From contig VAXZ01000117.1 in assembly GCA_005885035.1 (NCBI GenBank), positions 30,992 through 94,991 on the forward strand: 64,000 bases of DNA, read 5' to 3'. The DNA is from Actinomycetota bacterium. Its GTDB lineage: Bacteria; Actinomycetota; UBA4738; HRBIN12. Shown one piece after another: positions 1-64,000 of the stretch; position 1 is the first letter of the stretch, and the number at the start of each line of letters is the position of its first letter. The position numbers were made by a program, and so were the translations under genes. Under the pieces are notes generated by a model. That model saw only the letters and a program-made list of their open reading frames with translations. It made no database searches and was not told the DNA's origin.

Positions 1-76
1 CCGATGAGCGGGCGAGCTCGTGGGGGAAGGCGTTCACCGCAGAGAGGAAGGTGTCGCGCACATCGAAGAGGTTCAC
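1..76 (-). CDS. hypothetical protein, N-terminal part only (gene runs off the left edge)
   Basis: The minus-strand frame over 1..130 has almost exclusively G/C at codon position 3. It has no stop until 167..169. The only candidate start is GTG at 76..74 (VNLFDVRDTFLSAVNAFPHELARSS...). No family recognised and the start is uncertain. Confidence 0.25.
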   Translation of the reverse strand, partial: MNLFDVRDTFLSAVNAFPHELARSS

Positions 77-337
77 CGCGAGCGGAGGCTGGAGCTGCCC
101 CTCATAGCTCGCCCGTCGATCTCCGGGGGCGGTGGAGTCGTGTGAAGCCCCCGCGCGCTCGGGCGTTCAGGAACGCCGACTCGACCACCCGACACCTCCG
201 CTACGGCCGCGTCCTGGGGCTGCTCGACGCCGGTGCGACGCTCGGCCTGTGGTCAAGCGTGGCAGCACGGGTCGCTGACGGGATCTACTGCGGGGCGAGC
301 GCGAGGGCGCTACCAGGCGTCGGCGGTGATCGGATGC

Positions 338-913
338 TTATCGCACTGCGTGAGCTTGGCGCTCCGTGCGCTCCTCCGATGACACCACCACGCCCTGCAA
401 CAAGAACAACAACGCGAGGAGGACGATGTCGAAGGCGAGCAGCCTCTGCGCCCAGAGGCCGTACTTCGGTACGCACGCCACCACGTGCTCGAGGGCCTGG
501 TTGGGGTCGGGCGCGTAGCAGGGACCGTCCGGCGTCTGTCGCGTCCACCCGAGGACGACCGCCGCCCTCGCGCTGACGTAGAAGTACACGAGCAGCCCGA
601 CGACGAACGTGCCTGACATCAGCGCCTTGACGCGCCGAGCGAGAGGGTCTCTTACGGCGAGCCCGAGGATGCCGAACGCGACCGCGCCGACGACCGCTCC
701 GGCGACAGCGCCGTCCGGGAAGGAATCGGGGTCCCGATTAGAAAGGACACCCGCAAGGGCACCCGCCATGGAGCCCAGCAGCGCCGACCCGGCTGCGGAG
801 CCGAGCACGTCCCACCCGGCCGCCCGGGCCCCGACCAGGAGGAGGGCCGGCAACGCGATCAAGAAGGTAACCCCCCACGCGATCATGAGGACGTAGTCGT
901 GGCGGTACATCAT
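338..913 (-). CDS. hypothetical integral membrane protein
   Basis: Taken from ORF 338..973. Several Gly/Ala/Val/Leu-rich hydrophobic stretches are present (e.g. IAWGVTFLIALPALLLVGA, FVVGLLVYFYV, FDIVLLALLFLL). The start is placed at ATGATG (913..908) because residues further upstream are read from the duplicated 23-mer. No family recognised. Confidence 0.6.
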   Translation of the reverse strand: MMYRHDYVLMIAWGVTFLIALPALLLVGARAAGWDVLGSAAGSALLGSMAGALAGVLSNRDPDSFPDGAVAGAVVGAVAFGILGLAVRDPLARRVKALMSGTFVVGLLVYFYVSARAAVVLGWTRQTPDGPCYAPDPNQALEHVVACVPKYGLWAQRLLAFDIVLLALLFLLQGVVVSSEERTERQAHAVR

Positions 914-943
914 CAGCCAGCGTGGCGGTACATCATCAGCCAG
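898..943. repeat. perfect 23-bp tandem duplication (cgtggcggtacatcatcagccag x2)
   Basis: Copies at 898..920 and 921..943 are identical and directly adjacent. On the minus strand each copy contains the ATGATG start of the membrane-protein gene. Confidence 0.9.
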
Positions 944-1203
944 ATAGAAGCACGAACATTCGCCCCCGAGCAACGGCCGACTGGTTCGTCCGGGCGGCGA
1001 AGGCCGGGGGCGTGCCGGTGATCCGGTTCCGCGATGTGCGCCACACCTACGCGATGCTGGCGTTGGAGAGCTGGATGCCGGTGATGATTCTCGCGGCGCG
1101 CTTGGGTCACTCGACCCCGGCTCTGACGTTGAACGTCTACTCGCACGCGAAGCCCGCGAAGGATCGCGCGGAGGCCGCTCGCGTCGCGGCGGGACTCGAC
1201 TGA
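922..1203 (+). pseudogene. tyrosine recombinase (phage-type integrase), C-terminal fragment only
   Basis: From about 979 the ORF reads DWFVRAAKAGGVPVIRFRDVRHTYAMLALESWMPVMILAARLGHSTPALTLNVYSHAKP. This holds the H-x-x-R box (VRHTYA), the LGH box and the catalytic Tyr (NVYSH) of tyrosine recombinases. The N-terminal roughly 250 aa are missing. It lies next to the 3' end of a tRNA gene. Confidence 0.75.
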
Positions 1204-1231
1204 GCGGCCGAATCTTGCTGGAATCTTGCCA

Positions 1232-1267
1232 GAAGCCCCGGTCGGGATCGGCTCCTACCGGGGCTTC
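1232..1267 (-). terminator. GC-rich hairpin (10-bp perfect stem, 16-nt loop) downstream of tRNA-Met
   Basis: gaagccccgg (1232..1241) and ccggggcttc (1258..1267) are exact reverse complements. The hairpin lies about 27 nt beyond the tRNA 3' end on the minus strand and just after the integrase-fragment stop on the plus strand. There is no clear U-tract. Confidence 0.4.
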
Positions 1268-1293
1268 ACGCCGTCTACCGGTGGTCTCTCTCG

Positions 1294-1367
1294 TCGCGGG
1301 GACAGGATTTGAACCTGTGACCTCTGGGTTATGAGCCCAGCGAGCTACCGGACTGCTCCACCCCGCA
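1294..1367 (-). tRNA. tRNA-Met (anticodon CAT), initiator-like
   Basis: The reverse complement is tGCGGGGTGGAGCAGTCCGGTAGCTCGCTGGGCTCATAACCCAGAGGTCACAGGTTCAAATCCTGTCCCCGCGA and folds as a cloverleaf. The anticodon loop is CTCATAA. The anticodon stem ends in three G:C pairs (GGG/CCC), as in initiator tRNAs. It is nearly colinear with E. coli tRNA-fMet as I recall it. Position 1:72 is a weak U.G pair. CCA is not encoded. Confidence 0.9.
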
Positions 1368-1454
1368 TGAGAAGGCTAGCAAAGCCGCACCCCAACCGGC
1401 CAAGTCTGGCCAGGTCTAAAGAACCTGGCCGCACTCGAGACGTACCATCGAGTC

Positions 1455-3011
1455 ATGCACACCGTCCGGTCGCTCCTGAACGGTCAGCCCGATCCGGTCA
1501 CGCCCGGGGGGGTACGGACGATCGCGAACCCCGCTCGGCTCGACGAGATCGTGAGCGAGGCGCACCTCGGCGACGCCGAGACCTTCCTCCAAGCGTGCCG
1601 GGCCGCGAACGTCGCCCAACCAGCCTGGTCCTCGGTCCCCGCGCCGGTCCGCGGCCGTGCGATCCAACAGCTCGGGAGGCTCGTGGAAGACAACGCCGAG
1701 GCCCTCGCTCGGCTGATCACCCACGAGATCGGCAAGCCGATCAAGGAGTCCCGAGGCGAGGTCCAAGAGGTGATCGACACCTGCTCGTTCTTCCTCGGGG
1801 AGGGGCGGCGGCTCTACGGGATGACGGTGCCGTCGGAGATGCCGGACAAGCAGCTCTTCACGTTCCGGGTCCCGGTCGGGGTCGCGGCCATCATCACCGC
1901 GGGCAACTTCCCGGTCGCCGTGCCCTCGTGGTACCTGGTGCCCGCGCTCCTGTGCGGGAACGCCGTCGTGTGGAAGCCCGCGGAATACACGCCCGCGATC
2001 GCCGAGGCCTTCGCGCAACTGATCTTGCACGCGGGCATCCCCGTGGGGACATTCCAGATGGTGCTGGCGGACGGGCCCGAGACGTTCGCGGGGCTCGAGC
2101 GCGCGCTGGACGAAGGCGTCGTCGACAAGGTCGGCTTCACGGGATCGACCGTGGTCGGCGAACGGCTCGGTGAGCTGTGCGGCCGGCACCTGCAGACGCC
2201 GTGCCTCGAGCTCGGCGGCAAGAACCCGCTGGTCGTGATGCCCGACGCCGACCTCGACCTCGCGGTCGAAGGCGCGCTGTTCAGCGGGTTCGGGACCGCC
2301 GGGCAACGGTGCACGTCGCTCGGGACGGCGATCGTGCACCGCGACGTCCACGACGAGTTCGTCGATCGGTTCACCAAGGCGGTCGTCGAGGCGCCGATCG
2401 GCGACCCGACGCGCGAGGTCGTCTATGGCCCGATGATCGATCAGCGCTTCGCGGATCGGTACGAGGACTGGCTCGAGCTGATCCGGGATCACCACCACGT
2501 GCACGGCTCGAGTGCCCTCGGACGGATCACGCGGGCGGCGCCCCGCGAAGGCTTCGTGGGCGACGATCCCGAAGCGGGCTTCTTCTACCACCCCACCATC
2601 GTCGATGGCGTCAGGGCGGACGACGACCTCTATCGCCTCGAGACGTTCGGTCCGATCGTCGGCGTCGCGAGTTTCGACACGTTCGACGAGGCGATCGCGC
2701 TCGCCAACGGGCACGGCTACGGCCTCTCGTCCTCGATCTACACGACGAACCCACTCCATGCGTTCAGGTTCCGTGAGCGCGTCTCGGCCGGGATGGTCAG
2801 CGTGAACAACTCCACCTCGGGCGCCGAGGCGCACCTCCCCTTCGGCGGGAACGGCCGGAGCGGCAACGGGTCGCGGCAATCGGGCGTCTGGGTGTTGGAC
2901 CAGTTCACACGCTGGCAGGCGATGAATTGGGATTACTCCGGTCGGCTGCAGAAGGCCCAGATGGACGTCGCGGAGCTCTCGGCGGACCTGACGTATCGGG
3001 TGCGCGAGTAG
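1455..3011 (+). CDS. NAD(P)-dependent aldehyde dehydrogenase family protein
   Basis: 518 aa. Contains the ALDH motifs VWKPAE, FTGST, the catalytic Glu (LELGGKNP) and the catalytic Cys (GQRCTS). Confidence 0.9.
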   Translation: MHTVRSLLNGQPDPVTPGGVRTIANPARLDEIVSEAHLGDAETFLQACRAANVAQPAWSSVPAPVRGRAIQQLGRLVEDNAEALARLITHEIGKPIKESRGEVQEVIDTCSFFLGEGRRLYGMTVPSEMPDKQLFTFRVPVGVAAIITAGNFPVAVPSWYLVPALLCGNAVVWKPAEYTPAIAEAFAQLILHAGIPVGTFQMVLADGPETFAGLERALDEGVVDKVGFTGSTVVGERLGELCGRHLQTPCLELGGKNPLVVMPDADLDLAVEGALFSGFGTAGQRCTSLGTAIVHRDVHDEFVDRFTKAVVEAPIGDPTREVVYGPMIDQRFADRYEDWLELIRDHHHVHGSSALGRITRAAPREGFVGDDPEAGFFYHPTIVDGVRADDDLYRLETFGPIVGVASFDTFDEAIALANGHGYGLSSSIYTTNPLHAFRFRERVSAGMVSVNNSTSGAEAHLPFGGNGRSGNGSRQSGVWVLDQFTRWQAMNWDYSGRLQKAQMDVAELSADLTYRVRE

Positions 3012-5885
3012 CTAGGGAGACGGAGACGCGCTGGCGCTCGGCGAGGCCGAGGGCGACGGCGTTCCGCTCGGGGTCGGCGTCGTTCCGGCGAGCCTCGCCG
3101 CCGCATCGACCGCATCCTGCGCCGCCTTGATCTCCGCCTGATACGTCCCCAGGTTGCCGGACTGAAGGGCCGCCTGGGCCGCGGCGAAGTGCTGCTGGGC
3201 CTGGGCGAGCAGCGCCTGGATCCGCTGCGCAACGGTCCCCCCGCCGCCTTGGTTCCCGCCCCCGGAAGGCACCTGGCCGGTGACGGCACCCTTGAGCGCG
3301 TCCTGCAGGTTGTCGGCGATCGTCACGGCGCCTCCGCTGCCGTTCACGATGATCACGTCATGGAGTTGCGGGATCGGCGTCTGCTGTGCTTGCACGTAGA
3401 CCGGCTGGACGTACAGGAACGAGTTGTCGATCGGGATCACGAGGAAATCGCCGAACAGAACGTTCGACCCTGCCTGGCTCAGGAGCGTCCGCTCGCTCGA
3501 GAACCGGGCATCCTGGTTGATCCTCGCGAAGACCTGCGTGGGTCCTTCGATCGTGCGCCCTTCGGGGAACCGGAAGACGGTGAGCTTCCCGTAGTCCGGT
3601 TGGTCGGAGGAGGCCGCCATCCACGCGACCATGTTCTGCCGGTCGGCCGGGACGAAGGGGATCACCAACTCGAATTCCTCCGTGGATGCCCCGGGCAATC
3701 GGATCAACTGGTAATAGGGGTGGATCGCGACGGGGGCCGCACCGGAGGCTGAGAGCGTCGGATCGCTGGGGATCGCCCAGAAGTCCCGCTTCTGGTAGAA
3801 GTCCGTCGGGTCGGTCACGTGGTACGCGGCGTATTGGAACGCCTGGACCTGGAACAGGTTCTCCGGGTACCGGAAGTGCTGCCATAGCTCTTGAGGCGCG
3901 CTGTTGATGTCGGTGAATAATCCGGGGAAGGCTCTCGACCAGACCTGCACGATCGGGTCGGCGAGGTTCGCGTAATACGTGATCGTGCCGTCGTAGGCGT
4001 CGACCACCACCTTCACCGAGTTCCGGAGGTAGTTCACGTTCCCTTGGAGCAGCGTGGTGGAGGAGTCTTGCCCGGGAGCCGCCTGTGCAAGATCGACCTG
4101 CTGCGAGTACGGGTACTCGTTCGTGTAGGTGTAGGCGTCCCAGATCCATACCGGCCTCCCCCCGACGATCGCGAGGTACGGGTCGTTGTCGAACTTGAGG
4201 AAGGGAACGGCCTTGCGCACCCGTGTCTGGATGTCGCGGTAGATCATGATCTTGCTACTGCTGCTGATGCTTCCGGAGACCAGCAGGTTGTAGTCGCGGA
4301 ACTTCCACGCGAACATCGCTCGCCGCAGGATGTTGGAGAGCGGGATGCCGCCGGTTCCCGTGTAGGTCGTGTTCGTCGACGAGTCCTGCTGGAAGTCCAG
4401 CTCGTTCACGTTCGTGTTGGTGACGACGAACGGCTCATGGCCGCTCTCGCCAAAGTAGATCCGTGGCTGTTGCGACATGTCGAGCGCCGGATCGCTCGTC
4501 ACCGGCGGGAGGTTCTGCAGGACGTAGTCGGGCTGACCCTCGCTCGTGGCCGTATTGACCTGTGCCGCCACGGCGCCATACCCGTGCGTGTATGCCAGAT
4601 GGACGTTCTGCCATGTCTGCGCCGACGGGTCGAGGCCCTGCTGGGAGATCTCGCGCGCGGAGACCATGAGGACCCGCTCCTCGTTGTTGACCGTGTAGCG
4701 GTCCACGTCCACGTCGTTGAAGTCGTAATACTGCCGGAACCGCTGCACGGACTGCAGGTTCTCCTTCAGCACCGGTGGTCGCCACACGCGGATGTTCGAG
4801 ACCGTTCCCGAGTTGTCGGCGATCTGTCTCGCCGTCAGGGGCCCGGTTGACACGTCGCGCTCTTGGGCTTGGATCGCCGCGAGACCGAACGCGGTGTTCG
4901 TCGCGACGATGTTGTCTCCGATGTAGTCGTGCTCGTACTGCTGTTCGTTCGGCTTCACCCGGAACTGCTGCACGAAGGCGGGGTAGACGGCACCCAGCAA
5001 TACGGAGACCAGCGCCAAGAGCCCGACCGCGATGACGGGCAAGCTCCACTGCCGGAGGCGGATGTTGGCGAAGAAAAGGATCGCGCAGATCACGGCGACG
5101 ATCGTCAGGAAGTTGAGTGCGGGGAGCTGCGCCTTCACGTCCGTGTAGGACGCGCCCTCGACCACGCCTCGGGGAGAGGTCAGCAGGTCGAAACGGCCGA
5201 GCCAGTAGCCCCACGCCTTGACCAGCATGATGAGCCCGAGCAGGACCGACAGGTGCGCGCGAGCCGCCGGCGTCACCTTGTCGGCGAACATCGGCGCCTG
5301 GGGACGGATACCGCCCCACAGGACGTGGGCGATCCCAACGAGGATCGTCACGCCGACCAAGGTCGAGAACAACCATCCTTGGAGGAAGCGGAGCCACGGC
5401 AGCGAGAACACGTAGAAGGCGGGATCGCGATGGAACAGGGGCTCCGTGGTCCCGAACGTCGCGCCCGACGAGTTCTTCCACAGCAGGAAGTTGCTCCATT
5501 CCCCCGTCACGCCGAGCGCCACCAAGAACGCCAGCACGGCCGAGCCGACCGGGAGCGCCCACCGCACCAGCGGATCGGTGACGTCGCGGATCCTCTCGAG
5601 GACCTCTTGGTCGGGCGAGAGGATCCGCGTCGTCGGCCGGATCCTCCTCGCGATGATCAGGTTCACGTACAGGATCAGGAAGAACAGCAGCCCGAACACC
5701 ACGGCGAGCACGGTCTTCGTCCGAAGGACGGTCCAGAACACGCCGCTCTGGTTGATCTCCCGGTACCAGAGCAGATCGATCACGAAGCCCGAGAACGCTG
5801 TGAACAGGACGATCGCGACCACGACCGCCCCGATGACCACGAGCGGCCACCGGCGTGACCGGCTCGGGAGGCGGATCGTCGACAT
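3012..5885 (-). CDS. UPF0182 family large membrane protein
   Basis: 957 aa. The N-terminal multi-TM region begins ...VIDLLWYREINQSGVFWTVL and is followed by a long extracytoplasmic domain and a Pro/Ser/Ala-rich tail. This is the typical actinobacterial UPF0182 architecture. Confidence 0.88.
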   Translation of the reverse strand: MSTIRLPSRSRRWPLVVIGAVVVAIVLFTAFSGFVIDLLWYREINQSGVFWTVLRTKTVLAVVFGLLFFLILYVNLIIARRIRPTTRILSPDQEVLERIRDVTDPLVRWALPVGSAVLAFLVALGVTGEWSNFLLWKNSSGATFGTTEPLFHRDPAFYVFSLPWLRFLQGWLFSTLVGVTILVGIAHVLWGGIRPQAPMFADKVTPAARAHLSVLLGLIMLVKAWGYWLGRFDLLTSPRGVVEGASYTDVKAQLPALNFLTIVAVICAILFFANIRLRQWSLPVIAVGLLALVSVLLGAVYPAFVQQFRVKPNEQQYEHDYIGDNIVATNTAFGLAAIQAQERDVSTGPLTARQIADNSGTVSNIRVWRPPVLKENLQSVQRFRQYYDFNDVDVDRYTVNNEERVLMVSAREISQQGLDPSAQTWQNVHLAYTHGYGAVAAQVNTATSEGQPDYVLQNLPPVTSDPALDMSQQPRIYFGESGHEPFVVTNTNVNELDFQQDSSTNTTYTGTGGIPLSNILRRAMFAWKFRDYNLLVSGSISSSSKIMIYRDIQTRVRKAVPFLKFDNDPYLAIVGGRPVWIWDAYTYTNEYPYSQQVDLAQAAPGQDSSTTLLQGNVNYLRNSVKVVVDAYDGTITYYANLADPIVQVWSRAFPGLFTDINSAPQELWQHFRYPENLFQVQAFQYAAYHVTDPTDFYQKRDFWAIPSDPTLSASGAAPVAIHPYYQLIRLPGASTEEFELVIPFVPADRQNMVAWMAASSDQPDYGKLTVFRFPEGRTIEGPTQVFARINQDARFSSERTLLSQAGSNVLFGDFLVIPIDNSFLYVQPVYVQAQQTPIPQLHDVIIVNGSGGAVTIADNLQDALKGAVTGQVPSGGGNQGGGGTVAQRIQALLAQAQQHFAAAQAALQSGNLGTYQAEIKAAQDAVDAAARLAGTTPTPSGTPSPSASPSASASPSP

Positions 5886-5900
5886 GGGCTGCAGCCTACT

Positions 5901-6896
5901 TCACGTCTTCGTTTCGCCAGGCCGAAGCGCTCGCAGGGCGTCGGCGAAGGTCGCGACCGAGATCACCTGCATCGCCCCCGTATCCACATCGGCCAGCTCG
6001 GGCATGTCGTCGGCCGGGGCCAGGAAGATGCTCGCCCCGGCGTGCTGCGCGGCGACCACCTTGTCGCGGATCCCGCCGATCGGCCCCACGTTGCCGCGCA
6101 GGTCGATCGTCCCTGTGCCCGCGATCGTTCGGCCCCCCGTCAGATCTCCTGGCGTCATCAGCTCGTACAGCCCGAGCGCCCACATAAGGCCGGCGGAGGG
6201 CCCTCCGACGTCGCCGCTGTCGATCGTGATCGGGAACGGGAACGCGTCGATCGAGCGGAACCCGACCAGCAGCTGCTTGTCGGGTCCACACGGCTTCCGC
6301 GCGAAGGTCGCCCGTTCGACCTTGCCATCCACATCGAGTCGGAACGACAGCGGCTGACCCTCCTTCGCGACGTGCAGGATCCGCCTGACGTCCGCGGTGT
6401 CGCCGACCGGGTGCCCATCGATCGCGGTGATGACATCCCCCGGGAACAGCCGCCCGTCGGCGGAGCACTCTGGGACCGTGGATTCGACCAGGGCACCCGC
6501 GCCATGCTGCTTCGGGTAGGTCGTCAGCCGCCGGAGCACGACCCCGGTGGCGTCGATCTTGCTCTGGTCCATCTCGGAGATCGATCGCTGGTTCTCCAAT
6601 GCCACGTTGCCGGTCGGATACAGGTCGGTCTGAGGCACCAGCGCCCAGTCCGGCTCCAGCCAGACCGCGATCGCCTGCAACGGGGTCACCTGGTGGTAGC
6701 TCACCGTGGTCATCTCGAGCGCGCCCGTCGGGTCGTAGCGCGGCCGGCCGTCGTACCGGATCTGCGGCGTCACGGTCCGGGCGGGCCCAGGGCCGATCGC
6801 GTAGTACGGGAGCCGGATCCATGCGGCAGCCACGAGCACCGTCGAGACGAGGACGAACGCGGCGACACGGACCGGGTGACGCATGGGGGAAGCCAT
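5901..6896 (-). CDS. PDZ domain-containing Lon-like (S16) protease, YlbL/SdrC type
   Basis: 331 aa with an N-terminal TM helix, a PDZ segment (GDVITAIDGHPV) and a Lon-protease-like C-terminal domain (GGPSAGLMWALGLYE ... GTGTIDLRGNVGPIGGIRDKVVAA). Confidence 0.85.
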   Translation of the reverse strand: MASPMRHPVRVAAFVLVSTVLVAAAWIRLPYYAIGPGPARTVTPQIRYDGRPRYDPTGALEMTTVSYHQVTPLQAIAVWLEPDWALVPQTDLYPTGNVALENQRSISEMDQSKIDATGVVLRRLTTYPKQHGAGALVESTVPECSADGRLFPGDVITAIDGHPVGDTADVRRILHVAKEGQPLSFRLDVDGKVERATFARKPCGPDKQLLVGFRSIDAFPFPITIDSGDVGGPSAGLMWALGLYELMTPGDLTGGRTIAGTGTIDLRGNVGPIGGIRDKVVAAQHAGASIFLAPADDMPELADVDTGAMQVISVATFADALRALRPGETKT

Positions 6897-6980
6897 CCTA
6901 CGGACTGCTTCGCCCCGAAGGTGGTCGGGGTTCCTCGTGCACGGCCGCTCCCGGGAGTAGGCTCGCGTCCGAGGCGATCG

Positions 6981-7289
6981 ATGGCGTATCTGTTGGTGAT
7001 CGTGGTTGCGGCGGCCGTGGGCGCGGCCGCGTACCTCATGACGCTCCGACAGGGGACCGCGCCCACGGCCGCCGCTCCGTCGCGCGTGAGCCCGCCGGTG
7101 GGCGTCCCGGTCACGGGCTCCGGGCAGACCTACCTGACGGTCACCGATACGCGTCCCGATTGGGAGTCCCGGCTGACTGGAGCCCTAGGGCTCGTGATCG
7201 CGGTCATCGCGGGCGCCTCCGTACTCGCTTTCGGCGCCTACCTCAGCGTGTCGTTCCTCGTGAAGCTCATCAAGCGTTCCGTCGGCTGA
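6981..7289 (+). CDS. small membrane protein (2 predicted TM helices)
   Basis: ATG at 6981 within ORF 6042..7289. Codon position 3 is G/C-rich. Hydrophobic N- and C-terminal helices are present (AYLLVIVVAAAVGAAAYL; ALGLVIAVIAGASVLAFGAYL). No family recognised. Confidence 0.55.
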   Translation: MAYLLVIVVAAAVGAAAYLMTLRQGTAPTAAAPSRVSPPVGVPVTGSGQTYLTVTDTRPDWESRLTGALGLVIAVIAGASVLAFGAYLSVSFLVKLIKRSVG

Positions 7290-7298
7290 GAGCGCGCC

Positions 7299-8159
7299 TC
7301 ACGACACGTCCGGGGTGATGTCCCGGAGCTCCGTCATCAGATGGCGCGACACGAGACCGTCCTCGCGCAGCCGCCCTTCGAGGTTGTACCGGCCGGCCCA
7401 CTCCGCCAACGCGAGCCGGGTCGGCTCGTCGAACTCGCCGTTCACCGGCCCCTCGTACCGCCCGACCTTCGCCAGACGCCGCTGGAGCTCGCCGACGAGC
7501 TCCTCGGTCGCCTCCAGCGGCGGATCGTTGCGGATCAGCATCGTGTCGTCCCACACCGTGAACAGCCGCGCGAGCTCGGCCGGCGCGTCCGGATGATCGT
7601 CCACCCGGAGGTCGATGTATCGGTCGTTGCGTCCCTCGTAGCCGCCACGATCGCGGACCACCAGGAGCGCCGCCGACTGCTTCCCGCGGCGATCACCACC
7701 TGCAACGTCGCCCGCCAGCACGGCGGCGAGGAGCCGATCGCAGAGCTCGCCATCCCCCGACGCGAAGACACCGGCCATCGCATCGACGACGCCTTCGCCG
7801 GCCAGGATGTTGCCCTGCGCCGCGAAATGGTCGCCGGAGACGCCTCCGGCCCATTCGAGGCACCCGGACCCCGTGAAGGTCGCCGCCTCGCCGCTCGCGT
7901 CCACGAAGCCGGCTTGGCGCTCCTCCCGGCCCCCATCGCCTTCCAACACGGCATCGAGCGCCGGTCCCGCCGGCATCCCACCCGCCATCAGCCGGAGGCC
8001 GTCGGGCCCGAAGTCGGTGTTCGCCCAGGCCTGCGTGGCCACGGCGCCAACACCCGCCTTCGCCCAGGGGACGACCGCGCCCACGCAGGGGAACTTCGAC
8101 GCGACCGCGACGCCGAGATCGCCGTTCCCGGGATCGAACGCGACGATCGAGAACGTCAC
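7299..8159 (-). CDS. DUF1028 (Ntn-hydrolase-like) protein with C-terminal peptidoglycan-binding-like domain
   Basis: The N-terminus MTFSIVAFDP...GVAVASKF is typical of DUF1028. The C-terminal roughly 60 aa (LQRRLAKVGRYEGPVNGEFDEPTRLALAEWAGRYNLE) resemble a PG_binding_1 repeat. Confidence 0.75.
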   Translation of the reverse strand: MTFSIVAFDPGNGDLGVAVASKFPCVGAVVPWAKAGVGAVATQAWANTDFGPDGLRLMAGGMPAGPALDAVLEGDGGREERQAGFVDASGEAATFTGSGCLEWAGGVSGDHFAAQGNILAGEGVVDAMAGVFASGDGELCDRLLAAVLAGDVAGGDRRGKQSAALLVVRDRGGYEGRNDRYIDLRVDDHPDAPAELARLFTVWDDTMLIRNDPPLEATEELVGELQRRLAKVGRYEGPVNGEFDEPTRLALAEWAGRYNLEGRLREDGLVSRHLMTELRDITPDVS

Positions 8160-8181
8160 CAGGCACTCCCTCCGATCGGGC

Positions 8182-9198
8182 TCAGCTCCGACCGGCCGGC
8201 CGGACGAGCTGGAACGCCGAGCGGTACTCCTCGAGATGCTCCAGCATGTGCCCCGCTCCGATCGCCACCGTTTCCAGCGGCTTCTCCGCGACGTGCACCG
8301 GGACCTCGCACTCCTGCGCGAGCAGTTGATCCAGGCCTTTCAACAGGCTCCCACCGCCCGTGAGGAACATGCCGGTCTCGAGCACGTCGTGCGTGAGCTC
8401 GGGTGGGGCGTCGCCGAGCGTCCGCCGCGCGCCGTCGACGATGTGCCGGACGGGGCCCGCCATCGCTTGGCGGACCTCGTCCTCGTCGATCTTGACTTCG
8501 ACCGTGTTCCCCGTCGCGAGCTCTCGGCCGATCACCAGCGCGGCCCGACCGCTCGCAGAGGGAAAGGCGGATCCGATGGCGATCTTGATCTCTTCGGCCG
8601 CCTTCTCGCCGATCGCAACCCCACAGGTGGAACGCAGGTGCTCCTGGATCGCGGCGTCCAGGTCGAACCCGCCGAACGGTACGCCGTGGCCCGAGACGAC
8701 GCCTCCCATCGAGACGACGGCCATCTCCGAGCGCGCCCCTCCGATGTCGACGATCAGATGCCCGATCGGCTCATGGATCGGCAGGCCGGCGCCGATCGCC
8801 GCCGCAAGCGCTTCCTCAACGAGCGTCACGTGCTTCCCACCGCTCGACGTCACCGCCTCCACGACGGCGCGCTTCTCGACCTCCGAGCTCTCCGACGGGA
8901 TGCAGATCAAGACCCGCGGCTTGGGGAAGCGACCGGGGGCCACCCTACGGATCACGGAGCCGAGGTAGCGCTGGGTCATCTCGAACTCGGTGACCGTTCC
9001 CTCACGCAGCGGGCGCATGGCGACGACGTTGCCGGAATCGCCGCCGATCAGGTCCCAGGCCGCCTCACCGATCGCGACCACGGAGCCGGTGGACGCGTGC
9101 AGCGCGACCACCGTCGGCTCGTCGAAGACGATCCCCTCCCCGAGGCGGTAGACGATCGTGTTCGCCGTTCCGAGGTCGATCGCCAGGTCCCGCCCCAT
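8182..9198 (-). CDS. mreB: rod shape-determining actin-like protein MreB
   Basis: 338 aa. Contains IDLGTANT, the phosphate-2 motif DIGGA and TGGGSLLKGLD. Full-length MreB-like. Confidence 0.9.
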   Translation of the reverse strand: MGRDLAIDLGTANTIVYRLGEGIVFDEPTVVALHASTGSVVAIGEAAWDLIGGDSGNVVAMRPLREGTVTEFEMTQRYLGSVIRRVAPGRFPKPRVLICIPSESSEVEKRAVVEAVTSSGGKHVTLVEEALAAAIGAGLPIHEPIGHLIVDIGGARSEMAVVSMGGVVSGHGVPFGGFDLDAAIQEHLRSTCGVAIGEKAAEEIKIAIGSAFPSASGRAALVIGRELATGNTVEVKIDEDEVRQAMAGPVRHIVDGARRTLGDAPPELTHDVLETGMFLTGGGSLLKGLDQLLAQECEVPVHVAEKPLETVAIGAGHMLEHLEEYRSAFQLVRPAGRS

Positions 9199-9638
9199 CA
9201 GGCTCCCATCACCCAGTGGCCTTCACCGGTCGCGAGGAGCTCCTTCTTCCAGATCGGGACGTCGTGCTTCAGCTGTTCGATCCCCTCCCGGCATGCCTCG
9301 AATGCCTCCGCGCGGTGCGCGCCGGAGACGGCCACCACCACGCTCGCGTCGCCGACGCCGAGGTCGCCGGTGCGGTGGAGCAAGGCCACCTTCCGGATGG
9401 GCCAGCGATCGCGGAGCCGATTGGCGATCTCACGCAGCCGGTCGGCCGCGACATCGTTCCACGACTCGTAGGTGAGCCCCGTCACGGCGACGCCATCGGC
9501 GTCGGAATCACGGACGGTACCGACGAAGATGCACGATCCACCCGACGAAGGTTCGGCGATGAACGCGAGCGCTTCGTCGACGGACAGGGGCTCGGCGGTG
9601 ATCCGCACGAGCGTCTGGTCGTCGGACACGGCGCCCAT
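9198..9638 (-). CDS. moaE: molybdopterin synthase catalytic subunit MoaE
   Basis: Internal ATG at 9638 of ORF 9198..9779. The 146-aa product contains GSCIFVGTVRD, YESW, ALLHRTGDLGVGD, HRAEAFEAC and IWKKE, typical of MoaE. Its stop overlaps the mreB start (TGATG). Confidence 0.85.
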   Translation of the reverse strand: MGAVSDDQTLVRITAEPLSVDEALAFIAEPSSGGSCIFVGTVRDSDADGVAVTGLTYESWNDVAADRLREIANRLRDRWPIRKVALLHRTGDLGVGDASVVVAVSGAHRAEAFEACREGIEQLKHDVPIWKKELLATGEGHWVMGA

Positions 9639-9669
9639 CGTAGCGCGAGGGACGTCGTAGGCTGGCCGC

Positions 9670-10851
9670 GTGAGCGATCCACTCGGCTTCCCGTTCGGGA
9701 TGGACCCCGACGCCCTTCGAGACGCACCCTTGTTCCGCGAGCTCCAGCGCGTGATGGCCTCCTCGTCCGGGCCGATCAATTGGGAGCTCGCGCGTCAGGT
9801 CGGCGTCGCGAGCGCGCTCGAAGAGGGCCCCGATCCCGAGCCGACCGAAGAAGATCGCCGCATGCTCGACGAGGCCGTCCGCGTAGCGGAGCTGCAGGTC
9901 GCGGGGTTCACCGGGATGGAGCTTCCCGGCGACATCGTCCATGTCCAGCCGGTGCGCCGGGCCGAGTGGGTCGGGGCCAGCGCGACGAGCCTCCGCTCAT
10001 TGCTCGAGCCCGCGGCGCAACGGATGGGCCAGGCGCTCGAGGCTGCGATGCGCGAACAGATGCCTGAAGACCTCGGGCCGATGGCCGGCATGCTCACGCA
10101 GCTCGGACCGTTGCTGCAGGGGACGCAGGTGGGGCAGGTGCTCGGGTTCCTGGCGACGCGGGTGCTCGGCCAGTACGACGTCGCGGTTCCCCGCCAAGCG
10201 GGGTCGGGCGCGCTGCTGTTCGTGGTGCCCAACATCGCGCGGTTCGAGCACGACTGGTCGCTCGACCCGACCGAGTTCCGGACGTCGGTTGCCCTCCATG
10301 AGGTCACGCACCGGCTCGAGTTCGGACGGTCATGGACGGCCGCGCACTTCGCCGCCCTGGTGGACGATTTCCTCTCGACGCTCACGGTGGACATCCGCGC
10401 GATCCAGGAGCGTTTCTCCGCACTCGATCCGACCGACCCCGAGGCCGTGGAGCGGGCGCTTGGCGGAGATGATGTCGACGCGTTGTTCGGCGCCGTCCTG
10501 GACGACGAGCAACGGTTGAAGCTCGGCAGGATCCAGGCGTTCATGGCGGCGGCCGAGGGCTACGCGGACCACGTGATGCACGCGCTCGGCGCGCGGCTCC
10601 TCGCCACGCACGCGATGATCGAAGAGGCGATGCTTCGTCATCGCGAGGACGAGGCGACGGACCCGGTGTTCGAGCGGTTGCTCGGGATCGACATGAAGCG
10701 GGAGCAGTACGTCGCGGGCCGGCGGTTCTGCGACCTCGTCGTCGACCTCACGGACGAGGCGATCCTCGCGCGGATGTGGGGATCGGCCGAGGCGATGCCG
10801 TCACTGCCGGAGATCGAAGAGCCGCGCCTGTGGCTCGCGAGGACGGTCTAG
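9670..10851 (+). CDS. zinc-dependent metalloprotease, DUF2342 / F420-biosynthesis-associated hydrolase family
   Basis: 393 aa with a HEVTH zinc motif. The overall pattern (PINWELA..., ALHEVTHRLEF, EGYADHVM) matches actinobacterial DUF2342 proteins. Confidence 0.8.
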   Translation: MSDPLGFPFGMDPDALRDAPLFRELQRVMASSSGPINWELARQVGVASALEEGPDPEPTEEDRRMLDEAVRVAELQVAGFTGMELPGDIVHVQPVRRAEWVGASATSLRSLLEPAAQRMGQALEAAMREQMPEDLGPMAGMLTQLGPLLQGTQVGQVLGFLATRVLGQYDVAVPRQAGSGALLFVVPNIARFEHDWSLDPTEFRTSVALHEVTHRLEFGRSWTAAHFAALVDDFLSTLTVDIRAIQERFSALDPTDPEAVERALGGDDVDALFGAVLDDEQRLKLGRIQAFMAAAEGYADHVMHALGARLLATHAMIEEAMLRHREDEATDPVFERLLGIDMKREQYVAGRRFCDLVVDLTDEAILARMWGSAEAMPSLPEIEEPRLWLARTV

Positions 10852-10877
10852 CAACCTCCGAGCGGTATCCTCCCCCG

Positions 10878-11663
10878 ATGGACACCGTGGGGGAGCTCGT
10901 CGCCGCCGCGATCGTCGACGAACGCGTCTGGCAGACCCAGGGAGCGTCATCGCCGGACGGGATCTACCTCACGGGTCAACCGGGCCCCGCGCTCCCATTC
11001 GTGCTCTTCCGAGCATGGAAGGTCGGCGTCGGGATCGTGCAAGAGGAAGTGCGTCTCTACGGTCCGTCGGGACGGATGATCTGGCGGTGGGGACCGGAGT
11101 ACCGCCGGATGGAGGGGATGTTCGACCTGACGACGGAGCTCGACGTCGTGACGGACGCCGTCTTCGACGAAACGGGAACCTACGTGGCCTCGTTCATCAT
11201 CGATGACCAGATCGTGGGTGAGATCGAGCTCCCCGTCTATGTGCAAGCCGCCCCGACGAAGCTGCCGAAGGACATCGAGGATGCGCTCCGGAAGTCGGAT
11301 GTGATCTGGGTCGGTGCGGACGTCCGAGGTCGCCGCGACATGATCCCGGCGTGGTTCGTCTACAAGAACGGCAGGATCTACCTGCTGTCGCAGAAGCAGT
11401 CCGGACCGCAGGAGCAGACGATCCCCGGCGTGACCGAGGCGAAGGAGTTCGTCGTCGTGACCCGTCGCAAGGGTCGGGACACGTCGGCCCAGGAGTTCAC
11501 GGCGGCGCCACGCTTGCTCGAGGGTGCGGAGTGGGAGGAGGCCGCCAAGGCGTTGGTGGACAAGCGCAAGTCTCGAGCCGGTGCCCCCACCGAGTCGATC
11601 GGCCGCTGGCGCGGCGCCTGCGACATCCTCGAGCTGACGCCGAACGTTCCCGCGCTCGTTTGA
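10878..11663 (+). CDS. hypothetical protein
   Basis: ATG at 10878 within ORF 10776..11663. Codon position 3 is G/C-rich and the composition looks globular. No family recognised. Confidence 0.55.
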   Translation: MDTVGELVAAAIVDERVWQTQGASSPDGIYLTGQPGPALPFVLFRAWKVGVGIVQEEVRLYGPSGRMIWRWGPEYRRMEGMFDLTTELDVVTDAVFDETGTYVASFIIDDQIVGEIELPVYVQAAPTKLPKDIEDALRKSDVIWVGADVRGRRDMIPAWFVYKNGRIYLLSQKQSGPQEQTIPGVTEAKEFVVVTRRKGRDTSAQEFTAAPRLLEGAEWEEAAKALVDKRKSRAGAPTESIGRWRGACDILELTPNVPALV

Positions 11664-11833
11664 CTGCCCTCCTGTCGAACGTCAACCCCTTACGGTGAGT
11701 CGGGGTGTCGCCGCCCAGCCACGTGTCCACAGATTCACGACAACGAAGGCCGTCGGCGTCGTGAAGACGTTGACGGATCCCGCCGGCAGAACCCCGCCGA
11801 TCGCGGTAACCGCTTGCGGTGTGATACGCCCCG

Positions 11834-12328
11834 ATGTCAGACCCTCGGAGTATGAACGGACTCGTGTGCGACGTCGACGACATCACAAGCGCCAGCGGGT
11901 GGGACGTCATGGTCGAGGCCCGACGCGTTCAACACCGCTTCGAGGTCACGATGGATCAGTGCCTCGAAGCTTTCGGCATCTCCTACGCCCAATACCGTGC
12001 ACTCATCGCACTGCTCGACGGGAGCGACATGCACATCTCGGAGCTCGCACGACGGCTCCGGGTGACGCGGCAGGCGTCGTTGGCCATCGCGACGAAGCTC
12101 GCTCGATCCGATCTCGTCACCTTCGAGCGAGAGTCGCACGCCACGTATCTCGTCGTTACGCCGGTCGCCCGCGCGCGATTCGCCCGCCTCCGCGAGTTCG
12201 CCGACATGCCCGAGGAACTGGAGAAGAGCATGACGGATACCGAGCGCGGCCGTCTGGTCGCGCTCTTGCGGAAAGCAGACCGATCCCTCGCTCCTCCACG
12301 CCGCCCCGCATGGTGGCTCGAGGCCTGA
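11834..12328 (+). CDS. MarR family transcriptional regulator
   Basis: A winged-HTH pattern is present (ISYAQYRALIALLDGSDMHISELARRLRVTRQASLAIATKLARSDLVTFE). The start codon is uncertain; in-frame ATGs also occur at 11852 and 11909. Confidence 0.75.
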   Translation: MSDPRSMNGLVCDVDDITSASGWDVMVEARRVQHRFEVTMDQCLEAFGISYAQYRALIALLDGSDMHISELARRLRVTRQASLAIATKLARSDLVTFERESHATYLVVTPVARARFARLREFADMPEELEKSMTDTERGRLVALLRKADRSLAPPRRPAWWLEA

Positions 12329-12333
12329 GCCGC

Positions 12334-13353
12334 CTATCGGTTCATCGGCCGGCTGAGCGCGTCCGCGATCGCCGCGAGTTGCCCGCCTAGCGCAACGATC
12401 TCCTCCGGCAACAATGCCTGGGCACCGTCCACCATCGCCTGCTCAGGGTTCGCGTGGACGTCGACCATCACGCCGTCCGCCCCGGCGGCGAGCGCGGCCC
12501 GCGCCATGGCCGCCACGAGATGCCGCTTCCCCACCGCGTGCGACGGGTCGACGATCACCGGCAGGTGCGACTCGTGCTGCGCTACGGCCATCCCTCCCAG
12601 ATCGAGGGTATTGCGGGTCGACGGCTCGAAGGTCCGGATCCCGCGCTCGCACAGGATGATCTCTGAATTGCCTCGCTGCGCGACGTACTCGGCCGCCTGG
12701 AGCCATTCCTCGACGGTCATCGCGAGACCCCGTTTCAACATCACAGGTTTGTTCGCGAGCCCGACCTCCTTCAGCAGCTCGAAGTTCTGGGCGTTGCGCG
12801 TCCCGACCCGGATGCAGTCGGCGACGTCCGCGACATGGGCGACCTGGGACAGGTCTACGACCTCGATCACGACCGGCAGACCGAACTCGCGGCGTGCCTC
12901 CTGCAGGATCTCGATCCCTTGCTCCCCGAGTCCTTGGAACGAGTACGGGGACGTCCGCGGCTTATAGACGTCGCCGCGGACGATCGTTGCGCCGGCGTCC
13001 TTCGCCGCGCGGATCGCGCGCATCGTCTGCTCGGGGTTCTCAACCGCGCACGGGCCGGCGATCAGCGTGAAGGAGTCCCGGCCGACCGGGACCGTCCCGA
13101 CCTTGACTACGGTGGTCTCGGGATGCAGGTCCCGCGAGACCATCTTGTACGGCTTGCCGATCTGGATCACGTGGTCGACGCCATGCATCTGGCGCCAATC
13201 GATCGCCTTGAATCGCTCGGTGTCGCCGACGAGGCCGACGATCGTGTGCACGGTGCCGCGGGAGACGAACGCCTCGCCGCCGTTCGCGCGCACGCGTTCC
13301 GCGACGGCGTCGATCTCGGCGTCCGTCGCTTCTGGGGTCATCACCACGACCAT
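12334..13353 (-). CDS. 3-deoxy-7-phosphoheptulonate (DAHP) synthase, type I-beta with N-terminal ferredoxin-like regulatory domain
   Basis: 339 aa starting at ATG 13353, preceded by the Shine-Dalgarno sequence GAGGAGG. The KDO8P/DAHP-I-beta core contains LIAGPCAVE, YKPRTSPYSFQG, KRG and DPSH. The extra roughly 80-aa N-terminal domain matches the Thermotoga-type enzyme. The 617-aa ORF extension upstream is antisense to upp and is rejected. Confidence 0.9.
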   Translation of the reverse strand: MVVVMTPEATDAEIDAVAERVRANGGEAFVSRGTVHTIVGLVGDTERFKAIDWRQMHGVDHVIQIGKPYKMVSRDLHPETTVVKVGTVPVGRDSFTLIAGPCAVENPEQTMRAIRAAKDAGATIVRGDVYKPRTSPYSFQGLGEQGIEILQEARREFGLPVVIEVVDLSQVAHVADVADCIRVGTRNAQNFELLKEVGLANKPVMLKRGLAMTVEEWLQAAEYVAQRGNSEIILCERGIRTFEPSTRNTLDLGGMAVAQHESHLPVIVDPSHAVGKRHLVAAMARAALAAGADGVMVDVHANPEQAMVDGAQALLPEEIVALGGQLAAIADALSRPMNR

Positions 13354-13393
13354 GCGGTCGAACCTCCTCGTCGACCCGGTCGAACGGTCCGGG

Positions 13394-13423
13394 AAGTCGA
13401 AACCCCGGGCTCCGGCCCGGGGT
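13394..13423 (-). terminator. candidate attenuator hairpin in the DAHP synthase leader
   Basis: The minus-strand RNA is ACCCCGGGC-CGGA-GCCCGGGGU (13423..13402) followed by UUCGACUU. It has a 9-bp G/C stem and a 4-nt loop. It lies 27 nt after the leader-ORF stop and 48 nt before the aro start codon. Confidence 0.4.
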
Positions 13424-13450
13424 CGCTCGCTGCTCGGTGGCCGCTGGCGA

Positions 13451-13504
13451 CTACGCCGGGTCGCACCCGCCGTAGGAGAACCAGAAGCCGACGTACGACT
13501 GCAT
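13451..13504 (-). CDS. candidate leader peptide MQSYVGFWFSYGGCDPA (aromatic-rich)
   Basis: A 17-codon ORF, ATG at 13504 to TAG at 13451. All 16 sense codons after the ATG end in G or C. Five of the 17 residues are Tyr, Phe or Trp, clustered as Y-x-x-F-W-F-x-Y. It sits upstream of the first gene of aromatic amino acid biosynthesis. There is no obvious Shine-Dalgarno sequence, so the transcript may be leaderless. Confidence 0.5.
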   Translation of the reverse strand: MQSYVGFWFSYGGCDPA

Positions 13505-13521
13505 CTGTGCGCATGGTGACA

Positions 13522-13561
13522 GACGGCGGGCGCGGGTGGCAAGCCGCCCGCGCCCGCCGTC
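13522..13561. promoter_or_regulatory. perfect 15-bp GC-rich inverted repeat with 10-bp spacer in the upp / aro-leader divergent region
   Basis: gacggcgggcgcggg (13522..13536) and cccgcgcccgccgtc (13547..13561) are exact reverse complements. The spacer is tggcaagccg. A possible -10 element, TAGCAT (13564..13569), lies 6 nt upstream of the upp GTG. Confidence 0.6.
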
Positions 13562-13575
13562 GCTAGCATGCGGCG

Positions 13576-14199
13576 GTGACCCTCACGGTCCTCGACCACC
13601 CACTCGCCGCGGACCTGCTCGCGCGGCTCCGCGACGAACGAACCCCTCCTGACCTGTTCCGGACGCTCACGCGGCGACTCGGGTGGCTCCTCGTCCTGGA
13701 GGCGACGCGTGATCTTGCGACCGATCCGATCGACGTCCCCACGCCGCTCGAGACGACGTCCGGGCAGGTCATCACCGAGCGCCTCGTGGCGATCCCCGTC
13801 CTCCGGGCCGGCCTCGGGCTCCTCGATGCGGCCACCGACCTGTACCCCGACACCGTCGTCGGCTACCTCGGCATGGAGCGCGATGAGATCACGCTCCAGC
13901 CGCGCGACTACTACGCGAAGCTTCCGCCGATGGAGGGGCGCCGGGCGCTCGTGCTCGATCCGATGCTCGCGACCGGCGGAAGCGGCACGGCGGCGGTTAC
14001 CCATATCAAGGCGAACGCAGGCCCAAAGTCGATCTCGTTCGTCTGCGTGGTCGCCGCCCCCGAGGGCGTGAAGCGGTTGGCAGCGGACCATCCCGAAGTC
14101 CCCGTCTTCACGGCCGCGCTCGATCGGCAGCTCAACGATCAGGGCTTCATCCTGCCGGGCCTCGGGGACTTCGGCGACCGGCTGCACGGGACGGTCTAG
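13576..14199 (+). CDS. upp: uracil phosphoribosyltransferase
   Basis: 207 aa with a GTG start. Contains the PRPP-binding loop LVLDPMLATGGS and a C-terminal ILPGLGDFGDR typical of Upp. Confidence 0.9.
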   Translation: MTLTVLDHPLAADLLARLRDERTPPDLFRTLTRRLGWLLVLEATRDLATDPIDVPTPLETTSGQVITERLVAIPVLRAGLGLLDAATDLYPDTVVGYLGMERDEITLQPRDYYAKLPPMEGRRALVLDPMLATGGSGTAAVTHIKANAGPKSISFVCVVAAPEGVKRLAADHPEVPVFTAALDRQLNDQGFILPGLGDFGDRLHGTV

Positions 14200-15176
14200 G
14201 TCGTCGCTCCCTCGTACGCCTTGCCGGCGGCGGCCGGCGGTCGCACCTTGCCCACGAATCCGGCCAGAACCACGATGGTGACGACGTACGGCGTCATGCG
14301 AACGAATTGATCCGGGATCAGCCGGAAGACCGGCGCGTCACCGAGGCGGAGAGGGATCGCCTGGGCGAACCCAAACACGAACGATGCAACCATCAATCGG
14401 ACGGGGTTCCAGTTCGACAGGATCAGCGCGGCCAGCGCGATGAACCCCAGGCCCTGCGTCTGCCCTTCGCCCCAGCTGTACGCCACCTCGACCGCGAGGT
14501 ACGCGCCGGCCAGCCCCGCGAGCGCCCCCGACAGCAAGACTCCCTCGTAGCGGAGGGGAGCAACACGGACGCCGAGGGAGCGCGCCGCCTCAGGGTTCTC
14601 GCCGCAGGAGCGCAACCGAAGACCCCAACGGGTCCGGTACAGGGCGAAGGAAACGGGAAAGACGAGCAGCATCGCCACGACCACCATCGGCGACAGCTGT
14701 TGGAATGCACGTCCCAACCCCCATGGGATGCTCGAGAGCAGCGGGATGCTGACCGGGTTCATGTGTGGTTGCCCGGGATCCGACTGCGTCGCCTGCCCGA
14801 AGAAGATCGTCGACAAGAACCGAGCCAACCCCACCGCGACCAGGTTGATCACCACGCCCGACACGATGTGGTCCACCCGGAAAGTGACCGTCGCGAGGGC
14901 GTGGATCGTGGCGAACGTCGCTCCGGCGAGCATCCCGATCAGCAGCCCCATGATCGGCCCCCACGGCAGGCCCCAGCCGAGGCCGTCCGGGGGCGGCAGC
15001 GTGAAGTGGTGCGCGCCCCACGACCCCGTGACGGTGCCGACGATCATCATGCCCTCGAGGCCGATATTCACGATGCCCGAACGCTCGCTGAACAGGCCGC
15101 CGAGCCCGGTCAGGTAGATGATGGTGAAGTACGTGAACGCGATCCCGATCGCGGCGCCGATGTCACCGAGCGCCAT
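14196..15176 (-). CDS. ABC transporter permease (BMP/nucleoside-type, YufQ/NupC-like)
   Basis: 326 aa, multi-TM. GLFSERSGIVNIGLEGMM is the signature of simple-sugar/nucleoside ABC permeases. Last gene of a four-gene minus-strand operon. Confidence 0.85.
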   Translation of the reverse strand: MALGDIGAAIGIAFTYFTIIYLTGLGGLFSERSGIVNIGLEGMMIVGTVTGSWGAHHFTLPPPDGLGWGLPWGPIMGLLIGMLAGATFATIHALATVTFRVDHIVSGVVINLVAVGLARFLSTIFFGQATQSDPGQPHMNPVSIPLLSSIPWGLGRAFQQLSPMVVVAMLLVFPVSFALYRTRWGLRLRSCGENPEAARSLGVRVAPLRYEGVLLSGALAGLAGAYLAVEVAYSWGEGQTQGLGFIALAALILSNWNPVRLMVASFVFGFAQAIPLRLGDAPVFRLIPDQFVRMTPYVVTIVVLAGFVGKVRPPAAAGKAYEGATT

Positions 15177-16376
15177 CTAGCGGTCCTCCTTCGCGAGCCC
15201 CTCGATGTCCACGGCAGCCGCCGAATCGCCGATCCCCTCGACGGTCGCTGCCTTGCGAAGCTGCCGCGCCAGCAAGCGCCGCTGGGCGAGCTGGTAGGTG
15301 ACCACGACGGAGATGATGAGGATCCCCTGCAGGATGATCACGAATTCACGCGGCACATCCGTATCGATCTGTACCGCTGTCTCGCCGCGCGCGAGCACCC
15401 CCCACAGGACCGCCGCCAGCACGATGCCGAGCGGGCTGTTCTGCCCGAGGAACGCCACGGCGATACCCGTGAACCCGAGGGCGGCTTCATACTGGACGGG
15501 CAGATAGCCCTTGTCCGCGAGGAGCTGCTGCATCCCGACGAGACCAGCCAAGGCGCCCGACAGGATGAACAGCTTGATCTGCACGCTGCCGATCGAGATC
15601 CCACCGGCTTGCGCCGATCCGGCCGACGCGCCGACCGCGCGCGCCTCGTACCCCAGCCGCATCCGCTTCAGCACGAACCAGACGATCGCGGCGGTGACGA
15701 GCGCCATGGGAAACAACCAGGACAGATGCGCGGAGTCCGGGATGCCGAATCGATGACCGAGATCGGGGATACGCGCGTTCGCCTTGAAGGGGTCGGTCCG
15801 CAGGTTGATGTTGAAACCGGCGAGCTGTTGCGTGAAGTGCAGCGGTCCGTTGATCGCCCATGCGACGAGAGAGATCGCGATGCCGTTCATCATGATCGTC
15901 GTCACGACCTCGTGGGCGCCGGTCCTCACCTTGAGGACCGCGGGAACCAGCGCGAAGGCCACCGCCCCGAGCATCCCGAACACGATCGTGACCCACATGA
16001 GCAACGGACCGGGCAGGAAATCGAGTTTCAAGGCGGCCCAGGCCGCGGCAACCATGCCCACCAGGTACTGGCCTTCGACCCCGATGTTGAACATGCCGCC
16101 CTTGAAGCAGACGGCCACCGCGAGGGCCGAGAAGATGAGGGGCGTCGCGATCGAGATCACGTACCCGAAGCCATCTCTGCTGCCGAACGAGAACGTGAGG
16201 ATCGCGCCGTAGACGGCAGCCGGGCTCTCGCCGTACGCGAGGATGATCAAAGAACCGAGCAAGAGCGCGATCACGAGGGCCGCCACGAGTGCGAGCAGCT
16301 GGCCGCCGATGTTCTCGAGCCACTCCGGTCGCACCCGCTCGCGGACGGTTGGTGCCGGGGCCTCGATCGTCGCCAT
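15177..16376 (-). CDS. ABC transporter permease (BMP/nucleoside-type, YufP/NupB-like)
   Basis: 399 aa, multi-TM, with GMFNIGVEGQ. It abuts the downstream permease (stop at 15177, next start at 15176) and overlaps the ATPase stop by 1 nt. Confidence 0.85.
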   Translation of the reverse strand: MATIEAPAPTVRERVRPEWLENIGGQLLALVAALVIALLLGSLIILAYGESPAAVYGAILTFSFGSRDGFGYVISIATPLIFSALAVAVCFKGGMFNIGVEGQYLVGMVAAAWAALKLDFLPGPLLMWVTIVFGMLGAVAFALVPAVLKVRTGAHEVVTTIMMNGIAISLVAWAINGPLHFTQQLAGFNINLRTDPFKANARIPDLGHRFGIPDSAHLSWLFPMALVTAAIVWFVLKRMRLGYEARAVGASAGSAQAGGISIGSVQIKLFILSGALAGLVGMQQLLADKGYLPVQYEAALGFTGIAVAFLGQNSPLGIVLAAVLWGVLARGETAVQIDTDVPREFVIILQGILIISVVVTYQLAQRRLLARQLRKAATVEGIGDSAAAVDIEGLAKEDR

Positions 16377-17881
16377 CAGCCCGCCTTCGCCGAAGCCACA
16401 TCGCCGAGCATCCCACGCCCGACTTCCTCGGCCGGGGCATCAGGTGGGTACTCCCCCGTGATCCGGCCCTCGTAGAGGGTCACGATCCTGTCGGACAGCG
16501 CGTAGATCTCGTCGAGTTCGGCAGAGATCAGGAGGATCGCCCGTCCCGCGGCCTTCTGCTCCAAGATCTCGCTCCACACGAACTCGATCGCACCGACATC
16601 CAGTCCGCGCGTCGGCTGTGCGGCGAGCAGCAGCCGCGGATCCGTCTCGAGCTCCCTCGCGAGGATCAGCTTCTGCTGGTTGCCTCCCGACAACGTGCGC
16701 GCCGACGTCTCGATGCCCCGCGCGCGGATGTCGAATTCCTGCAGCAGGCGCGCCGCGAGCTGCTTGATCCGCTTGATCAGCAGGATCCCTCCGCGCCGCG
16801 AGAAGTCCTCGTCTTCCTGCCGACCGAGAACCGCGTTCTCCCAGAGGCTCATGTCGAGGACCAAGCCTTGGTCCTGACGATCCTCCGGGATGAACGCCAC
16901 GCCCGCGTTGCGGATGTCGCCGGTGCTGGTGGACGTCAGCTCGCGACCGTCCAGCAGGACGCTTCCCCCCTCGAGCGGCCGCAGTCCCATGATCGCGTCG
17001 GCGAGGTCTCGTTGGCCATTGCCTTCCACACCGGCGACGCCCACGATCTCGCCCGAGCGCACCTCGAGGTCGATGCCGCGGAGGCGACCGCCGCGGAGGC
17101 CTACGAGTTGCAAGACCGCTTCCCCGATCGTTGTTCGAGGTTTCTCCAGACGGAAGAGGACCGGTCGGCCAACCATCATCTCGGCGAGCCTGGCTTTGGA
17201 GGTTTCGGCAGGCGCCGTCTCGCCCACGACCTTGCCTCGCCGAAGGACCGTGATGCGGTCGGCGATCTCGAGTACCTCGTCGAGCTTGTGGCTGATGAAC
17301 ACGATCGTCTTGCCGGTCTCACGGAGCTGACGCAGGTTCGCGAACAACGCGCTCGTCTCGGCAGGCGTGAGCACCGCCGTCGGCTCGTCGAGGATCAGGA
17401 CGTCGACACCGCGATACAGCGCCTTCAGGATCTCGACCCGCTGCTCCTCACCGACCGAGAGCTCCTCCACTCTCGCAGCCGGGTCGATCTGGAACCCGTA
17501 CCTGTCTGCCAGCTCGGCGACCCGTTGGTTCGATCCGTCGGGATGCAAGAGCTGGCTGCCTTCCAGCCCGAGGATGACGTTCTCCGCAACGGTGAACGGG
17601 TCCACCAAGACGAAATGCTGGTGGACCATCCCGATCCCACTGGCGATCGCGTCGCGCGGCGAATGGATACGCACCTCTCGCCCTCGGACCTCGATCGAAC
17701 CGCCATCCGGAGGATAGATGCCGTAGAGGATGCGCATCAGCGTCGACTTGCCAGCTCCGTTCTCCCCAACGAGCGCGTGCACCTCGCCCGCCCGGAGCTC
17801 CAGAGACACATCGTCATTCGCGACCACGCCGGGGAAGCGTTTCGTGACGCCCCGCATCACGACGAGGGGCGGGGTGCTCAC
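16376..17881 (-). CDS. ABC transporter ATP-binding protein (duplicated ATPase, nucleoside/sugar type)
   Basis: Two ABC cassettes are present: Walker A GENGAGKST, signature LSVGEEQRVEIL/LSGGNQQK, and Walker B ILDEPT/LLAAQPT. The start is set at GTG 17881 (VSTPPLVVMRGVTKRF); ATG 17857 is an alternative. The longer ORF, up to 18172, overlaps the lipoprotein gene. Confidence 0.85.
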   Translation of the reverse strand: MSTPPLVVMRGVTKRFPGVVANDDVSLELRAGEVHALVGENGAGKSTLMRILYGIYPPDGGSIEVRGREVRIHSPRDAIASGIGMVHQHFVLVDPFTVAENVILGLEGSQLLHPDGSNQRVAELADRYGFQIDPAARVEELSVGEEQRVEILKALYRGVDVLILDEPTAVLTPAETSALFANLRQLRETGKTIVFISHKLDEVLEIADRITVLRRGKVVGETAPAETSKARLAEMMVGRPVLFRLEKPRTTIGEAVLQLVGLRGGRLRGIDLEVRSGEIVGVAGVEGNGQRDLADAIMGLRPLEGGSVLLDGRELTSTSTGDIRNAGVAFIPEDRQDQGLVLDMSLWENAVLGRQEDEDFSRRGGILLIKRIKQLAARLLQEFDIRARGIETSARTLSGGNQQKLILARELETDPRLLLAAQPTRGLDVGAIEFVWSEILEQKAAGRAILLISAELDEIYALSDRIVTLYEGRITGEYPPDAPAEEVGRGMLGDVASAKAG

Positions 17882-17928
17882 GCTCCCCGCCCCGTCATCG
17901 CCCCTCGCGTGAGAGGCACCGTCGATCG

Positions 17929-19032
17929 TCAGGCTCCCTGCGGGCTGGTCGGCGGCACGATGTCGCCGTTCAGGATCTTCACCTTGTACTTCTCCACCGC
18001 GTCGATGATGTCCGGCGTCATCAGCTGAGGATTGGACGTGGAGTACGAGATGCCGCTGCTCGCGAGGTCGAACACCTCGTTCTTGCCGCCCTTGAACTTG
18101 CCCTCGGCCACCGCCTTGATCGTGTCGTACGTCGCGACGTCGACGCGCTTGATCATCGATGTGAGGATCCATTTCGCCTCGTCCGGCGTAACGACCTTGT
18201 ACTGATCCGAGTCAACGCCGATCGCGAGCTTCCGCTGCGAGGCCGCGGCCTTGAACAGACCGTTCCCCGAGTCGCCGGCGGCGTGGTAGATGATGCAGGC
18301 CCCCTCGTCGTACATCTTGTTCGACAGCGCCTCGCCCTGGATCGGGTCGTTGAACGCCTTCGTGGAGTCACCGATGTATTCCACCAGCACCTTGATGCTC
18401 GGGTCGATCTGCGTGACACCTGCGGTGTAACCGGCCTCGAACTTGCCGATGAGCGGGCCGGTTTGGCCTCCCAGGAACCCGACCGTCTTGCACCCGAGGG
18501 CCTGAGCCTTCAGCGCGGCAGCGACACCCACGAGGAAGGAACCCTCCTGCTCCTTGAAGGTGAGATCCACGACGTTCGGGATCGCCGAGAGGGGGTTCGT
18601 CTCACCGCATGCGGGGCCACAGGTCGCGTACCCGTCGATCACGCCGAAGTCGATGTTCGGGTACTGCGTTGCCAGCTCGTTCACGTACGGGCTGAACGCG
18701 AAGCCGGTCCCGATGATGACGTCATACCCTCCTGCGGCCAGTGACTGGACCTCCTGGTCGAGGTTCGATCCCTCCGAGTTGGCCTCGATGTACTTCGTGT
18801 TGGCCTGGCAGATGATCCCGTGGGAGATCGCCTGGTTCATGCCCGCGTAGGCGAGGTCGTTGAACCCCTTGTCCCCGAGGCCGCCGACGTCGAGCGCGAG
18901 ACCAACCTTGATCTGCGAGGTGCAGCTGGCACTGGGGCTGCCATTGCCTGCCGTGTTCGAACTGGAGCACGCAGCGGCAACGATCCCCATTACGGCGATC
19001 GGCAGCGCGAACGTGCGGAGCCACTTCGGCAT
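17929..19032 (-). CDS. BMP family ABC transporter substrate-binding lipoprotein (nucleoside-binding type)
   Basis: ATG at 19032 is preceded by GGGAGGAG. A signal peptide with a lipobox is present (IVAAAC). BMP/PnrA-like motifs are present (GLALDVGGLGDKGFND, GFLGG). Confidence 0.85.
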   Translation of the reverse strand: MPKWLRTFALPIAVMGIVAAACSSSNTAGNGSPSASCTSQIKVGLALDVGGLGDKGFNDLAYAGMNQAISHGIICQANTKYIEANSEGSNLDQEVQSLAAGGYDVIIGTGFAFSPYVNELATQYPNIDFGVIDGYATCGPACGETNPLSAIPNVVDLTFKEQEGSFLVGVAAALKAQALGCKTVGFLGGQTGPLIGKFEAGYTAGVTQIDPSIKVLVEYIGDSTKAFNDPIQGEALSNKMYDEGACIIYHAAGDSGNGLFKAAASQRKLAIGVDSDQYKVVTPDEAKWILTSMIKRVDVATYDTIKAVAEGKFKGGKNEVFDLASSGISYSTSNPQLMTPDIIDAVEKYKVKILNGDIVPPTSPQGA

Positions 19033-19158
19033 CGCATCTCCTCCCGTTTCTGATCCACCGAGCCCGCCCGGCCCGGCCGCCCCGGATTCTCCGGCGGGAC
19101 CAGAGCCGTCGTCAAACGGGCTTCCCATGGGAAACTACGCGCCGCACGGGATGGTCGG

Positions 19159-19596
19159 ATGGACGATGACGACACGCTCTTAGAGGATCTGCGACGCCGG
19201 ATCGCTGCGTCGCCCTTCCACGCCGGGTTCGGGATCTCCGTCGAACATGCCGCCGCGGGCGACGTGCGGCTGGGGTGGGAGGCACGTGCGGACCACCGCA
19301 ACCTGCAAGGGCTGGTGCATGGCGGCATCCTCGCGACGCTCGTTGACATCGCGATGGGGCTCGCGATCCGAACCATCGTCGGTCCATCGCGCCGACACGT
19401 TACGATCGACCTCGGCGTGCACTACCTCCGTCCTGCCCGGCCGGGCCGGCTCGAAGCCGCCGGCGCGGTCGTCCGCGTGGGGAGCCAGGTGGGGTTCGCG
19501 GAAGGCAGCGTGACGGACGCGACCGGGCGGTTGCTGGTTCGGGCGAGCGGAACGTACAGCGTGACCCAGGAGCGAACGGACGGCGCGACCGACTAG
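19159..19596 (+). CDS. PaaI-family hotdog-fold thioesterase
   Basis: 145 aa. The core NLQGLVHGGILATLVDIAMG ... GRLLVRASGTY is characteristic of PaaI/YbdB thioesterases. Confidence 0.85.
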   Translation: MDDDDTLLEDLRRRIAASPFHAGFGISVEHAAAGDVRLGWEARADHRNLQGLVHGGILATLVDIAMGLAIRTIVGPSRRHVTIDLGVHYLRPARPGRLEAAGAVVRVGSQVGFAEGSVTDATGRLLVRASGTYSVTQERTDGATD

Positions 19597-19865
19597 TACT
19601 GAACGTCGAGCTCCGCCATCGCGTCGGCGAGCTTGCCGAGTGCTCCGGCGAGACCCATCAGCAGCCCCATGTTCCCTTCGACCCTGATCTTGCCCATCAT
19701 GAAGCCCGTCACCGGCGAGAGCTCGCGCCTGGCGAGTGCGACGGCCGTGTCGTAGCTCTGTGTGATCGTCGCGTCCGGGGCCTCGAGGTCGCCCATCCCC
19801 ATCGCGATCGCGCCGCCCTCGATCGTGGTCCAGTACCGGGTCTCGCCGTCGGCGGACGTGATCAC
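19593..19865 (-). CDS. SCP2 sterol-binding domain protein
   Basis: 90 aa with a GTG start. The C-terminal pattern PVTGFMMGKIRVEGNMGLLMGL matches the SCP2 consensus (G-K-l-k-v-x-G-d-m). A stop at 19911..19913 limits any N-terminal extension. Confidence 0.65.
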   Translation of the reverse strand: MITSADGETRYWTTIEGGAIAMGMGDLEAPDATITQSYDTAVALARRELSPVTGFMMGKIRVEGNMGLLMGLAGALGKLADAMAELDVQY

Positions 19866-19935
19866 CTGCTGGATCTCCCTGCACTCGGCCGTCCGTTCCG
19901 GCCCGGAACCTTACCGGCTCACCGGCCGCCCCGAT

Positions 19936-20589
19936 TCAGTCTGGGAAGAGCTCGGGCGCGGTCACGTGGGTGTCGTCGGCAAGGAACCACAAGGCTCGCT
20001 CGTCATCTTTGACCCTGACCGTGTTGAGGCTGGTGTTCGGCGGGAGGAAGAACATATCCTGCTCGTGCAGCTCCAAGAACGACGCGAGATAGGCGTTGAT
20101 CACGCCGCCATGGCACACCACCCAGAGGTCGCCGCGGGGATGGGCCGAGAGCCCGGCCTCGATCGCTCGGACCACGCGACGCTCGAAGGCGTCGAACGGT
20201 TCACCTCCCGGAGCCAGATGGAACACGGGGTCCTGCAGCAGGATGCGACGCGGCATCTCCGCATGTTCGATGAGCAACTCTTCGAACTCCTTGAACTCCC
20301 ATTCGCCGCCGTACCACTCGACCAGATCTTCCGAGTAGGTCACCTGCGCTCCCGTCGCCTCCACGAACGGGGCGATCGTCTGACGCGCTCGCGCGAGGGT
20401 GGAGCAATAGATCGCGGCCGGTTCCGGCATCTTGCGCAACCGCGCAGCGAGGATCGCGGCTTGCTCCCGTCCCGTCGCGTCGAGCGGTGGATCGGCGACC
20501 GCTCCGCGCGCCGTGACCGTCTCACCCGACGAACGCCGGTCCGCCTTGCCGTGCCGGATCAGGTAGAGGCGACGTTCGGCGCCGCTCAC
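19936..20589 (-). CDS. histidine phosphatase (phosphoglycerate mutase) family protein
   Basis: GTG at 20589 gives a 217-aa product with the RHG catalytic motif (LYLIRHGKA) and the downstream His (VVCHGGVI). Its start overlaps the upstream gene's stop as GTGA. Confidence 0.85.
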   Translation of the reverse strand: MSGAERRLYLIRHGKADRRSSGETVTARGAVADPPLDATGREQAAILAARLRKMPEPAAIYCSTLARARQTIAPFVEATGAQVTYSEDLVEWYGGEWEFKEFEELLIEHAEMPRRILLQDPVFHLAPGGEPFDAFERRVVRAIEAGLSAHPRGDLWVVCHGGVINAYLASFLELHEQDMFFLPPNTSLNTVRVKDDERALWFLADDTHVTAPELFPD

Positions 20590-20951
20590 GTGCCGGCTTT
20601 CGCCTTGGGGTGTCGCGCTCGCCAATCCTGCGCGTAGCTCTCCACGTCTTCGCGTAGCCAGATGCGACCGGACGCGAGCGACATGACGGGCTCGGGGAAC
20701 TGTCCTCGATCGATGTAGGTGATCACGCGCCGCTTGTCCCAACCCATGATCTCGGCGGCCTCGGCGACGCCGGCGAGCGGTGGGACCACCTCGACGGTCA
20801 GGACGGCGTCCTCGCCGACGGCCTTGCGGAGTTCCTCCAGGCAGGACCGCTTCGAGGTTCCGGTCACTTCCACGTACACGGGTGCGTCGAGGACCATCGC
20901 GAACCATCGCCCGCCCGCGTGCCACATCCTCGCCCGCACCGGATCCGCCAC
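20586..20951 (-). CDS. HicB-like N-terminal domain fused to an excisionase/MerR-type helix-turn-helix
   Basis: 121 aa. The N-terminal half (WHAGGRWFAMVLDAPVYVEVTGTSKRSCLEELRKAV) resembles HicB/UPF0150 antitoxin folds. The C-terminal half (AEAAEIMGWDKRRVITYIDRGQFPEPV...GRIWLREDVESY) resembles an excisionase-type HTH. The assignment is by pattern only. Confidence 0.55.
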   Translation of the reverse strand: MADPVRARMWHAGGRWFAMVLDAPVYVEVTGTSKRSCLEELRKAVGEDAVLTVEVVPPLAGVAEAAEIMGWDKRRVITYIDRGQFPEPVMSLASGRIWLREDVESYAQDWRARHPKAKAGT

Positions 20952-20996
20952 TGACGGATTGTATGACGGCGTCGTCAGGAGGCCGGATCCGCTCGA

Positions 20997-21281
20997 TCAG
21001 CCGTCGCTCCGCCGGAGGATCCCCTGGTGGCGGAGCTCTCGGCGCCAGCACTCGGTGTGCCAGTGCCGTCGGTCGTCCGCCGCGCCCTCGGGGATCACCA
21101 CGAAGTGCCAGGAGCCAGGACGCACGACGTGATCGCACCCAGGGCAGCGGTACTCTTTGTCGCCAACCAGATGCCGGACCTCGTAGCCGGGCACCTCGGC
21201 CCAGGGTGGGGGCTCAGATCGTGGGCGAGGGTTCGGCGACGGCACGGACTCGAGCGAGGCTCGCCGGTTCTTCCGCGGCAT
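20997..21281 (-). CDS. conserved small zinc-ribbon-like protein (YRCPGC ... HWHTECW)
   Basis: 94 aa. KEYRCPGCDHVVRPGSWHFVVIP...RRHWHTECW gives Cys/His pairs typical of a small, widespread actinobacterial family, often mis-labelled as ATP/GTP-binding. Confidence 0.6.
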   Translation of the reverse strand: MPRKNRRASLESVPSPNPRPRSEPPPWAEVPGYEVRHLVGDKEYRCPGCDHVVRPGSWHFVVIPEGAADDRRHWHTECWRRELRHQGILRRSDG

Positions 21282-21287
21282 CAGCGC

Positions 21288-21938
21288 TCAGAGCCGTTCC
21301 CGGACGAACGCTGCGACCTGGGGTGCGAGCGACGCGCCGACGACCCGCGGGTCGTCCTTGCGCGAGCGCTCGAAGGAGTGCCCGGCCCCGTCGATGTCCA
21401 CGAGCGTCGCCCGGTCGCCGAGCCGGCCGATGACCTTGGCGAGTTCCTTCGGCTCGGCGAACGGATCCTTCGTCCCGTGGAGGAAGAGCATCGGCATGGT
21501 GAGGTCGTACAGATGCGTGTCGCGGATCTGCCCGGTCTTCCCGGGAGCGTGCAGCGGGTAGCCGAGGAAGATGAGGGCGGCGGCCGGGATGCCCTCGGCG
21601 GCGGCCATCGAGGCGATCCGACCGCCGTAGCTCTTGCCGCCGCCGAGCACCGGCCGGCCGCCGCTGCGGTCGCCGGCCGTTTCGAACGCGGAACGGAAGG
21701 CTCCGATCGCGTTCTTCGCCGCGTCGGGCGTCCGTCGCCCCGCCTCCATGTAGGGGAAGTTGAACCGGAGAGCGGCGATCCCTTCGTCCGCCACGGCTTC
21801 GCAGAACCCCACGATGAACGGGTGGTCCATCCCGGCCCCGGCACCGTGACCGACGACGAGGGCGGGTCCGTCGGCGGGATGCCAGACGGCGCTCACGTCG
21901 CCCTTCGGCGTCGGGATCTTCAGATGGAGCACACTCAT
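21288..21938 (-). CDS. alpha/beta hydrolase (dienelactone hydrolase / KANL3-like fold)
   Basis: ATG at 21938 gives a 216-aa product with the nucleophile elbow G-K-S-Y-G (GGGKSYGGR), LFLHGTKDPF and a GAGH catalytic His region. Its start overlaps the DinB stop (ATGA). Confidence 0.8.
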   Translation of the reverse strand: MSVLHLKIPTPKGDVSAVWHPADGPALVVGHGAGAGMDHPFIVGFCEAVADEGIAALRFNFPYMEAGRRTPDAAKNAIGAFRSAFETAGDRSGGRPVLGGGKSYGGRIASMAAAEGIPAAALIFLGYPLHAPGKTGQIRDTHLYDLTMPMLFLHGTKDPFAEPKELAKVIGRLGDRATLVDIDGAGHSFERSRKDDPRVVGASLAPQVAAFVRERL

Positions 21939-22414
21939 CCCTCGCGTTGGTCCCAGAGCTGCCGCGTCAACTGTGCATGCCCCATGTGCTCGCGGAGGTG
22001 TTCGACCGCGTGCAGGAGCGCCCACGCGCCCGAGACGATCTCCGCGCGCCCGGAGCTCGCGCGGGAGTGCGACTCGCGCATCGTCCCGGGCTCGAAGGCA
22101 TCTTCGGTCCTCAGCAGGCCGCTGCAGTCCGCGGCAAGCCGGTCCACCGTCTCCCACAGCTCTCGGGGGTCGGCGACGACCGTGCGGAACTCGGCGTCCC
22201 GATCGCGATCTGGGAGCGGTCCTCCCGTCGCGACCGCGAGCCACGACCGGGTGCTGTGCATCGCGTGGACGGCCAGCACGGCGATCGGATTGGTTCCCTC
22301 TCCTGCGGGCCGCCAGTTCAGCGCGTCGGCCGGGAGCCCCGCGATCGCGCCGCGGATCCCCTCGATGGACTCCTCGATGATCTCGCGGGCCGCGGTGATG
22401 GTCGGGTCGAGCAT
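21935..22414 (-). CDS. DinB-family (four-helix-bundle metal-binding) protein
   Basis: 159 aa. The His triad pattern is AVHAMHSTRSW ... LLHAVEHLREHMGHAQL. Confidence 0.8.
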   Translation of the reverse strand: MLDPTITAAREIIEESIEGIRGAIAGLPADALNWRPAGEGTNPIAVLAVHAMHSTRSWLAVATGGPLPDRDRDAEFRTVVADPRELWETVDRLAADCSGLLRTEDAFEPGTMRESHSRASSGRAEIVSGAWALLHAVEHLREHMGHAQLTRQLWDQREG

Positions 22415-22462
22415 GGCGCCAGTCTACGAACCGGCCTGCATCCCGCCTGCCATGATGGAGGC

Positions 22463-23073
22463 ATGCTGGGCGAGTTCTACCTGGGCACGTCGGGGTTCGC
22501 CTACGACGAGTGGCGTCACGGCGTCTTCTACCCCGAGGGCCTGAAGAAGGACGACATGCTCGACTATTACTCCTCGCAGTTGAGCTCGGTCGAGGTCAAT
22601 TACACGTTCCGGCGGCTGCCCTCTGAGAAGACGATCGAGCGGTGGCGCGAGCGCGCGCGGCCCGGGTTCGTGTTCACGCTGAAGGCGAACCAGCGGATCA
22701 CCCACTGGAAGCGGCTGGAGGACGTCGAGGAGGACGTTCGGAGGTTCGTGACGACCGGCAGGCTCCTGGCCGACCGCTTCGGATGCGTGCTGTTCCAATG
22801 CCCCCCGAGCCTGCACTACGACGGCGACCTGCTCGCGAGGTTCCTCGACACGCTTCCGGAGAACGGCCCGGCCTACGCTATGGAGTTCCGGCATCCATCG
22901 TGGGCGGAAGCTCGCGATGCGTTGCTCGAACGACGGGTCGCCTGGTGCGTGGCCGAGACCGACGACAAGGACCCGAAGCCCGAGGATCTGTCGTGGGAAC
23001 CGGTCGGGTACCTCCGGCTGCGGAAGACCGAGTACACCGACGAGAGCGGCTGGAAGCGATGCTGGCGGAGTGA
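22463..23073 (+). pseudogene. DUF72 family protein, C-terminally truncated or frameshifted
   Basis: The gene reads MLGEFYLGTSGFAYDEWRHGVFYPEGL...SSVEVNYTFRRLP...FVFTLKANQRITH...VLFQCPPSL...AMEFRHPSW, which is clear DUF72. Homology ends near 23045, after LRLRKTEYTDE. The conserved C-terminal block (vYvYFNN...) is absent. The original frame has no stop until 24334, running antisense to the protease gene. A shifted frame ends at 23073 (ERLEAMLAE*). Confidence 0.65.
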
Positions 23074-23146
23074 GCGGAGCGCCTCCCGCACTCGCGGGAG
23101 GCGCTCCGGTCGTCCTACCCGTTCTCTGCTGAAGCTCTCGACCTGC

Positions 23147-24682
23147 TCAGCGATCGATCGCCGAGAGCGCGTTCACCTGCCCGTGGCCGTACCAAGAGTT
23201 GTAACCCATGCCTCCCGTGCACGTCTGCGGGGCACCGTTGTCGAACGACGGGAAGAACGAGTACTCGGCAAGAACAGCAGGCGTCGGGCACGCGATCGGG
23301 TCCGCCGTGTGCTCCAGCGCGGCCACCACGGATCCGCGCGACGTCACGCCCTCGCTCTCGAGCAACGCCGCCACACCTGCCGCGTGGGGCGAGGCCATCG
23401 ACGTTCCCTGCAGGTAGCAGTACAACACCGATCCGTCGAACACCTTGCGGACGCAGCCGATCGCCCCGGCGCCAACGTCCAGCGGATATTGGGGGAACGT
23501 CGACAGCACTCGACCGTTCGTCGCCGCCGCCGTGACCTGGAGGATGCTGTCCCCTCCCGGAGCACTGACGTCCGCCTTGCCCACGCCATAGCTCGAGTAG
23601 AACGACTTCTGCATCAGGTTGCCGTCCGCCGTCACGCCGACAACGCCCTGCACCTCGACCGGCACCACGGCGCAGTCGTTATGCACGGTGCGAACGATCG
23701 GTGTCGTGTCGTCGGGGCTCGTGATGTCTTGGGTCGGATGCGCGAGGTCGTCGGCCTCGTTCCCCTCCGCCGCCACGACGACGGTTCCCCTGCTCTCTGC
23801 GAACAGGATCGCTCGCTGCTCGGCGTCCCAGATGGCCCGCTGGGTCGGGTCGTTCTTGCAGTTGAACAGGTACGGGTCCGCGAAATAACTGTTGTTCGTG
23901 ACCGAGATGTGGTGCGTGCCCGCCCACATGAACGCGCAGACCACGGCCTCGGGGAAGAAGAACCCAGCGACGTTCCCTGCCTTGATCGCCGCGATCTGCA
24001 CGTTGGGGGCGACGCCGACGATCCCGATGCCGTTACTGGCGGCAGCGATGGTCCCTGCCGTGTGCGTTCCATGGCCGTTCTCGTCGAGAGACGCGGTGCC
24101 CAGCGGATCGCCTTGGATCGGCGACCCGGACAGACAGTTGACGCTGTCGGCGGCGTCCCAGTTGGGTGCGAGATCCGGATCCGTGTAATCGATCCCGGTG
24201 TCGATGTCCCCGACGACGACCGACGGGCTCCCGCCCGTGATCGCGTGCGCGTCCGGCGTGTGGATCTGACGCATATCCCACTGAAGTGGCGACAGAGGAT
24301 CGGAGTCCGAGACGGGCGTGTTCACCACGGTTGACGATGTACCGCTCTGGGCGCCGACCCCGTCGGTCACGTGCGTCGCGAACGCCGCCGTGGCGGCCGC
24401 GCCCCGGATCGCGCCGTTCCTCATCACACTGCTCCGGAACGCGGAGCTTGAGGACCGCGCGATCACGACTCCGATCTGCGGGTAGCTCTGGACGATCGTT
24501 CCGCCGGCCGCCGTGATCGAGGCGGACGCGTTCGCGGGAAGCGCCTGCGCCTTGAAGACCACCAGGTACGTCTGTGCCGTGCCGGAGTTGGCGGCGCGGA
24601 CGCCCGGTACCGCCAGGAGCAACGCGACCATCGCGACCGATGCCAAGATCGCGACGCGTCGAGATGCCTGGAACCTGGTCAT
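23147..24682 (-). CDS. secreted subtilisin-like serine protease (peptidase S8) with I9 propeptide
   Basis: 511 aa with a signal peptide (LLLAVPGVRAA) and a propeptide (YLVVFK...). The catalytic triad motifs are VGDIDTGID, GHGTHTAGT and GTSMASPHAAG. A GAGGAGGG Shine-Dalgarno sequence lies upstream. Confidence 0.9.
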   Translation of the reverse strand: MTRFQASRRVAILASVAMVALLLAVPGVRAANSGTAQTYLVVFKAQALPANASASITAAGGTIVQSYPQIGVVIARSSSSAFRSSVMRNGAIRGAAATAAFATHVTDGVGAQSGTSSTVVNTPVSDSDPLSPLQWDMRQIHTPDAHAITGGSPSVVVGDIDTGIDYTDPDLAPNWDAADSVNCLSGSPIQGDPLGTASLDENGHGTHTAGTIAAASNGIGIVGVAPNVQIAAIKAGNVAGFFFPEAVVCAFMWAGTHHISVTNNSYFADPYLFNCKNDPTQRAIWDAEQRAILFAESRGTVVVAAEGNEADDLAHPTQDITSPDDTTPIVRTVHNDCAVVPVEVQGVVGVTADGNLMQKSFYSSYGVGKADVSAPGGDSILQVTAAATNGRVLSTFPQYPLDVGAGAIGCVRKVFDGSVLYCYLQGTSMASPHAAGVAALLESEGVTSRGSVVAALEHTADPIACPTPAVLAEYSFFPSFDNGAPQTCTGGMGYNSWYGHGQVNALSAIDR

Positions 24683-24740
24683 GGTTCATCCCTCCTCGTG
24701 CTGGGCCGGAGATCGCCTGTTCGGGGGGGCGATCTCTTCG

Positions 24741-24770
24741 ACTATAGGAAGGGCACCTCTCAATGAGCAA
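24741..24770 (-). promoter_or_regulatory. candidate sigma-70-type promoter of the S8 protease gene
   Basis: The minus strand reads TTGCTC-18 nt-TATAGT (-35 at 24770..24765; -10 at 24746..24741). This lies in an unusually AT-rich patch about 60 nt upstream of ATG 24682. Two direct TTTGCTCAT repeats overlap or precede the -35. Confidence 0.35.
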
Positions 24771-24811
24771 ATCGCGTCGATGAGCAAACCGCGAGATCGC
24801 GTGCTGCGACG

Positions 24812-25816
24812 TCAGGGAGCTGAGGCAGGCGGCTCGACCTGCACGATCTCGCCTTGGTCGAAGAGCGGGATCCAGAACGTGCCGTCGATCGCGATGAGCA
24901 ACTGGTTCGCGCTGATCGTCCCCTGGTCCGCGATCGACCATGGGCCCTCGACCGTCACGTCCGTCGGATCGATCCGATGGAGCTGGGGCCCGGAATCCGA
25001 CGCGACCCATAGCGCTCCGTCGAACTCGACCAGCCCGTCGGGCGTGGTCCCCGCGTCCTCGAGCGTCGCGACGACCGCGTTCGACCGCCGATCGATCCGT
25101 TGCACCGCGGGGGCGTCGGTGTTCGAGACCCAGACCCCATCGGGGGTCGCGACCATGAGTTGCGGTCCCGACTCGACCTCGATCGTGGCGACGACCTTCC
25201 CAGCGAGCGGGTCGATCCGCGACACGGAGCCCTCGACGAAGTTGGACACCCAGAGGCCCCCGAACGCCGAGAGCGCGAACCGGGGCGAGAGTCCGACCTC
25301 GACGGTTTCCACCATCCGGTCGGTCGCGGGGTCGATCCGGCCGACGACGTCATCGTCCTCGCAGACGACCCATACCGAACCCGGTGTCCCGGCGAGACCT
25401 TCCGGGGCGTCACAGACGTGGATGGTTGCGGCGACGGCGTTCGTGCGGGGGTCGATCCTGGAGACCGACGCGTCGGCGGAGTTCGAGACCCACACCGATC
25501 CCGCCGCAGCGGTCACCTCGAGCGGCACACCGCCGACGCGAACCGTCGCGAGAACCGTGCCGTTCGTCGGATCGAGGCGCGTGACGGACCCGCGATCGTG
25601 CTCGCGGAACTCCGAGTTCACGACCCAGATGCTGCCGAACGCAGCCGTGATCCCGATGGGGCCGGGCGCGGTGCGAACGTGACGGAGGATCTGTAGCGTC
25701 GCGGTGTTCGAAGGTGACGCCGGGGCCGATGAGTCCGTCGAGGTCGCGACACCGCCGCACGCCACCGCCATCGTGAGAGCGAGCGCCGCCGCCGAGGTCC
25801 TCGTTCGTCGCCCCAT
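24812..25816 (-). CDS. beta-propeller repeat lipoprotein (YVTN/NHL-like repeats)
   Basis: 334 aa with a lipobox (MAVAC). About six or seven repeats of the pattern GS(V/L)WV.N....SV(S/T)RIDP.TN.VVATI.V are present. Confidence 0.75.
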   Translation of the reverse strand: MGRRTRTSAAALALTMAVACGGVATSTDSSAPASPSNTATLQILRHVRTAPGPIGITAAFGSIWVVNSEFREHDRGSVTRLDPTNGTVLATVRVGGVPLEVTAAAGSVWVSNSADASVSRIDPRTNAVAATIHVCDAPEGLAGTPGSVWVVCEDDDVVGRIDPATDRMVETVEVGLSPRFALSAFGGLWVSNFVEGSVSRIDPLAGKVVATIEVESGPQLMVATPDGVWVSNTDAPAVQRIDRRSNAVVATLEDAGTTPDGLVEFDGALWVASDSGPQLHRIDPTDVTVEGPWSIADQGTISANQLLIAIDGTFWIPLFDQGEIVQVEPPASAP

Positions 25817-25858
25817 CCCTGGTCGGTTGTACGCGACGAGCGCGGGCGTCGGTTGTCG

Positions 25859-29507
<3,649 letters not shown>

Positions 29508-29547
29508 TCGGGCAGCCTAGACCCCGGCCGGATCGCTGCGGGACCCT

Positions 29548-30468
29548 TCACGCGAGCTCGAGCTGATACGTGTCGTCGACGACGATGGCGCGCATCCCGA
29601 CCCGCTCGTACAGGCCGACCGCACCGGTCTCGTTCTCGGCGTCGACCCACAGCGTCACCTCGTGGTGCCCACCCCGCGCCATCTCAGCGAAGGTTCGACG
29701 GAGCAAGGCCGTCCCGATCCCGCGGCCGCGCCAGCGCGCTCGTGTCCCGAGCGCCGCGACCTGGGCAACCTCGCCGCCGGTCACCTGACGCAGGAACCCG
29801 ACGATCTGATCTCCTTCGAGCGCGAGCAACCATCGAGAGCGGTCGTCGTCGGCATCGAACCGACGCTGCCGCCACACGTCGAAGGTCTCGGGTGCGAAGC
29901 CGAAGTGGTCGGCGAACGCCTCCTGATCCGCCCGGTAGAGACCGAGCTCGTCCGGGTGCTCGGCCAGCGTCACGAACCGGATGCCGTTGGGCGGTCCTTC
30001 GGTCGGTTCGTCCGTGTCGATCTCTCGATGCATCGTCCACGACGACCGTACGCGCCGGAACCCACGCTGGAGGACGATCTTCCGATGCGCCACGTCGTTG
30101 CGGTAGACGAGGTGGCGCAGGGAGTGCGCTCCCTGTTCGCGAGCGCGCGCGATGAGCCAGTCGACGAGGAAGGGCAGGGCTCCGCCGCGACGATCCGCCG
30201 GAGGGGATGCCACCCACGAGCCGAGCGGCTCGACCCCGGCGTCGTCCTCCCGGAACACCCCCGCGAACGCGACGGGAACGGCGTCGCGCTCGACGATCCG
30301 CCCATCCTCTGCGTCATGGAAGCCCGGGTTCCGCCACACGAAAGGGACGATCTCGTTCCAATCGGCGGTCACGCGGCCGTGATCGGCGAGCTCGTGCGCG
30401 CGGAGCAGCCGGACGAGGGCGGCAACGTCGGCAAGCGACGCGGCCCGGTCGCGATACCCCGGGTCCAC
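29548..30468 (-). CDS. two-domain GNAT N-acetyltransferase (MshD/mycothiol synthase-like)
   Basis: 306 aa with a GTG start. The C-terminal GNAT acetyl-CoA site is RWRGRGIGTALL ... LWVDAENETGAVGLYERVGM. The N-terminal half is a second, degenerate GNAT fold, as in MshD. Confidence 0.75.
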   Translation of the reverse strand: MDPGYRDRAASLADVAALVRLLRAHELADHGRVTADWNEIVPFVWRNPGFHDAEDGRIVERDAVPVAFAGVFREDDAGVEPLGSWVASPPADRRGGALPFLVDWLIARAREQGAHSLRHLVYRNDVAHRKIVLQRGFRRVRSSWTMHREIDTDEPTEGPPNGIRFVTLAEHPDELGLYRADQEAFADHFGFAPETFDVWRQRRFDADDDRSRWLLALEGDQIVGFLRQVTGGEVAQVAALGTRARWRGRGIGTALLRRTFAEMARGGHHEVTLWVDAENETGAVGLYERVGMRAIVVDDTYQLELA

Positions 30469-31361
30469 TACTCCCCGACGGCCTTCTTCCGCGCCGCGGG
30501 CTTCTTCGCTGCGGGCTTCTTCGCGGAGGCCTTCTTCTTGGTCGCCGGCTTCTTCGCTGCCGGCTTGCGCGAGGGAGCGGGCTCGTCCGCCTGCTTCTTG
30601 GCGGCGGCGACCGACGCCTTGAGCGCCTCCATCAGATCGACGACCTTGGCGGTCGGCTCGGGGGCGACGACCTCGATCTCCTGGCCGTTGAGCTTGGCCT
30701 CGACGATCTGGAGCAGGGCCTGGCGGTACTCGTCGGCGTACTCCTCAGGGTTCCACTCCCCCGAGAGCGACTCGATCAGTTGCTTCGCCATCTCCAGCTC
30801 CTGACCACGGATCTTGGCGCTGACGTCGACGCCGCCGAAGTCGGCCTCGCGGATCTCATCGGGCCAGTACATGGTCTCCAGGACGAAGGCCTCATCCTTG
30901 AAGCGGAGCGCCGCGAGGTGCTCCTTGTCCCTGAAGCTGACCTTGGCGACCCCCACTCGACCGTCATCCGCCATGGCCTCGCGGAGCAACGCGTACGCCT
31001 TGGCGCCGGTCTCCTCGGGGACGAGGTAGTAGCTCTTCTTGAACATCACCGGATCGATCTCATCCAGGTCCACGAACCGGTGGATGTCGATAGCCCGGCT
31101 GGACTCGACCGGGATCGCGTTCAGGTCCTCGTCGGTGAGGACCACGTAGCGGTCCTTCTCCACCTCGTAGCCCTTGACGATGTGCTCGAAGGAGACCTCT
31201 TCGCCGTCCTTCTCGCACACGCGCTTGTAGCGGACGCGGCCACCGTCCTCGTCGTGGAGCTGGTTGAACCGCAGGGTCTTCTCTTCGGTCGCCGGGTAGA
31301 CGGCGACCGGGATCGTGACGAGGCCGAACGAGATGGCCCCTTTCCACATGGCTCGTGGCAT
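30468..31361 (-). CDS. ku: non-homologous end-joining protein Ku with lysine-rich C-terminal tail
   Basis: ATG at 31361 is preceded by GGGAGGG. The protein begins MPRAMWKGAISFGLVTIPVAVYPAT... and has a full Ku core. The tail PSRKPAAKKPATKKKASAKKPAAKKPAARKK is encoded by short GC-rich tandem repeats. Confidence 0.9.
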   Translation of the reverse strand: MPRAMWKGAISFGLVTIPVAVYPATEEKTLRFNQLHDEDGGRVRYKRVCEKDGEEVSFEHIVKGYEVEKDRYVVLTDEDLNAIPVESSRAIDIHRFVDLDEIDPVMFKKSYYLVPEETGAKAYALLREAMADDGRVGVAKVSFRDKEHLAALRFKDEAFVLETMYWPDEIREADFGGVDVSAKIRGQELEMAKQLIESLSGEWNPEEYADEYRQALLQIVEAKLNGQEIEVVAPEPTAKVVDLMEALKASVAAAKKQADEPAPSRKPAAKKPATKKKASAKKPAAKKPAARKKAVGE

Positions 31362-31440
31362 GGCTCGCCCTCCCTGAGATGGACCGCACGCAGCGGGAAC
31401 GGTCAGTCTAGCGGCGAAGGCCGACACGGGGGGAGGACGA

Positions 31441-33081
31441 CTACAGGCCGAGCTTGCTCACGATCGGGTCGGTGGTCGCCCCGGTCGTTTCGACGACCGT
31501 CCGGACGGTCCCGTCGACCGTTTGGCTCGCCGAAGAGGTCACTCCGCCGGTCGTCTGATCGACGACATCGGTGACCGTGTCAACGGTGTTGCCGGCCGTG
31601 CTCGTCACAGCGTCCACCGCGTTGCCGACCGCATCACCTGCCGTGTTCGTCACGGTGTGCACGGTGCCGACGGGATCGGGTGTTGGGTCCGGCGTGGGGT
31701 TCGGCGTCGGATCGGGCATCGGATCGCCGGAAGGATCGGTCGTCGGCCCGCCACCGGACCGGGGATCGGTCGTCGTTCCGGTCCCGCCTGATCCGGTCGC
31801 CGGATCGACCGCACGGGGTGTGTCACCCGGACGATCGACGGTCGGCGACCCTCCACGGGCCGGCGTCACCGGGCTCGCCGCGGCACTCGGCGCCGCGGCG
31901 AGCGGCGCGGCCGCGGAGGCGGGGAGGATCTGCAACGCTCCTCCGAGCCCGAGCGCCGCGGCGAGCGCGGTGCTTTTCGCCGCGATCGCGATCTGTTCCC
32001 CCGAGCGGAGGAGCCAACCCAGCACCGGCGTGACGGCCACCCACGATGCCGGTCCGACGGTCCACCAGAGACGACCGATCGAGATGTTGAGGAAGAGCCG
32101 GACCACCGCTGGATCGAACTGACTCCCTGCGCATCGCGCGAGCTCCCGCCGAGCCGCCGGCGGGGTCATCGGTCGCTTGTAGGCCCGCGCCGCAGTCATG
32201 ACCTCGAAGGAGTCGGCGACGCTCACGATCCGAGCGCCGAGGGAGATCTCCTCGCCCTCGAGGCCCGCGGGATAACCCTGGCCGTCGAACCGCTCGTGGT
32301 GTTGCACGATCGTCGCCGCCCACCGGCCGAGCCATGGAAGGAGGGGTTCGGCGATCGCGGCACCCGCCGCGGGGTGCGCCTGCAGGCGCTCCCGTTCGAA
32401 CCGGTCGGGCTTGCCCGCCTTGTTCAGGATGCGACCCGGGACCCGGAGCTTGCCGATGTCGTGCAGGAGCGCTGCCCAGCGGAGCCGGTCGCGGTCCTCG
32501 TCGCCCAGATCGAGCTCGCCGGCCAGCATGTCGGTGTAGGCGCGGACCCGTTCCGAGTGGCCGCGGGTCTTGCGATCGTGCGCGGATAGCGCCGCCACCA
32601 ACCCAAGGATCTGCCGCGCCGCCCTCGCAGGATCGTCCTCAACCCCGATCTGCTTCGCCCGGCTGATCCGTTCTTCGAGCCGGCGGACGTTCCCGGCGGT
32701 CCTGGCCATCGTGAAGCGGGACGGGGCGTGGTCCGGGAAGGCCAGCGAGAGTTGCAGGAGCACCGCGAGCGGCAGGAGTCGCCGCGCGACGCGCTCAACC
32801 GCGAGCGCGACGAGCATCGCCGAACCGAGCAGCCAGAGCGCCCACCAGACCCTCGCCGGGCCTTCGGGAGCATGCACGAGGTGGCCGAGGATCGTCGCCG
32901 CGAGGGCGGCACATGCGGCCGGGACGACCGCCGCCACAGCCCGAAGCGAGAGGCTGAGCAGTGGTCGAGCACGCCATCGGCCGCCGGGCCTGGTCTGCCC
33001 GACCGCCCTCCCAGGCGCCGAAGACGGCCTGCTCACCGAACAGGTATCGGCCGCTCGGCCGACCCCTGAAGGGCCGCTCAC
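31441..33081 (-). CDS. membrane-anchored HD-GYP domain protein (putative c-di-GMP phosphodiesterase) with Pro/Thr-rich C-terminal extension
   Basis: HD-GYP motifs are present: GHSERV, LLHDIGK and HHERFDGQGYP. TM helices lie on both sides of the catalytic domain. The C-terminal roughly 190 aa are Ala/Pro/Thr-rich with degenerate T-x-x-G-x-x-V-D repeats. The start codon (GTG 33081) is uncertain. Confidence 0.8.
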   Translation of the reverse strand: MSGPSGVGRAADTCSVSRPSSAPGRAVGQTRPGGRWRARPLLSLSLRAVAAVVPAACAALAATILGHLVHAPEGPARVWWALWLLGSAMLVALAVERVARRLLPLAVLLQLSLAFPDHAPSRFTMARTAGNVRRLEERISRAKQIGVEDDPARAARQILGLVAALSAHDRKTRGHSERVRAYTDMLAGELDLGDEDRDRLRWAALLHDIGKLRVPGRILNKAGKPDRFERERLQAHPAAGAAIAEPLLPWLGRWAATIVQHHERFDGQGYPAGLEGEEISLGARIVSVADSFEVMTAARAYKRPMTPPAARRELARCAGSQFDPAVVRLFLNISIGRLWWTVGPASWVAVTPVLGWLLRSGEQIAIAAKSTALAAALGLGGALQILPASAAAPLAAAPSAAASPVTPARGGSPTVDRPGDTPRAVDPATGSGGTGTTTDPRSGGGPTTDPSGDPMPDPTPNPTPDPTPDPVGTVHTVTNTAGDAVGNAVDAVTSTAGNTVDTVTDVVDQTTGGVTSSASQTVDGTVRTVVETTGATTDPIVSKLGL

Positions 33082-33125
33082 CGACAGCCGATGCGTCGGA
33101 GCGGCTCCCGACTACCATCGTTGCC

Positions 33126-35572
33126 ATGCCGAAACGAACGCGTGGGAGCGGCGGCCCCGCGTTCACGGTTGCGCTCCCCCGGCCGCTCGAGACCCGGAAG
33201 GGCGAGCGCGACGCCTGGTGGGTCGAGCTTCCCGAGCGAGAGCTCCGGCTCTCCAACCTCGACAAGGTCTTCTGGCCGGATGAGGGCTACACGAAGGGCG
33301 ACGTGATCTCCTAGTACTTCAACGTCGCGGACCTGCTGCTGCCGCACCTCGAGCGGCGACCGCTCACGATGAAGCGGATGCCCGACGGGATCGAAGGTCC
33401 CGACTTCTACGAGAAATCGGCGCCGTCGCACACGCCGGAGTGGGTCCATCGGTGCACGGTCATGTCGGACGACGCGAAGATGGGGCGGATCGACTACCTC
33501 ACGGTCGACGACCTCGCAACGCTGCTGTTCGTCGCGAACCTCGGGGCGATCGAGATGCATCCCCTCCACTCACGCTGCGAGGACGTCCAGCACCCGGATT
33601 ACCTGTTCTTCGATCTGGACCCGTTCCCCCCGTACGCGTACGACGACGTCCTCAACGTGGCCCGGCACATCGAGGTGCTGCTCGAGCAGCTCGGCATGAC
33701 GGGGTTCCCGAAAACGAGCGGGGCGACCGGGCTGCAGATCTACGTTCCGCTGGAGCAGGGCGCGTACACGTACGCGGAGGCCCGCGCGTTCGTGGGCGCC
33801 TGCGGCCGCCTCGTCAAGGCGGCGGACCCGGACAAGGTGACGATGGCCTGGCGGGTCGCCGACCGTGCCGGGAAGATCTTCATCGACCACAACATGAACC
33901 GCCAAGGGGCGAACATCGCCGCCGCGTACTCGCTGCGGCCGGAGCGCCGCGCGCCGGTCTCGACACCGCTCACCTGGGACGAGGTGCGGGCCGGTGGGTT
34001 CGAGCCGCAAGACTTCCGGATCGACAACGTGTGGGAGCGGTTCGCGACGGTCGGCGACCTCTGGACCGGCGTCCGTACTGGACCGGGAGCGGACCTGGCG
34101 GCGGCCCTCGACGCCCTCGGGGTCGAGGTGGAGGATGACGATCCGGTGCGCGGCTCCCTCCCCCGGACCGCGGCGCCCGACGTCCGCAGCAAGACGTCGG
34201 ATGAGATCGCCCTCGCGTCCAAGGACCCGGCGCTCTTCGAGTACGTCCGGAGGCGCGCGTTCGGACCCGAGGGGACGTCCGAGCCGGCGCCCGGCGACGA
34301 GGCTGGCAGCGGCAACTCGTTCGTGATCCACAAGCACCGCGCGACACGACTGCACTACGACGTCCGGCTGGAACACGACGGAGGGTTGCCCTCGTGGGCG
34401 GTCCCGAAAGGGCTTCCCACCACGAAGGGCGAGAATTCGACGACGGCTGGTACGAGCCGATCGAGTGGACCGACACGAAGGTCTCGTTCCGGCTCCACGG
34501 GCGTCGCTATCCGGGGCTCGAGTTCCACTTCGTGAAGACCCGCACCGATTGGCTCGCGTTCCTCGCCTCGAACCAGACGGCGCCACTGATCGCATCGCCC
34601 CCCCGGTTCACGCCGATGCTGGCGGAGGGCGGCGGTCAGCCTTTCGACGATCCCGCGTGGTGGTTCGAGCCGAAGCTCGACGGGATCCGATGTCTCGCCG
34701 AGATGACGACCGCCGAGACCGTCCTTCGTTCACGGACCGGCCGCGACATGACAGCGCAGTACCCTGAGCTCCACATGGTGCAGGAGCTCGTCGATCAGGT
34801 GAACGCGGTGATCGACGGCGAGATCGTGGCCTTCGACGCGAGCGGTCGGAACTCGTTCGAGACGCTCCAGCAGCGGATGAACCTGGCGAACCCCCGTCAG
34901 ATCGAGCGGATGCGCGCGCAGATCCCGGTGGCGCTCGTCGTGTTCGACCTCCTGTGGTTGGACGGCCGGGACACGACCGGTCTGACGCTCGAGGATCGCC
35001 GGGAGCTGCTGCGCCTCGTCGTGGAGCAAGACGATCGGCTCCAGCTCGTCACCTGGGTCGAGGGCGAGGGGAACGCGTTGGTCGCGGCCGCCCAGACCCA
35101 GGGGCTCGAGGGGGTCGTGGCCAAGCGACTGGGTTCCCCGTACCTACCCGGGCGCCGGACCGACGCGTGGCGCAAGATCAAGCTCCGCGACACCCAGGAC
35201 TGCGTGATCCTCGGGTACACGCCGGGCGAACGTGGTCGCAGCGCCACGTTCGGCGCGGTGCTCGTGGGCGCGTACGACGGTGGCACGCTCCGGTGGATCG
35301 GTCAGGCCGGGAGCGGCTTCACGGATCAGATGCTGACGACGGTGCTCGACCAGCTCCGGCCGTTCGTGCGGTCCACCCCCGCGATCGACGACCCCGAGCT
35401 CGCCCGGGTGAAGGGCGCGGTGTTCGTCGAGCCCGAAGTCGTTTGCGAGATCGAGTACGCGGAGATCACGAAGGGCACGAAGAAGATGCGCGCACCGGTC
35501 TTCAAACGGCTCCGGACGGACAAGCTCCCCGAGGACTGCGTGCTCGAGCCGGTGAGGGAGGTGAGCAGGTAG
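33126..35572 (+). pseudogene. ligD: multidomain DNA ligase D (Pol-PE-Lig order), disrupted by an amber codon and a frameshifting internal deletion
   Basis: Pol domain motifs are present (FFDLDP, SGATGLQIYVPL, IFIDHNMNRQGANIAAAYSLRP). The PE domain begins FVIHKHRATRLHYDVRLE...SWAVPKG. The ligase domain has EPKLDGIR (motif I) through KKMRAPVFKRLRTDK. An in-frame TAG lies at 33312..33314. At about 34431..34440 the frame changes and about 30 aa of the PE core are missing. Confidence 0.85.
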
Positions 35573-35585
35573 GCTCGCGCGGACC

Positions 35586-36587
35586 ATGTGGGGTCGGATC
35601 GTCTTCGGAACGGACGGCTCACCGGCGGCGACGCGCGCTGGCGAGGTCGCGGCGACGATCGCGCGCGCGACGTCGGCGAAGCTGATCGCGACGAGCGGGT
35701 ACCGTGCCTCGTCGGTCGGCGCCGAGGAGCTGCTCGCTGAGGCGCTCGACGTCGCCGAGGCCGCCGGGATGCGGCGGGCTCGGCTCGCGGCGGAGGCGGT
35801 GCCGGGTCGCGCCGGCGACGTCCTCGTCGCCGTCGCCGAAGCACAGGATGCCGGGCTGATCGTGGTCGCCCGCGGCGAGGATCGGTCGCTCTCCGATCTG
35901 TCGCGGTGGCTCACGCACCACGCGCCGTGCGACCTGTTGATCGTGGCATCGGGCTCGCGGGATCCCCACGCACCGTACGGTCGGATCGTGATCGCGAGCG
36001 ACGGGAGCGCGACCGCGGATCGGGCGGCGCGCAAAGGGTTCGACCTGGCCCGTGAGGTGCTCGCCAGCGTGACGCTCGTGTTCATCGGACATCCGAAGAC
36101 CGGCGAGCTGGTGATGGGAGACACGATCGATGTCTACGGCCGAGGGATCGAGACCGAGGTACGCCTGCTCGAGGGCGACCCGGCGCATCAGATCATCTCG
36201 ACCGCCGATGACGTCGACGCCGAGCTCGTCGTCGTCGGCAACCGCGGACTGCAGGGAGCGAAGGGGTTCCTGCTCGGCTCGGTCCCGGAGAAGGTCGTCG
36301 AGGCGACCCACCGGGACGTCCTCGTCTGTCGGACCGTGATGCAGATCGCCTCCGAGCTGGGGCCTGGTGAGGGCGGCGTGATCGAGCGTCGCGGGGAGAA
36401 GCTGGCGATCTCCGTCGACGAGACGGGCGCGCAGCATCTGCTGTCCGCCCGGTGCACGCACCTGGGATGCACGGTCGCGTGGAACCCGGCCGAGCACACC
36501 TTCGATTGCCCCTGTCATGGATCGCGGTTCTCGCCGACCGGGGAGGTCGTCAACGGACCGGCCGCGAGACCGCTGCCGCCCGCGTGA
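35586..36587 (+). CDS. tandem universal stress protein (USP) domains fused to a C-terminal Rieske [2Fe-2S] domain
   Basis: 333 aa with two UspA-like modules (RIVFGTDGS...; RIVIASDGS...[23 protein letters not shown]). A Rieske motif follows: CTHLGC...(17 aa)...CPCHGS. Confidence 0.8.
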
Positions 36588-36604
36588 GACGCGGGCGGCA
36601 GCGG
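36570..36604. terminator. perfect 15-bp GC hairpin between convergent genes (stop codon in loop)
   Basis: ccgctgccgcccgcg-tgaga-cgcgggcggcagcgg. The loop contains the TGA of the USP-Rieske gene. The position between two convergent genes suggests a bidirectional terminator. No U-tract is present. Confidence 0.55.
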
Positions 36605-36608
36605 CCCC

Positions 36609-36647
36609 AGTGCGGCTGCCTCACTGCGGCTGCCTCAGTGCGGCTGG
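36609..36647. repeat. 14-nt tandem repeat, about 2.8 copies (a[g/c]tgcggctgcctc)
   Basis: agtgcggctgcctc (36609..36622), actgcggctgcctc (36623..36636) and agtgcggctgg (36637..36647). The repeat overlaps the last codons of the minus-strand gene that ends at 36635. Confidence 0.85.
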
Positions 36648-37105
36648 AAGACCATCAGGTACAGGATCGCGGCCAGCCCGACCACGCCGATCGCCGACAG
36701 CACGTGGGCCGTCGGCGATCGCAGGATCTCGGAGAGCTCCTCGTCCGATACCCGAGGAACCCCGGACGGCCGGACCGCGCATGCCTCTTTCACCCTCGTG
36801 AAATAGGGCCGCGCGATCGCGCCCATCGAGGCGGCGATCACCACCAAGATCACGATCGCCAGCCACAGCCACCAGCGCGAGAACGCATCGAACTTGAAGC
36901 CGAGGAACACCCCGGTCACGACGATCGCCGCGAGTGAGACGTACATCGGCACGATCGTCTCGCCGGAAAGGGTGATGAGGTCGACGATCTTCCGTCGGTC
37001 GCGCTCACCCCTGATCCGGTACAGGACGGTGATGGATGTGCCGTGGGTCCCAAGGAGCGCAAGGACGGAAGCGATGTGCAGGAAGAGCAGCCACCTCGTG
37101 TACAT
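36635..37105 (-). CDS. hypothetical membrane protein (4 predicted TM helices)
   Basis: Internal ATG at 37105 of ORF 36635..37363. The upstream part of that ORF overlaps the neighbouring gene. The protein begins MYTRWLLFLHIASVLALLG and has several hydrophobic helices. No family recognised with confidence. Confidence 0.6.
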   Translation of the reverse strand: MYTRWLLFLHIASVLALLGTHGTSITVLYRIRGERDRRKIVDLITLSGETIVPMYVSLAAIVVTGVFLGFKFDAFSRWWLWLAIVILVVIAASMGAIARPYFTRVKEACAVRPSGVPRVSDEELSEILRSPTAHVLSAIGVVGLAAILYLMVFQPH

Positions 37106-37148
37106 CGCGCGAAGGATAACGGGTCGGATCGCCGAGCCGGACGCCGGG

Positions 37149-37667
37149 TCAGAACGGCTCGTAGCCGGCGCGCACCAGCATCGCGCGTGCCTCACGGTCT
37201 TCGATGCCGCGATCGAGCAGCTCCTGGTACAAGCGGATCGCGCCGAGCTGCCTTCCACAACGGGGGCAGTACTGGTACCCGGTGTCGAACGGGGTTTCGC
37301 ACCACGGGCATTGCGTGATCTCGATCGTGCGTCCCTGTTGGAGCCCGGCATCGGCGAGCGCATCCACGTATCCCTTGCCGTAGTCCCACTGGATGTACTC
37401 GTCCTCGTGGATGTTGAAGGCGGGCTCGTGCATCCTCGGCTCGCCCGTGTCCAACATGTGCTCGAGGTTGTCCTGGAGCAGATCCCATTCGTAGAAATGA
37501 TTCTGCCCGCAGTCCTGGCAGGCGATGACGACGCCCTTCACGCCTTGCGGCGAGAAGACATCGTGCATCTTGCCGAGGTCCTCCAGGTCGGCCTCGACGT
37601 CACGACGCTCTTGCGGTGAGAGCTCATACGGTTCCGGCTCCTCCGCGGCGGGGAATCCCTCTTCCAT
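37149..37667 (-). CDS. conserved hypothetical protein with two Cys pairs (zinc-ribbon-like)
   Basis: About 172 aa with an acidic N-terminus. Cys pairs are ACQDCGQNHFYEWDLL and CPWCETPF...YCPRCG. The start ATG at 37667 overlaps the PIG-L stop; GTG at 37670 is an alternative. Confidence 0.65.
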   Translation of the reverse strand: MEEGFPAAEEPEPYELSPQERRDVEADLEDLGKMHDVFSPQGVKGVVIACQDCGQNHFYEWDLLQDNLEHMLDTGEPRMHEPAFNIHEDEYIQWDYGKGYVDALADAGLQQGRTIEITQCPWCETPFDTGYQYCPRCGRQLGAIRLYQELLDRGIEDREARAMLVRAGYEPF

Positions 37668-38395
37668 CACTGATCCTCATCTTGGTCGTCGTCCAGCAGG
37701 TGGAACGCCTTGAACCCTTCGGCGAAGGCATATCCCGATCCGCTCTGCTTCCCAAGCTCTTCGGCTCGCTCGCGGACGAAGGAGGTCGCGCCCTCCGTGT
37801 GCTGGGAGACGTGCTCGGCGAGGGACGCCAGCTTGACGTCCAGGGTCTCCGTGATGTCCACATACGTGTCGGCCTCGTTCATGGCGAGCCAGAGATTCGG
37901 CACCTCGAACGGCTCCAAACCCTCATCCAACAGCTCGGGGAACATCGGCCGGGACGGCGCATCGGGCATCACCGCGGTGAGCGCGAGGAGCCCCGCCTGC
38001 TTGTGGTCCCAGTGATTGATGTACCCGCTGCCGAACCACAGCCGCGAGGGATCGGGCGCCATCAGGACCTCGGGCCGGAGCCTGCGAACCTCGCGGCACA
38101 CCTTCCGGCGCGTGTCGAGCGTCACCTCGAGCATGCCGTCGACCTCACCGAGGAACGTCACGCTCTTCACTCCGAGGACGGCAGCGGCGGCGCGCTGCTC
38201 GCGTTCGCGGACCGGGCGCAACTCCTCGCGGGTCACCCCGGGCTCGTTCGAGCCCGCCGATCCATCGGTGATCACGACGTAGTGGACGTCGCAGCCGTCG
38301 CGCGCCCAGCGCGCGGCCGTGCCGCCGCACATGAACTCGGCATCGTCGGGATGGGCGAACAGAACGAGCGCGCTCGCGAACGTTCCATCGTTCAT
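37667..38395 (-). CDS. PIG-L family deacetylase (LmbE/MshB/Mca-like)
   Basis: 242 aa with the AHPDDAE zinc-binding motif near the N-terminus (VLFAHPDDAEFMCGG) and a downstream HxDH-like INHWDH. Confidence 0.85.
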   Translation of the reverse strand: MNDGTFASALVLFAHPDDAEFMCGGTAARWARDGCDVHYVVITDGSAGSNEPGVTREELRPVREREQRAAAAVLGVKSVTFLGEVDGMLEVTLDTRRKVCREVRRLRPEVLMAPDPSRLWFGSGYINHWDHKQAGLLALTAVMPDAPSRPMFPELLDEGLEPFEVPNLWLAMNEADTYVDITETLDVKLASLAEHVSQHTEGATSFVRERAEELGKQSGSGYAFAEGFKAFHLLDDDQDEDQ

Positions 38396-38541
38396 GATCC
38401 TTCCAGCCTACCGACCTGGGTACGTTGCGCGGCACCTTGGTCTCGGGCGGTGTTCATCCGGCGATGGCACGACGATGGGCCCGCATCGGCATCCGTCGCG
38501 CGGCCCGAGGTCACGACATCGCAACGGCGGCGCGGCGGCGA

Positions 38542-39552
38542 TCACCCCACGATCGTCAAGGGCGGCCCACCGTCGCCGATCTCGCCGTCGGCGGCGCCGG
38601 TGGTCGGCCCCTCCGCGCGGGCGATGCTACCGCGGCCCTTGCTCAACAACGAACGGAACTCGTCCGTCCCGTTCGTGAGCATCGTGGCCGCCTTCTGGAA
38701 GCGGTTCTCGACGATCGACCCGAGCGCGTCCAGGACCGCGGCGACCTCGGAAAGCGCCGCCTGCACGTCCGCGGCGTCGCCGAAACGTCGCACGAGCGAA
38801 TAGAGGAACAGCAGGATGGGCAACGCGTTGCCGTAGGGGACGATGATGACGCCCTTCGCGAACGCGTCGGCGTGCGCGCGCTTCAGCACCCGGTAGGCCG
38901 CGTCCGGGACGGCGGCGACGGCAACCGGCGCGGTCACCGCCGGGTCGAGGTACTGAGCGACCTCCTTCGCACGGGACGTCACCGCCCGCTCGACGGCCCG
39001 GGCACACGCGTCGCGTTCGGTCGGGTCACGCGCCGCGGCGAGGGCCTCCAGCTCGGCAACCGCCGACCACTTGGAGTCGATGGGCAGCCGGCGGCCGTCG
39101 GGAAGGAGCAGACCGAACTCGACGACCTTGCCGTTGACGCGGAAGTCCGTGACGAGCATGCCCGGCGGGAGCTCCGCGAGGTGCTCACGAAGGATGAACT
39201 CCCCCGATCGACCCTTGGATGCGCCGCCGGCGAGCACCGTGGCCAATCGCCGCACGACCTCGCGCTGCTCCCCATCGGCGGCTCGGCGGTCCTGCTCGTG
39301 GGTCCGGAGCTCCTCCAACGCCCTGCGCGCACCGTCCAGCCCCTGTCGGAGTTGCTCGGACGTCAGATCACGTTGCGCGCCCTGGTCCGCGATGCGGCGA
39401 AGCTCGCTCGCCTGGAGCTGGATCTGAGCTCCGATCCCGGGTTCGTCCGGCGGCCGGCGTCGGGCGAGGGCGAAGGCCGTGGCGAGGAAGCCGATCGCGA
39501 GACCGGCCACGAGCGCACCGATCGCGATCGCCGCGACGGTCATCCGGTCCAC
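38542..39552 (-). CDS. rmuC: DNA recombination protein RmuC
   Basis: It has an N-terminal TM helix, a coiled-coil region and a RmuC core (GEFILREHL...FGLLLPDGRRLPIDSKW...VPDAAY...VIIVPYGNALPILL). The start is GTG 39552 or ATG 39543. Confidence 0.8.
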   Translation of the reverse strand: MDRMTVAAIAIGALVAGLAIGFLATAFALARRRPPDEPGIGAQIQLQASELRRIADQGAQRDLTSEQLRQGLDGARRALEELRTHEQDRRAADGEQREVVRRLATVLAGGASKGRSGEFILREHLAELPPGMLVTDFRVNGKVVEFGLLLPDGRRLPIDSKWSAVAELEALAAARDPTERDACARAVERAVTSRAKEVAQYLDPAVTAPVAVAAVPDAAYRVLKRAHADAFAKGVIIVPYGNALPILLFLYSLVRRFGDAADVQAALSEVAAVLDALGSIVENRFQKAATMLTNGTDEFRSLLSKGRGSIARAEGPTTGAADGEIGDGGPPLTIVG

Positions 39553-39702
39553 CCGCGCTGACGGAGAGCTGGTTGGCTGCCCATGCGCTCGACCCTAGGG
39601 ACGCCCTCTGACATCGAGGTCGACGCGGGCAGCACGAGCATCCTCGCCACGAACCGTCGCGCGCCTGGTTGGGGTTCGCGTTCGCGGGTAGCCTCCGCCC
39701 AC

Positions 39703-41040
39703 GTGACCGCGCTGGGCGACCTCGATCGGGACCGGATCCGCGAGCTGCACGACGCCGAGCTCGCGTGGTTCCGCGCCGAGCGGCCGAAGACGCTTCAGCT
39801 CCTGGCCCGCGCGGAGGCGCACATGCCGAACGGGACACCGATGACGTGGATGGCCTCGGACAACGATCTGCCGGTCTACGTGGACCGTGGCGACGGCGCC
39901 TCGTTCACCGACGTGGACGGCCACCACTACGTCGATTTCAACGCGAGCGACATGGCGATGTTCTGCGGCCACGCGCACCCGGCGATCGTTCGAGCCGTCC
40001 AGGAGCGGGTGACTCGCTCGACCCAGTTCCTCCTCCCGACCGAGGAGTCGGTCCTCGTCGCCGAGGAGCTCGCTCGTCGCTACCCGGGGCAGGCGCATTG
40101 GCAGTTCACCCTGTCCGCCTCGCAGGCCAACACCGAGACGATCCGCCTGGCACGCGCCGCGACCGGGCGCGACGTCGTCCTGCTGTTCGAGGGGCACTAC
40201 CACGGCCACTTCGAGGAGGGCCTCGTCGATCTCGAGGGCGGCCGCGAAGCACCGCTACAGCGCGGCCTCTCGAAAGGGGTGACCGGCCGCGTGCGGATCT
40301 CGCAGTTCAACGATGTCGAGGGACTGCGCGCCGCGCTCGCAGCCAAGGACGTCGCCCTCGTGCTCACCGAGCCCGCGCTCACGAACAACATCCATTTCCT
40401 GCCGCCGGAGCGGGACTGGCACGACGAGCTCCGCCGGGTGACCCGAGAACGCGGGACCGTGTTGGCGTTCGACGAGACGCACACGCACATCGTGGGAGAA
40501 GGCGGCGCGACGGGTCTGTGGGGGCTCGAGCCCGATGTGGTCACGATCGGCAAGGCGGTCGCCGGCGGTATCCCGATGGGCGCGTACGGCGTCAGCGACG
40601 CGCTCGCCGGGGAGCTCGATCACACGAAGGAGGTCGCGACCGGCGGGACGCTCTTCGGGAACCCTCTGTCGGCGGCGGCGGCCGTCGCCGCGCTCACCGA
40701 GGTCCTCGTCCCCGAGGCGTACGAGCACACGACCGCGTTGGGCGGGATGCTCGCCGACGGGATCGACGCGGCGTTGCGCGATGCCGGCCTGCCCTGGACC
40801 TCCTACCGGTTCGGGCCCCGAGCGGGACAGTGGTACGGCCCGCATCCGCGCACCGGGGCCGACGCGCATGCGATGACCGACCCGGAGCTCACGCGCCTCC
40901 TCCGGATCTGGATGGCCAACCGGGGCATCTGGGAGGCCCTCCCCGGAGCGGGGCCGACCGTGTCGGTGCCCGCCAGCTCCGCCGAGGTCGATCGGTACCT
41001 GACGGCGTACACGCAGCTGCTGGTCGCGCTCACGTCCTGA
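39703..41040 (+). CDS. class-III (GSA-aminomutase-like) PLP-dependent aminotransferase family protein
   Basis: The family pattern is present: FDETHT, the PLP-lysine region DVVTIGKAVAGGIPMGAYG and GGTLFGNPLS. The start is set at GTG 39703 inside ORF 39583..41040 and is uncertain. Confidence 0.8.
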   Translation: MTALGDLDRDRIRELHDAELAWFRAERPKTLQLLARAEAHMPNGTPMTWMASDNDLPVYVDRGDGASFTDVDGHHYVDFNASDMAMFCGHAHPAIVRAVQERVTRSTQFLLPTEESVLVAEELARRYPGQAHWQFTLSASQANTETIRLARAATGRDVVLLFEGHYHGHFEEGLVDLEGGREAPLQRGLSKGVTGRVRISQFNDVEGLRAALAAKDVALVLTEPALTNNIHFLPPERDWHDELRRVTRERGTVLAFDETHTHIVGEGGATGLWGLEPDVVTIGKAVAGGIPMGAYGVSDALAGELDHTKEVATGGTLFGNPLSAAAAVAALTEVLVPEAYEHTTALGGMLADGIDAALRDAGLPWTSYRFGPRAGQWYGPHPRTGADAHAMTDPELTRLLRIWMANRGIWEALPGAGPTVSVPASSAEVDRYLTAYTQLLVALTS

Positions 41041-41055
41041 AGCGATACTCCATCG

Positions 41056-42147
41056 ATGACCCCACCGACGATCGAGCTCGTCCGCGTCGCGGGGACGCAC
41101 CGCGAGGTCGGCCTCCAGCTAGGCGAGGCCGGGCGCGAGCAGATCCGGAGGACCGTCGAGACGTCCTGGGACGAACTTCCCTGCGGGCGGTCGAAGGCCG
41201 ACCAGCTCGCGCTCGCCGACGAGTACCGCGCCTTCACCGCCCCGCGTCTCCCCTGGCTCCTCGAGGAGCTCGACGCCTGCGCCGAAGGCGCAGGCGTCGA
41301 CCCCCTCGAGTTCTTCGCGGTCTCGATGGAAGAGATCTGGTACGAGCCGTACGGTCCGCGCATCGAGGGCAGGTGCTCGGACCTGGTGGCGGGGCCCTCA
41401 GCGACGAGCCACGGTCATCTCCTGGTGGCGCACAACAACGATCTGCGTCCGGAGACGGAGCAGGACATCACCGCACTCGAGATCAGCGTGCCGGGCGACC
41501 CGGTGTTCTTCCAGCTCGGCGGGATCCCCTGGCTCTCCGTAGGGTGGAACGCCGCGGGCCTGTCGCTCACCGGCAACGAGCTGGCTCCCAACGATGAGCG
41601 TGTGGGGATCAGCCGGAGCCATCAGGTGTTGGAGATGATGCGAGCGAGCTCCCTCGACCAGATGGTCGCGATGGCTCTGCGCACCGATCGCGCGTCGAGC
41701 TACAACAACGTCCTCGCGTCGTTCGACGGCGGCGTTGCGGATGTCGAGGGCAGCGCCAGCGACGCGGAGATCACCGGCCTCGACGAGGCAGGGCACCTGG
41801 CGCACACGAACAACTACGTCTGCGATCGGATGCTCCCGTTCGAGGGCGACACGGAGTATGCGCCGCTCTCCCAGATCCGCTACGATCGGGCACGCGAGCT
41901 CCTCGCCGCCGAACCACCGGGGTCGCTGACGATGGACCGGCTCCGAGAGCTCCTCTCGGACCACGAGACGAAGCCGCAATCGCTCTGCAAGCACCCCGAG
42001 TTCGGCACGCCCACATCCAAGACGGTGTTCTGGTGCGTGGCCGACGTCACCGACGGCCGCATCCGGTACGGGCGGGGGAACCCGTGCGATTCGATCGCTC
42101 AGGAGTACGAGTTCGAGTCGTACGCGGGTCGCGAAGCGGCCGCCTGA
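41056..42147 (+). CDS. peptidase C45 / acyl-CoA:6-APA acyltransferase-like Ntn hydrolase
   Basis: 363 aa. The candidate nucleophile is in GRCSDLV. The motifs HNND and SYNNVL are typical of the C45 family. Confidence 0.75.
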   Translation: MTPPTIELVRVAGTHREVGLQLGEAGREQIRRTVETSWDELPCGRSKADQLALADEYRAFTAPRLPWLLEELDACAEGAGVDPLEFFAVSMEEIWYEPYGPRIEGRCSDLVAGPSATSHGHLLVAHNNDLRPETEQDITALEISVPGDPVFFQLGGIPWLSVGWNAAGLSLTGNELAPNDERVGISRSHQVLEMMRASSLDQMVAMALRTDRASSYNNVLASFDGGVADVEGSASDAEITGLDEAGHLAHTNNYVCDRMLPFEGDTEYAPLSQIRYDRARELLAAEPPGSLTMDRLRELLSDHETKPQSLCKHPEFGTPTSKTVFWCVADVTDGRIRYGRGNPCDSIAQEYEFESYAGREAAA

Positions 42148-42163
42148 TCCCCGACCGTACTCC

Positions 42164-42829
42164 TCATCTCCGCGACCCGTCGATCGCCGCGATGGTCGCG
42201 TCGTCACCGCTTTCCGCCGCCATGTCGGCTATCGACCGGCCCTCGTCGTCGATCGCTCCCGGGTCGGCGCCGTGCGTGAGCAAGAACTCGACCGTGCGCA
42301 CGTCGCCGTTGTGCGCCGCCGAGTGCAAGGGCGTCCACCCGCCCCGCTGTACAGCGTCCGGGTCCGCTCCGGCCTCGAGGAGAAGGTCAACGGTGGCCGC
42401 GTGCCCAGCGCTCGCCGCCGAGCTCAGCGGTGTTCCCGTCATCCATCCCGTGCCGTGGGCGTCCGGGTCGGCGCCGCGCGCGAGCAGCAGTCGAACGGCG
42501 TCGTCCTGCCCGAAGAACGCGGCGAGGTGCAACGCCGTGAACCCGTCGCCGCTCCGGCGGTCCGTCAAGCCGGGATCGGCCTCGAGGAGCACGGCGAGCC
42601 GGTCGAGATCGCCGAACGTCGCCGCCTCGAAGACATCGAGGGCCGCGACCCGGGCCCTGACCGCCTCGGCGAGCGCGCGATCGAGGCGGTACCGGGCGCG
42701 GAGCAAGGCCGACACGCCCTCGTGATCGCGAGCCATCGCGAGGGAAGGATCGACGTCCAGCATGGCGCCGACGCGATCCACGTCTCCGGCGTCGATCGCC
42801 GCGAACAGATCGTCGGATGCGCTTGCCAT
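42164..42829 (-). CDS. ankyrin repeat protein
   Basis: 221 aa with at least four ANK repeats (G.TALHLAAFFGQDDAVRLLLARGADPD; TPLSSAASAGHAATVDLLLEAGADPD; WTPLHSAAHNGDVRTVEFLLTHGADP). Confidence 0.85.
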   Translation of the reverse strand: MASASDDLFAAIDAGDVDRVGAMLDVDPSLAMARDHEGVSALLRARYRLDRALAEAVRARVAALDVFEAATFGDLDRLAVLLEADPGLTDRRSGDGFTALHLAAFFGQDDAVRLLLARGADPDAHGTGWMTGTPLSSAASAGHAATVDLLLEAGADPDAVQRGGWTPLHSAAHNGDVRTVEFLLTHGADPGAIDDEGRSIADMAAESGDDATIAAIDGSRR

Positions 42830-42854
42830 CGCGACACCTTCTCACTATCGTCTC

Positions 42855-42877
42855 TATTTGCTTAGGCTAAGCAAATA
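42855..42877. promoter_or_regulatory. perfect AT-rich palindrome (candidate MarR operator)
   Basis: tatttgcttag-g-ctaagcaaata has 11-bp arms. It lies in the 70-bp divergent region between the ankyrin gene (start 42829) and the MarR gene (start 42900), and is strikingly AT-rich for this genome. Confidence 0.65.
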
Positions 42878-42899
42878 TCAAAGGGATCCGAACAGCGGC

Positions 42900-43379
42900 A
42901 TGGCGGCGAGGCGAACTTCCCCAGCGCGAGAGGTGGAGGCCGTCGCCGAGAAGCTCCACTCGGCGGCCCAGCTCCTGTTGCGACGCCTGCGCACGGAGGG
43001 TGACGCCCTTGGCATCTCCCCTCCCCGCCTGTCGGCGCTCTCGGCCGTCGTCGACGCCGGTCCGATCGGGATCGGCGCCCTGGCGGCGACCGAGGGCGTG
43101 TCGGCTCCTACGATGTCGCGGCTCGTCGACGGCCTTGAGCGGGACGCCCTGGTCGAACGGGCGCCCGACCCCGACGATGCTCGCGGCGTGCTGGTCCGTG
43201 CGACGGTCCGAGGGCGACGCATCCGCACGGAGCGACGGCGGCAACGGACCCGGGTCCTCGCCGCCGATCTGCAGCGGCTCTCGCGCGACGAGTTGGACGC
43301 GATCCGCGCCGGCGCCGAGCTGATCGAACAGCTCGGCGCCGGTCGTGAGGCTCACGGGAGGTCCGGGCGCTCCGGATAG
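42900..43379 (+). CDS. MarR family transcriptional regulator
   Basis: ATG at 42900 within ORF 42762..43379. A winged HTH is present (ISPPRLSALSAVVDAGPIGIGALAATEGVSAPTMSRLVDGLERDALVERAPDPDDARGVLVRAT). Confidence 0.8.
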   Translation: MAARRTSPAREVEAVAEKLHSAAQLLLRRLRTEGDALGISPPRLSALSAVVDAGPIGIGALAATEGVSAPTMSRLVDGLERDALVERAPDPDDARGVLVRATVRGRRIRTERRRQRTRVLAADLQRLSRDELDAIRAGAELIEQLGAGREAHGRSGRSG

Positions 43380-44188
43380 GCCGGGAACGACGGTGGCAGC
43401 GCTGCGGGACGCCGCCGGCCCCGGAGGAACAGCAACGCGATCACCACGCCGAAGCCGAAGCCACCGACGTGCGCCCAGTACGCAACCCCGCTGTTCACAT
43501 CGGCCGCCAGACCCGAGACACCCTGGAAGAGCTGGAGCACGAACCACAAGCCGAGGACGACGGTCGCGGGCAACTCGATCACGGTGATCAGGAAGAAGAA
43601 CACTGCCGTCAGGATGCGCGCCCTTGGGTAGAGCACGATGTATGCCCCGAGCACGGCCGCGATCGCTCCCGACGCGCCGACGTTGGGGATCGTCGAGTTC
43701 GGCGCCAGAACGAACTGGAGCGCGCCGGCTGCGACCCCGCCGACCAGGTAGAACGCGAGGTACCCGAGCTTCCCGAGTGCGTCCTCGACGTTGTCCCCGA
43801 AGATCCAGAGGAACAGCATGTTGCCGCCCAGGTGCAACCAACCCGCGTGCAGGAACATCGCGGTGACGATCGAGAGCCAGATGTTCTTCCGGGGACACGC
43901 GCGGCCGAGGTAGTCCTGGAGCTGCGCCGCATCGGCGGTCGTGACGTCGTAGTCCTTCGCGATCTCGGTACGACCGTTCGCCCCGCTCCGCGCCAGCGGA
44001 ACCAGGTGCGCGAGCTCGTACGGGATCTGTCCGTGGCACCAGAAGAAGGTCTGCTGCGCCAGCTCGGCATCCTTCACGTGCCGCAGCGTGGGCTGCCAGA
44101 AGAGGAACGCGATCACGTTGGCCGCGATCAGCGCGACCGTGACGAGCGGGATGCGTTGGCGCCGCGTCGAGTCACGGATCGGCAACAT
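43352..44188 (-). CDS. rhomboid family intramembrane serine protease
   Basis: 278 aa. Contains HAGWLHLGGNMLFLW, the catalytic Ser in VGASGAIAAVLGAY and the catalytic His in AHVGGFGFG. Confidence 0.85.
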   Translation of the reverse strand: MLPIRDSTRRQRIPLVTVALIAANVIAFLFWQPTLRHVKDAELAQQTFFWCHGQIPYELAHLVPLARSGANGRTEIAKDYDVTTADAAQLQDYLGRACPRKNIWLSIVTAMFLHAGWLHLGGNMLFLWIFGDNVEDALGKLGYLAFYLVGGVAAGALQFVLAPNSTIPNVGASGAIAAVLGAYIVLYPRARILTAVFFFLITVIELPATVVLGLWFVLQLFQGVSGLAADVNSGVAYWAHVGGFGFGVVIALLFLRGRRRPAALPPSFPAYPERPDLP

Positions 44189-44191
44189 CGC

Positions 44192-45370
44192 TCAGAGGCG
44201 GACGCGCGCGCCGTCTTTCCAGACGGCGCGCGCCTCCCGCAGGCAGGTGGGATCCTCGACCGGATCCACGTCGTAGAGCACCAGGTCCGCGCGCATCCCG
44301 GGGGCGATGCGCCCGACGTCGTGGATCCGGAGCGCCTCCGCCCCGTTCGCGGTCGCCGCGACCATCGCCGCGAGCGGCGCCATGCCCCACTCGATCATCG
44401 CGATCACCTCGTTGGGCGCGTTGCCGTGCGGGTTGAACGGCGTTCCGGCATCGGTCGAGCAGATGTGGCGGACGCCTGCACGGATCGATCGCGCGTGACC
44501 CGCCTTCGCTTCCTCGACCAGCGCCTGCGCCTTGGCGACCGCGTACGCCGGTGCCCTGCCCTCGTTGCCCGCGATCCCCATGAGCGCGCTGATCGTCGGA
44601 CCGCGGAACGTGCCGCGGGCGGCCATCTCCTTGGCGATGCGGGGCGTGACCTGGACGCAATGCTCGACCGTGTCGACCCCGGCGAGGACCGCTTGCAGGA
44701 TCCCGTCGGCGCCGATCGCGTGCGCGGCGACCCCCCGGTCCCTCGAATGCGCCTCCTCGATCGCGGCCGTGAGCTCTTCGGGGGTGAACGCGGCGAACGT
44801 CGCCCCGATCCCCGGCGTGAGCACCCCGCCCGTCGCGATGAGCTTGATCGTGAGGGCGCCGGCGCGGATCTCCTCGCGGACGGCGCGGCGGATCGCGTCG
44901 GCGCCGTCGACCTGTCGTGCGATCCCGATGTTGTGGCCATGCCCTCCGGTGATCGTGAGCGCCGAACCGGCCGGGATCACCGTGGGGCCGGGCACGATAC
45001 CCGCCTCGATCGCCCCGGCGAGCTCGACGATGCCGATACCCCCGAGGTCCCGGACGGTCGTGACGCCGTTGACGAGATGCTTGCGCGCGTTGACCGTCCC
45101 CTTGATCGCACCGAGCGCCGGCGTCAGCCCGGCTGCCTCGGCGGCGAAGTCGGCGCCGCCGTCGAAGCACAGATGAACGTGGCAATCGATCAATCCCGGT
45201 GTCAACGCCCGGCCGGGACCGCCCACCTCCCGAGCGGCGCGCGCCTCGCGCGGGGCCCGTGCATGCGGACCGGTCCACGCGATCCGGTCGCGGTCGACGA
45301 GGACCCCCTGGTGCGCTCGCACCCTCGCCCCGTCGAACACGGTGATATCGGCGAAGTAGGAGCTCGCCAT
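44192..45370 (-). CDS. amidohydrolase family metal-dependent hydrolase
   Basis: 392 aa with an HxH metal site (LIDCHVHL), later His residues (AAHA; VEHC) and Asp (STDAG). It has the typical imidazolonepropionase/prolidase-like amidohydrolase layout. Confidence 0.85.
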   Translation of the reverse strand: MASSYFADITVFDGARVRAHQGVLVDRDRIAWTGPHARAPREARAAREVGGPGRALTPGLIDCHVHLCFDGGADFAAEAAGLTPALGAIKGTVNARKHLVNGVTTVRDLGGIGIVELAGAIEAGIVPGPTVIPAGSALTITGGHGHNIGIARQVDGADAIRRAVREEIRAGALTIKLIATGGVLTPGIGATFAAFTPEELTAAIEEAHSRDRGVAAHAIGADGILQAVLAGVDTVEHCVQVTPRIAKEMAARGTFRGPTISALMGIAGNEGRAPAYAVAKAQALVEEAKAGHARSIRAGVRHICSTDAGTPFNPHGNAPNEVIAMIEWGMAPLAAMVAATANGAEALRIHDVGRIAPGMRADLVLYDVDPVEDPTCLREARAVWKDGARVRL

Positions 45371-45371
45371 C

Positions 45372-45743
45372 TCACCGCACCCACGGGGGAACGATCTCGG
45401 ATCCGTCCTCGCGGATCAGCTTCGTGCCGCCCGGCATCGCCACGGTGATCGTCGCGCCGTCGCCGCCGGCCTCCAGATGATGCCAGGCGCCGACCGGCAC
45501 CACGACGGAGTCCCCCACACCGAGTGCAGACCGTTCGTCGCCGACCTGGACGATCCCGCCACCCCGTTCGACCGTGAACACGTCGATATGGTCGTGGCGG
45601 TGTCGTGGGAGCGCACCTCCCGGTGGCAGCTCCGTCCGGAAGAGAGCGACCTCGCTCGCGCCGCGCGCCGGCGCCGCCAAACTCGTGATCGTGTTGCCGC
45701 TCGACTCGTGGGTGGGATGGTCGTCCGCGCGCTCGATCGACAT
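45372..45743 (-). CDS. cupin domain protein
   Basis: Internal ATG at 45743 gives a 123-aa product. The cupin motifs are PRHRHDHIDVFTVERG and GAWHHLEAG. The longer 291-aa ORF is antisense to the CBS gene and is rejected. Confidence 0.75.
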   Translation of the reverse strand: MSIERADDHPTHESSGNTITSLAAPARGASEVALFRTELPPGGALPRHRHDHIDVFTVERGGGIVQVGDERSALGVGDSVVVPVGAWHHLEAGGDGATITVAMPGGTKLIREDGSEIVPPWVR

Positions 45744-45843
45744 GGACCGGCTCCTTCGGAGGGGTTGCGGCGCATCATCCCACTGCCGGCCGGCCCGTGC
45801 TTGCGTGTAGGCTTGCGTTCCCGAGAGGCCAGGAGGTAGCGCG

Positions 45844-46311
45844 ATGTTGGTCGGCGACATCATGCGGTCGGACGTGAAGACGGCCGAAGCCGAGGATACG
45901 TTCGCCGATGTGGCCAAGATCATGCGCTCCCATGGGATCTCGTCGGTCATCGTCCTCGAGAAGGGCAACAAGCTGGGCGGGATCCTGACCGAGCGCGACG
46001 TGGTGAATCTCGTCGCCGCCGGTGGGGATCCGGGATCCGTGAAGGTCGCACAGGGGATGACGCGTCGACACCTCGAGACGATCGGGCCGAAGGCGGACAT
46101 CGGCGAGGCGGCCGACCGGATGGTGTCCCTCAACATCCGGCACCTGCCGGTGGTCGATCGCGGCAAGGTCATCGGCATCATCTCGATCCGCGACCTGACG
46201 AAGTGGGCGGCGGAAGAGCTCTCGACCGGCCACGAGCTGCCGGACATCGCCCGTTCGCAGAAGGCCCTGCGGGCGGCAAGCGAGCTGCAGCGGCAACGCC
46301 AGCTGGGCTGA
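45844..46311 (+). CDS. CBS domain pair protein
   Basis: 155 aa, with AGGAGG upstream. Two CBS repeats are present (VGDIMRSDVKT...VIVLEKGNKLGGILTERDVV; ...RHLPVVDRGKVIGIISIRDL). Confidence 0.85.
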   Translation: MLVGDIMRSDVKTAEAEDTFADVAKIMRSHGISSVIVLEKGNKLGGILTERDVVNLVAAGGDPGSVKVAQGMTRRHLETIGPKADIGEAADRMVSLNIRHLPVVDRGKVIGIISIRDLTKWAAEELSTGHELPDIARSQKALRAASELQRQRQLG

Positions 46312-46319
46312 GCCGGTCG

Positions 46320-47612
46320 TCACGATCCCGCGGAGCGTCGGAAGGCGTCCCGAGGATGTTCGAGCGATCCGAGCTGCGCGATATCCCGAGGGAAGAGCAG
46401 GGCCACGGTCCAGTCGAGCGCGATCCGCACTTTCCTGCCCACGGTGGGCATGTACACGAGGTGATACGTGCGGTGCAGGAACCACGCGGGGAAGCCTCGG
46501 ATAGGCACCCCGAGCGGGTCGGCGACGCCCCGGTAGTGGCCGAGCGAGCAAAGCATCCCCTTGTTCCGGTATCGGAAGGGGCGCGGCGGACGACCGTCGA
46601 GGAGCGCCGCGACGTTCTCCGCGAGCGTCTTCGCTTGACGGAGGGCATGCTGCGCCGTCGGCGGTGAGTATCCGGACGGGGCGTGCGGATCGGGGACCGC
46701 GGCGACATCGCCGGCCGCCCAGAGCCCGTCGATGCCTTCGACGCGAAGCGTACGGTCGACGCGGACCCGTCCGCGGTCGTCGACGGGGAGCCCGCTCGCC
46801 GAGGCCAGCGGCGACGGCCGCACCCCCGCGGTCCACACCACGGTCGCAGCGGCGATCGAGGAGCCGTCGCTGAGACGGACGGTGCCGTCCTCGATCGAGA
46901 CGAGTCTCGTGTCCGTGCGGATCTGGATGCCGCGTTCGAGGAGCCGGTCGGCCGCGTACGTCGCGAGCGTAGGATCGAGCTCCGGCAGGATCCTGTGCGT
47001 GGCTTCGACCACGACCCAACGCATCTCTCTCGCCATCCCCGGCGGATACGTGGCAAGGGCGGCACGCGCGAAGTCCTCGAGCTCGCCGATCGCCTCGATC
47101 CCGGCGAACCCCGCCCCCACGAACACGAACCCCAGCGCCGTGCGCCGTTCCTCGACGTCCTCGGCCTCTGAGGCCGTGTCGAGCTGCGCGAGGACCCGGT
47201 TCCGCAGCCAGATCGCCTCCGGCAGCGTCTTGAACCCGACGGCGTGCTCGGCGAGCCCTGGTATCGGCAGGGTCCGCGACCACGAGCCGGCACCGATGAC
47301 TGCCACGTCGAACGGCTCCTCCCGCCGGCGCCCGTCGGACAGATGGATCCGCGCCGTGCGGCTCTCCGCGTCGATCCGCTCCACCTCGCCCAGGATGAGC
47401 CGCGTGCGACGGAGCGCGCTGCGCAGTGGGACGACGACGGCGCGCGGGTCGATCAGCCCGCTCGCCACCTCGGGCAGGAACGGCTGATACGTCATGTGGT
47501 TCTCCGGGCTCACCATGACCAGCTCATGCGCACCCGTGGGCAACCGCCGCTCGAGGTGGCGGGCCGCGTACAGACCGATGTAACCGCCACCGACGATCAG
47601 GATCCGAGCCAT
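46320..47612 (-). CDS. ndh: type II NADH:quinone oxidoreductase (NDH-2)
   Basis: ATG at 47612 is preceded by GAGGAGGTGAGG. Two dinucleotide-binding folds are present (ILIVGGGYIGLYAA; FVFVGAGFAGIE), and WAAGDVA is also present. Confidence 0.88.
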   Translation of the reverse strand: MARILIVGGGYIGLYAARHLERRLPTGAHELVMVSPENHMTYQPFLPEVASGLIDPRAVVVPLRSALRRTRLILGEVERIDAESRTARIHLSDGRRREEPFDVAVIGAGSWSRTLPIPGLAEHAVGFKTLPEAIWLRNRVLAQLDTASEAEDVEERRTALGFVFVGAGFAGIEAIGELEDFARAALATYPPGMAREMRWVVVEATHRILPELDPTLATYAADRLLERGIQIRTDTRLVSIEDGTVRLSDGSSIAAATVVWTAGVRPSPLASASGLPVDDRGRVRVDRTLRVEGIDGLWAAGDVAAVPDPHAPSGYSPPTAQHALRQAKTLAENVAALLDGRPPRPFRYRNKGMLCSLGHYRGVADPLGVPIRGFPAWFLHRTYHLVYMPTVGRKVRIALDWTVALLFPRDIAQLGSLEHPRDAFRRSAGS

Positions 47613-47616
47613 CGCC

Positions 47617-48294
47617 TCACCTCCTCGCCAGGTCCTCGATGACTTCGGGGAGCCCGCGAAGATCGGCAACGGCGGCGTCGGGCTCCGCGAGCTGCTCGGG
47701 GGTCGGCAGGTCGGGGGCCTCGCCGCGCAGGACCCAGACCGTTCGGAGCCCGGCCTCCTTCGCGGGCCGGACGTCGTAGTCGAGCCGGTCGCCCACCATC
47801 ACCGCGCGAGCGGGCTCGACCCCGGCCGTGCGGACGGCATGCGCGAACAGCGCCGGGTCAGGCTTCTGCAGGCCGAGGTCGTCGGAGACCCCCCACACCT
47901 CGAAGAACGGTATGAGCCCGTCCCGCTCGAGCGCCGCACGGACCTGGGTCGGTTGGTTCGCGATCACGCCCAGCCGGAACCCCGCGTCACGGAGCGCCTC
48001 CAGGCTCTGCAGGACGTCGGGGTGCAGGGCGCTCGGCGGATAGTGCCAGTGGCGGGACGCGAGGTGCTCGAGTGAGCCGAGGTCGGCGTTCGGACCGATG
48101 AACCGGTCGGCGAGGCGACGGCGGAACGAACCGTCCTGTGCGGCCCGGCACGCCGCGTACGCCTCGTCGAAGTCCTCGTCGGTGAACCGCCCACCCCCCT
48201 CACGGAGCGCGCGGCGCCACGCCTCCGCGTAGATCCGGTCGTCGTACAGGACGCCGCCGATGTCCAGGAACACGAAGTCGATCGAGCCCGGCAC
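47617..48294 (-). CDS. HAD superfamily hydrolase
   Basis: 225 aa. Motif I-like FLDIGGVLY, motif II GVIANQP and motif III/IV KPDP...MVGDRLDYD are present. Confidence 0.8.
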   Translation of the reverse strand: MPGSIDFVFLDIGGVLYDDRIYAEAWRRALREGGGRFTDEDFDEAYAACRAAQDGSFRRRLADRFIGPNADLGSLEHLASRHWHYPPSALHPDVLQSLEALRDAGFRLGVIANQPTQVRAALERDGLIPFFEVWGVSDDLGLQKPDPALFAHAVRTAGVEPARAVMVGDRLDYDVRPAKEAGLRTVWVLRGEAPDLPTPEQLAEPDAAVADLRGLPEVIEDLARR

Positions 48295-48303
48295 GCGCCG
48301 AGC

Positions 48304-49003
48304 TTAGGGGCTCGCGCGCCGTCGAAGCTCGTCGACCAGCACCGATGGCGTTGTCTCGGACCCCAGGCGGAAGTCGTATCGCGCGCCATGGCAGTCCGAC
48401 GCGCCCGTCGCGACCAGACCCAGGCGCTCGGCCAGGACCCGGTACCTCGCGCGCTGGTCCTCGTCCTGATCGGGATAGAGCGTTCACGGGCGCGAGAGCA
48501 TGCTTCGGTACGTAGGCGGGGCCGTCGTCGGAGATGTAGGAGTCGAAGGCGTCCCGCTCCGTGGCCACGATCCCGGTCTCGACCATGGCTTGGGCGATGT
48601 GCGGGCGCGCGATCAGATCGTCGCCGGCGATCCGCCGGACCCGTTCGAAGGAGATGTCGTGGCCGAGGGCGTGGAGCTTCTCGACGATCATCTCGCCGCG
48701 GCGGAAGCGAGTGTCGTGCAGGCGGCGGAGCTCCGACCGCAGCCCCTCGTGCGCGGGGTCCACCCAGTAGCCAAGGACGTGGAGCGAAGCTCCGTCGTGT
48801 TCGGCGGAGAGCTCGACACCGGGGACGATCCGAAGATCCGAGTCCGACGCCGCGGCGAGCGCCTCCCCCCAGCCGTCCATCGTGTCATGGTCGGTGACCG
48901 CGATCCCCTCCAACCCGCGCTCGCGCGCGAGCGCGACGTTCTCCGCAGGTGTCGCGGTCCCGTCCGAGAAAGTCGAATGCGTGTGGAGGTCGTAACCTGG
49001 CAC
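48304..49003 (-). pseudogene. PHP-domain phosphoesterase (TrpH/YciV-like), internal deletion plus frameshift
   Basis: The N-terminal part is intact (YDLHTHSTFSDGT, IAVTDHD, GVELS, ARPHIAQAMV, AYVPKHALAPVNA). At about 48475..48482 the reading frame changes. The C-terminal motif block (YPDQDEDQRARYRVLAERLGLVATGASDCHG, stop at 48304..48306) is in another frame. About 40 aa, including the ...VLAHP... metal-ligand region, are missing. Confidence 0.75.
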
Positions 49004-49037
49004 GGCCGACAAGGGTGGCAGATGAGGGAGCCGACCG

Positions 49038-50069
49038 TCATCCGTCAGGCGCCGGGGCCACGTGCTCGCGGGTGATGTCCCCCACCGTGGCGCATCCACA
49101 GAGGGTCATCGCGTTCTCGAGCTCCTCGCGGAGGATCTGCAGGACGTCGACCACCCCATCCTCGCCGCCCGCGGCCAGCCCCCAGGCCGCCGGTCGTCCG
49201 ATCATGACCGAGGACGCGCCGAGCGCGAGCGCCTTCACGATGTCGGTCCCGCGCCGAACCCCGCCGTCGACGAGGACGGGGATCCGCCCGCCGACCATCT
49301 CGAGCACCTCCGGGAGCACGTCGAGCGACGCGGGGCTGCCGTCCAGCTGTCTGCCGCCGTGGTTCGACACCACGATCCCGTCGGCACCGGCCGCCACCGC
49401 CAGCTCGGCATCGTCCGCCGTCAAGATCCCTTTGAGCAGCAGCGGCAGCCCGGGCGCCTGTTCGCGGATCCAGCCGAGGTCATCCCAGTCGATCGACGGG
49501 TCATAGGCGAGGTCCTGGGTCGTGAGCGAGATCGGCGGCTCGTACCCGACGCGGGTCTCGCGGTGCCGGAGGCCGTACGCGTTCAGATCGATCGTCCACA
49601 CGAGGGCCGCGTAACCGGCCGAGGACACCCGCCGGAGCATCTCGGCGGTGAACCCGCGGTCAGCGAACACGTAGAGCTGCCACCACTTCGGCGATCCCGA
49701 TGCCGCCGCGATGTCCTCGAGGAGGTCCAGGGCGGTCGTCGACACGCACATGATCGTCCCCGCCCGGGCGGCGGCTCTGGCCGTCGCGCGTTCGCCCTCG
49801 GGGTGCGCCGTGCGCTGGTACGCCCACGGCGCGATCAGCACGGGGAGCGCAAGCGGAGAGCCGAAGAGCTCCGTCGACGGATCGGCTGCGGCCACTCCGC
49901 GCAGGAACCTCGGGCGGAGCACCCACCGGTCGAACGCCCGCCGGTTCGAAGCGAGCGTGCGCTCATCGCCCGCCCCGCCCGCCAAGAACTCGGTCACCGC
50001 CGGCGTCAGCACCTCTCGCGCGAGCGCCTCGTAGTCGTCGACCGTGACGAAGCGCGGTGGGTCCGGCAT
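49038..50069 (-). CDS. FMN-dependent alpha-hydroxy acid dehydrogenase/oxidase (L-lactate/glycolate oxidase family)
   Basis: ATG at 50069 gives a 343-aa product with the motifs WWQLY, LLLKGI, VSNHGGRQLD and VDGGVRRGTD. Confidence 0.88.
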   Translation of the reverse strand: MPDPPRFVTVDDYEALAREVLTPAVTEFLAGGAGDERTLASNRRAFDRWVLRPRFLRGVAAADPSTELFGSPLALPVLIAPWAYQRTAHPEGERATARAAARAGTIMCVSTTALDLLEDIAAASGSPKWWQLYVFADRGFTAEMLRRVSSAGYAALVWTIDLNAYGLRHRETRVGYEPPISLTTQDLAYDPSIDWDDLGWIREQAPGLPLLLKGILTADDAELAVAAGADGIVVSNHGGRQLDGSPASLDVLPEVLEMVGGRIPVLVDGGVRRGTDIVKALALGASSVMIGRPAAWGLAAGGEDGVVDVLQILREELENAMTLCGCATVGDITREHVAPAPDG

Positions 50070-50080
50070 GGTTGCCGACG

Positions 50081-50965
50081 CTACTCGACCGCCACGACGT
50101 CGGCCGCCCGGGTCTCGGCAGCGATCGCGAGATAGACCCCGGCGAGGACGATCGCCCCACCCACCACGGTCGCGGGCCCGGGGGCCTCGCCGAGGATCGC
50201 CCACGCGAGGATCGTCGCCCCGACCGGCTCCGCGAGCAGCGCGACGGCGACGACCGAGGCCCGCACGTGCCCGAGCAGGTAGTTGAACGTCGTATGCCCG
50301 AGGAACTGCGGGCCTGCCGTGATGAGCGCGAACACCAGCCACGTCTTCGCGGGATACCCCACGAACGCCGTGCCGCTCGCGACCATGACGGCGGCGAGCG
50401 CGACCGCCGAGGTCGCGTAGACGATGCTCGAATACGTGACCAACGAGAGCTGTTGCCGGAGACTCCGACCCAGCAAGACGTAGATCGCGGCGAACACGGC
50501 GCCCGCGAGCGCCAGGAGGTCGCCGAGCAGCGCGCGGGATCCTCCGTCGAACCCCCCGCCCGCGATCACCAGCGTGCCGGCGAGCGCGATCGCCATGCCG
50601 AGGAGGGCGCGACGCGCCGGTCGTTCGCCGATGAACCGGCCGAACGCCGCCACCCAGAGGGGCAACGTCTGGACGAGCACGGCGCTCGCCGCGACGGTCG
50701 TGAACGACAGCGAAGAGATCCATGTCGCGAAGTGCGCCGACAGCACGACGCCCGAGGCGAGCGCGAGCTGCCATTGCCGTTTCGACAGCCGAACGTACTC
50801 CTCGCGATGCCGGGCGAGCCCGAGCGGGACGAGCACGACCGAGGCCATCGCGCATCGATAGAACGCGATCGTCAGCGACGGGGCGTCGGCCTCCCGTACC
50901 AACACGGCCGAGAACGACACCGCGGTGACGCCGACGATCAGCAGGACGACCGAACGCCGCTCCAC
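50081..50965 (-). CDS. EamA/DMT superfamily transporter
   Basis: 294 aa with about 10 TM helices in two EamA-type halves. Confidence 0.85.
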   Translation of the reverse strand: MERRSVVLLIVGVTAVSFSAVLVREADAPSLTIAFYRCAMASVVLVPLGLARHREEYVRLSKRQWQLALASGVVLSAHFATWISSLSFTTVAASAVLVQTLPLWVAAFGRFIGERPARRALLGMAIALAGTLVIAGGGFDGGSRALLGDLLALAGAVFAAIYVLLGRSLRQQLSLVTYSSIVYATSAVALAAVMVASGTAFVGYPAKTWLVFALITAGPQFLGHTTFNYLLGHVRASVVAVALLAEPVGATILAWAILGEAPGPATVVGGAIVLAGVYLAIAAETRAADVVAVE

Positions 50966-50969
50966 GGAA

Positions 50970-51791
50970 CTACCCGCCCACGCCCGCCCGAGGACCGGGG
51001 TGGAGGACGGTCCCGGGGCGTCCTCGTCGCGCCCCCATCTCCCAGGAGAGCCGCTTGGCGGTGTCGGTCAGGGCGACGACGAGCTCGGCCGACGGGCCGG
51101 CGGGGAGGACCCGTTCGACGGGGCCCACGACGCCGATCGCTCCGACGGGGTGCCCCCGGTGATCGAAGACGGCCGCGGCAACCTCGCCCTCGCCGATCAC
51201 GGCCTCGTGGGCTTCGGTGGCGAAGCCGGCCGCCGCAACCTCTTCGAGGGCGAGCGCCAGCGCATGCGGCTCGACGATCGTCCTTCCGGTGAGCCGTTGG
51301 AGCGGCCCCGACACCAGCGTCCGTCTCCGGTCGGCGGGCAGGTAGGCGGCGTGGACCTTCCCGAGCGCGGACGCGTGCCAGGGAACGGACGCGCCGACCT
51401 CGAGGATCTGGACCGAATCGTCCGGGCGGAAGACATGGTGGACCACCAGCACCCTCCGTCCGTAGAGCACCCCGACCCGGACCGCTTCTCCGACCCGCTC
51501 CGCCAGCGTGTCCGCCCAGACGAGGGAGCGCCCCCGCAGCTCATGATGGTCCAGGAACGCGTTGCCGAGCTGGAGCAGCTCGGGGCCGAGCCGGTACTTC
51601 CCCGTCTCCGGATCCTGTTCCACCAGATCTTGCCGCTCGAGGGTCCGCAGCAATCCGTGGACGGTCGTCTTGGCGAGGCCGAGGCGCTCGCCGAGCTCGC
51701 TGACCCCGAGGCGGGGCGAGCCCGCGGCGAGCGCCTTCAGGATCCGTGCGGCTCGGTCGACCGACTGGATCGTGTCCCGGCGGTCGCCCAT
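50970..51791 (-). CDS. IclR family transcriptional regulator (GylR-like position next to glycerol genes)
   Basis: 273 aa with an N-terminal HTH (SVDRAARILKALAAGSPRLGVSELGERLGLAKTTVHGLLRTL) and a C-terminal IclR effector domain. Its ATG overlaps the stop of the upstream dhaL paralogue. Confidence 0.88.
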   Translation of the reverse strand: MGDRRDTIQSVDRAARILKALAAGSPRLGVSELGERLGLAKTTVHGLLRTLERQDLVEQDPETGKYRLGPELLQLGNAFLDHHELRGRSLVWADTLAERVGEAVRVGVLYGRRVLVVHHVFRPDDSVQILEVGASVPWHASALGKVHAAYLPADRRRTLVSGPLQRLTGRTIVEPHALALALEEVAAAGFATEAHEAVIGEGEVAAAVFDHRGHPVGAIGVVGPVERVLPAGPSAELVVALTDTAKRLSWEMGARRGRPGTVLHPGPRAGVGG

Positions 51792-52468
51792 CAGCGATCC
51801 GGCGGGACCTCCGCCGCTGCGCGCTCCAGCGCACCGAACAGCAGCGAGGTCGACGTCGCTCCGGGATCCTGGTGGCCCACGCTCCGTGCCCCGAGGTACG
51901 ACGCCCGTCCCTTCCGGGCCTCCATCGGGGTCGTGAGAGCCGCGCCTTCATCCGCGGCGACCCGCGCAGCGTGGAGCGCCGCGACCGCACCGGCCGAGCG
52001 GGCATCGCGAAGCGCCCGGAGCGCGGGCGTCCAGGCATCGACGATGGTCTTGTCACCTTCCTCCGCGGCGCCGAGCTTGACGATGCCCGCCAACGCGTCT
52101 TCAAGGGCGCTCGTGAGCTCGGGAAGCCCGAAGGCCGATGCCTCGCCGAGAGAGCGACCCGCCTCCCGCAGGGCGGAGCCGTACAGGGGTCCCGCCGCCC
52201 CGCCCACCCGAAGCACCAGCGTCGCACCGGCTTGCGTGAGGAGCTCGCCGGGAGACAGACCGTCTGCTGCGGCGACGACGGAGACGACCGCCGCGAATCC
52301 TCGATCCATGTTGACGCCGTGATCGGCATCGCCGATCGCGGCGTCGAGCTGGGTGAGGAAATCGCGGTGTGCCGCGATCTCGGCGGCGGAGCCCCGGAGC
52401 CACCGCGCGACGAATGCCGCGTCGAACGGAGGCGGAGCTCCGCGGCGCCCGCGTCGACCGGCACTCAC
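51791..52468 (-). CDS. DhaL-domain protein (second, stand-alone dihydroxyacetone kinase L-subunit paralogue)
   Basis: The C-terminal part of ORF 51791..53548 reads LTQLDAAIGDADHGVNMDRG, VGGAAGPLYG, GDKTIVDAW and ARKGRASYLG...GHQDPGA. These are the DhaL/Dak2 signatures. The start is set at GTG 52468. The remainder of the 585-aa ORF is antisense to glpF. Confidence 0.8.
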   Translation of the reverse strand: MSAGRRGRRGAPPPFDAAFVARWLRGSAAEIAAHRDFLTQLDAAIGDADHGVNMDRGFAAVVSVVAAADGLSPGELLTQAGATLVLRVGGAAGPLYGSALREAGRSLGEASAFGLPELTSALEDALAGIVKLGAAEEGDKTIVDAWTPALRALRDARSAGAVAALHAARVAADEGAALTTPMEARKGRASYLGARSVGHQDPGATSTSLLFGALERAAAEVPPDR

Positions 52469-52557
52469 CCCGGTGGTCACCGCGGTCACCTTCGCGAGCC
52501 GCACGGCTCGTGTCAAACCTGCACACAGACGTGCCACTCGACGTGCGATGTCCGGCG

Positions 52558-52621
52558 ATGCCGAACATCTTTCGGGTTCCTCAGGTCGTGGGTGCCGATC
52601 CCGCCGGTTGCTGTTCGGCAT
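52558..52621. promoter_or_regulatory. 10-bp inverted repeat pair in the dhaL2/glpF divergent region
   Basis: atgccgaaca (52558..52567) and tgttcggcat (52612..52621) are exact reverse complements 44 bp apart. They lie in the 231-bp intergenic region upstream of glpF. The function is unknown. Confidence 0.3.
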
Positions 52622-52699
52622 GGCGAGCGGTCCCATTGCGCGACCGGGATCGGCTCCGTCGGGGCCACCGCGCGGAATCAGAGGGGGGTGGTCGGCAAC

Positions 52700-53494
52700 A
52701 TGACGATTCCGAATCCGTACCTCGGAGAGGTCGTCGGCACAGCGACGCTGATCCTGTTGGGCGACGGCGTCGTTGCGGGCGTCTTGCTGAACAAGTCCAA
52801 GGCCCAGAACTCGGGGTGGATCGTGATCACCTGGGCGTGGGGGTTGGCGGTCTTCATGGGCGTCATCACGAGTCTCGCCGTCACCGGTGGCCAGGCGCAC
52901 CTCAACCCTGCGGTCACCATCGGCCTCTGGGCCGCGGGCTTCTTGAAGGACTGGACCACGACGCAGATCCTGCTCACGATCTTCTTCGAGTTCGTCGGGG
53001 CGATGCTCGGGGCGCTCCTGGTGTGGCTGTCGTACCTGCCGCACTGGCCCGAGACGGAGGACCCGGGCCTGAAGCTCGCGGTCTTCTGCACGGGACCGGC
53101 GATCCGTAACACCGGTGCCAACCTCATCACCGAGATCGTCGGCACCTTCATGCTGGTCTTCGGCGTCGTCGCCATCGCGATCAAGTTCTCGGGCGGCTTG
53201 CTGATCAATGTCCAGGGCATGACCGGCTCTATGACGATCGGTGGCGTCCTCTCGACGGGAGCGTTCCCGGTGGCGCTCCTCGTCCTCGTGATCGGGTTGG
53301 CCCTGGGTGGCCCGACCGGGTACGCGATCAACCCGGCTCGCGACCTCGGTCCGCGGATCATGCACTTCGTGCTTCCGATCGCGGGCAAGGGCGGCTCGGA
53401 CTGGGCCTACGCGTGGATCCCCGTGGTCGGACCGGTCCTGGGGGGCATCGTGGGCGCGGTCGCGGCTAAGGCGCTCTTCGATCTTCATCCGTAG
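52700..53494 (+). CDS. glpF: glycerol uptake facilitator / aquaglyceroporin (MIP family)
   Basis: 264 aa with two NPA boxes (HLNPAVT; AINPARD) and six TM helices. Confidence 0.9.
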   Translation: MTIPNPYLGEVVGTATLILLGDGVVAGVLLNKSKAQNSGWIVITWAWGLAVFMGVITSLAVTGGQAHLNPAVTIGLWAAGFLKDWTTTQILLTIFFEFVGAMLGALLVWLSYLPHWPETEDPGLKLAVFCTGPAIRNTGANLITEIVGTFMLVFGVVAIAIKFSGGLLINVQGMTGSMTIGGVLSTGAFPVALLVLVIGLALGGPTGYAINPARDLGPRIMHFVLPIAGKGGSDWAYAWIPVVGPVLGGIVGAVAAKALFDLHP

Positions 53495-53550
53495 CTCTGG
53501 CACGCGGCAGAGCAGAAGGAGTTGCCGAGACGAAAGGGTGAGACCCACCG

Positions 53551-54552
53551 ATGAAGAAGCTGATCAACGATCCGGAGAACGTGGTCCGCGAGGAACTGAG
53601 CGGGATCACGCGGGCGCACGGCGATCTCGTCGAGGTCCACATCGATCCGCACTACATCGTTCGGAAGGACGCACCCGTCCAGGGCAAGGTCGCCCTGGTA
53701 TCGGGCGGCGGGTCGGGACACGAGCCGATGCATGGGGGATTCGTCGGCATGGGCATGCTCGACGCGGCATGTCCCGGCGAAGTGTTCACCTCGCCAACGC
53801 CCGATCAGATGGAAGCCGCGACGAAGGCGGTCGATGGCGGTGCCGGCGTCGTGCACATCGTCAAGAACTACACGGGCGACGTCATGAACTTCGAGATGGC
53901 GGCCGAGCTCGTCCGATCCGAGGGATCCGAGGTGGAGTCCGTGCTCGTCGACGATGACGTGGCCGTGCAGGACTCGCTCTACACCGCGGGTCGCCGGGGC
54001 GTCGGCGCGACGGTGCTGATGGAGAAGATCGCGGGCGCCGCGGCCGAGCAACGGCGGCCGTTGAAGGAGGTCGCCGACCTCTGCCGGAAGGTGAACGACA
54101 ACGCACGTTCGATGGGGATGGCCCTGACGTCGTGCACGGTCCCGGCGGCTGGGAAACCGACGTTCGAGCTGGGCGACGACGAGATGGAGATCGGGATCGG
54201 CATCCACGGTGAACCGGGTCGCCAGCGCATGAAGGCGGCGCCGGCCCACGACATCGTCGAGATGATGGCGACGCCCATCGTCGACGACCTTCCCTTCAAG
54301 AGCGGCGACCAGGTCCTCGCGTTCGTGAACGGGATGGGCGGCACCCCGCTGATCGAGCTCTACATCGTCTTCAACGAGCTGGCGTCGTTCCTCGACGGGC
54401 GGGGCATCGGCATCGGTCGCAACCTGATCGGCCCCTACATCACCTCGCTCGAGATGCAGGGCTGCTCGATCACGCTCCTGAAGCTCGATGACGAGCTGAC
54501 GGAGCTGTGGGATGCACCGGTCAAGACGCCGGGGCTACGCTGGGGGGTCTGA
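53551..54552 (+). CDS. dhaK: dihydroxyacetone kinase subunit DhaK
   Basis: 333 aa. The motifs [13 protein letters not shown] and GIGIHGEPG form the Dak1 domain. Confidence 0.92.
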
Positions 54553-54613
54553 AGAGGGAGCAGGAGGGAGGCGGCGACCTCGGGCACTGCCTCCTTCCCG
54601 TCTGGAGGTGGTC

Positions 54614-55255
54614 GTGACCGTCACGCACGACGACGTGGTGCGATGGATCCGGGCGTTCGCGGATGCGATCGCAGAGAACAAGGACTCCTTGACGGATCTC
54701 GACTCCGCGATCGGAGACGCCGACCACGGCATCAACATGCACCGCGGGATGACCGCGGTCCTGGGGAAGCTGGACGGTGACGGATCCGCCGACATCGGCA
54801 CGCTCCTGAAGACGGTCGGCATGACCCTCGTCTCGAGCGTCGGTGGCGCCGGCGGTCCGTTGTACGGGACGCTCTTCCTCCGCCTGGGGGCCGCGGCCGC
54901 CGGGAAGGAGGAGCTCACCGACGAGGACTGGGTGGCGATGGTGACGGCGGGAGTCGAAGGGGTGCAGTCGCGAGGGAAGGCGGAGCCCGAGGACAAGACC
55001 ATGGTGGATGCCCTCATCCCCGCGCGGGACGCGCTCGCGACCGCCGTGGCCGCGGGAGAGCCCTTCGCGGGCGCGCTGCGCTCAGCGGCCGCCGCCGCGG
55101 AGGAAGGGATGAAAGCGACGATCCCGCTCGTTGCGCGCAAGGGCCGCGCGAGCTATCTCGGCGAAAGGAGCGCCGGCCATCAGGACCCTGGGGCCACCTC
55201 GTCGTGGCTCCTGATGAGAACCGCAGCGGAGACCTTCGGCGATCACACGGAGTGA
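54614..55255 (+). CDS. dhaL: dihydroxyacetone kinase subunit DhaL
   Basis: GTG at 54614 lies 5 nt after GGAGG. The Dak2 domain motifs are LTDLDSAIGDADHGINMHRG, VGGAGGPLYG, EDKTMVDAL and ARKGRASYLG. Confidence 0.88.
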   Translation: MTVTHDDVVRWIRAFADAIAENKDSLTDLDSAIGDADHGINMHRGMTAVLGKLDGDGSADIGTLLKTVGMTLVSSVGGAGGPLYGTLFLRLGAAAAGKEELTDEDWVAMVTAGVEGVQSRGKAEPEDKTMVDALIPARDALATAVAAGEPFAGALRSAAAAAEEGMKATIPLVARKGRASYLGERSAGHQDPGATSSWLLMRTAAETFGDHTE

Positions 55256-55267
55256 AGGGAGGACACG

Positions 55268-56645
55268 ATGGCGGACTACGCAGCAGCCATCGACCAGGGA
55301 ACGACCAGCACGCGCTTCATGATCTTCGACCACGCCGGGCAGGTCGTGGCCGTGGATCAGAGGGAGCACGAGCAGATCTTCCCGAAGCCGGGCTGGGTCG
55401 AACACGACCCGATGGAGATCATCGAGCGCACCCATGAGGTCGTCACGGGGGCGCTGAAGAAGGCCGGGATCTCGGCGAGCGACCTCGCGGCCGTCGGGGT
55501 GACGAACCAGCGCGAGACCACCGTCGTCTGGGAGCGATCGAGCGACGTACTTCTCCGGGCCGAAGATCCGGTGGATCCTCGACAACGTCGAGGGTGCCCG
55601 GGCGCGTGCCGAGGCCGGGGAGCTGCTCTTCGGCAACATCGACACCTGGGTGATCTGGAACATCACCGGCGGTCCTGATGGCGGAGCGCACGTCACGGAC
55701 GTCACGAACGCCAGCCGCACGATGCTGATGGACCTGAAGACCCTCGACTGGGACGACGCGATCCTGGATGCGATCGGGGTCCCGCGCGCCGTCCTGCCCG
55801 AGATCCGGTCGTCCAGCCAGACGTACGGGGAAGCGACGGGCGATCTGGCCGGCATCCCGGTGGCCGGTGACCTGGGCGACCAGCAGGCCGCCCTCTTCGG
55901 CCAGACCTGCTTCGCGGTCGGCGAGGCGAAGAACACCTACGGAACCGGCAACTTCCTGTTGCTCAACACGGGTACCAAGGCCGTGCCCTCGAAGAGCGGG
56001 CTGATCACGGGACTCGGCTACAAGATCGGGGATCAGCCCGCGGTGTACATGCTCGAGGGTTCGATCGCCATCACCGGGGCGCTGGTGCAGTGGCTCCGAG
56101 ACAACATCGGGCTGATCTCCTCCTCGGGCGAAGTCGAAGATCTGGCCAAGACGGTCGAGGACAACGGCGGCGTGTACTTCGTGCCCGCGTTCTCGGGTCT
56201 CTTCGCGCCGTACTGGCGGGGCGAAGCGCGCGGCGTGATCGCAGGACTCACCCGGTACGTGAACAAGGGTCACATCGCACGCGCGGTCCTCGAGGCGACC
56301 GCATGGCAGACGAAAGAGGTCGTCGAGGCCATGAACGCCGACTCCGGGGTCGCGCTCACGTCGCTCAAGGTCGACGGCGGCATGGTCTACAACGAAACCC
56401 TGATGCAGTTCCAGGCCGACGTGCTGGACGTCCCGGTGATCCGTCCGACCGTTGCGGAGACCACCTCGCTCGGTGCGGCGTACGCCGCGGGGCTGGCGGT
56501 CGGGTTCTGGAAGGAGGTCGAAGACCTCCGCGCCAACTGGGGCAAGGACAAGGAGTGGCAGCCCCGGATGGACGCGGCCGAGCGCGACAAGGAGTACGCG
56601 CTCTGGAAGAAGGCCGTGACGCGGACGTTCGACTGGGTGGAGTGA
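55268..56645 (+). pseudogene. glpK: glycerol kinase GlpK, internal deletion plus frameshift
   Basis: The N-terminal part reads [15 protein letters not shown]...PGWVEHDP...[14 protein letters not shown]. At 55538..55541 (tcga) the frame shifts. The rest ([16 protein letters not shown]...[13 protein letters not shown]...[10 protein letters not shown]...NTYGTGNF...VDGG...) continues in another frame to 56645. About 40 aa between the VVWE and YFSG blocks are missing, judged against E. coli GlpK as I recall it. Confidence 0.85.
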
Positions 56646-56699
56646 CCGGCGCACCCGGGTGCCCACCTTCCTGCGTGAGCCCCGATGGAGGAGGACACC

Positions 56700-56912
56700 A
56701 TGGAAGACAGGGAGCACGGCGACTTCGCCGAGGGACAGGAGGCGAACAAGGAGCACGAGAAGGAGGAAGGCTCGTTCGCGGAGGGGCAGGAAGAGGAGGA
56801 GCACCCCAGCGGCGGGGAGCACGGCGACTTCGCCGAGAGACAGGAGACCGAGGAGGACGAGCGCGACGAAGGCTCGTTCGCGGAGGGTCAGGAAGAGGAG
56901 CACGAGCCTTAG
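56700..56912 (+). CDS. small, highly acidic tandem-repeat protein (4x [E/D]xG[D/S]FAE[G/R]QE)
   Basis: ORF 56685..56912. The second ATG, at 56700, lies 5 nt after GGAGGAGG. The peptide is MEDREHGDFAEGQEANKEHEKEEGSFAEGQEEEEHPSGGEHGDFAERQETEEDERDEGSFAEGQEEEHEP. The DNA shows a roughly 105-nt two-fold duplication. No family recognised. Confidence 0.55.
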   Translation: MEDREHGDFAEGQEANKEHEKEEGSFAEGQEEEEHPSGGEHGDFAERQETEEDERDEGSFAEGQEEEHEP

Positions 56913-56949
56913 GGCGTCGCGGGATCCACGCGGTGCGATACTCGCGTCG

Positions 56950-58158
56950 ATGACGCGATCCGCACCGCGGGCATCCCGCGACGCTCCCCACGTCCTCATC
57001 GTCGGTGGTGGCGGCACCGGGGGAGCGCTCGCCCACGACCTGACGTTGCGCGGCGTCCGGATCACGCTGGTCGAGCGGGGCGAATTCACCTCCGGGACCA
57101 CGGGTCGTCACCACGGACTCCTCCACTCCGGCGCTCGCTACGCGGTGAGCGACCGCGAGTCCGCGATCGAATGCATCGAGGAGAACGCGATCCTGCGCTC
57201 GATCTGCCCGGGATCGTTCGAAGAGAACGATGGGCTGTTCGTCGCCATCACCGACGAAGACATGGACTACTACGACGACTTCGTCGAAGGGTGCAAGGCA
57301 TGCGGGATCCCGATCGAGGAGCTCGCCCCGCAGGAGGCCCTCCGGATGGAGCCGCTGCTCAACCCGGGGCTGAAAGCTGCGGTCCGGGTCCCCGACGCAA
57401 CGATGGACGCGATGCGGATGCCGCTGCGGTTCTTCGCCACCGCCAAACACCGCGGCGCGACGCTCTACAACTTCATGGAGGTGCTCGACCTCGTCATCGA
57501 CGGCGGTGCCGTCACGGGCGCGACGGTCCGTGACCTCGTGACCGGCTCCGAAGGCGACCTCCACGCGGATCTCGTGGTGAACGCGACGGGTCCCTGGTCG
57601 GAGAAGATCGCCCGCATGGCGGGGGTCGACGTCCCGATCAGTCCATCGCCGGGCGTGATGCTCGCCCTGCGAGGTCGCCTCTGCAACATGGTGATCAACC
57701 GGATGCATCGATCCGGTGACGGTGACATCGTCGTCCCGCAACGAGGCCTGTCGGTCGTCGGGACCAGCTCGTGGACGGTCGAGGACCCGGACGAACTCGA
57801 CGTCCCGGAGGATCACGTGGCCCGGATGCGGGAGGAAGGATCGAAGCTGATCCCGGCCATCGCCCAGGCTGTGTCGCGGGCCGCGTGGTCGGCCGCTCGC
57901 CCATTGATCGGCGCGAAGGACGCGGACTCCGGGCGCGAGCTCTCCAGGACGTTCAAGACGATCGATCACGTCGAGGACGGCGTCGAGGGGTTCGTGACGA
58001 TCACCGGCGGCAAGGCGACGACCCTCCGCGGGATGGCCGAGCTATGCGGCGACGTGATCTGCCGGAAGCTCGGCATCGACCGCCCCTGCAGCACGCGGAG
58101 CGTCACCACGCTCCCCCACACGGCGTTCTACGCGGAGACCGAGCGGAGACTGGCGTGA
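56950..58158 (+). CDS. glpA: GlpA-type FAD-dependent glycerol-3-phosphate dehydrogenase flavoprotein, lacking the C-terminal BFD [2Fe-2S] domain
   Basis: 402 aa. VLIVGGGGTGGALAHDL...TSGTTGRHHGLLHSGARYAVSDRESAIECIEEN...ITGGKATTLRGMAELCGDVICRKLGIDRPCST is colinear with E. coli GlpA residues about 1-400, from memory. The protein ends about 25 aa after the RPC(S/T)T block. Confidence 0.85.
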   Translation: MTRSAPRASRDAPHVLIVGGGGTGGALAHDLTLRGVRITLVERGEFTSGTTGRHHGLLHSGARYAVSDRESAIECIEENAILRSICPGSFEENDGLFVAITDEDMDYYDDFVEGCKACGIPIEELAPQEALRMEPLLNPGLKAAVRVPDATMDAMRMPLRFFATAKHRGATLYNFMEVLDLVIDGGAVTGATVRDLVTGSEGDLHADLVVNATGPWSEKIARMAGVDVPISPSPGVMLALRGRLCNMVINRMHRSGDGDIVVPQRGLSVVGTSSWTVEDPDELDVPEDHVARMREEGSKLIPAIAQAVSRAAWSAARPLIGAKDADSGRELSRTFKTIDHVEDGVEGFVTITGGKATTLRGMAELCGDVICRKLGIDRPCSTRSVTTLPHTAFYAETERRLA

Positions 58159-58889
58159 GCGCGGCCGACCCCCTCCCGACGACCCGGAGGTTCCGCGTCT
58201 ACCGCTACAAGCGGGGGGACCCGGGATGGCGATTCGACCCCTTCGAGGTACCGGTCGGCCCCCGGACGACGGTGCTCGATGCGCTGCGGTGGATCCAGCT
58301 GCACCGCGACCGGACGCTCGCGCTCCGGCATTCGTGCTTCCACGCCTCGTGCGGCACGTGCGGGATGCAGGTGAACGGTCGTGAGGCCCTCGCGTGCGTC
58401 ACGCTCGCCGACCCCCTCGGGTCGACGATCACCGTGGAACCGCTCGCCAACATCCCCGTCCTCACCGACCTCGTCGTGGACATGGGTCAGGTGTTCGCAC
58501 GGTTCCCGGACGAGATCGGCACGGTCCGGATGAGCGAGAAGCCCTCACGTGCCTCCCCGCCCGACGGGATCGATACGTACGAACGGTTCGAGGATTGCAT
58601 CGAATGCGGGCTCTGCCTGTCGGCGTGCCCCGTCTCCGCCACCTCCGACGCGTACGTGGGGCCGGCAGCACTGGCGGCGGCTCAGCGTCTGCTCGAGGAA
58701 CCGCGCGGCGTGGATCCGGAACGGATCTTGGACTGGGCGGGCGATCCGGCGGGCGCCTGGCGCTGTCATGTCGCGTTCGAATGCACCGAGGCCTGTCCCT
58801 CCAACGTCCGCCCCGCCGAGCGGATCATGGCGCTCCGCGGCGCGCTCGCGGCCGGCCGCCGGACCGTGGCGACGGTGACCCCGGGATGA
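58155..58889 (+). CDS. succinate dehydrogenase/fumarate reductase-type iron-sulfur subunit (SdhB/FrdB-like)
   Basis: 244 aa. The GTG start overlaps the glpA-like stop (GTGA). The 2Fe-2S motif is SCFHASCGTCG...C, the 4Fe-4S motif is CIECGLCLSACP and the 3Fe-4S motif is CHVAFECTEACP. Confidence 0.85.
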   Translation: MSAADPLPTTRRFRVYRYKRGDPGWRFDPFEVPVGPRTTVLDALRWIQLHRDRTLALRHSCFHASCGTCGMQVNGREALACVTLADPLGSTITVEPLANIPVLTDLVVDMGQVFARFPDEIGTVRMSEKPSRASPPDGIDTYERFEDCIECGLCLSACPVSATSDAYVGPAALAAAQRLLEEPRGVDPERILDWAGDPAGAWRCHVAFECTEACPSNVRPAERIMALRGALAAGRRTVATVTPG

Positions 58890-59323
58890 GCGGTCAGGAG
58901 CTCCCGGGAACGGAGCGCCGAGATGACCAGGGACCGGTGTTGCGCAAGGGCGTGGGGATCCCGACGTCCGGCTGGTTCGATCCGCGCGGACGGGCGCTCG
59001 GTGGGTTCGCGTTCGCGGTCAACCGGGTGACGGGGCTCGGGCTCGTCGCGTACCTGTACCTGCACCTCGCTGTGTTGTCGATGCTGCTTCGCGGCGGATC
59101 GGCGTGGAGCGGGTTCCTCCGGCTCGCGACCAGCTGGCTCTTCCTGTCGCTCGACGTCCTGCTGATCTTCGGGATCCTGTATCACGGTCTGAACGGGATC
59201 CGCGTCGCGCTCGTCGGAAGCGGCATCGTCGCTGACCGGCAGAAGGCGCTGTGGTGGGCGCTCGGCGTGATCGGCACGCTCGCACTGGCGTTCAGCGCGA
59301 TCCATATCTACGGGAGCCGCTGA
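58886..59323 (+). CDS. SdhC-like membrane anchor / cytochrome b subunit (3 TM)
   Basis: The ATG overlaps the upstream stop (ATGA). There are three hydrophobic helices. SdhC-like motifs are present (NRVTGLGLVAYLYLHL; YHGLNGIRVAL). Confidence 0.7.
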   Translation: MSGQELPGTERRDDQGPVLRKGVGIPTSGWFDPRGRALGGFAFAVNRVTGLGLVAYLYLHLAVLSMLLRGGSAWSGFLRLATSWLFLSLDVLLIFGILYHGLNGIRVALVGSGIVADRQKALWWALGVIGTLALAFSAIHIYGSR

Positions 59324-59324
59324 G

Positions 59325-59723
59325 ATGGCCACCATCCGCACGCGTGGGACCGCTCGGCGACGCTCGGCGCGTGCGCCGAGATCCGCCGGCGAGTGGCGGA
59401 TCACGACGCTCACCGGCCTCGGGCTCCTGGTCCTCCTCGCTGTCCACATGGTTGCGAACCATTTCGTGGTGAAGTCGATCGGCGGTCTCCGCGACTATCG
59501 GCAGGTGCTCGCGTACATCGCGAACCCGGTGATCTTCACGATCGAGTCCCTGTTCCTGCTGTTCGTCACGGTCCACGCGATGCTGGGCCTCCGGAGCGTC
59601 CTGCTCGACCTCGATCCCTCACCGCGTCTGCATCGATGGATCGACCGCGGGCTCGCCGTGCTCGGACTGGTGACGCTCGCGTACGGATACTTCCTGATCG
59701 GGACGCTCGCGTCCCGGGCCTGA
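59325..59723 (+). CDS. SdhD-like membrane anchor subunit (3 TM)
   Basis: 132 aa, starting 1 nt after the SdhC-like stop. Three helices with conserved-looking His residues are present (LLAVHMVANH; FVTVHAMLGL). Confidence 0.65.
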   Translation: MATIRTRGTARRRSARAPRSAGEWRITTLTGLGLLVLLAVHMVANHFVVKSIGGLRDYRQVLAYIANPVIFTIESLFLLFVTVHAMLGLRSVLLDLDPSPRLHRWIDRGLAVLGLVTLAYGYFLIGTLASRA

Positions 59724-59736
59724 GGATCTGAGAGCC

Positions 59737-62208
59737 GTGGTCGGACTCGTCCTGGTCTCGCACAGCCACGAGGTGGCCGAGGGCGTCGCGGCGCTCGCGC
59801 GTCAGATGGGAGGTGCGGACCTGCCGGTCGCGACGGCCGGCGGCCTGGAGGCGACGGGCGAGGAACACCCTGTCGGGACCGACGCAGCCCGGATCGTCGC
59901 TGCGCTGGAGCAGGCGTGGTCTGAGGACGGCGTCCTCGTGCTGATGGATCTGGGGAGCGCGGTCCTGTCCGCGGAGATGGCGCTCGAGTTCCTCGATCCG
60001 GATCGTCGCGGGAAGGTGCGACTCTCGGGCGCGCCGTTCGTCGAAGGCGCGGTTTCGGCCGCCGTCGCCGCGAAGCTCGGCCGCCCGTTGGACGACGTGG
60101 CCGAGGAAGCGCTCGGCGGACTGGCGGGCAAGGAAGCGCACCTCGGCGCGGGTCCGGCTGCAGCGGACGAGTCCGGCTCGCTGGCCGAGCAACCCGCCGG
60201 GCCCGAGGTGAGGCTCCCGATCGTGATCGACCTCCCCCACGGGCTCCATGCCCGTCCTGCCGCGAGGCTGGTGCAGACCGCCGGCGCCTTCGATGCCGAC
60301 ATCCGCGTGACGAACGTCACGGCCGGCCGAGGTCCCGTGAGCGCGCGCAGCCTCAACGCGGTCGCCACGCTCGGGGTCACGGTCGGGCAGAGGATCGAGG
60401 TCGTCGCCCGGGGGCCGCAGGCGACGCTCGCGATCGATGCCGTCCGGGCGCTCGCGGATCGCCGCTTCGACGAGGCCCCGGAGGACCTGGCGATCACCGA
60501 ACCGACGCCACCCGAGAGCGCCCCGGCCGTCGAGGGAGCGATCGTCGGCATCCCGGCCTCCCCCGGGATAGCCGTCGGACCCGTGCGTCATCTCCACGTT
60601 CCCGAGCTCGCCGTCCCGGATGGGGCCGCCGGCACGCCGGAGGAGGAGCGCACGCGTCTGGACACGGCGATCGCCGCGGTTCGCGCCGACATCACCCACC
60701 AGCGGGAGGCCGCGATCATGCGCGTCGGCGCGGGCGAGGCGGCGATCTTCGAGGCTCACCTGCTCTTCCTGCAGGATGAGGCGCTCCTCGGCCCTGCGCG
60801 GGACGGCATCCCGGATCGCGGCGCGGCGGCAGCGTGGAGAGATGCCGTCACGGAGCTGGCGACCATCTGGGACGAGCTGGACGATCCCTACCTGCGGGAG
60901 CGAGCCGGCGATCTCAGGAGCGTCGGGCGGCAGGTCCTCGCGAAACTCCTCGGCGTCGAGGCGCCGCACGGCCGGCTCCCCGCCCCCGGGATCCTGGCGA
61001 TCGGCGACCTCGAACCGGCCGACACGATCGCGCTGGACCCCGCCTCCTGTCTCGGCATCGCCGTGGCGCATGGCGGTCCGACCTCGCACGCGGCGGTGCT
61101 GGCCCGCGCGCTGGGGATCCCGGCCGTGGTCGGTCTCGGCGACCGGATCACCGAGCTCGACGAGGAGGTCACGATCGGGCTCGACGGAAGGACTGGGGTC
61201 GTTCACATCGACCCCCCCTCGTCCACGATCGCCGACCTGGAGGCCGAGCGAGCGGAGCAGCTCGACCGCGAACGCTCGGCACGGGCTCGCGCGAGCGAGC
61301 CCGCCGTGATGAAGGACGGACGGCACGTTTCGATCATGGCCAACGTCGGCGGCTCCTCCGACGTCGCGGCCGCACTCGCCGCGGGGTGTGACGGCGTGGG
61401 CTTGTTCCGGAGCGAGTTCCTGTTCCTCGGGCGCGACACGATGCCGAGCGAAGCCGAACAGGAGGAGGCGTATCGAGCTGCGGCCGTCGCACTCAACGGT
61501 CGTCCGCTCACGGTGCGGACGCTCGACGCGGGCGCCGACAAGCCGATCCCCTACCTCGAGCTGCGACCCGAGGCGAACCCGTTCCTCGGCGTGCGAGGGT
61601 TCCGGTTGACGTCTGCGCGGCCCGAGATCTTGCTCGCTCAGCTGCGCGCGCTCGTGCGCGTCGCCGCCGATCACCCGGTCCGGATCATGTTCCCGATGGT
61701 GGCGACGCTCGAGGAGCTCCGGGAGGGGCTCGCGACGGTCGGCGAGGTGGCCGCGAAGTCCGGGACGGCTCCCCCTGAGGTCGGGGTCATGATCGAGATC
61801 CCCGCAGCGGCCCTCGCCGCCCCACATCTGGCACGCGTCGCCGCCTTCTTCTCGGTCGGGACGAACGACCTTACGCAATACACCCTCGCCGCGGATCGCG
61901 GCAACGAGCACCTGGGTGACCTCGCCAACGCCCTCCACCCGAGCGTGCTCCGGTTGATCGCGATGACCGCGGAGGCCGGAGTCGCATCGGGGATCCCGAC
62001 GGCGGTGTGCGGTGAGCTGGCGGCCGACCCTGCCGCGACGTCGTTGCTGCTCGGTCTCGGGGTGGAAGAGCTCTCGGTGAGCCCGCCTGCCATCCCCGCG
62101 GTCAAGGACGCCGTTCGCGTGGTCGACATGGACGGCGCGAACGCGCTCGCGGCGAAGGCGCTCGCCTGCGCGACGGCAGCCGAGGTGCGCGAGCTCCTGA
62201 CGGCCTGA
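59737..62208 (+). CDS. dhaM: multiphosphoryl transfer protein: DhaM (EIIA-Man-like) + HPr + full-length PTS Enzyme I
   Basis: 823 aa. The N-terminus GLVLVSHSHEVAEGV is the DhaM phospho-His region. The HPr His motif is LPHGLHARPAARLV. The EI motifs are GGPTSHAAVLARALGIPAVVG, LFRSEFLF, GTNDLTQY and AVCGELA. Confidence 0.88.
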   Translation: MVGLVLVSHSHEVAEGVAALARQMGGADLPVATAGGLEATGEEHPVGTDAARIVAALEQAWSEDGVLVLMDLGSAVLSAEMALEFLDPDRRGKVRLSGAPFVEGAVSAAVAAKLGRPLDDVAEEALGGLAGKEAHLGAGPAAADESGSLAEQPAGPEVRLPIVIDLPHGLHARPAARLVQTAGAFDADIRVTNVTAGRGPVSARSLNAVATLGVTVGQRIEVVARGPQATLAIDAVRALADRRFDEAPEDLAITEPTPPESAPAVEGAIVGIPASPGIAVGPVRHLHVPELAVPDGAAGTPEEERTRLDTAIAAVRADITHQREAAIMRVGAGEAAIFEAHLLFLQDEALLGPARDGIPDRGAAAAWRDAVTELATIWDELDDPYLRERAGDLRSVGRQVLAKLLGVEAPHGRLPAPGILAIGDLEPADTIALDPASCLGIAVAHGGPTSHAAVLARALGIPAVVGLGDRITELDEEVTIGLDGRTGVVHIDPPSSTIADLEAERAEQLDRERSARARASEPAVMKDGRHVSIMANVGGSSDVAAALAAGCDGVGLFRSEFLFLGRDTMPSEAEQEEAYRAAAVALNGRPLTVRTLDAGADKPIPYLELRPEANPFLGVRGFRLTSARPEILLAQLRALVRVAADHPVRIMFPMVATLEELREGLATVGEVAAKSGTAPPEVGVMIEIPAAALAAPHLARVAAFFSVGTNDLTQYTLAADRGNEHLGDLANALHPSVLRLIAMTAEAGVASGIPTAVCGELAADPAATSLLLGLGVEELSVSPPAIPAVKDAVRVVDMDGANALAAKALACATAAEVRELLTA

Positions 62209-62218
62209 ACGGCGCGCG

Positions 62219-62809
62219 TTGGTACGCTTCAAACGTGTGAGCAGCGCCGACGAACGAGCTGGACGATTCCTCGAGGGCGTCACGTGGTTGCGCGTCATCC
62301 TCACGCCGATCGTGATGGCCCTGGTGCTCCACGGCGGAGACCGGGCCGACGCGACCGCCGCCGGGCTGTTCGCGCTCGCGGCCATCACCGACTTCGTCGA
62401 CGGGCGACTCGCGCGCCGATGGAAGCGGACCTCGCAGCTCGGCGCCTTCCTCGACACCACCGCGGACAAGGTGCTCGTGACGGGCGTCCTGATCGCGCTC
62501 GTCGCGGTCGGCCGGGCATCGGCCTGGGTGGGCTTCGTGATCATCGCGCGCGAGATCGTCGTGTTCGGTCTCAAGGGGGTCGCGAGCTCGGCGGAGGGCT
62601 CGATCGTGAACCCGTCGCGGCTCGGCAAGGCGAAGGCGAACCTCCAGTTCCTCGCGATCTTCGTCGCGATCTGGCGTCCCGACATCCTGGTAGGGGGACG
62701 CTTCGTGGACGAGTGGCTGATGTGGGTGGCTGCGATCATCACCGTCTGGTCCGGCATCGATTACGTCGGCCGGTACGCCGGCGCGTTCACGCGTGTGCGT
62801 GAACGATGA
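62219..62809 (+). CDS. CDP-alcohol phosphatidyltransferase family protein (PgsA-like)
   Basis: The motif is D-x2-DG-x2-AR-x8-G-x3-D-x3-D (ITDFVDGRLARRWKRTSQLGAFLDTTADK). There are several TM helices. The start is TTG 62219 or GTG 62237. Confidence 0.8.
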   Translation: MVRFKRVSSADERAGRFLEGVTWLRVILTPIVMALVLHGGDRADATAAGLFALAAITDFVDGRLARRWKRTSQLGAFLDTTADKVLVTGVLIALVAVGRASAWVGFVIIAREIVVFGLKGVASSAEGSIVNPSRLGKAKANLQFLAIFVAIWRPDILVGGRFVDEWLMWVAAIITVWSGIDYVGRYAGAFTRVRER

Positions 62810-63849
62810 CGGCGTTCGTTACCGGAGGAAGTGGGTTCGTCGGCGGGGCCGTGATCCGGGCGCTGATCGCGCAGGGCGAGCCCGTCCGGGCCCTCGCGCG
62901 CAGCCCCGTCGCGAAGTCGACGGTCATCGATCTGGGAGCCGAGCCCGTCGCCGGTGACCTGATCGATCGATCGGCGCTCGCGGACGCGATGAACGGGTGC
63001 GACGTCGTGTTCCACGTGGCGGGCGTGAACCGCATGTGCCCGCGCGACCCGACCGAGCTCGACGCGATCAACATCGCCGGCGCCGTTACCGCCGTGCACG
63101 CAGCGGCCGACGCCCGGATCGCCCGGCTCGTGCTGACCTCGTCTTCCGCCGCGATCGGCGAGCGGCCCGGCACGCTCGGCACCGAGGACTCGGTGCACCG
63201 AGGACGCTTCCTCTCGCGCTACGAGCGGTCGAAGTACCTCGGCGAGCGGCAGGCGCGTGCGGCGGGCCGGGAGCGAGGGATCGAGGTCGTCACGGTCAAT
63301 CCGTCGTCGGTCCAGGGGCCCGGTCGCACGACGGGGTCCGCGAAGCTGCTGCTGTACGCGGCGCGGGCACGAACCGCGGCCTTGCTCGACACGTCCTTCT
63401 CGATCGTGGACGTCGACGACTGCGCGATCGGACACCTGCTGGCGGCCCGCAACGGGGTCGCCGATCGCCGCTACCTGTTGTCGGGAGCCACGCTCACGAT
63501 GCGCTCGGCTGCCTCGCTGCTTCGGCGGCAGATCGGCCGGCCGCAGCGTGTCGTCTGGATCCCGCGGAGCCTCGTGCGCGCGGTCACCCCGCTCACCGGG
63601 TTCGTCACGCGTTTCCGCGAGGATCCAGCGGTCTGCCCGGCGACGATCCGCTCGCTCCTCCACGGGCACCGGTACGACGGCTCCCGCGCGACGCGCGAGC
63701 TGGGCCTCGTGTACCGATCGCTCGAGGAAACGCTCGAGCGCGTACTCACTTGGTACCGGACGCACGGGATGCTCCCGAAAGCCCACGGCGTAGGATTCCG
63801 GAGCGTCGAACGTCCGGCGGGGCCCGTCGATGGGAGGAACCGAGGATGA
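62806..63849 (+). CDS. NAD-dependent epimerase/dehydratase (extended SDR) family protein
   Basis: 347 aa with a Rossmann motif ([13 protein letters not shown]) and a catalytic YxxxK (YERSK). The start overlaps the upstream stop. Confidence 0.8.
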
Positions 63850-64000
63850 CCGAGCGACCCGACCGAAACCTCGCGATGGAGCTGGTCCGCGTGACCGAGG
63901 CGGCGGCGCTCGCCGCCGGCCGATGGATCGGACACGGTGACAAGAACGCCGCCGACCAGGCCGCGGTGGATGCGATGCGGCTGATGATCGACACGGTGTC
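63846..64000 (+). CDS. glpX: class II fructose-1,6-bisphosphatase GlpX, N-terminal part (runs off the right edge)
   Basis: ATG at 63846 overlaps the upstream stop (ATGA). The sequence [51 protein letters not shown] matches the GlpX N-terminal consensus ([10 protein letters not shown]...GRGDKNAAD.AAVDAMR). Confidence 0.8.

Follow-up and report, generated by a model that had tools for sequence, protein, structure and literature searches.

On the minus strand of the window, the 64,000-nt stretch of Actinomycetota DNA that was analysed, lies a monocistronic gene for 3-deoxy-D-arabino-heptulosonate 7-phosphate (DAHP) synthase. Its product matches DAHP_synth_1 (PF00793, E 4e-75) and carries an N-terminal ferredoxin-like regulatory domain (PF18152, E 2e-18). 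A MarR-family gene converges on it from downstream and upp diverges from it upstream, so that the intervening DNA is a divergent promoter region; because this neighbour is divergent, reading the upstream hairpin as the terminator of an upstream gene was dropped. Between promoter and gene lie a 17-codon leader open reading frame (ORF), whose ATG precedes that of DAHP synthase by 151 nt, a GC-rich hairpin with a U-rich tail and a Shine-Dalgarno sequence (Table 1). A first-pass annotation had confined the element to 13394..13504; an element is indeed present there, but the span was too small, as the whole feature begins at the -35 element and reaches the DAHP synthase start. The allosteric N-terminal domain mentioned in the same annotation was borne out by the PF18152 match and, given this domain, control at two levels (attenuation and allostery) is plausible.

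Table 1 Features of the DAHP synthase leader region, with positions numbered along the window
Feature	Position	Strand	Remarks
Whole feature, -35 element to DAHP synthase start	13542 to 13353	minus	wider than 13394..13504
-35 element TTGCCA	13537..13542	minus	T, T, G, C invariant in 75 aligned sequences
-10 element CACCAT	13513..13518	minus	18 nt past -35; 8 nt ahead of leader ATG
Leader ORF, 17 codons + TAG, encoding MQSYVGFWFSYGGCDPA	13451..13504	minus	conserved length, frame and stop
Aromatic candidate sensor codons 4-11 (Y-V-G-F-W-F-S-Y)	13472..13495	minus	aromatic bias among 61 distinct 17-mers
Region 1 (codons 6-13)	13465..13489	minus	pairs with region 2 (predicted anti-antiterminator)
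Region 2 (codon 15 to 12 nt past stop), ACCCGGCGUAGUCGCCAGCGGCC	13439..13461	minus	partner: region 1 or 3
Region 3, including terminator 5' arm	13413..13433	minus	partner: region 2 (predicted antiterminator) or 4 (terminator)
Terminator hairpin (3:4), GACCCCGGGC-CGGA-GCCCGGGGUU	13401..13424	minus	96.8% paired; compensatory changes at two pairs
U-rich tail UUUCGACUU	13394..13402	minus	U content conserved in 75 sequences
Hairpin 5:6, CCCGG...CCGGG	13375..13393	minus	pairing possible; role uncertain
DAHP synthase Shine-Dalgarno GAGGAGG	13363..13369	minus	before ATG at 13353
Predicted target gene: DAHP synthase, 339 aa, ferredoxin-like domain at N terminus	12334..13353	minus	Pfam PF00793 + PF18152
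MarR-family gene	11834..12328	plus	convergent, downstream of DAHP synthase gene

Among 70 distinct upstream regions, the -35 hexamer was TTGCCA in 46, TTGTCA in 16, TTGCCG in 5 and TTGACA in 2, and the spacer to the -10 element measured 17-18 nt in 68/70. Positions A2, A5 and T6 of the -10 element were invariant across 75 aligned sequences, giving a consensus (CAnnAT) without the first T that is usual in actinobacterial TAnnnT promoters. A generic promoter/terminator scan found 0 sites at the locus, because promoter and terminator both deviate from its consensus rules, and the two were therefore traced by conservation; the -10 element of the window matches consensus at 3/6 positions only. From the -10 element to the leader ATG there are 7-11 nt (mode 9), with a Shine-Dalgarno-like 4-mer in this gap in just 2/70 upstream regions. 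Judged by the conserved promoter, transcripts would begin on the leader ATG or no more than ~3 nt from it, and thus upstream of 13451, as the original reading of the leader had presupposed. With the promoter this close there is no space for a Shine-Dalgarno sequence, so that translation of the leader is probably leaderless.

Leader peptide and its conservation

The ORF claimed at 13504..13451 on the minus strand does translate to MQSYVGFWFSYGGCDPA and a stop, and the five clustered aromatic residues noted in it were confirmed as Y4-x-x-F7-W8-F9-x-Y11. The two strands of the window contain 212 ATG ORFs with 10-30 codons, of which this is the sole one with 5 aromatics within 8 residues. The argument that every sense codon after the ATG ends in G or C is true (16/16), but it is weak as evidence.

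We looked for the ORF and its aromatic codons in relatives, as the first-pass annotation had proposed. In 77 related genome loci, picked by DAHP synthase similarity alone (67-97% identity), the leader ORF was found in 74, having been lost in three relatives (L026, L037 and L043). A metagenome scan whose query was only the RNA signature of region 2 plus terminator returned 120 loci, 116 of which carried the leader ORF; DAHP synthase lay downstream in 78/78 of those having sufficient flank. The element is kept across ~190 loci, in uncultured Actinomycetota of soil, sediment and groundwater, with DAHP synthase identity falling to 52% (5' gene part compared). A protein search with the DAHP synthase gave only close metagenomic relatives, and no cultured carrier, among the matches listed. 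Elsewhere in the window and in every flank there was no second copy of the motif, only three unrelated hairpins.

Aromatic residues are enriched chiefly at codons 7-11. Of 61 distinct 17-mers, 45 have F/Y/W at position 7, 57 have F/Y/W at position 9 and 54 have Y/F at position 11; at position 8, 47 have W and 12 have R or G. F, Y and W swap freely at the aromatic positions, all three being represented in 51/61 distinct leaders, and aromatics make up ~31% of leader residues compared with a background of 4.6% in the small ATG ORFs of the window. The ORF is 16-21 codons long among relatives (17 codons in 68/75), its indels are in multiples of 3 only and its stop codon position is fixed; synonymous variation (TTC/TTT, GGC/GGT and TAC/TAT) is seen among the leaders.

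Terminator and alternative helices

The terminator stem is GC-rich and 9-10 bp long (median dG -21 kcal/mol). In the window, its 9-bp G/C core, ACCCCGGGC-CGGA-GCCCGGGGU (13423..13402), begins 27 nt past the leader stop and is followed by UUCGACUU, as had been claimed, and the further order of U-rich tail, GAGGAGG (13369..13363) and ATG (13353) also proved correct. In relatives, a constant 25-30 nt separates leader stop and terminator arm, and pairing is preserved by compensatory changes, from A:U to G:C in 15 sequences and from C:G to U:A in 11. There are 4-7 U in the 10 nt past the stem in 75/75 sequences, and at least 3 U in the first four nt in 66/75; the tail is short and interrupted, with 4 U in 8 nt in the window. 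Beyond it, region 5 could pair with region 4 (4:5, 88.5% paired) instead of region 6 (5:6, 77.4%). We found no covariation support for either the 4:5 or the 5:6 helix, and for this reason claim no role for these post-terminator helices.

No clean antiterminator had been identified by eye in the first-pass annotation, a verdict now overtaken: constrained single-sequence folds, from which we defined the alternative helices before counting pairs, located a pairing between regions 2 and 3. The competing pairing between regions 1 and 2 consists of an inner hairpin (89.9% of cells paired, 31 double-change cells) and an outer helix (87.1% paired, 19 double-change cells), values reached by 0/500 shuffles in each case; the compensatory changes in both helices also exceed all slid controls. 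The 2:3 helix is 93.3% paired and its core is nearly invariant, and therefore without classical covariation. In an alignment-free comparison, a sequence's own 2:3 duplex was stabler than cross duplexes in 89/113 cases (-8.98 versus -7.11 kcal/mol; Wilcoxon p = 1e-11), the co-variation in this test being that of the variable lower stem, a spacer hairpin that possibly exists independently. Mutually exclusive structures, which the original reading required, are thus predicted by folding, with compensatory changes in support of the 1:2 and 3:4 helices.

The antiterminator was predicted in 71/75 nascent RNAs. In our folding model, the antiterminator was free to form in 60-66/67 sequences with the A site of the ribosome at codons 8-10 and in 0/67 with the ribosome placed from codon 13 to the stop, while the minimum free energy structure of the ribosome-free nascent RNA showed it in 30/67. 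RNAalifold, applied to the whole leader, recovered the terminator and fragments only, and at equilibrium the terminator was preferred whenever the full leader was folded. As the terminator is thermodynamically favoured, an attenuator model depends on co-transcriptional kinetics.

Proposed mechanism and competing readings

The locus combines a same-strand leader ORF, aromatic codons, an intrinsic terminator, an exclusive antiterminator and a 1:2 helix. We consider that it is very probably a ribosome-mediated transcription attenuator of the trpL/pheL type, which senses Phe, Trp and Tyr and controls the single DAHP synthase gene. Its first reading as a Tyr/Phe/Trp attenuator is supported by the conservation of the ORF, the exclusive structures and the promoter upstream of 13451, and comparative sequence evidence makes it a well-supported fresh example, upstream of DAHP synthase, of a known mechanism.

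Transcription would start at the sigma-70-type promoter, no more than ~3 nt from the leader AUG, and the 17 codons would be read without a Shine-Dalgarno sequence. When Phe-, Trp- and Tyr-tRNAs are charged, the ribosome would reach the UAG and mask region 2, which extends from codon 15 to ~12 nt beyond the UAG; region 3, left free, would pair with region 4 to form the GC hairpin of ~-21 kcal/mol with its U-rich tail, and transcription would end before the gene. Scarcity of any aromatic aminoacyl-tRNA would instead stall the ribosome at codons 7-11 (F-W-F-x-Y), masking region 1 and exposing region 2, which could then pair with region 3 (CCCGG.G/GUCGC with GCGAC/CCCGGG) ahead of the synthesis of region 4. 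With 2:3 formed, no terminator would arise and RNA polymerase would enter the DAHP synthase gene. If the leader were not translated at all, 1:2 pairing would allow the terminator to form. From these sequence features we infer both actual termination and its response to amino acid supply.

A more far-reaching version of this attenuator, which we hold to be unlikely, is a pan-aromatic, independently evolved family in which one leaderless leader integrates Phe, Trp and Tyr charging for the committed step, and in which the CCCCGGG copies past the terminator (4:5, 5:6) form a second switch coupling read-through to DAHP synthase translation, or the released RNA or peptide acts in trans. The rnTrpL and peTrpL of Sinorhizobium act in trans.

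It is also conceivable, but quite improbable in our judgement, that the leader senses aromatic tRNA charging but that, in place of intrinsic termination, stalling alters the translation of DAHP synthase, the stability of the mRNA or Rho-dependent termination. Probable leaderless translation, shared with mycobacterial small ORFs (bioRxiv 10.1101/834739), a weak U tail and, between terminator and gene, extra CCCGG elements and a small Shine-Dalgarno-presenting hairpin would all suit such an output. Against it, the hairpin and its U-rich tail are conserved with compensatory changes and with fixed spacing to the stop codon, region 2, not the Shine-Dalgarno sequence, is the pairing partner of the regulatory codons, and the post-terminator helices are those that showed no covariation.

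Residues G6, W8, G13, P16 and A/G17 of the leader peptide are conserved and a proline stands near the stop codon, which might point to the nascent peptide itself as the sensor: as in TnaC, W8 ... D15-P16-A/G17-stop would hold up termination or release once the ribosome exit tunnel has bound a free aromatic amino acid. We rejected this reading of D-P-A-stop on codon-level evidence and regard it as very improbable. The conserved C-terminal residues use near-invariant codons (CCG for Pro16 in 60/61 and GGG for Gly13 in 59/61 distinct leaders, the usual Gly codon being GGC), which argues for constraint on the RNA, in which these codons also belong to regions 1 and 2 and form the 1:2 and 2:3 helices. 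Two linked residues, G12 with A17 or F12 with G17, are explained in the same way, by the shift of an RNA pair from G:C to U:G. The replacement of W8 by R or G and the interchange of F, Y and W fit codon sensing and not a fixed arrest motif.

We judge it just as remote that the CCCCGGG/CCCGGGG palindromes serve a dimeric repressor as DNA operators, with the short ORF incidental. There are 4-5 copies of CCCGG-type palindromes within 90 bp, and the window has a further large palindrome around the -35 element; the latter was significant in only 9/72 sequences, all closest relatives, and was dropped as a core element. The compensatory changes preserve pairing and not sequence, just one hairpin of the locus has a U-rich tail behind it, and the ORF retains its frame, start, stop and aromatic content, its indels being multiples of 3 only, all of which speaks against operators. 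Finally, the view that a chance ORF sits beside an ordinary hairpin, which the modest folding z-scores of the window sequence (-2.2 for the whole leader, -1.0 for the antiterminator) and the wealth of hairpins in GC-rich intergenic DNA might allow, has next to no probability, being already refuted by sequence conservation in 74/77 and 116/120 loci and by linkage to DAHP synthase in both directions across ~190 independent loci.

Relation to known leader systems

The E. coli leaders trpL and pheL (of pheA) are led by a Shine-Dalgarno sequence, sense one amino acid each and serve terminal-branch genes. The element described here shares with them the four-region logic of 1:2, 2:3 and 3:4 pairing, the regulatory codons in region 1, the stop codon beside region 2 and, in the folding model, the same ribosome-footprint geometry. 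It differs in that its leader mixes F, W and Y codons, would control the common first step and does without a Shine-Dalgarno sequence. T-box leaders, which bind uncharged tRNA directly and have no leader ORF, reportedly precede genes of aromatic biosynthesis in Firmicutes (Panina et al. 2003). They resemble the present element in that tRNA charging sets terminator against antiterminator ahead of aromatic genes, but a leader ORF is present here and a T-box match was absent from the Rfam scans: in 12800..14300 no leader or T-box family was returned at E up to 10, and at gathering score the whole window gave one tRNA and nothing else.

The closest counterpart by position is aroR of Corynebacterium glutamicum, whose aroR/aroF attenuator was reportedly described by Neshat et al. 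in 2014; the AroF of that species belongs to another type I subclass than the enzyme of the window and is encoded by the first gene of an operon. The mention of aroR in the first-pass annotation was confirmed in the literature: this leader peptide, with a Phe-Tyr-Phe motif, precedes aroF (DAHP synthase) and is reported to respond to Phe and not to Tyr (PMC4046766, PMC11802643). In both cases a short aromatic-rich leader ORF directly upstream of an actinobacterial DAHP synthase gene is read as ribosome-mediated attenuation, relieved at low aromatic tRNA charging. Compared by motif description, the two leaders are unlike, with F-Y-F there and a G-F-W-F-x-Y consensus here (Trp in 51/61 leaders), and the regulated gene is an operon's first in C. 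glutamicum but monocistronic, and encoding a PF18152-bearing enzyme, in the window. The leader peptides reported for C. diphtheriae do not include aroR (PMC5784534), which suggests that aroR-type leaders are of narrow, independent origin.

Leaderless leader peptides (trpL1, leuL, ilvL and others), with hairpins that may or may not have a U stretch, are known from Streptomyces lividans (PMC8079986). These too are short leaderless ORFs with hairpins in high-GC Actinomycetota, as predicted here, but 0/8 of those reported precede DAHP synthase or mix F, W and Y codons (PMC8079986). The leaderless polycysteine small ORFs of mycobacteria act translationally, sequestering the Shine-Dalgarno sequence with no terminator (bioRxiv 10.1101/834739). 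The present leader is similar to these as a putative leaderless sensory ORF that reads tRNA charging before a biosynthetic gene; it falls outside their class in that terminator and antiterminator are conserved and its codons pair with region 2.

The ~190 loci describe a well-defined family of cis-regulatory RNA with leader peptide that is absent from Rfam, and the attenuator would be a second case beside C. glutamicum aroR, apparently independent of it. It would show how entry to the shikimate pathway may be controlled in a single isoenzyme by a leader with codons for three end products, together with an allosteric ferredoxin-like domain. In E. coli, three isoenzymes with separate repressors stand at this entry. 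The signature could be used to correct the annotated starts of DAHP synthase genes and to build a covariance model, and the leader codons that do double duty in RNA helices generate apparent amino acid conservation and covariation in the leader peptide.

Leader ORF conservation and linkage to DAHP synthase

The DAHP synthase gene is preceded by a 17-codon ORF encoding MQSYVGFWFSYGGCDPA (then stop), with its ATG 151 nt before that of the gene (13353). With five aromatics within eight residues, this leader ORF stood alone among the 212 ATG ORFs of 10–30 codons in the whole window. Beyond the hairpin ACCCCGGGC-CGGA-GCCCGGGGU come UUCGACUU, a second small hairpin, GAGGAGG and the DAHP synthase start codon. 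The first-pass annotation had described this ORF, hairpin, tail, GAGGAGG and their spacing, and all of these details proved correct on checking against the sequence. The downstream protein (339 aa; 340–347 aa in some database relatives) matches DAHP_synth_1 (PF00793) and an N-terminal ferredoxin-like regulatory domain (PF18152).

The upstream gene upp is divergent, not co-directional with the leader and DAHP synthase, and thus bounds a 222-nt divergent control region, while the convergent MarR-family gene downstream makes the regulated unit monocistronic. A 617-codon stop-free ORF, which extends in frame from well upstream across the leader region into DAHP synthase, is an artefact of GC richness and might misdirect gene-calling software.

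Features of the DAHP synthase leader locus (leader nt: A of AUG = 1; window position = 13505 minus index)
Feature	Position	Strand	Description
tRNA	1294..1367	-	the one Rfam match reaching gathering threshold within the 64-kb window
MarR-family gene	11834..12328	+	convergent
DAHP synthase gene	12334..13353	-	
617-codon stop-free ORF	12334..14187	-	
Divergent control region	13354..13575		
Hairpin in close relatives	13354..13374	-	5–6 bp, GAGGAG in loop (CGAAC-GAGGAG-GUUCG)
GAGGAGG	13369..13363	-	before DAHP synthase start codon
Post-tail hairpin CCCGG...CCGGG	13375..13393	-	
Hairpin after leader ORF	13423..13402	-	starts 27 nt past leader stop
Region 1	leader nt 16-40	-	codons 6-13
Region 2	leader nt 44-66	-	codon 15 to 12 nt past stop
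Region 3	leader nt 72-92	-	
Region 4	leader nt 95-104	-	then U-rich tail
Leader ORF	13504..13451	-	ATG CAG TCG TAC GTC GGC TTC TGG TTC TCC TAC GGC GGG TGC GAC CCG GCG TAG
-10 element	13518..13513	-	CA(C/T)(C/G)AT; spacer to -35 17-18 nt (alignment)
-35 element	13542..13537	-	near-invariant TTG(C/T)CA (alignment)
GC palindrome	13522..13561	both	GACGGCGGGCGCGGGCGG-CTTG-CCACCCGCGCCCGCCGTC, 15-bp perfect arms
upp -10 element and start	13564..13578	+	TAGCAT exactly 6 nt before GTG
upp, uracil phosphoribosyltransferase (PF14681)	13576..14199	+	divergent upstream neighbour

Searching a genome collection with the protein sequence of DAHP synthase yielded 80 loci, all from uncultured Actinomycetota MAGs at 67–97% identity to the query. 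The ORF occupied the same position, 135–204 nt before the gene start, in 74 of the 77 loci having enough upstream DNA, with the consensus M-Q-x-(Y/F)-(F/V)-G-F-W-F-(F/T/A)-Y-(F/G)-G-x-(D/G)-P-(A/G)-stop. Its length was 17 codons in 68/75 sequences and 16, 18 or 21 in the remainder, so that leader indels are always multiples of three; beyond the ORF, aligned indels are of any length. Synonymous changes (TTC/TTT, GGC/GGT, TAC/TAT and CAG/CAA) indicate that the frame is read as codons. Across 61 distinct 17-codon leaders, aromatics make up 31% of residues (F 18%, Y 8%, W 5%), with W8 in 47, F9 in 54, Y/F11 in 54, and F, W and Y all present in 51.

Three relatives have lost the ORF. L026 (2850-3000) carries a deletion from just past the -10 element to approximately codon 14, keeping promoter, region 2 and terminator; only promoter and terminator hairpin remain in L043 (2850-3000); and L037 (2900-3000) is without any leader, upp abutting the DAHP synthase gene. 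A contig labelled ‘Planctomycetaceae bacterium’ (L014), with the same leader (MQFTYGFWFFYFGPGPA) and a DAHP synthase 86% identical to that of the window, is probably mis-binned.

Scanning metagenome contigs with an RNA-only signature of ORF end and terminator, CCCGGSGTAGTCRCC-N12-32-CCCCGGG-N4-12-CCGGGG, recovered at least 120 loci. DAHP synthase was immediately downstream, and no other gene held that position, in all 78 loci with enough flank (80 examined among the matches listed); identity was 52–99.5%, over the N-terminal part within the 700-nt downstream flank. This constancy identifies the element as a dedicated cis-regulator of the DAHP synthase gene. The ORF was found in 116/120 metagenome loci among the matches listed, as 97 distinct peptides (30.7% aromatic). 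Distant versions are still richer in aromatics and extend the leader family beyond the genome set: six metagenome loci (L124, L148, L140, L151, L126 and L136) with DAHP synthases 52–60% identical over the N-terminal part compared have longer aromatic runs, for example MKRFFFFGWFYTGASPA, MQRFFFTWWYFAGRRPA and MGRRFSFTWWYFAGRSPA.

Alternative helices and ribosome position

Constrained folds of the window leader defined four regions, pairing as anti-antiterminator (1:2), antiterminator (2:3) and terminator (3:4), and pairing was counted over a 75-sequence alignment. The terminator had 96.8% of cells paired, with compensatory A:U to G:C changes in 15 sequences and C:G to U:A in 11. The inner 1:2 helix (CUACG-G-CGGGU / ACCCG-G-CGUAG) had 89.9% paired and 31 double-change cells, and the outer (GGCU-CUGGU / GCCAG-GGCC) 87.1% and 19; all three exceeded all 500 shuffles and every slid control. 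For 2:3 (CCCGG.G..GUCGC / GCGAC.CCCGGG; 93.3% paired) the core is invariant and therefore uninformative as to covariation. An alignment-free comparison over 113 distinct spacers, pairing each post-stop 12-mer with its own or other loci's partners, favoured the own partner (−8.98 versus −7.11 kcal/mol; better in 89/113; Wilcoxon p = 1e-11 without phylogenetic correction), which speaks for the antiterminator's lower stem; the same stem could be a separate spacer hairpin.

The tail has a short, discontinuous run of U (4–7 per 10 nt), and a generic promoter/terminator scan detected neither at the locus. From the window sequence alone, folding z-scores were −2.2 for the leader and −1.0 for the antiterminator segment. 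Equilibrium folds of the complete leader always favoured the terminator, which means that switching has to be under kinetic control.

The effect of ribosome position was modelled on 67 distinct 17-codon leaders by masking each RNA to 10 or 13 nt beyond the A-site codon and folding the nascent transcript, which ended immediately ahead of region 4. The antiterminator counted as present if region 2 paired with at least 5 of the 7 nt in the terminator 5′ arm. It was predicted in 60–66/67 leaders with the A site at codons 8–10, in 30/67 with no ribosome and in 0/67 with the A site anywhere from codon 13 up to and including the stop. The optimum falls on the best-conserved aromatic positions, F7-W8-F9(-F10). 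Stop codon and terminator arm are a fixed 25–30 nt apart, such that a terminating ribosome would cover region 2 exactly, a geometry matching that of the trp attenuator.

The conserved D/G-P-A/G-stop ending might instead suggest a TnaC-like motif, with nascent peptide arrest as the sensor. Its codons, however, double as helix strands: Pro16 is CCG in 60/61 leaders and Gly13 is GGG in 59/61, GGC being the Gly codon at positions 6, 12 and 15, and together they build the CGGG/CCCG core of 1:2 and the CCCGG strand of 2:3. Covariation of G12 with A17 versus F12 with G17 likewise corresponds to the RNA pair G34:C50 becoming U:G. The ending is thus explained as an RNA constraint, and an arrest motif is unneeded.

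The 5′ arm of the post-tail hairpin copies that of the terminator and could pair with region 4 once the antiterminator forms. For this hairpin and that around GAGGAG in close relatives, both downstream of the terminator, pairing is possible and no covariation support was found.

Promoter and probable leaderless start

A conserved promoter lies directly 5′ of the leader ATG, the -10 element being 7–11 nt away (mode 9; 8 in the window), and the same pattern occurs in 106/113 metagenome loci among the matches listed. This position and short gap put the probable transcript start on the leader AUG or no more than about 3 nt from it. An SD-like 4-mer intervened in just 2/70 sequences. Judged from sequence, the leader ORF is most probably translated leaderless, the common pattern for leader peptides in actinobacteria: in Streptomyces lividans, each of the eight on record is reported as leaderless or as having a leaderless start (PMC8079986). 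The title of a study cited in PMC4046766 likewise announces evidence for Corynebacterium glutamicum ilvB leader-peptide formation without a ribosome-binding site.

On the other strand, upp also looks leaderless (TAGGAT or TACGAT at its -10 position in relatives), and a 71-nt stretch accommodates the back-to-back promoter pair with its two start codons. The GC palindrome has the -35 TTGCCA at its centre. As both inferred transcription starts lie downstream of it, it probably works at the DNA level, for instance as an operator. Its restriction to a small set (9/72 at p ≤ 0.05), made up of the nearest relatives of the window plus a few more sequences, rules it out as part of the conserved attenuator.

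Relation to known attenuators

The conserved aromatic ORF, alternative helices, promoter and DAHP synthase linkage support the Tyr/Phe/Trp attenuator proposed in the first-pass annotation. On this comparative and modelling evidence, the element is very probably a ribosome-mediated transcription attenuator, and its signal would most likely be the charging of Phe-, Trp- and Tyr-tRNA. No Rfam family matches the attenuator region and no description of this leader family was found in the literature searched; the family is widespread in uncultured Actinomycetota and previously uncatalogued.

Its closest functional analogue, compared by description, is C. glutamicum aroR before aroF, which published accounts describe as a Phe-Tyr-Phe-containing leader responsive to Phe limitation (PMC4046766, PMC11802643, PMC7356990). 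Relative to aroR as described there, the leaders of the present family include Trp, the DAHP synthase downstream of them carries a ferredoxin-like domain, and the regulated unit is monocistronic. None of the eight S. lividans leaderless leader peptides is for DAHP synthase (PMC8079986), and the leaderless polycysteine sORFs of mycobacteria differ in acting translationally, without a terminator (bioRxiv 10.1101/834739).

Follow-up and report, generated by a model that had tools for sequence, protein, structure and literature searches.

Bacterial glpA is said always to pair with glpBC (PMC11962113). In the window analysed here, that is, the whole stretch of 64,000 nucleotides, a gene for a GlpA-type flavoprotein (g1) is followed by genes for SdhB-, SdhC- and SdhD-like proteins (g2 to g4), which raises the question of whether the four products form one enzyme and, if so, by what route its electrons would reach a quinone. 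The initial annotation proposed that a GlpA-type dehydrogenase had recruited the electron wire and membrane anchor of a complex II, and this proposal is supported by synteny, gene coupling, co-divergence, gene fusions, a separate clade of iron-sulfur subunits and intact cofactor ligands. We consider it quite likely that g1-g4 encode a single membrane-bound respiratory enzyme, a glycerol-3-phosphate (G3P):menaquinone oxidoreductase.

When the sequence was re-checked, the four coupled genes were found exactly where the initial annotation had placed them (Table 1). The g1/g2 junction is GTGA at 58155-58158, the g2/g3 junction is ATGA at 58886-58889, and one base (59324) separates the stop codon of g3 from the ATG of g4. 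A second, independent metagenome scaffold that encodes an identical g2 protein has called gene lengths of 402, 244, 145, 132 and 823 aa. Terminator-like sites were looked for on the forward strand between 51.5 and 64 kb and none were found. Profile searches placed each protein in the family suggested for it, with DAO in g1, Fer2_3 and Fer4_8/TIGR00384 in g2, and PF01127 in both g3 and g4.

Table 1. Features of the glycerol locus (positions are those of the window)
Feature	Position	Strand	Description
MIP-family glycerol-facilitator-like channel	52712-53494	+	Top matches aquaglyceroporin Gla 1.1e-42 (146 bits, cutoff 400) and TIGR00861 MIP 1e-37 (130 bits, cutoff 171); under both curated cutoffs, MIP-family by E-value only
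dhaK (dihydroxyacetone kinase subunit K)	53551-54552	+	TIGR02363 494 bits, cutoff 406; upstream in most related loci
dhaL (dihydroxyacetone kinase subunit L)	54512-55255	+	TIGR02365 243 bits, cutoff 138, over ORF residues 43-238; real start probably downstream of 54512
glpK (glycerol kinase)	55268-56645	+	Disrupted; 119-nt frameshifting deletion, junction 55544/55545
Acidic His/Glu-rich repeat gene	56700-56912	+	70 aa; repeats HGDFAEGQE / EGSFAEGQE
g1	56950-58158	+	402 aa; truncated GlpA-type FAD flavoprotein without BFD [2Fe-2S] domain; predicted catalytic G3P dehydrogenase subunit
g2	58155-58889	+	244 aa; SdhB-like iron-sulfur subunit with ligands for 2Fe-2S, 4Fe-4S and 3Fe-4S
g3	58886-59323	+	145 aa; SdhC-like 3-helix anchor; His60 and His100 candidate heme ligands, Arg47 invariant
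g4	59325-59723	+	132 aa; SdhD-like 3-helix anchor; His41 and His84 candidate heme ligands, His46 and Asp95 invariant
DhaM-HPr-EI fusion	59737-62208	+	823 aa; phosphoryl donor for DhaKL; 13 nt past g4

The flavoprotein g1 was described initially as the FAD/substrate part of GlpA without the C-terminal BFD domain, and both the alignment with E. coli GlpA and the Pfam scan agree. It matches DAO at 1e-47 and the GlpA family TIGR03377 at 7.8e-133, the latter only over profile positions 1-378 of 530, and shares 43% identity with GlpA of E. coli across residues 30-400 (E 1e-96); the TIGR03377 and E. coli comparisons together identify a GlpA-type DAO-fold FAD/substrate domain. Because the C-terminal third is missing, g1 scores below the equivalog cutoff of TIGR03377 (443.8 bits against 552.8). 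For NF008313 its score is 378.7 bits against a cutoff of 425. The alignment stops about 20 aa past the RPCST block, whereas GlpA of E. coli runs on from there into Fer2_BFD (residues 432-484 by Pfam), the [2Fe-2S] domain with four cysteines; a Pfam scan for this domain (PF04324) in g1 and four other GlpA' proteins found it in none of them, and the 120 closest homologues of g1 are all between 388 and 411 aa long. An alignment of E. coli GlpA with five GlpA' proteins shows no variation in the motifs GRHHGLLHSGARY, RPL and GGKxTxxRxMAE. The predicted monomer model of g1 was of low confidence (pLDDT 57.6).

The complete cysteine pattern of a complex II iron-sulfur subunit, claimed initially for g2, was recovered in full: all 11 cysteines of the three clusters are present and align with those of E. 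coli FrdB and SdhB, and among 84 relatives they are conserved at 99-100% and His205 at 96%. The protein matches Fer2_3 (3e-25) and Fer4_8 in Pfam and scores 172.4 bits against the SdhB/FrdB family TIGR00384 (cutoff 88). Among solved structures its top matches are FrdB of E. coli (5e-35) and SdhB of the M. smegmatis Sdh2 complex (5e-34). The match to GlpC is weak and partial, covering the ferredoxin part only (36 bits, cutoff 278).

Family profile, hydrophobic segments and heme-ligand alignment likewise identify g3 and g4 as SdhC/SdhD-like proteins of three transmembrane segments with His-bearing helices. Both exceed the PF01127 Sdh_cyt cutoff of 25.8 bits (g3, 1.4e-7 and 32.1 bits; g4, 4.5e-11 and 43.3 bits), and each has three hydrophobic segments. 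The family profile of g3 matches SdhC of M. smegmatis Sdh2 (6lum_C) at 9e-16, and that of g4 matches 6lum_C at 1.4e-10 and 6lum_D at 1.9e-4. In these alignments His60 and His100 of g3 fall on HisC47 and HisC87 of 6LUM, and His41 and His84 of g4 on HisD65 and HisD107, the ligands of hemes bD and bP in M. smegmatis Sdh2 (PMC7447783). Helices 1 and 2 of each subunit thus contribute one histidine apiece, the type A ligand pattern. His100 of g3 and His84 of g4 also align with E. coli SdhC His84 and SdhD His71, respectively, and the helix-1 histidines are missing from the monoheme SdhCD of E. coli. The four candidate ligands are 99-100% conserved, and in g4 conservation of His41, His84, His46 and Asp95 is 100% (77 sequences). 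For the quinone site of E. coli SQR, which we take to comprise SdhC Arg31 and Ser27, SdhB His207 and Trp164, and SdhD Asp82 and Tyr83, the alignment shows equivalents of Arg31, His207 and Asp82 in g2-g4, and those of Trp164, Ser27 and Tyr83 are missing.

These features suggest how the enzyme might work. The GlpA-type subunit would oxidize sn-glycerol-3-phosphate to dihydroxyacetone phosphate (DHAP) at its FAD and, having neither its own BFD [2Fe-2S] domain nor GlpB and GlpC, would dock onto the SdhB-like subunit. Electrons would then pass from FAD through the 2Fe-2S, 4Fe-4S and 3Fe-4S clusters of g2 to a type-A-like SdhC/SdhD anchor, which may hold two bis-His b hemes and where menaquinone would be reduced. 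The complex-II-style wire and anchor would thus stand in for GlpB/GlpC and for the BFD cluster of g1, a substitution that the sequence comparisons support. The enzyme is not expected to oxidize succinate or reduce fumarate, since g1-g4 lack an active site of the SdhA type. Transfer from G3P to menaquinone is exergonic by standard potentials, so that there is no obvious need here for a diheme transmembrane wire, which elsewhere drives an uphill step. Other points also count against the oxidoreductase reading: residues of the E. coli SQR quinone site are conserved only in part, and glpK, the expected source of G3P, is frameshifted in the window.

The setting is a glycerol locus, as first annotated, with genes for a MIP channel, DhaK, DhaL and GlpK upstream and for a DhaM-HPr-EI fusion downstream. 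We compared it with the best 80 of 168 genome loci in which a g2 relative is encoded; these 80 are all bacterial (Actinomycetota and Chloroflexota). The genes dhaK, glpK and dhaM occur in most of these 80 loci, with the DhaM fusion 3' of g4. The fusion protein carries EIIA-man, PTS-HPr and PEP-utilisers N, mobile and C domains and is above cutoff for TIGR02364 and TIGR01417; pgsA follows dhaM by 10 nt in the same gene array. In the window the glpK reading frame shifts between the 55268- and 55269-phased frames, and the 119-nt gap is seen when the DNA is aligned with related loci L002 and L003. The cluster had been said to lack sdhA-like, glpB and glpC genes, and none was found when 39 window proteins, the products of most of the likely genes across the whole window and of all genes of SdhA length, were scanned against Pfam and NCBIfam; a GlpB-like match was also sought by BLASTP without success. 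A small acidic gene lies between glpK and g1. It contains a 102-nt tandem repeat, its 70-aa product has 25 glutamates and a net charge of about -25, and that product has no match in Pfam or NCBIfam. The gene is kept in 37 Actinomycetota loci among the best 80 of 168 and was not found between glpK and g1 in the Chloroflexota loci fetched; it is possibly a lineage-specific fifth member of the cluster.

Of the alternatives, the one that retains a small but real share of probability is that the same complex acts on another substrate. This could be glycerol, whose oxidation would yield dihydroxyacetone for the neighbouring DhaKLM, or else a 2-hydroxy acid or a derivative of an amino acid. The cluster is bracketed by dhaK/dhaL and dhaM, no glycerol dehydrogenase gene was found at the locus in the Pfam/NCBIfam scan, and the disruption of glpK fits as well. 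The DAO superfamily is diverse in its substrates, and among NCBIfam families g1 has weak matches to ThiO, SoxB and LhgO. Some relatives of the g1-g2 pair, moreover, are found outside glycerol loci and lack an anchor gene, so that substrate and acceptor may vary across the family; genes for an M20 peptidase or for oxaloacetate decarboxylase are among their neighbours. Against this, GlpA is by far the top match of g1 (1e-133, with other equivalogs at 1e-25 or weaker), the Arg, Lys and His motifs of the GlpA/GlpD active-site region are invariant at 43% identity to the E. coli enzyme, and glpK is intact and lies alongside in most related loci, among them a Bacillota-labelled MAG and another distant locus. 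The G3P site is also reportedly kept in the Thermofilum-type GlpA (PMC11962113). G3P is thus the substrate we prefer.

It is very improbable that the enzyme runs in reverse, as a menaquinol:DHAP reductase making G3P for phospholipid synthesis. Electron transfer from menaquinol (about -74 mV) to the DHAP/G3P couple (about -190 mV) would be uphill, bacteria normally carry out this step with the NAD(P)H-dependent GpsA, and the conserved neighbours (channel, glpK, dhaKLM) are catabolic. These points stand against the proximity of pgsA, whose product consumes G3P, and against the reversibility of complex II relatives and the ability of diheme anchors to couple to the proton-motive force (PMC7447783). 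Oxidation of G3P remains the direction that we favour.

The adjacency of the four genes is not due to chance. The census suggested by the initial annotation, of glpA-like genes followed by sdhB/C/D-like genes without sdhA, shows that the order recurs: wherever the contig is long enough, the best 80 of 168 loci have a g1-like gene directly upstream of the g2 relative and g3/g4-like genes downstream, with a 4-nt g1/g2 overlap in 31 loci and a 4-nt g2/g3 overlap in 61. The divergence of the flavoprotein is matched by that of the iron-sulfur subunit to identities as low as about 40%; distant iron-sulfur relatives (39-52% identity) still lie 3' of a g1 homologue with 42-65% identity, and SdhB-SdhC (373 aa) and SdhB-SdhCD (571 aa) fusions adjoin the flavoprotein gene. 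More distant versions occur in the Bacillota-labelled MAG and in a cluster bearing the name of a deltaproteobacterial symbiont. Other g2 relatives, at 38-41% identity, have a true SdhA upstream instead. The SdhB/FrdB phylogeny proposed at the outset separates the two kinds: in 59 of 60 bootstraps of a neighbour-joining tree of 128 representatives, the iron-sulfur proteins encoded next to a GlpA' gene make up a clade of their own, to the exclusion of SdhB from E. coli and of two representatives linked to SdhA. The idea that g2-g4 are ordinary succinate dehydrogenase subunits lying by coincidence beside a stand-alone GlpD-like enzyme would fit their SDH/FRD family matches, and the sdhA missing among the 39 window proteins scanned could lie elsewhere, but order and overlaps conserved across two phyla, co-divergence, the separate clade and the loss from g1 of exactly the domain that otherwise passes electrons on make it untenable and close to refuted, the least probable of the three alternatives.

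The initial annotation knew of no characterised example of this architecture. It is already documented: "GlpA-SdhBCD" was named in Thermofilum pendens (Tpen_1127 and the genes downstream) from synteny alone (Schmerling et al., Commun Biol 2025, PMC11962113). The claim holds in that characterisation has gone only as far as gene order. GlpA-SdhBCD had been noted in this one archaeal group only and had not been described for Bacteria; g1-g4 are, judged from their sequences, a bacterial member of the predicted kind. Operons of this type are widespread in uncultured bacteria, the host of the window being a soil actinobacterium, and their product is a probable respiratory enzyme. These bacterial loci run counter to the published statement on the pairing of glpA with glpBC.

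We compared the Thermofilum proteins with g1-g4 by published description. In both, genes of the sdhB, sdhC and sdhD type come after one that resembles glpA, GlpA has almost no C-terminal extension beyond the DAAO fold (PMC11962113), and the setting is glycerol catabolism, for which a membrane-anchored G3P dehydrogenase was proposed in Thermofilum. Unlike the archaeal system, g1-g4 belong to bacterial loci of Actinomycetota and Chloroflexota, with distant versions elsewhere, and the bacterial system comes with variant membrane modules.

In E. coli GlpABC the catalytic subunit is clearly homologous to g1, and the same reaction would be expected of both, with electrons from the oxidation of G3P to DHAP going to menaquinone. 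The bacterial cluster described here differs in having no BFD [2Fe-2S] domain, GlpB or GlpC with its CCG domains; its path consists of an SdhB-type three-cluster subunit and integral, predicted heme-binding anchors.

With the complex II superfamily g1-g4 share the SdhB/FrdB-type subunit and the Sdh_cyt anchors, without an SdhA/FrdA partner. The type A diheme Sdh2 of M. smegmatis (PDB 6LUM) is the top solved match for g3 and g4 and nearly so for g2, and it has the same four axial heme histidines, all cluster cysteines and two 3-helix anchor subunits. It comes from the same phylum as the window organism, and the quinone is likely the same. The flavoprotein of g1-g4, however, has the DAO/GlpA fold and not that of SdhA/FrdA (FAD_binding_2 and Succ_DH_flav_C), and g2 lies in a clade apart from SdhA-linked SdhB. 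The substrate couple of g1-g4 is much more reducing than that of Sdh2, which removes the energetic rationale that two hemes have there.

The GlpA-CoxG G3P dehydrogenase of Sulfolobus acidocaldarius (Saci_2032/2031) has been characterised experimentally (PMC11962113). As in g1-g4, a GlpA-related flavoprotein without BFD domain or GlpBC has recruited an unrelated partner for membrane attachment. In Sulfolobus this partner is a CoxG-like anchor without iron-sulfur clusters or hemes and the quinone is reduced directly, whereas in g1-g4 a full complex-II wire would be interposed between flavin and quinone.

The four genes that the initial annotation had singled out, a truncated GlpA-type flavoprotein gene (g1) followed by an SdhB-like iron-sulfur subunit (g2) and SdhC- and SdhD-like anchors (g3 and g4), lie exactly where it had placed them, in a window with a GC content of 0.64-0.73. 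They are joined at GTGA (g1/g2), ATGA (g2/g3) and TGA-G-ATG (g3/g4), and on an unrelated metagenome scaffold with an identical g2 protein, genes called independently have lengths of 402, 244, 145, 132 and 823 aa. Because all 120 closest homologues of g1 are 388-411 aa long, both its start at 56950 and its short C-terminus are genuine.

The g1 product is a DAO-fold flavoprotein (Pfam, 1e-47) whose top curated match, the GlpA equivalog TIGR03377 (7.8e-133), is ahead by a hundred orders of magnitude. The score of 443.8 falls below the family cutoff of 552.8 because the match, which begins at profile position 1, stops at position 378 of 530. Identity to E. coli GlpA (from NC_000913.3) is 43% over residues 30-400. 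Both g1 and four distant relatives end 15-25 residues past the conserved RPC(S/T)T block, whereas E. coli GlpA extends about 140 residues further and includes a Fer2_BFD domain at residues 432-484; the description of g1 as colinear with GlpA and devoid of the BFD domain is therefore upheld. There is no GlpA structure in the PDB, and the nearest solved protein to g1 is the GlpD-like enzyme 3da1 (9e-30). A monomer model of g1, built from 24 homologues (identity 77% or higher), was poor (mean pLDDT 57.6, pTM 0.62) and left the substrate domain unmodelled. No list of glycerol-3-phosphate (G3P) site residues was found in the literature searched, and the case for the active site is therefore built on the motifs that g1 shares unchanged with E. 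coli GlpA.

The remaining three products also match their initial descriptions. The g2 protein exceeds the SdhB/FrdB family cutoff (TIGR00384, 172 bits against 88), aligns with E. coli FrdB (5e-35) and with SdhB of Mycobacterium smegmatis Sdh2 (5e-34), and has the complete cysteine patterns of a complex II iron-sulfur subunit (CxxxxCxxC...C, CxxCxxCxxxCP and CxxxxxCxxxCP). Both g3 and g4 pass Pfam Sdh_cyt and have three hydrophobic segments each, as is expected of the three-helix SdhC/SdhD-like anchors that had been claimed, and their family profiles best match the two anchor chains, SdhC and SdhD, of M. smegmatis Sdh2 (6LUM), at 9e-16 for g3 and at 1.4e-10 and 1.9e-4 for g4. In that enzyme the axial ligands are HisD107 and HisC87 for heme bP, and HisD65 and HisC47 for heme bD (PMC7447783). 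Counted along the alignments, these are g4 His84, g3 His100, g4 His41 and g3 His60, all 99-100% conserved among 77-80 relatives, whereas the monoheme SdhCD of E. coli has only the helix-2 His pair in common with g3 and g4. On this correspondence the anchor looks diheme and type-A-like, which would fit a menaquinone organism.

Features of the window and of related loci (window positions, or positions within the related locus L081 to L092 where one is named)
Feature	Location	Strand	Product	Remarks
g1	56950-58158	+	402 aa	GlpA-type flavoprotein
g2	58155-58889	+	244 aa	SdhB-like subunit
g3	58886-59323	+	145 aa	SdhC-like anchor
g4	59325-59723	+	132 aa	SdhD-like anchor
glpK (glycerol kinase)	55268-56645			119-nt deletion relative to L002 and L003 (the closest loci), junction 55544/55545
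Acidic repeat ORF	56700-56912	+	70 aa	HGDFAEGQE / EGSFAEGQE repeats; 102-nt DNA tandem repeat
DhaM fusion	59737-62208	+	823 aa	EIIA-man, HPr, complete Enzyme I (N-terminal, mobile and PEP-binding domains)
pgsA	62219-62809	+		CDP-diacylglycerol--glycerol-3-phosphate phosphatidyltransferase, a G3P consumer; 10-nt gap after dhaM
HpnA-like NAD-dependent epimerase	62806-63849	+		4-nt overlap with pgsA
tRNA-Met	1293-1367			
Ku	30468-31427	-		
LigD, first part	33369-34535	+		Primase-polymerase and phosphoesterase N-terminus
LigD, second part	34394-35572	+		ATP-dependent ligase
Usp-Rieske protein	35586-36587	+		Universal stress protein domains, C-terminal Rieske [2Fe-2S] domain
Ankyrin-repeat protein	42164-42829	-	221 aa	Ank 1.5e-28
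SdhB-SdhC fusion	L081 6001-7122		373 aa	
SdhB-SdhCD fusion	L083 5001-6716		571 aa	Bacillota MAG; directly after glpK and GlpA-like gene
SdhB-CCG fusion	P0261 (related protein)		496 aa	Adjoins ETF genes and a second Fer4-CCG protein
GlpA-like/SdhB-like pair, no anchor gene after	L086 3748-5738			Follows glycerol-kinase-family (FGGY) gene
GlpA-like/SdhB-like pair, no anchor gene after	L088 3240-5720			Adjoins M20 peptidase
GlpA-like/SdhB-like pair, no anchor gene after	L089 3539-5699			Adjoins M20 peptidase
GlpA-like/SdhB-like pair, no anchor gene after	L092 1806-3685			Adjoins oxaloacetate decarboxylase genes

When 185,579 species genomes were scanned with g2, 168 loci were found, the best 80 of which (52-92% identity) were analysed. 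These 80 come from uncultured metagenome-assembled genomes (MAGs) of Actinomycetota, including Solirubrobacterales, and Chloroflexota, and one is labelled Planctomycetaceae. Every one of them with sufficient flank has a g1 homologue directly upstream and g3 and g4 homologues downstream; in most, dhaK and glpK also precede the cluster and dhaM follows. The commonest junction is a 4-nt overlap (g1/g2 in 31 of these loci, g2/g3 in 61). Further afield, a search of 1.8 billion cluster representatives with g2 returned 158 at E 1e-30 or better, and genomic context was examined for seven of them and for two proteins found with a profile of deeper representatives, a search in which only three matches were taxon-labelled (an Olavius-associated deltaproteobacterial symbiont cluster, an unclassified 'bacterium' and a Chloroflexota MAG). 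In all nine contexts the SdhB-like gene comes after a DAO gene of 386-415 aa. By tblastn this is a full-length g1 homologue of 42-65% identity in seven loci (L081, L083-L086, L088 and L089), where g1 identity drops in step with a g2 identity of 39-52%; P0261 and L092 lie outside this comparison. A true SdhA (FAD_binding_2 and Succ_DH_flav_C) precedes the SdhB-like gene in two representatives of 38-41% identity. A neighbor-joining tree was built from 128 sequences, eight of which have a known neighbor of the BFD-less GlpA kind (GlpA'). These eight sit in one clade of 55-60 tips, and in 59 of 60 bootstrap replicates that clade leaves out E. coli SdhB and the SdhA-linked sequences.

The initial annotation had looked to such a census and phylogeny as checks, and both came out in its favor. 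It had also raised the possibility that g2 to g4 are ordinary succinate dehydrogenase subunits that happen to lie near g1, with sdhA elsewhere in the genome. Pfam or NCBIfam scans of 39 window proteins showed no sdhA. Coincidence of this sort is disposed of because the adjacency is conserved, g1 and g2 co-diverge and the SdhB clades are separate. The GlpA'-SdhB' adjacency is a conserved, co-inherited module.

The membrane part of this module differs among relatives, in which the SdhC and SdhD proteins may be separate, fused to SdhB as SdhB-SdhC or SdhB-SdhCD, replaced by an SdhB-CCG fusion, or missing. Since the iron-sulfur relatives occur in these three fused forms, the membrane or acceptor module of GlpA'-SdhB' enzymes is interchangeable. 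Two of the four pairs that no anchor gene follows, L088 and L089, belong to the cluster named after a deltaproteobacterial symbiont. Five loci have ORFs of 624-787 aa that resemble GlpA-SdhB fusions; these proved to be artefacts in which a stop codon inside the tblastn match was read through; the real fusions are SdhB-SdhC and SdhB-SdhCD only, as opposed to GlpA-SdhB.

In the window, g1 to g4 are flanked by genes for a MIP channel, DhaK/DhaL, glycerol kinase and a DhaM-HPr-EI fusion, beyond which lies pgsA. The array, from 52.7 to 63.8 kb, is co-directional throughout and has short gaps. A scan of 51.5-64 kb found no terminator-like site on the + strand and no promoter-like site, and Rfam and tRNA scans found a single tRNA-Met and nothing else. 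The DhaM fusion, which starts 13 nt past g4, is kept downstream in most Actinomycetota loci, and pgsA and the HpnA-like epimerase are possibly in the same transcript as dhaM. The deletion in glpK causes a frameshift, and with it the conserved GKPIHNAxVWQDTRT...GLPIAT stretch is lost; the neighboring g1 to g4 are intact. The disruption reflects either a true pseudogene or a fault in the assembly. Between glpK and g1 lies the acidic repeat ORF, whose product (net charge about -25, with 25 Glu and 5 His) matched nothing in Pfam or NCBIfam. Thirty-seven Actinomycetota loci keep this ORF in the same place, between glpK and the GlpA-like gene, and the Chloroflexota loci retrieved showed none there. 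Its product may serve as an additional (fifth) subunit, in assembly or in metal binding.

Elsewhere in the window, Ku and a split LigD make up a non-homologous end-joining set. As called, the LigD ORFs have about 140 nt in common, suggesting a frameshift or a mis-set start. The pairing of Usp and Rieske domains in a single protein is unusual, and an ankyrin-repeat protein is encoded in this bacterial genome.

In the mechanism that we propose, G3P would be oxidised at the FAD of g1, the 2Fe-2S domain of g2 would replace the lost BFD cluster in trans, and electrons would then pass through the 4Fe-4S and 3Fe-4S clusters and the heme-bearing anchor to menaquinone. We infer that the four proteins form a complex and that menaquinone is the acceptor; G3P is the likely substrate because of the GlpA match, the motifs invariant with E. 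coli GlpA and the glycerol neighbors. The original observation is confirmed, and the view that a complex II wire and anchor were recruited by a GlpA-type dehydrogenase is supported by the anatomy, the cluster and heme ligands, co-inheritance and the glycerol context, so that a G3P:menaquinone enzyme is, in our judgement, a probable reading of g1 to g4. On textbook potentials, electron transfer from G3P to menaquinone is downhill. Sdh2-type enzymes use a two-heme transmembrane path to power the uphill oxidation of succinate with the membrane potential; such a path thus has no obvious role here. The two-heme anchor may simply have been inherited from a duplicated type-A sdhBCD. More tentatively, in the Actinomycetota lineage a diheme wire on an exergonic reaction might, unexpectedly, link G3P oxidation to the membrane potential. 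A diheme anchor coupled to an exergonic reaction is a clean test case for the purpose of the distal heme.

If the complex works as proposed, it would be a third bacterial route, beside GlpABC and GlpD, for G3P electrons to reach the quinone pool, and one that appears common among the uncultured Actinomycetota and Chloroflexota that abound in soil. In that case complex II's SdhB/SdhCD module would not be tied to SdhA/FrdA and could serve a flavoprotein of unrelated fold, which bears on the evolution of modular respiratory enzymes. Current annotations name these genes 'succinate dehydrogenase/fumarate reductase iron-sulfur subunit' and 'FAD-dependent oxidoreductase', and metabolic reconstructions of MAGs will therefore miscount both succinate dehydrogenase and G3P dehydrogenase. 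The breadth in bacteria, the modular anchors and the diheme puzzle make a worthwhile and readily testable target.

The initial annotation was not aware that such an architecture had been characterised. It has indeed been predicted only, but it is documented: Schmerling et al. (bioRxiv 2024; Commun Biol 2025, PMC11962113), the one work mentioning it in a full-text search, draw 'GlpA-SdhBCD (T. pendens)' from gene order in their Fig. 9, as a prediction. Beyond that work, the literature searched held no bacterial description and no place for it in complex II classifications. The same authors state that bacterial glpA consistently co-occurs with glpB and glpC, a generalisation that the present loci correct.

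By gene order and description, the window locus is a bacterial member of the same predicted kind as the Thermofilum GlpA-SdhBCD, and our census shows this kind to be common in two bacterial phyla, with distant versions elsewhere and modular membrane parts. The pair ranges over Actinomycetota and Chloroflexota loci, with a more distant form in a Bacillota-labelled MAG and the deltaproteobacterial-symbiont-named cluster, and with Thermofilum included by synteny. We suggest only tentatively that the truncated GlpA and SdhB-like pair is the conserved core of a distinct, old complex-II-like branch, in which the three-cluster SdhB wire serves a DAAO-fold flavoprotein and not SdhA. The g1-g4 set is outside GlpABC because the BFD domain, GlpB and GlpC, each of which was tested for, are absent, and outside complex II proper because there is no SdhA and the iron-sulfur subunit falls in a separate clade; it would work like a splice of the two.
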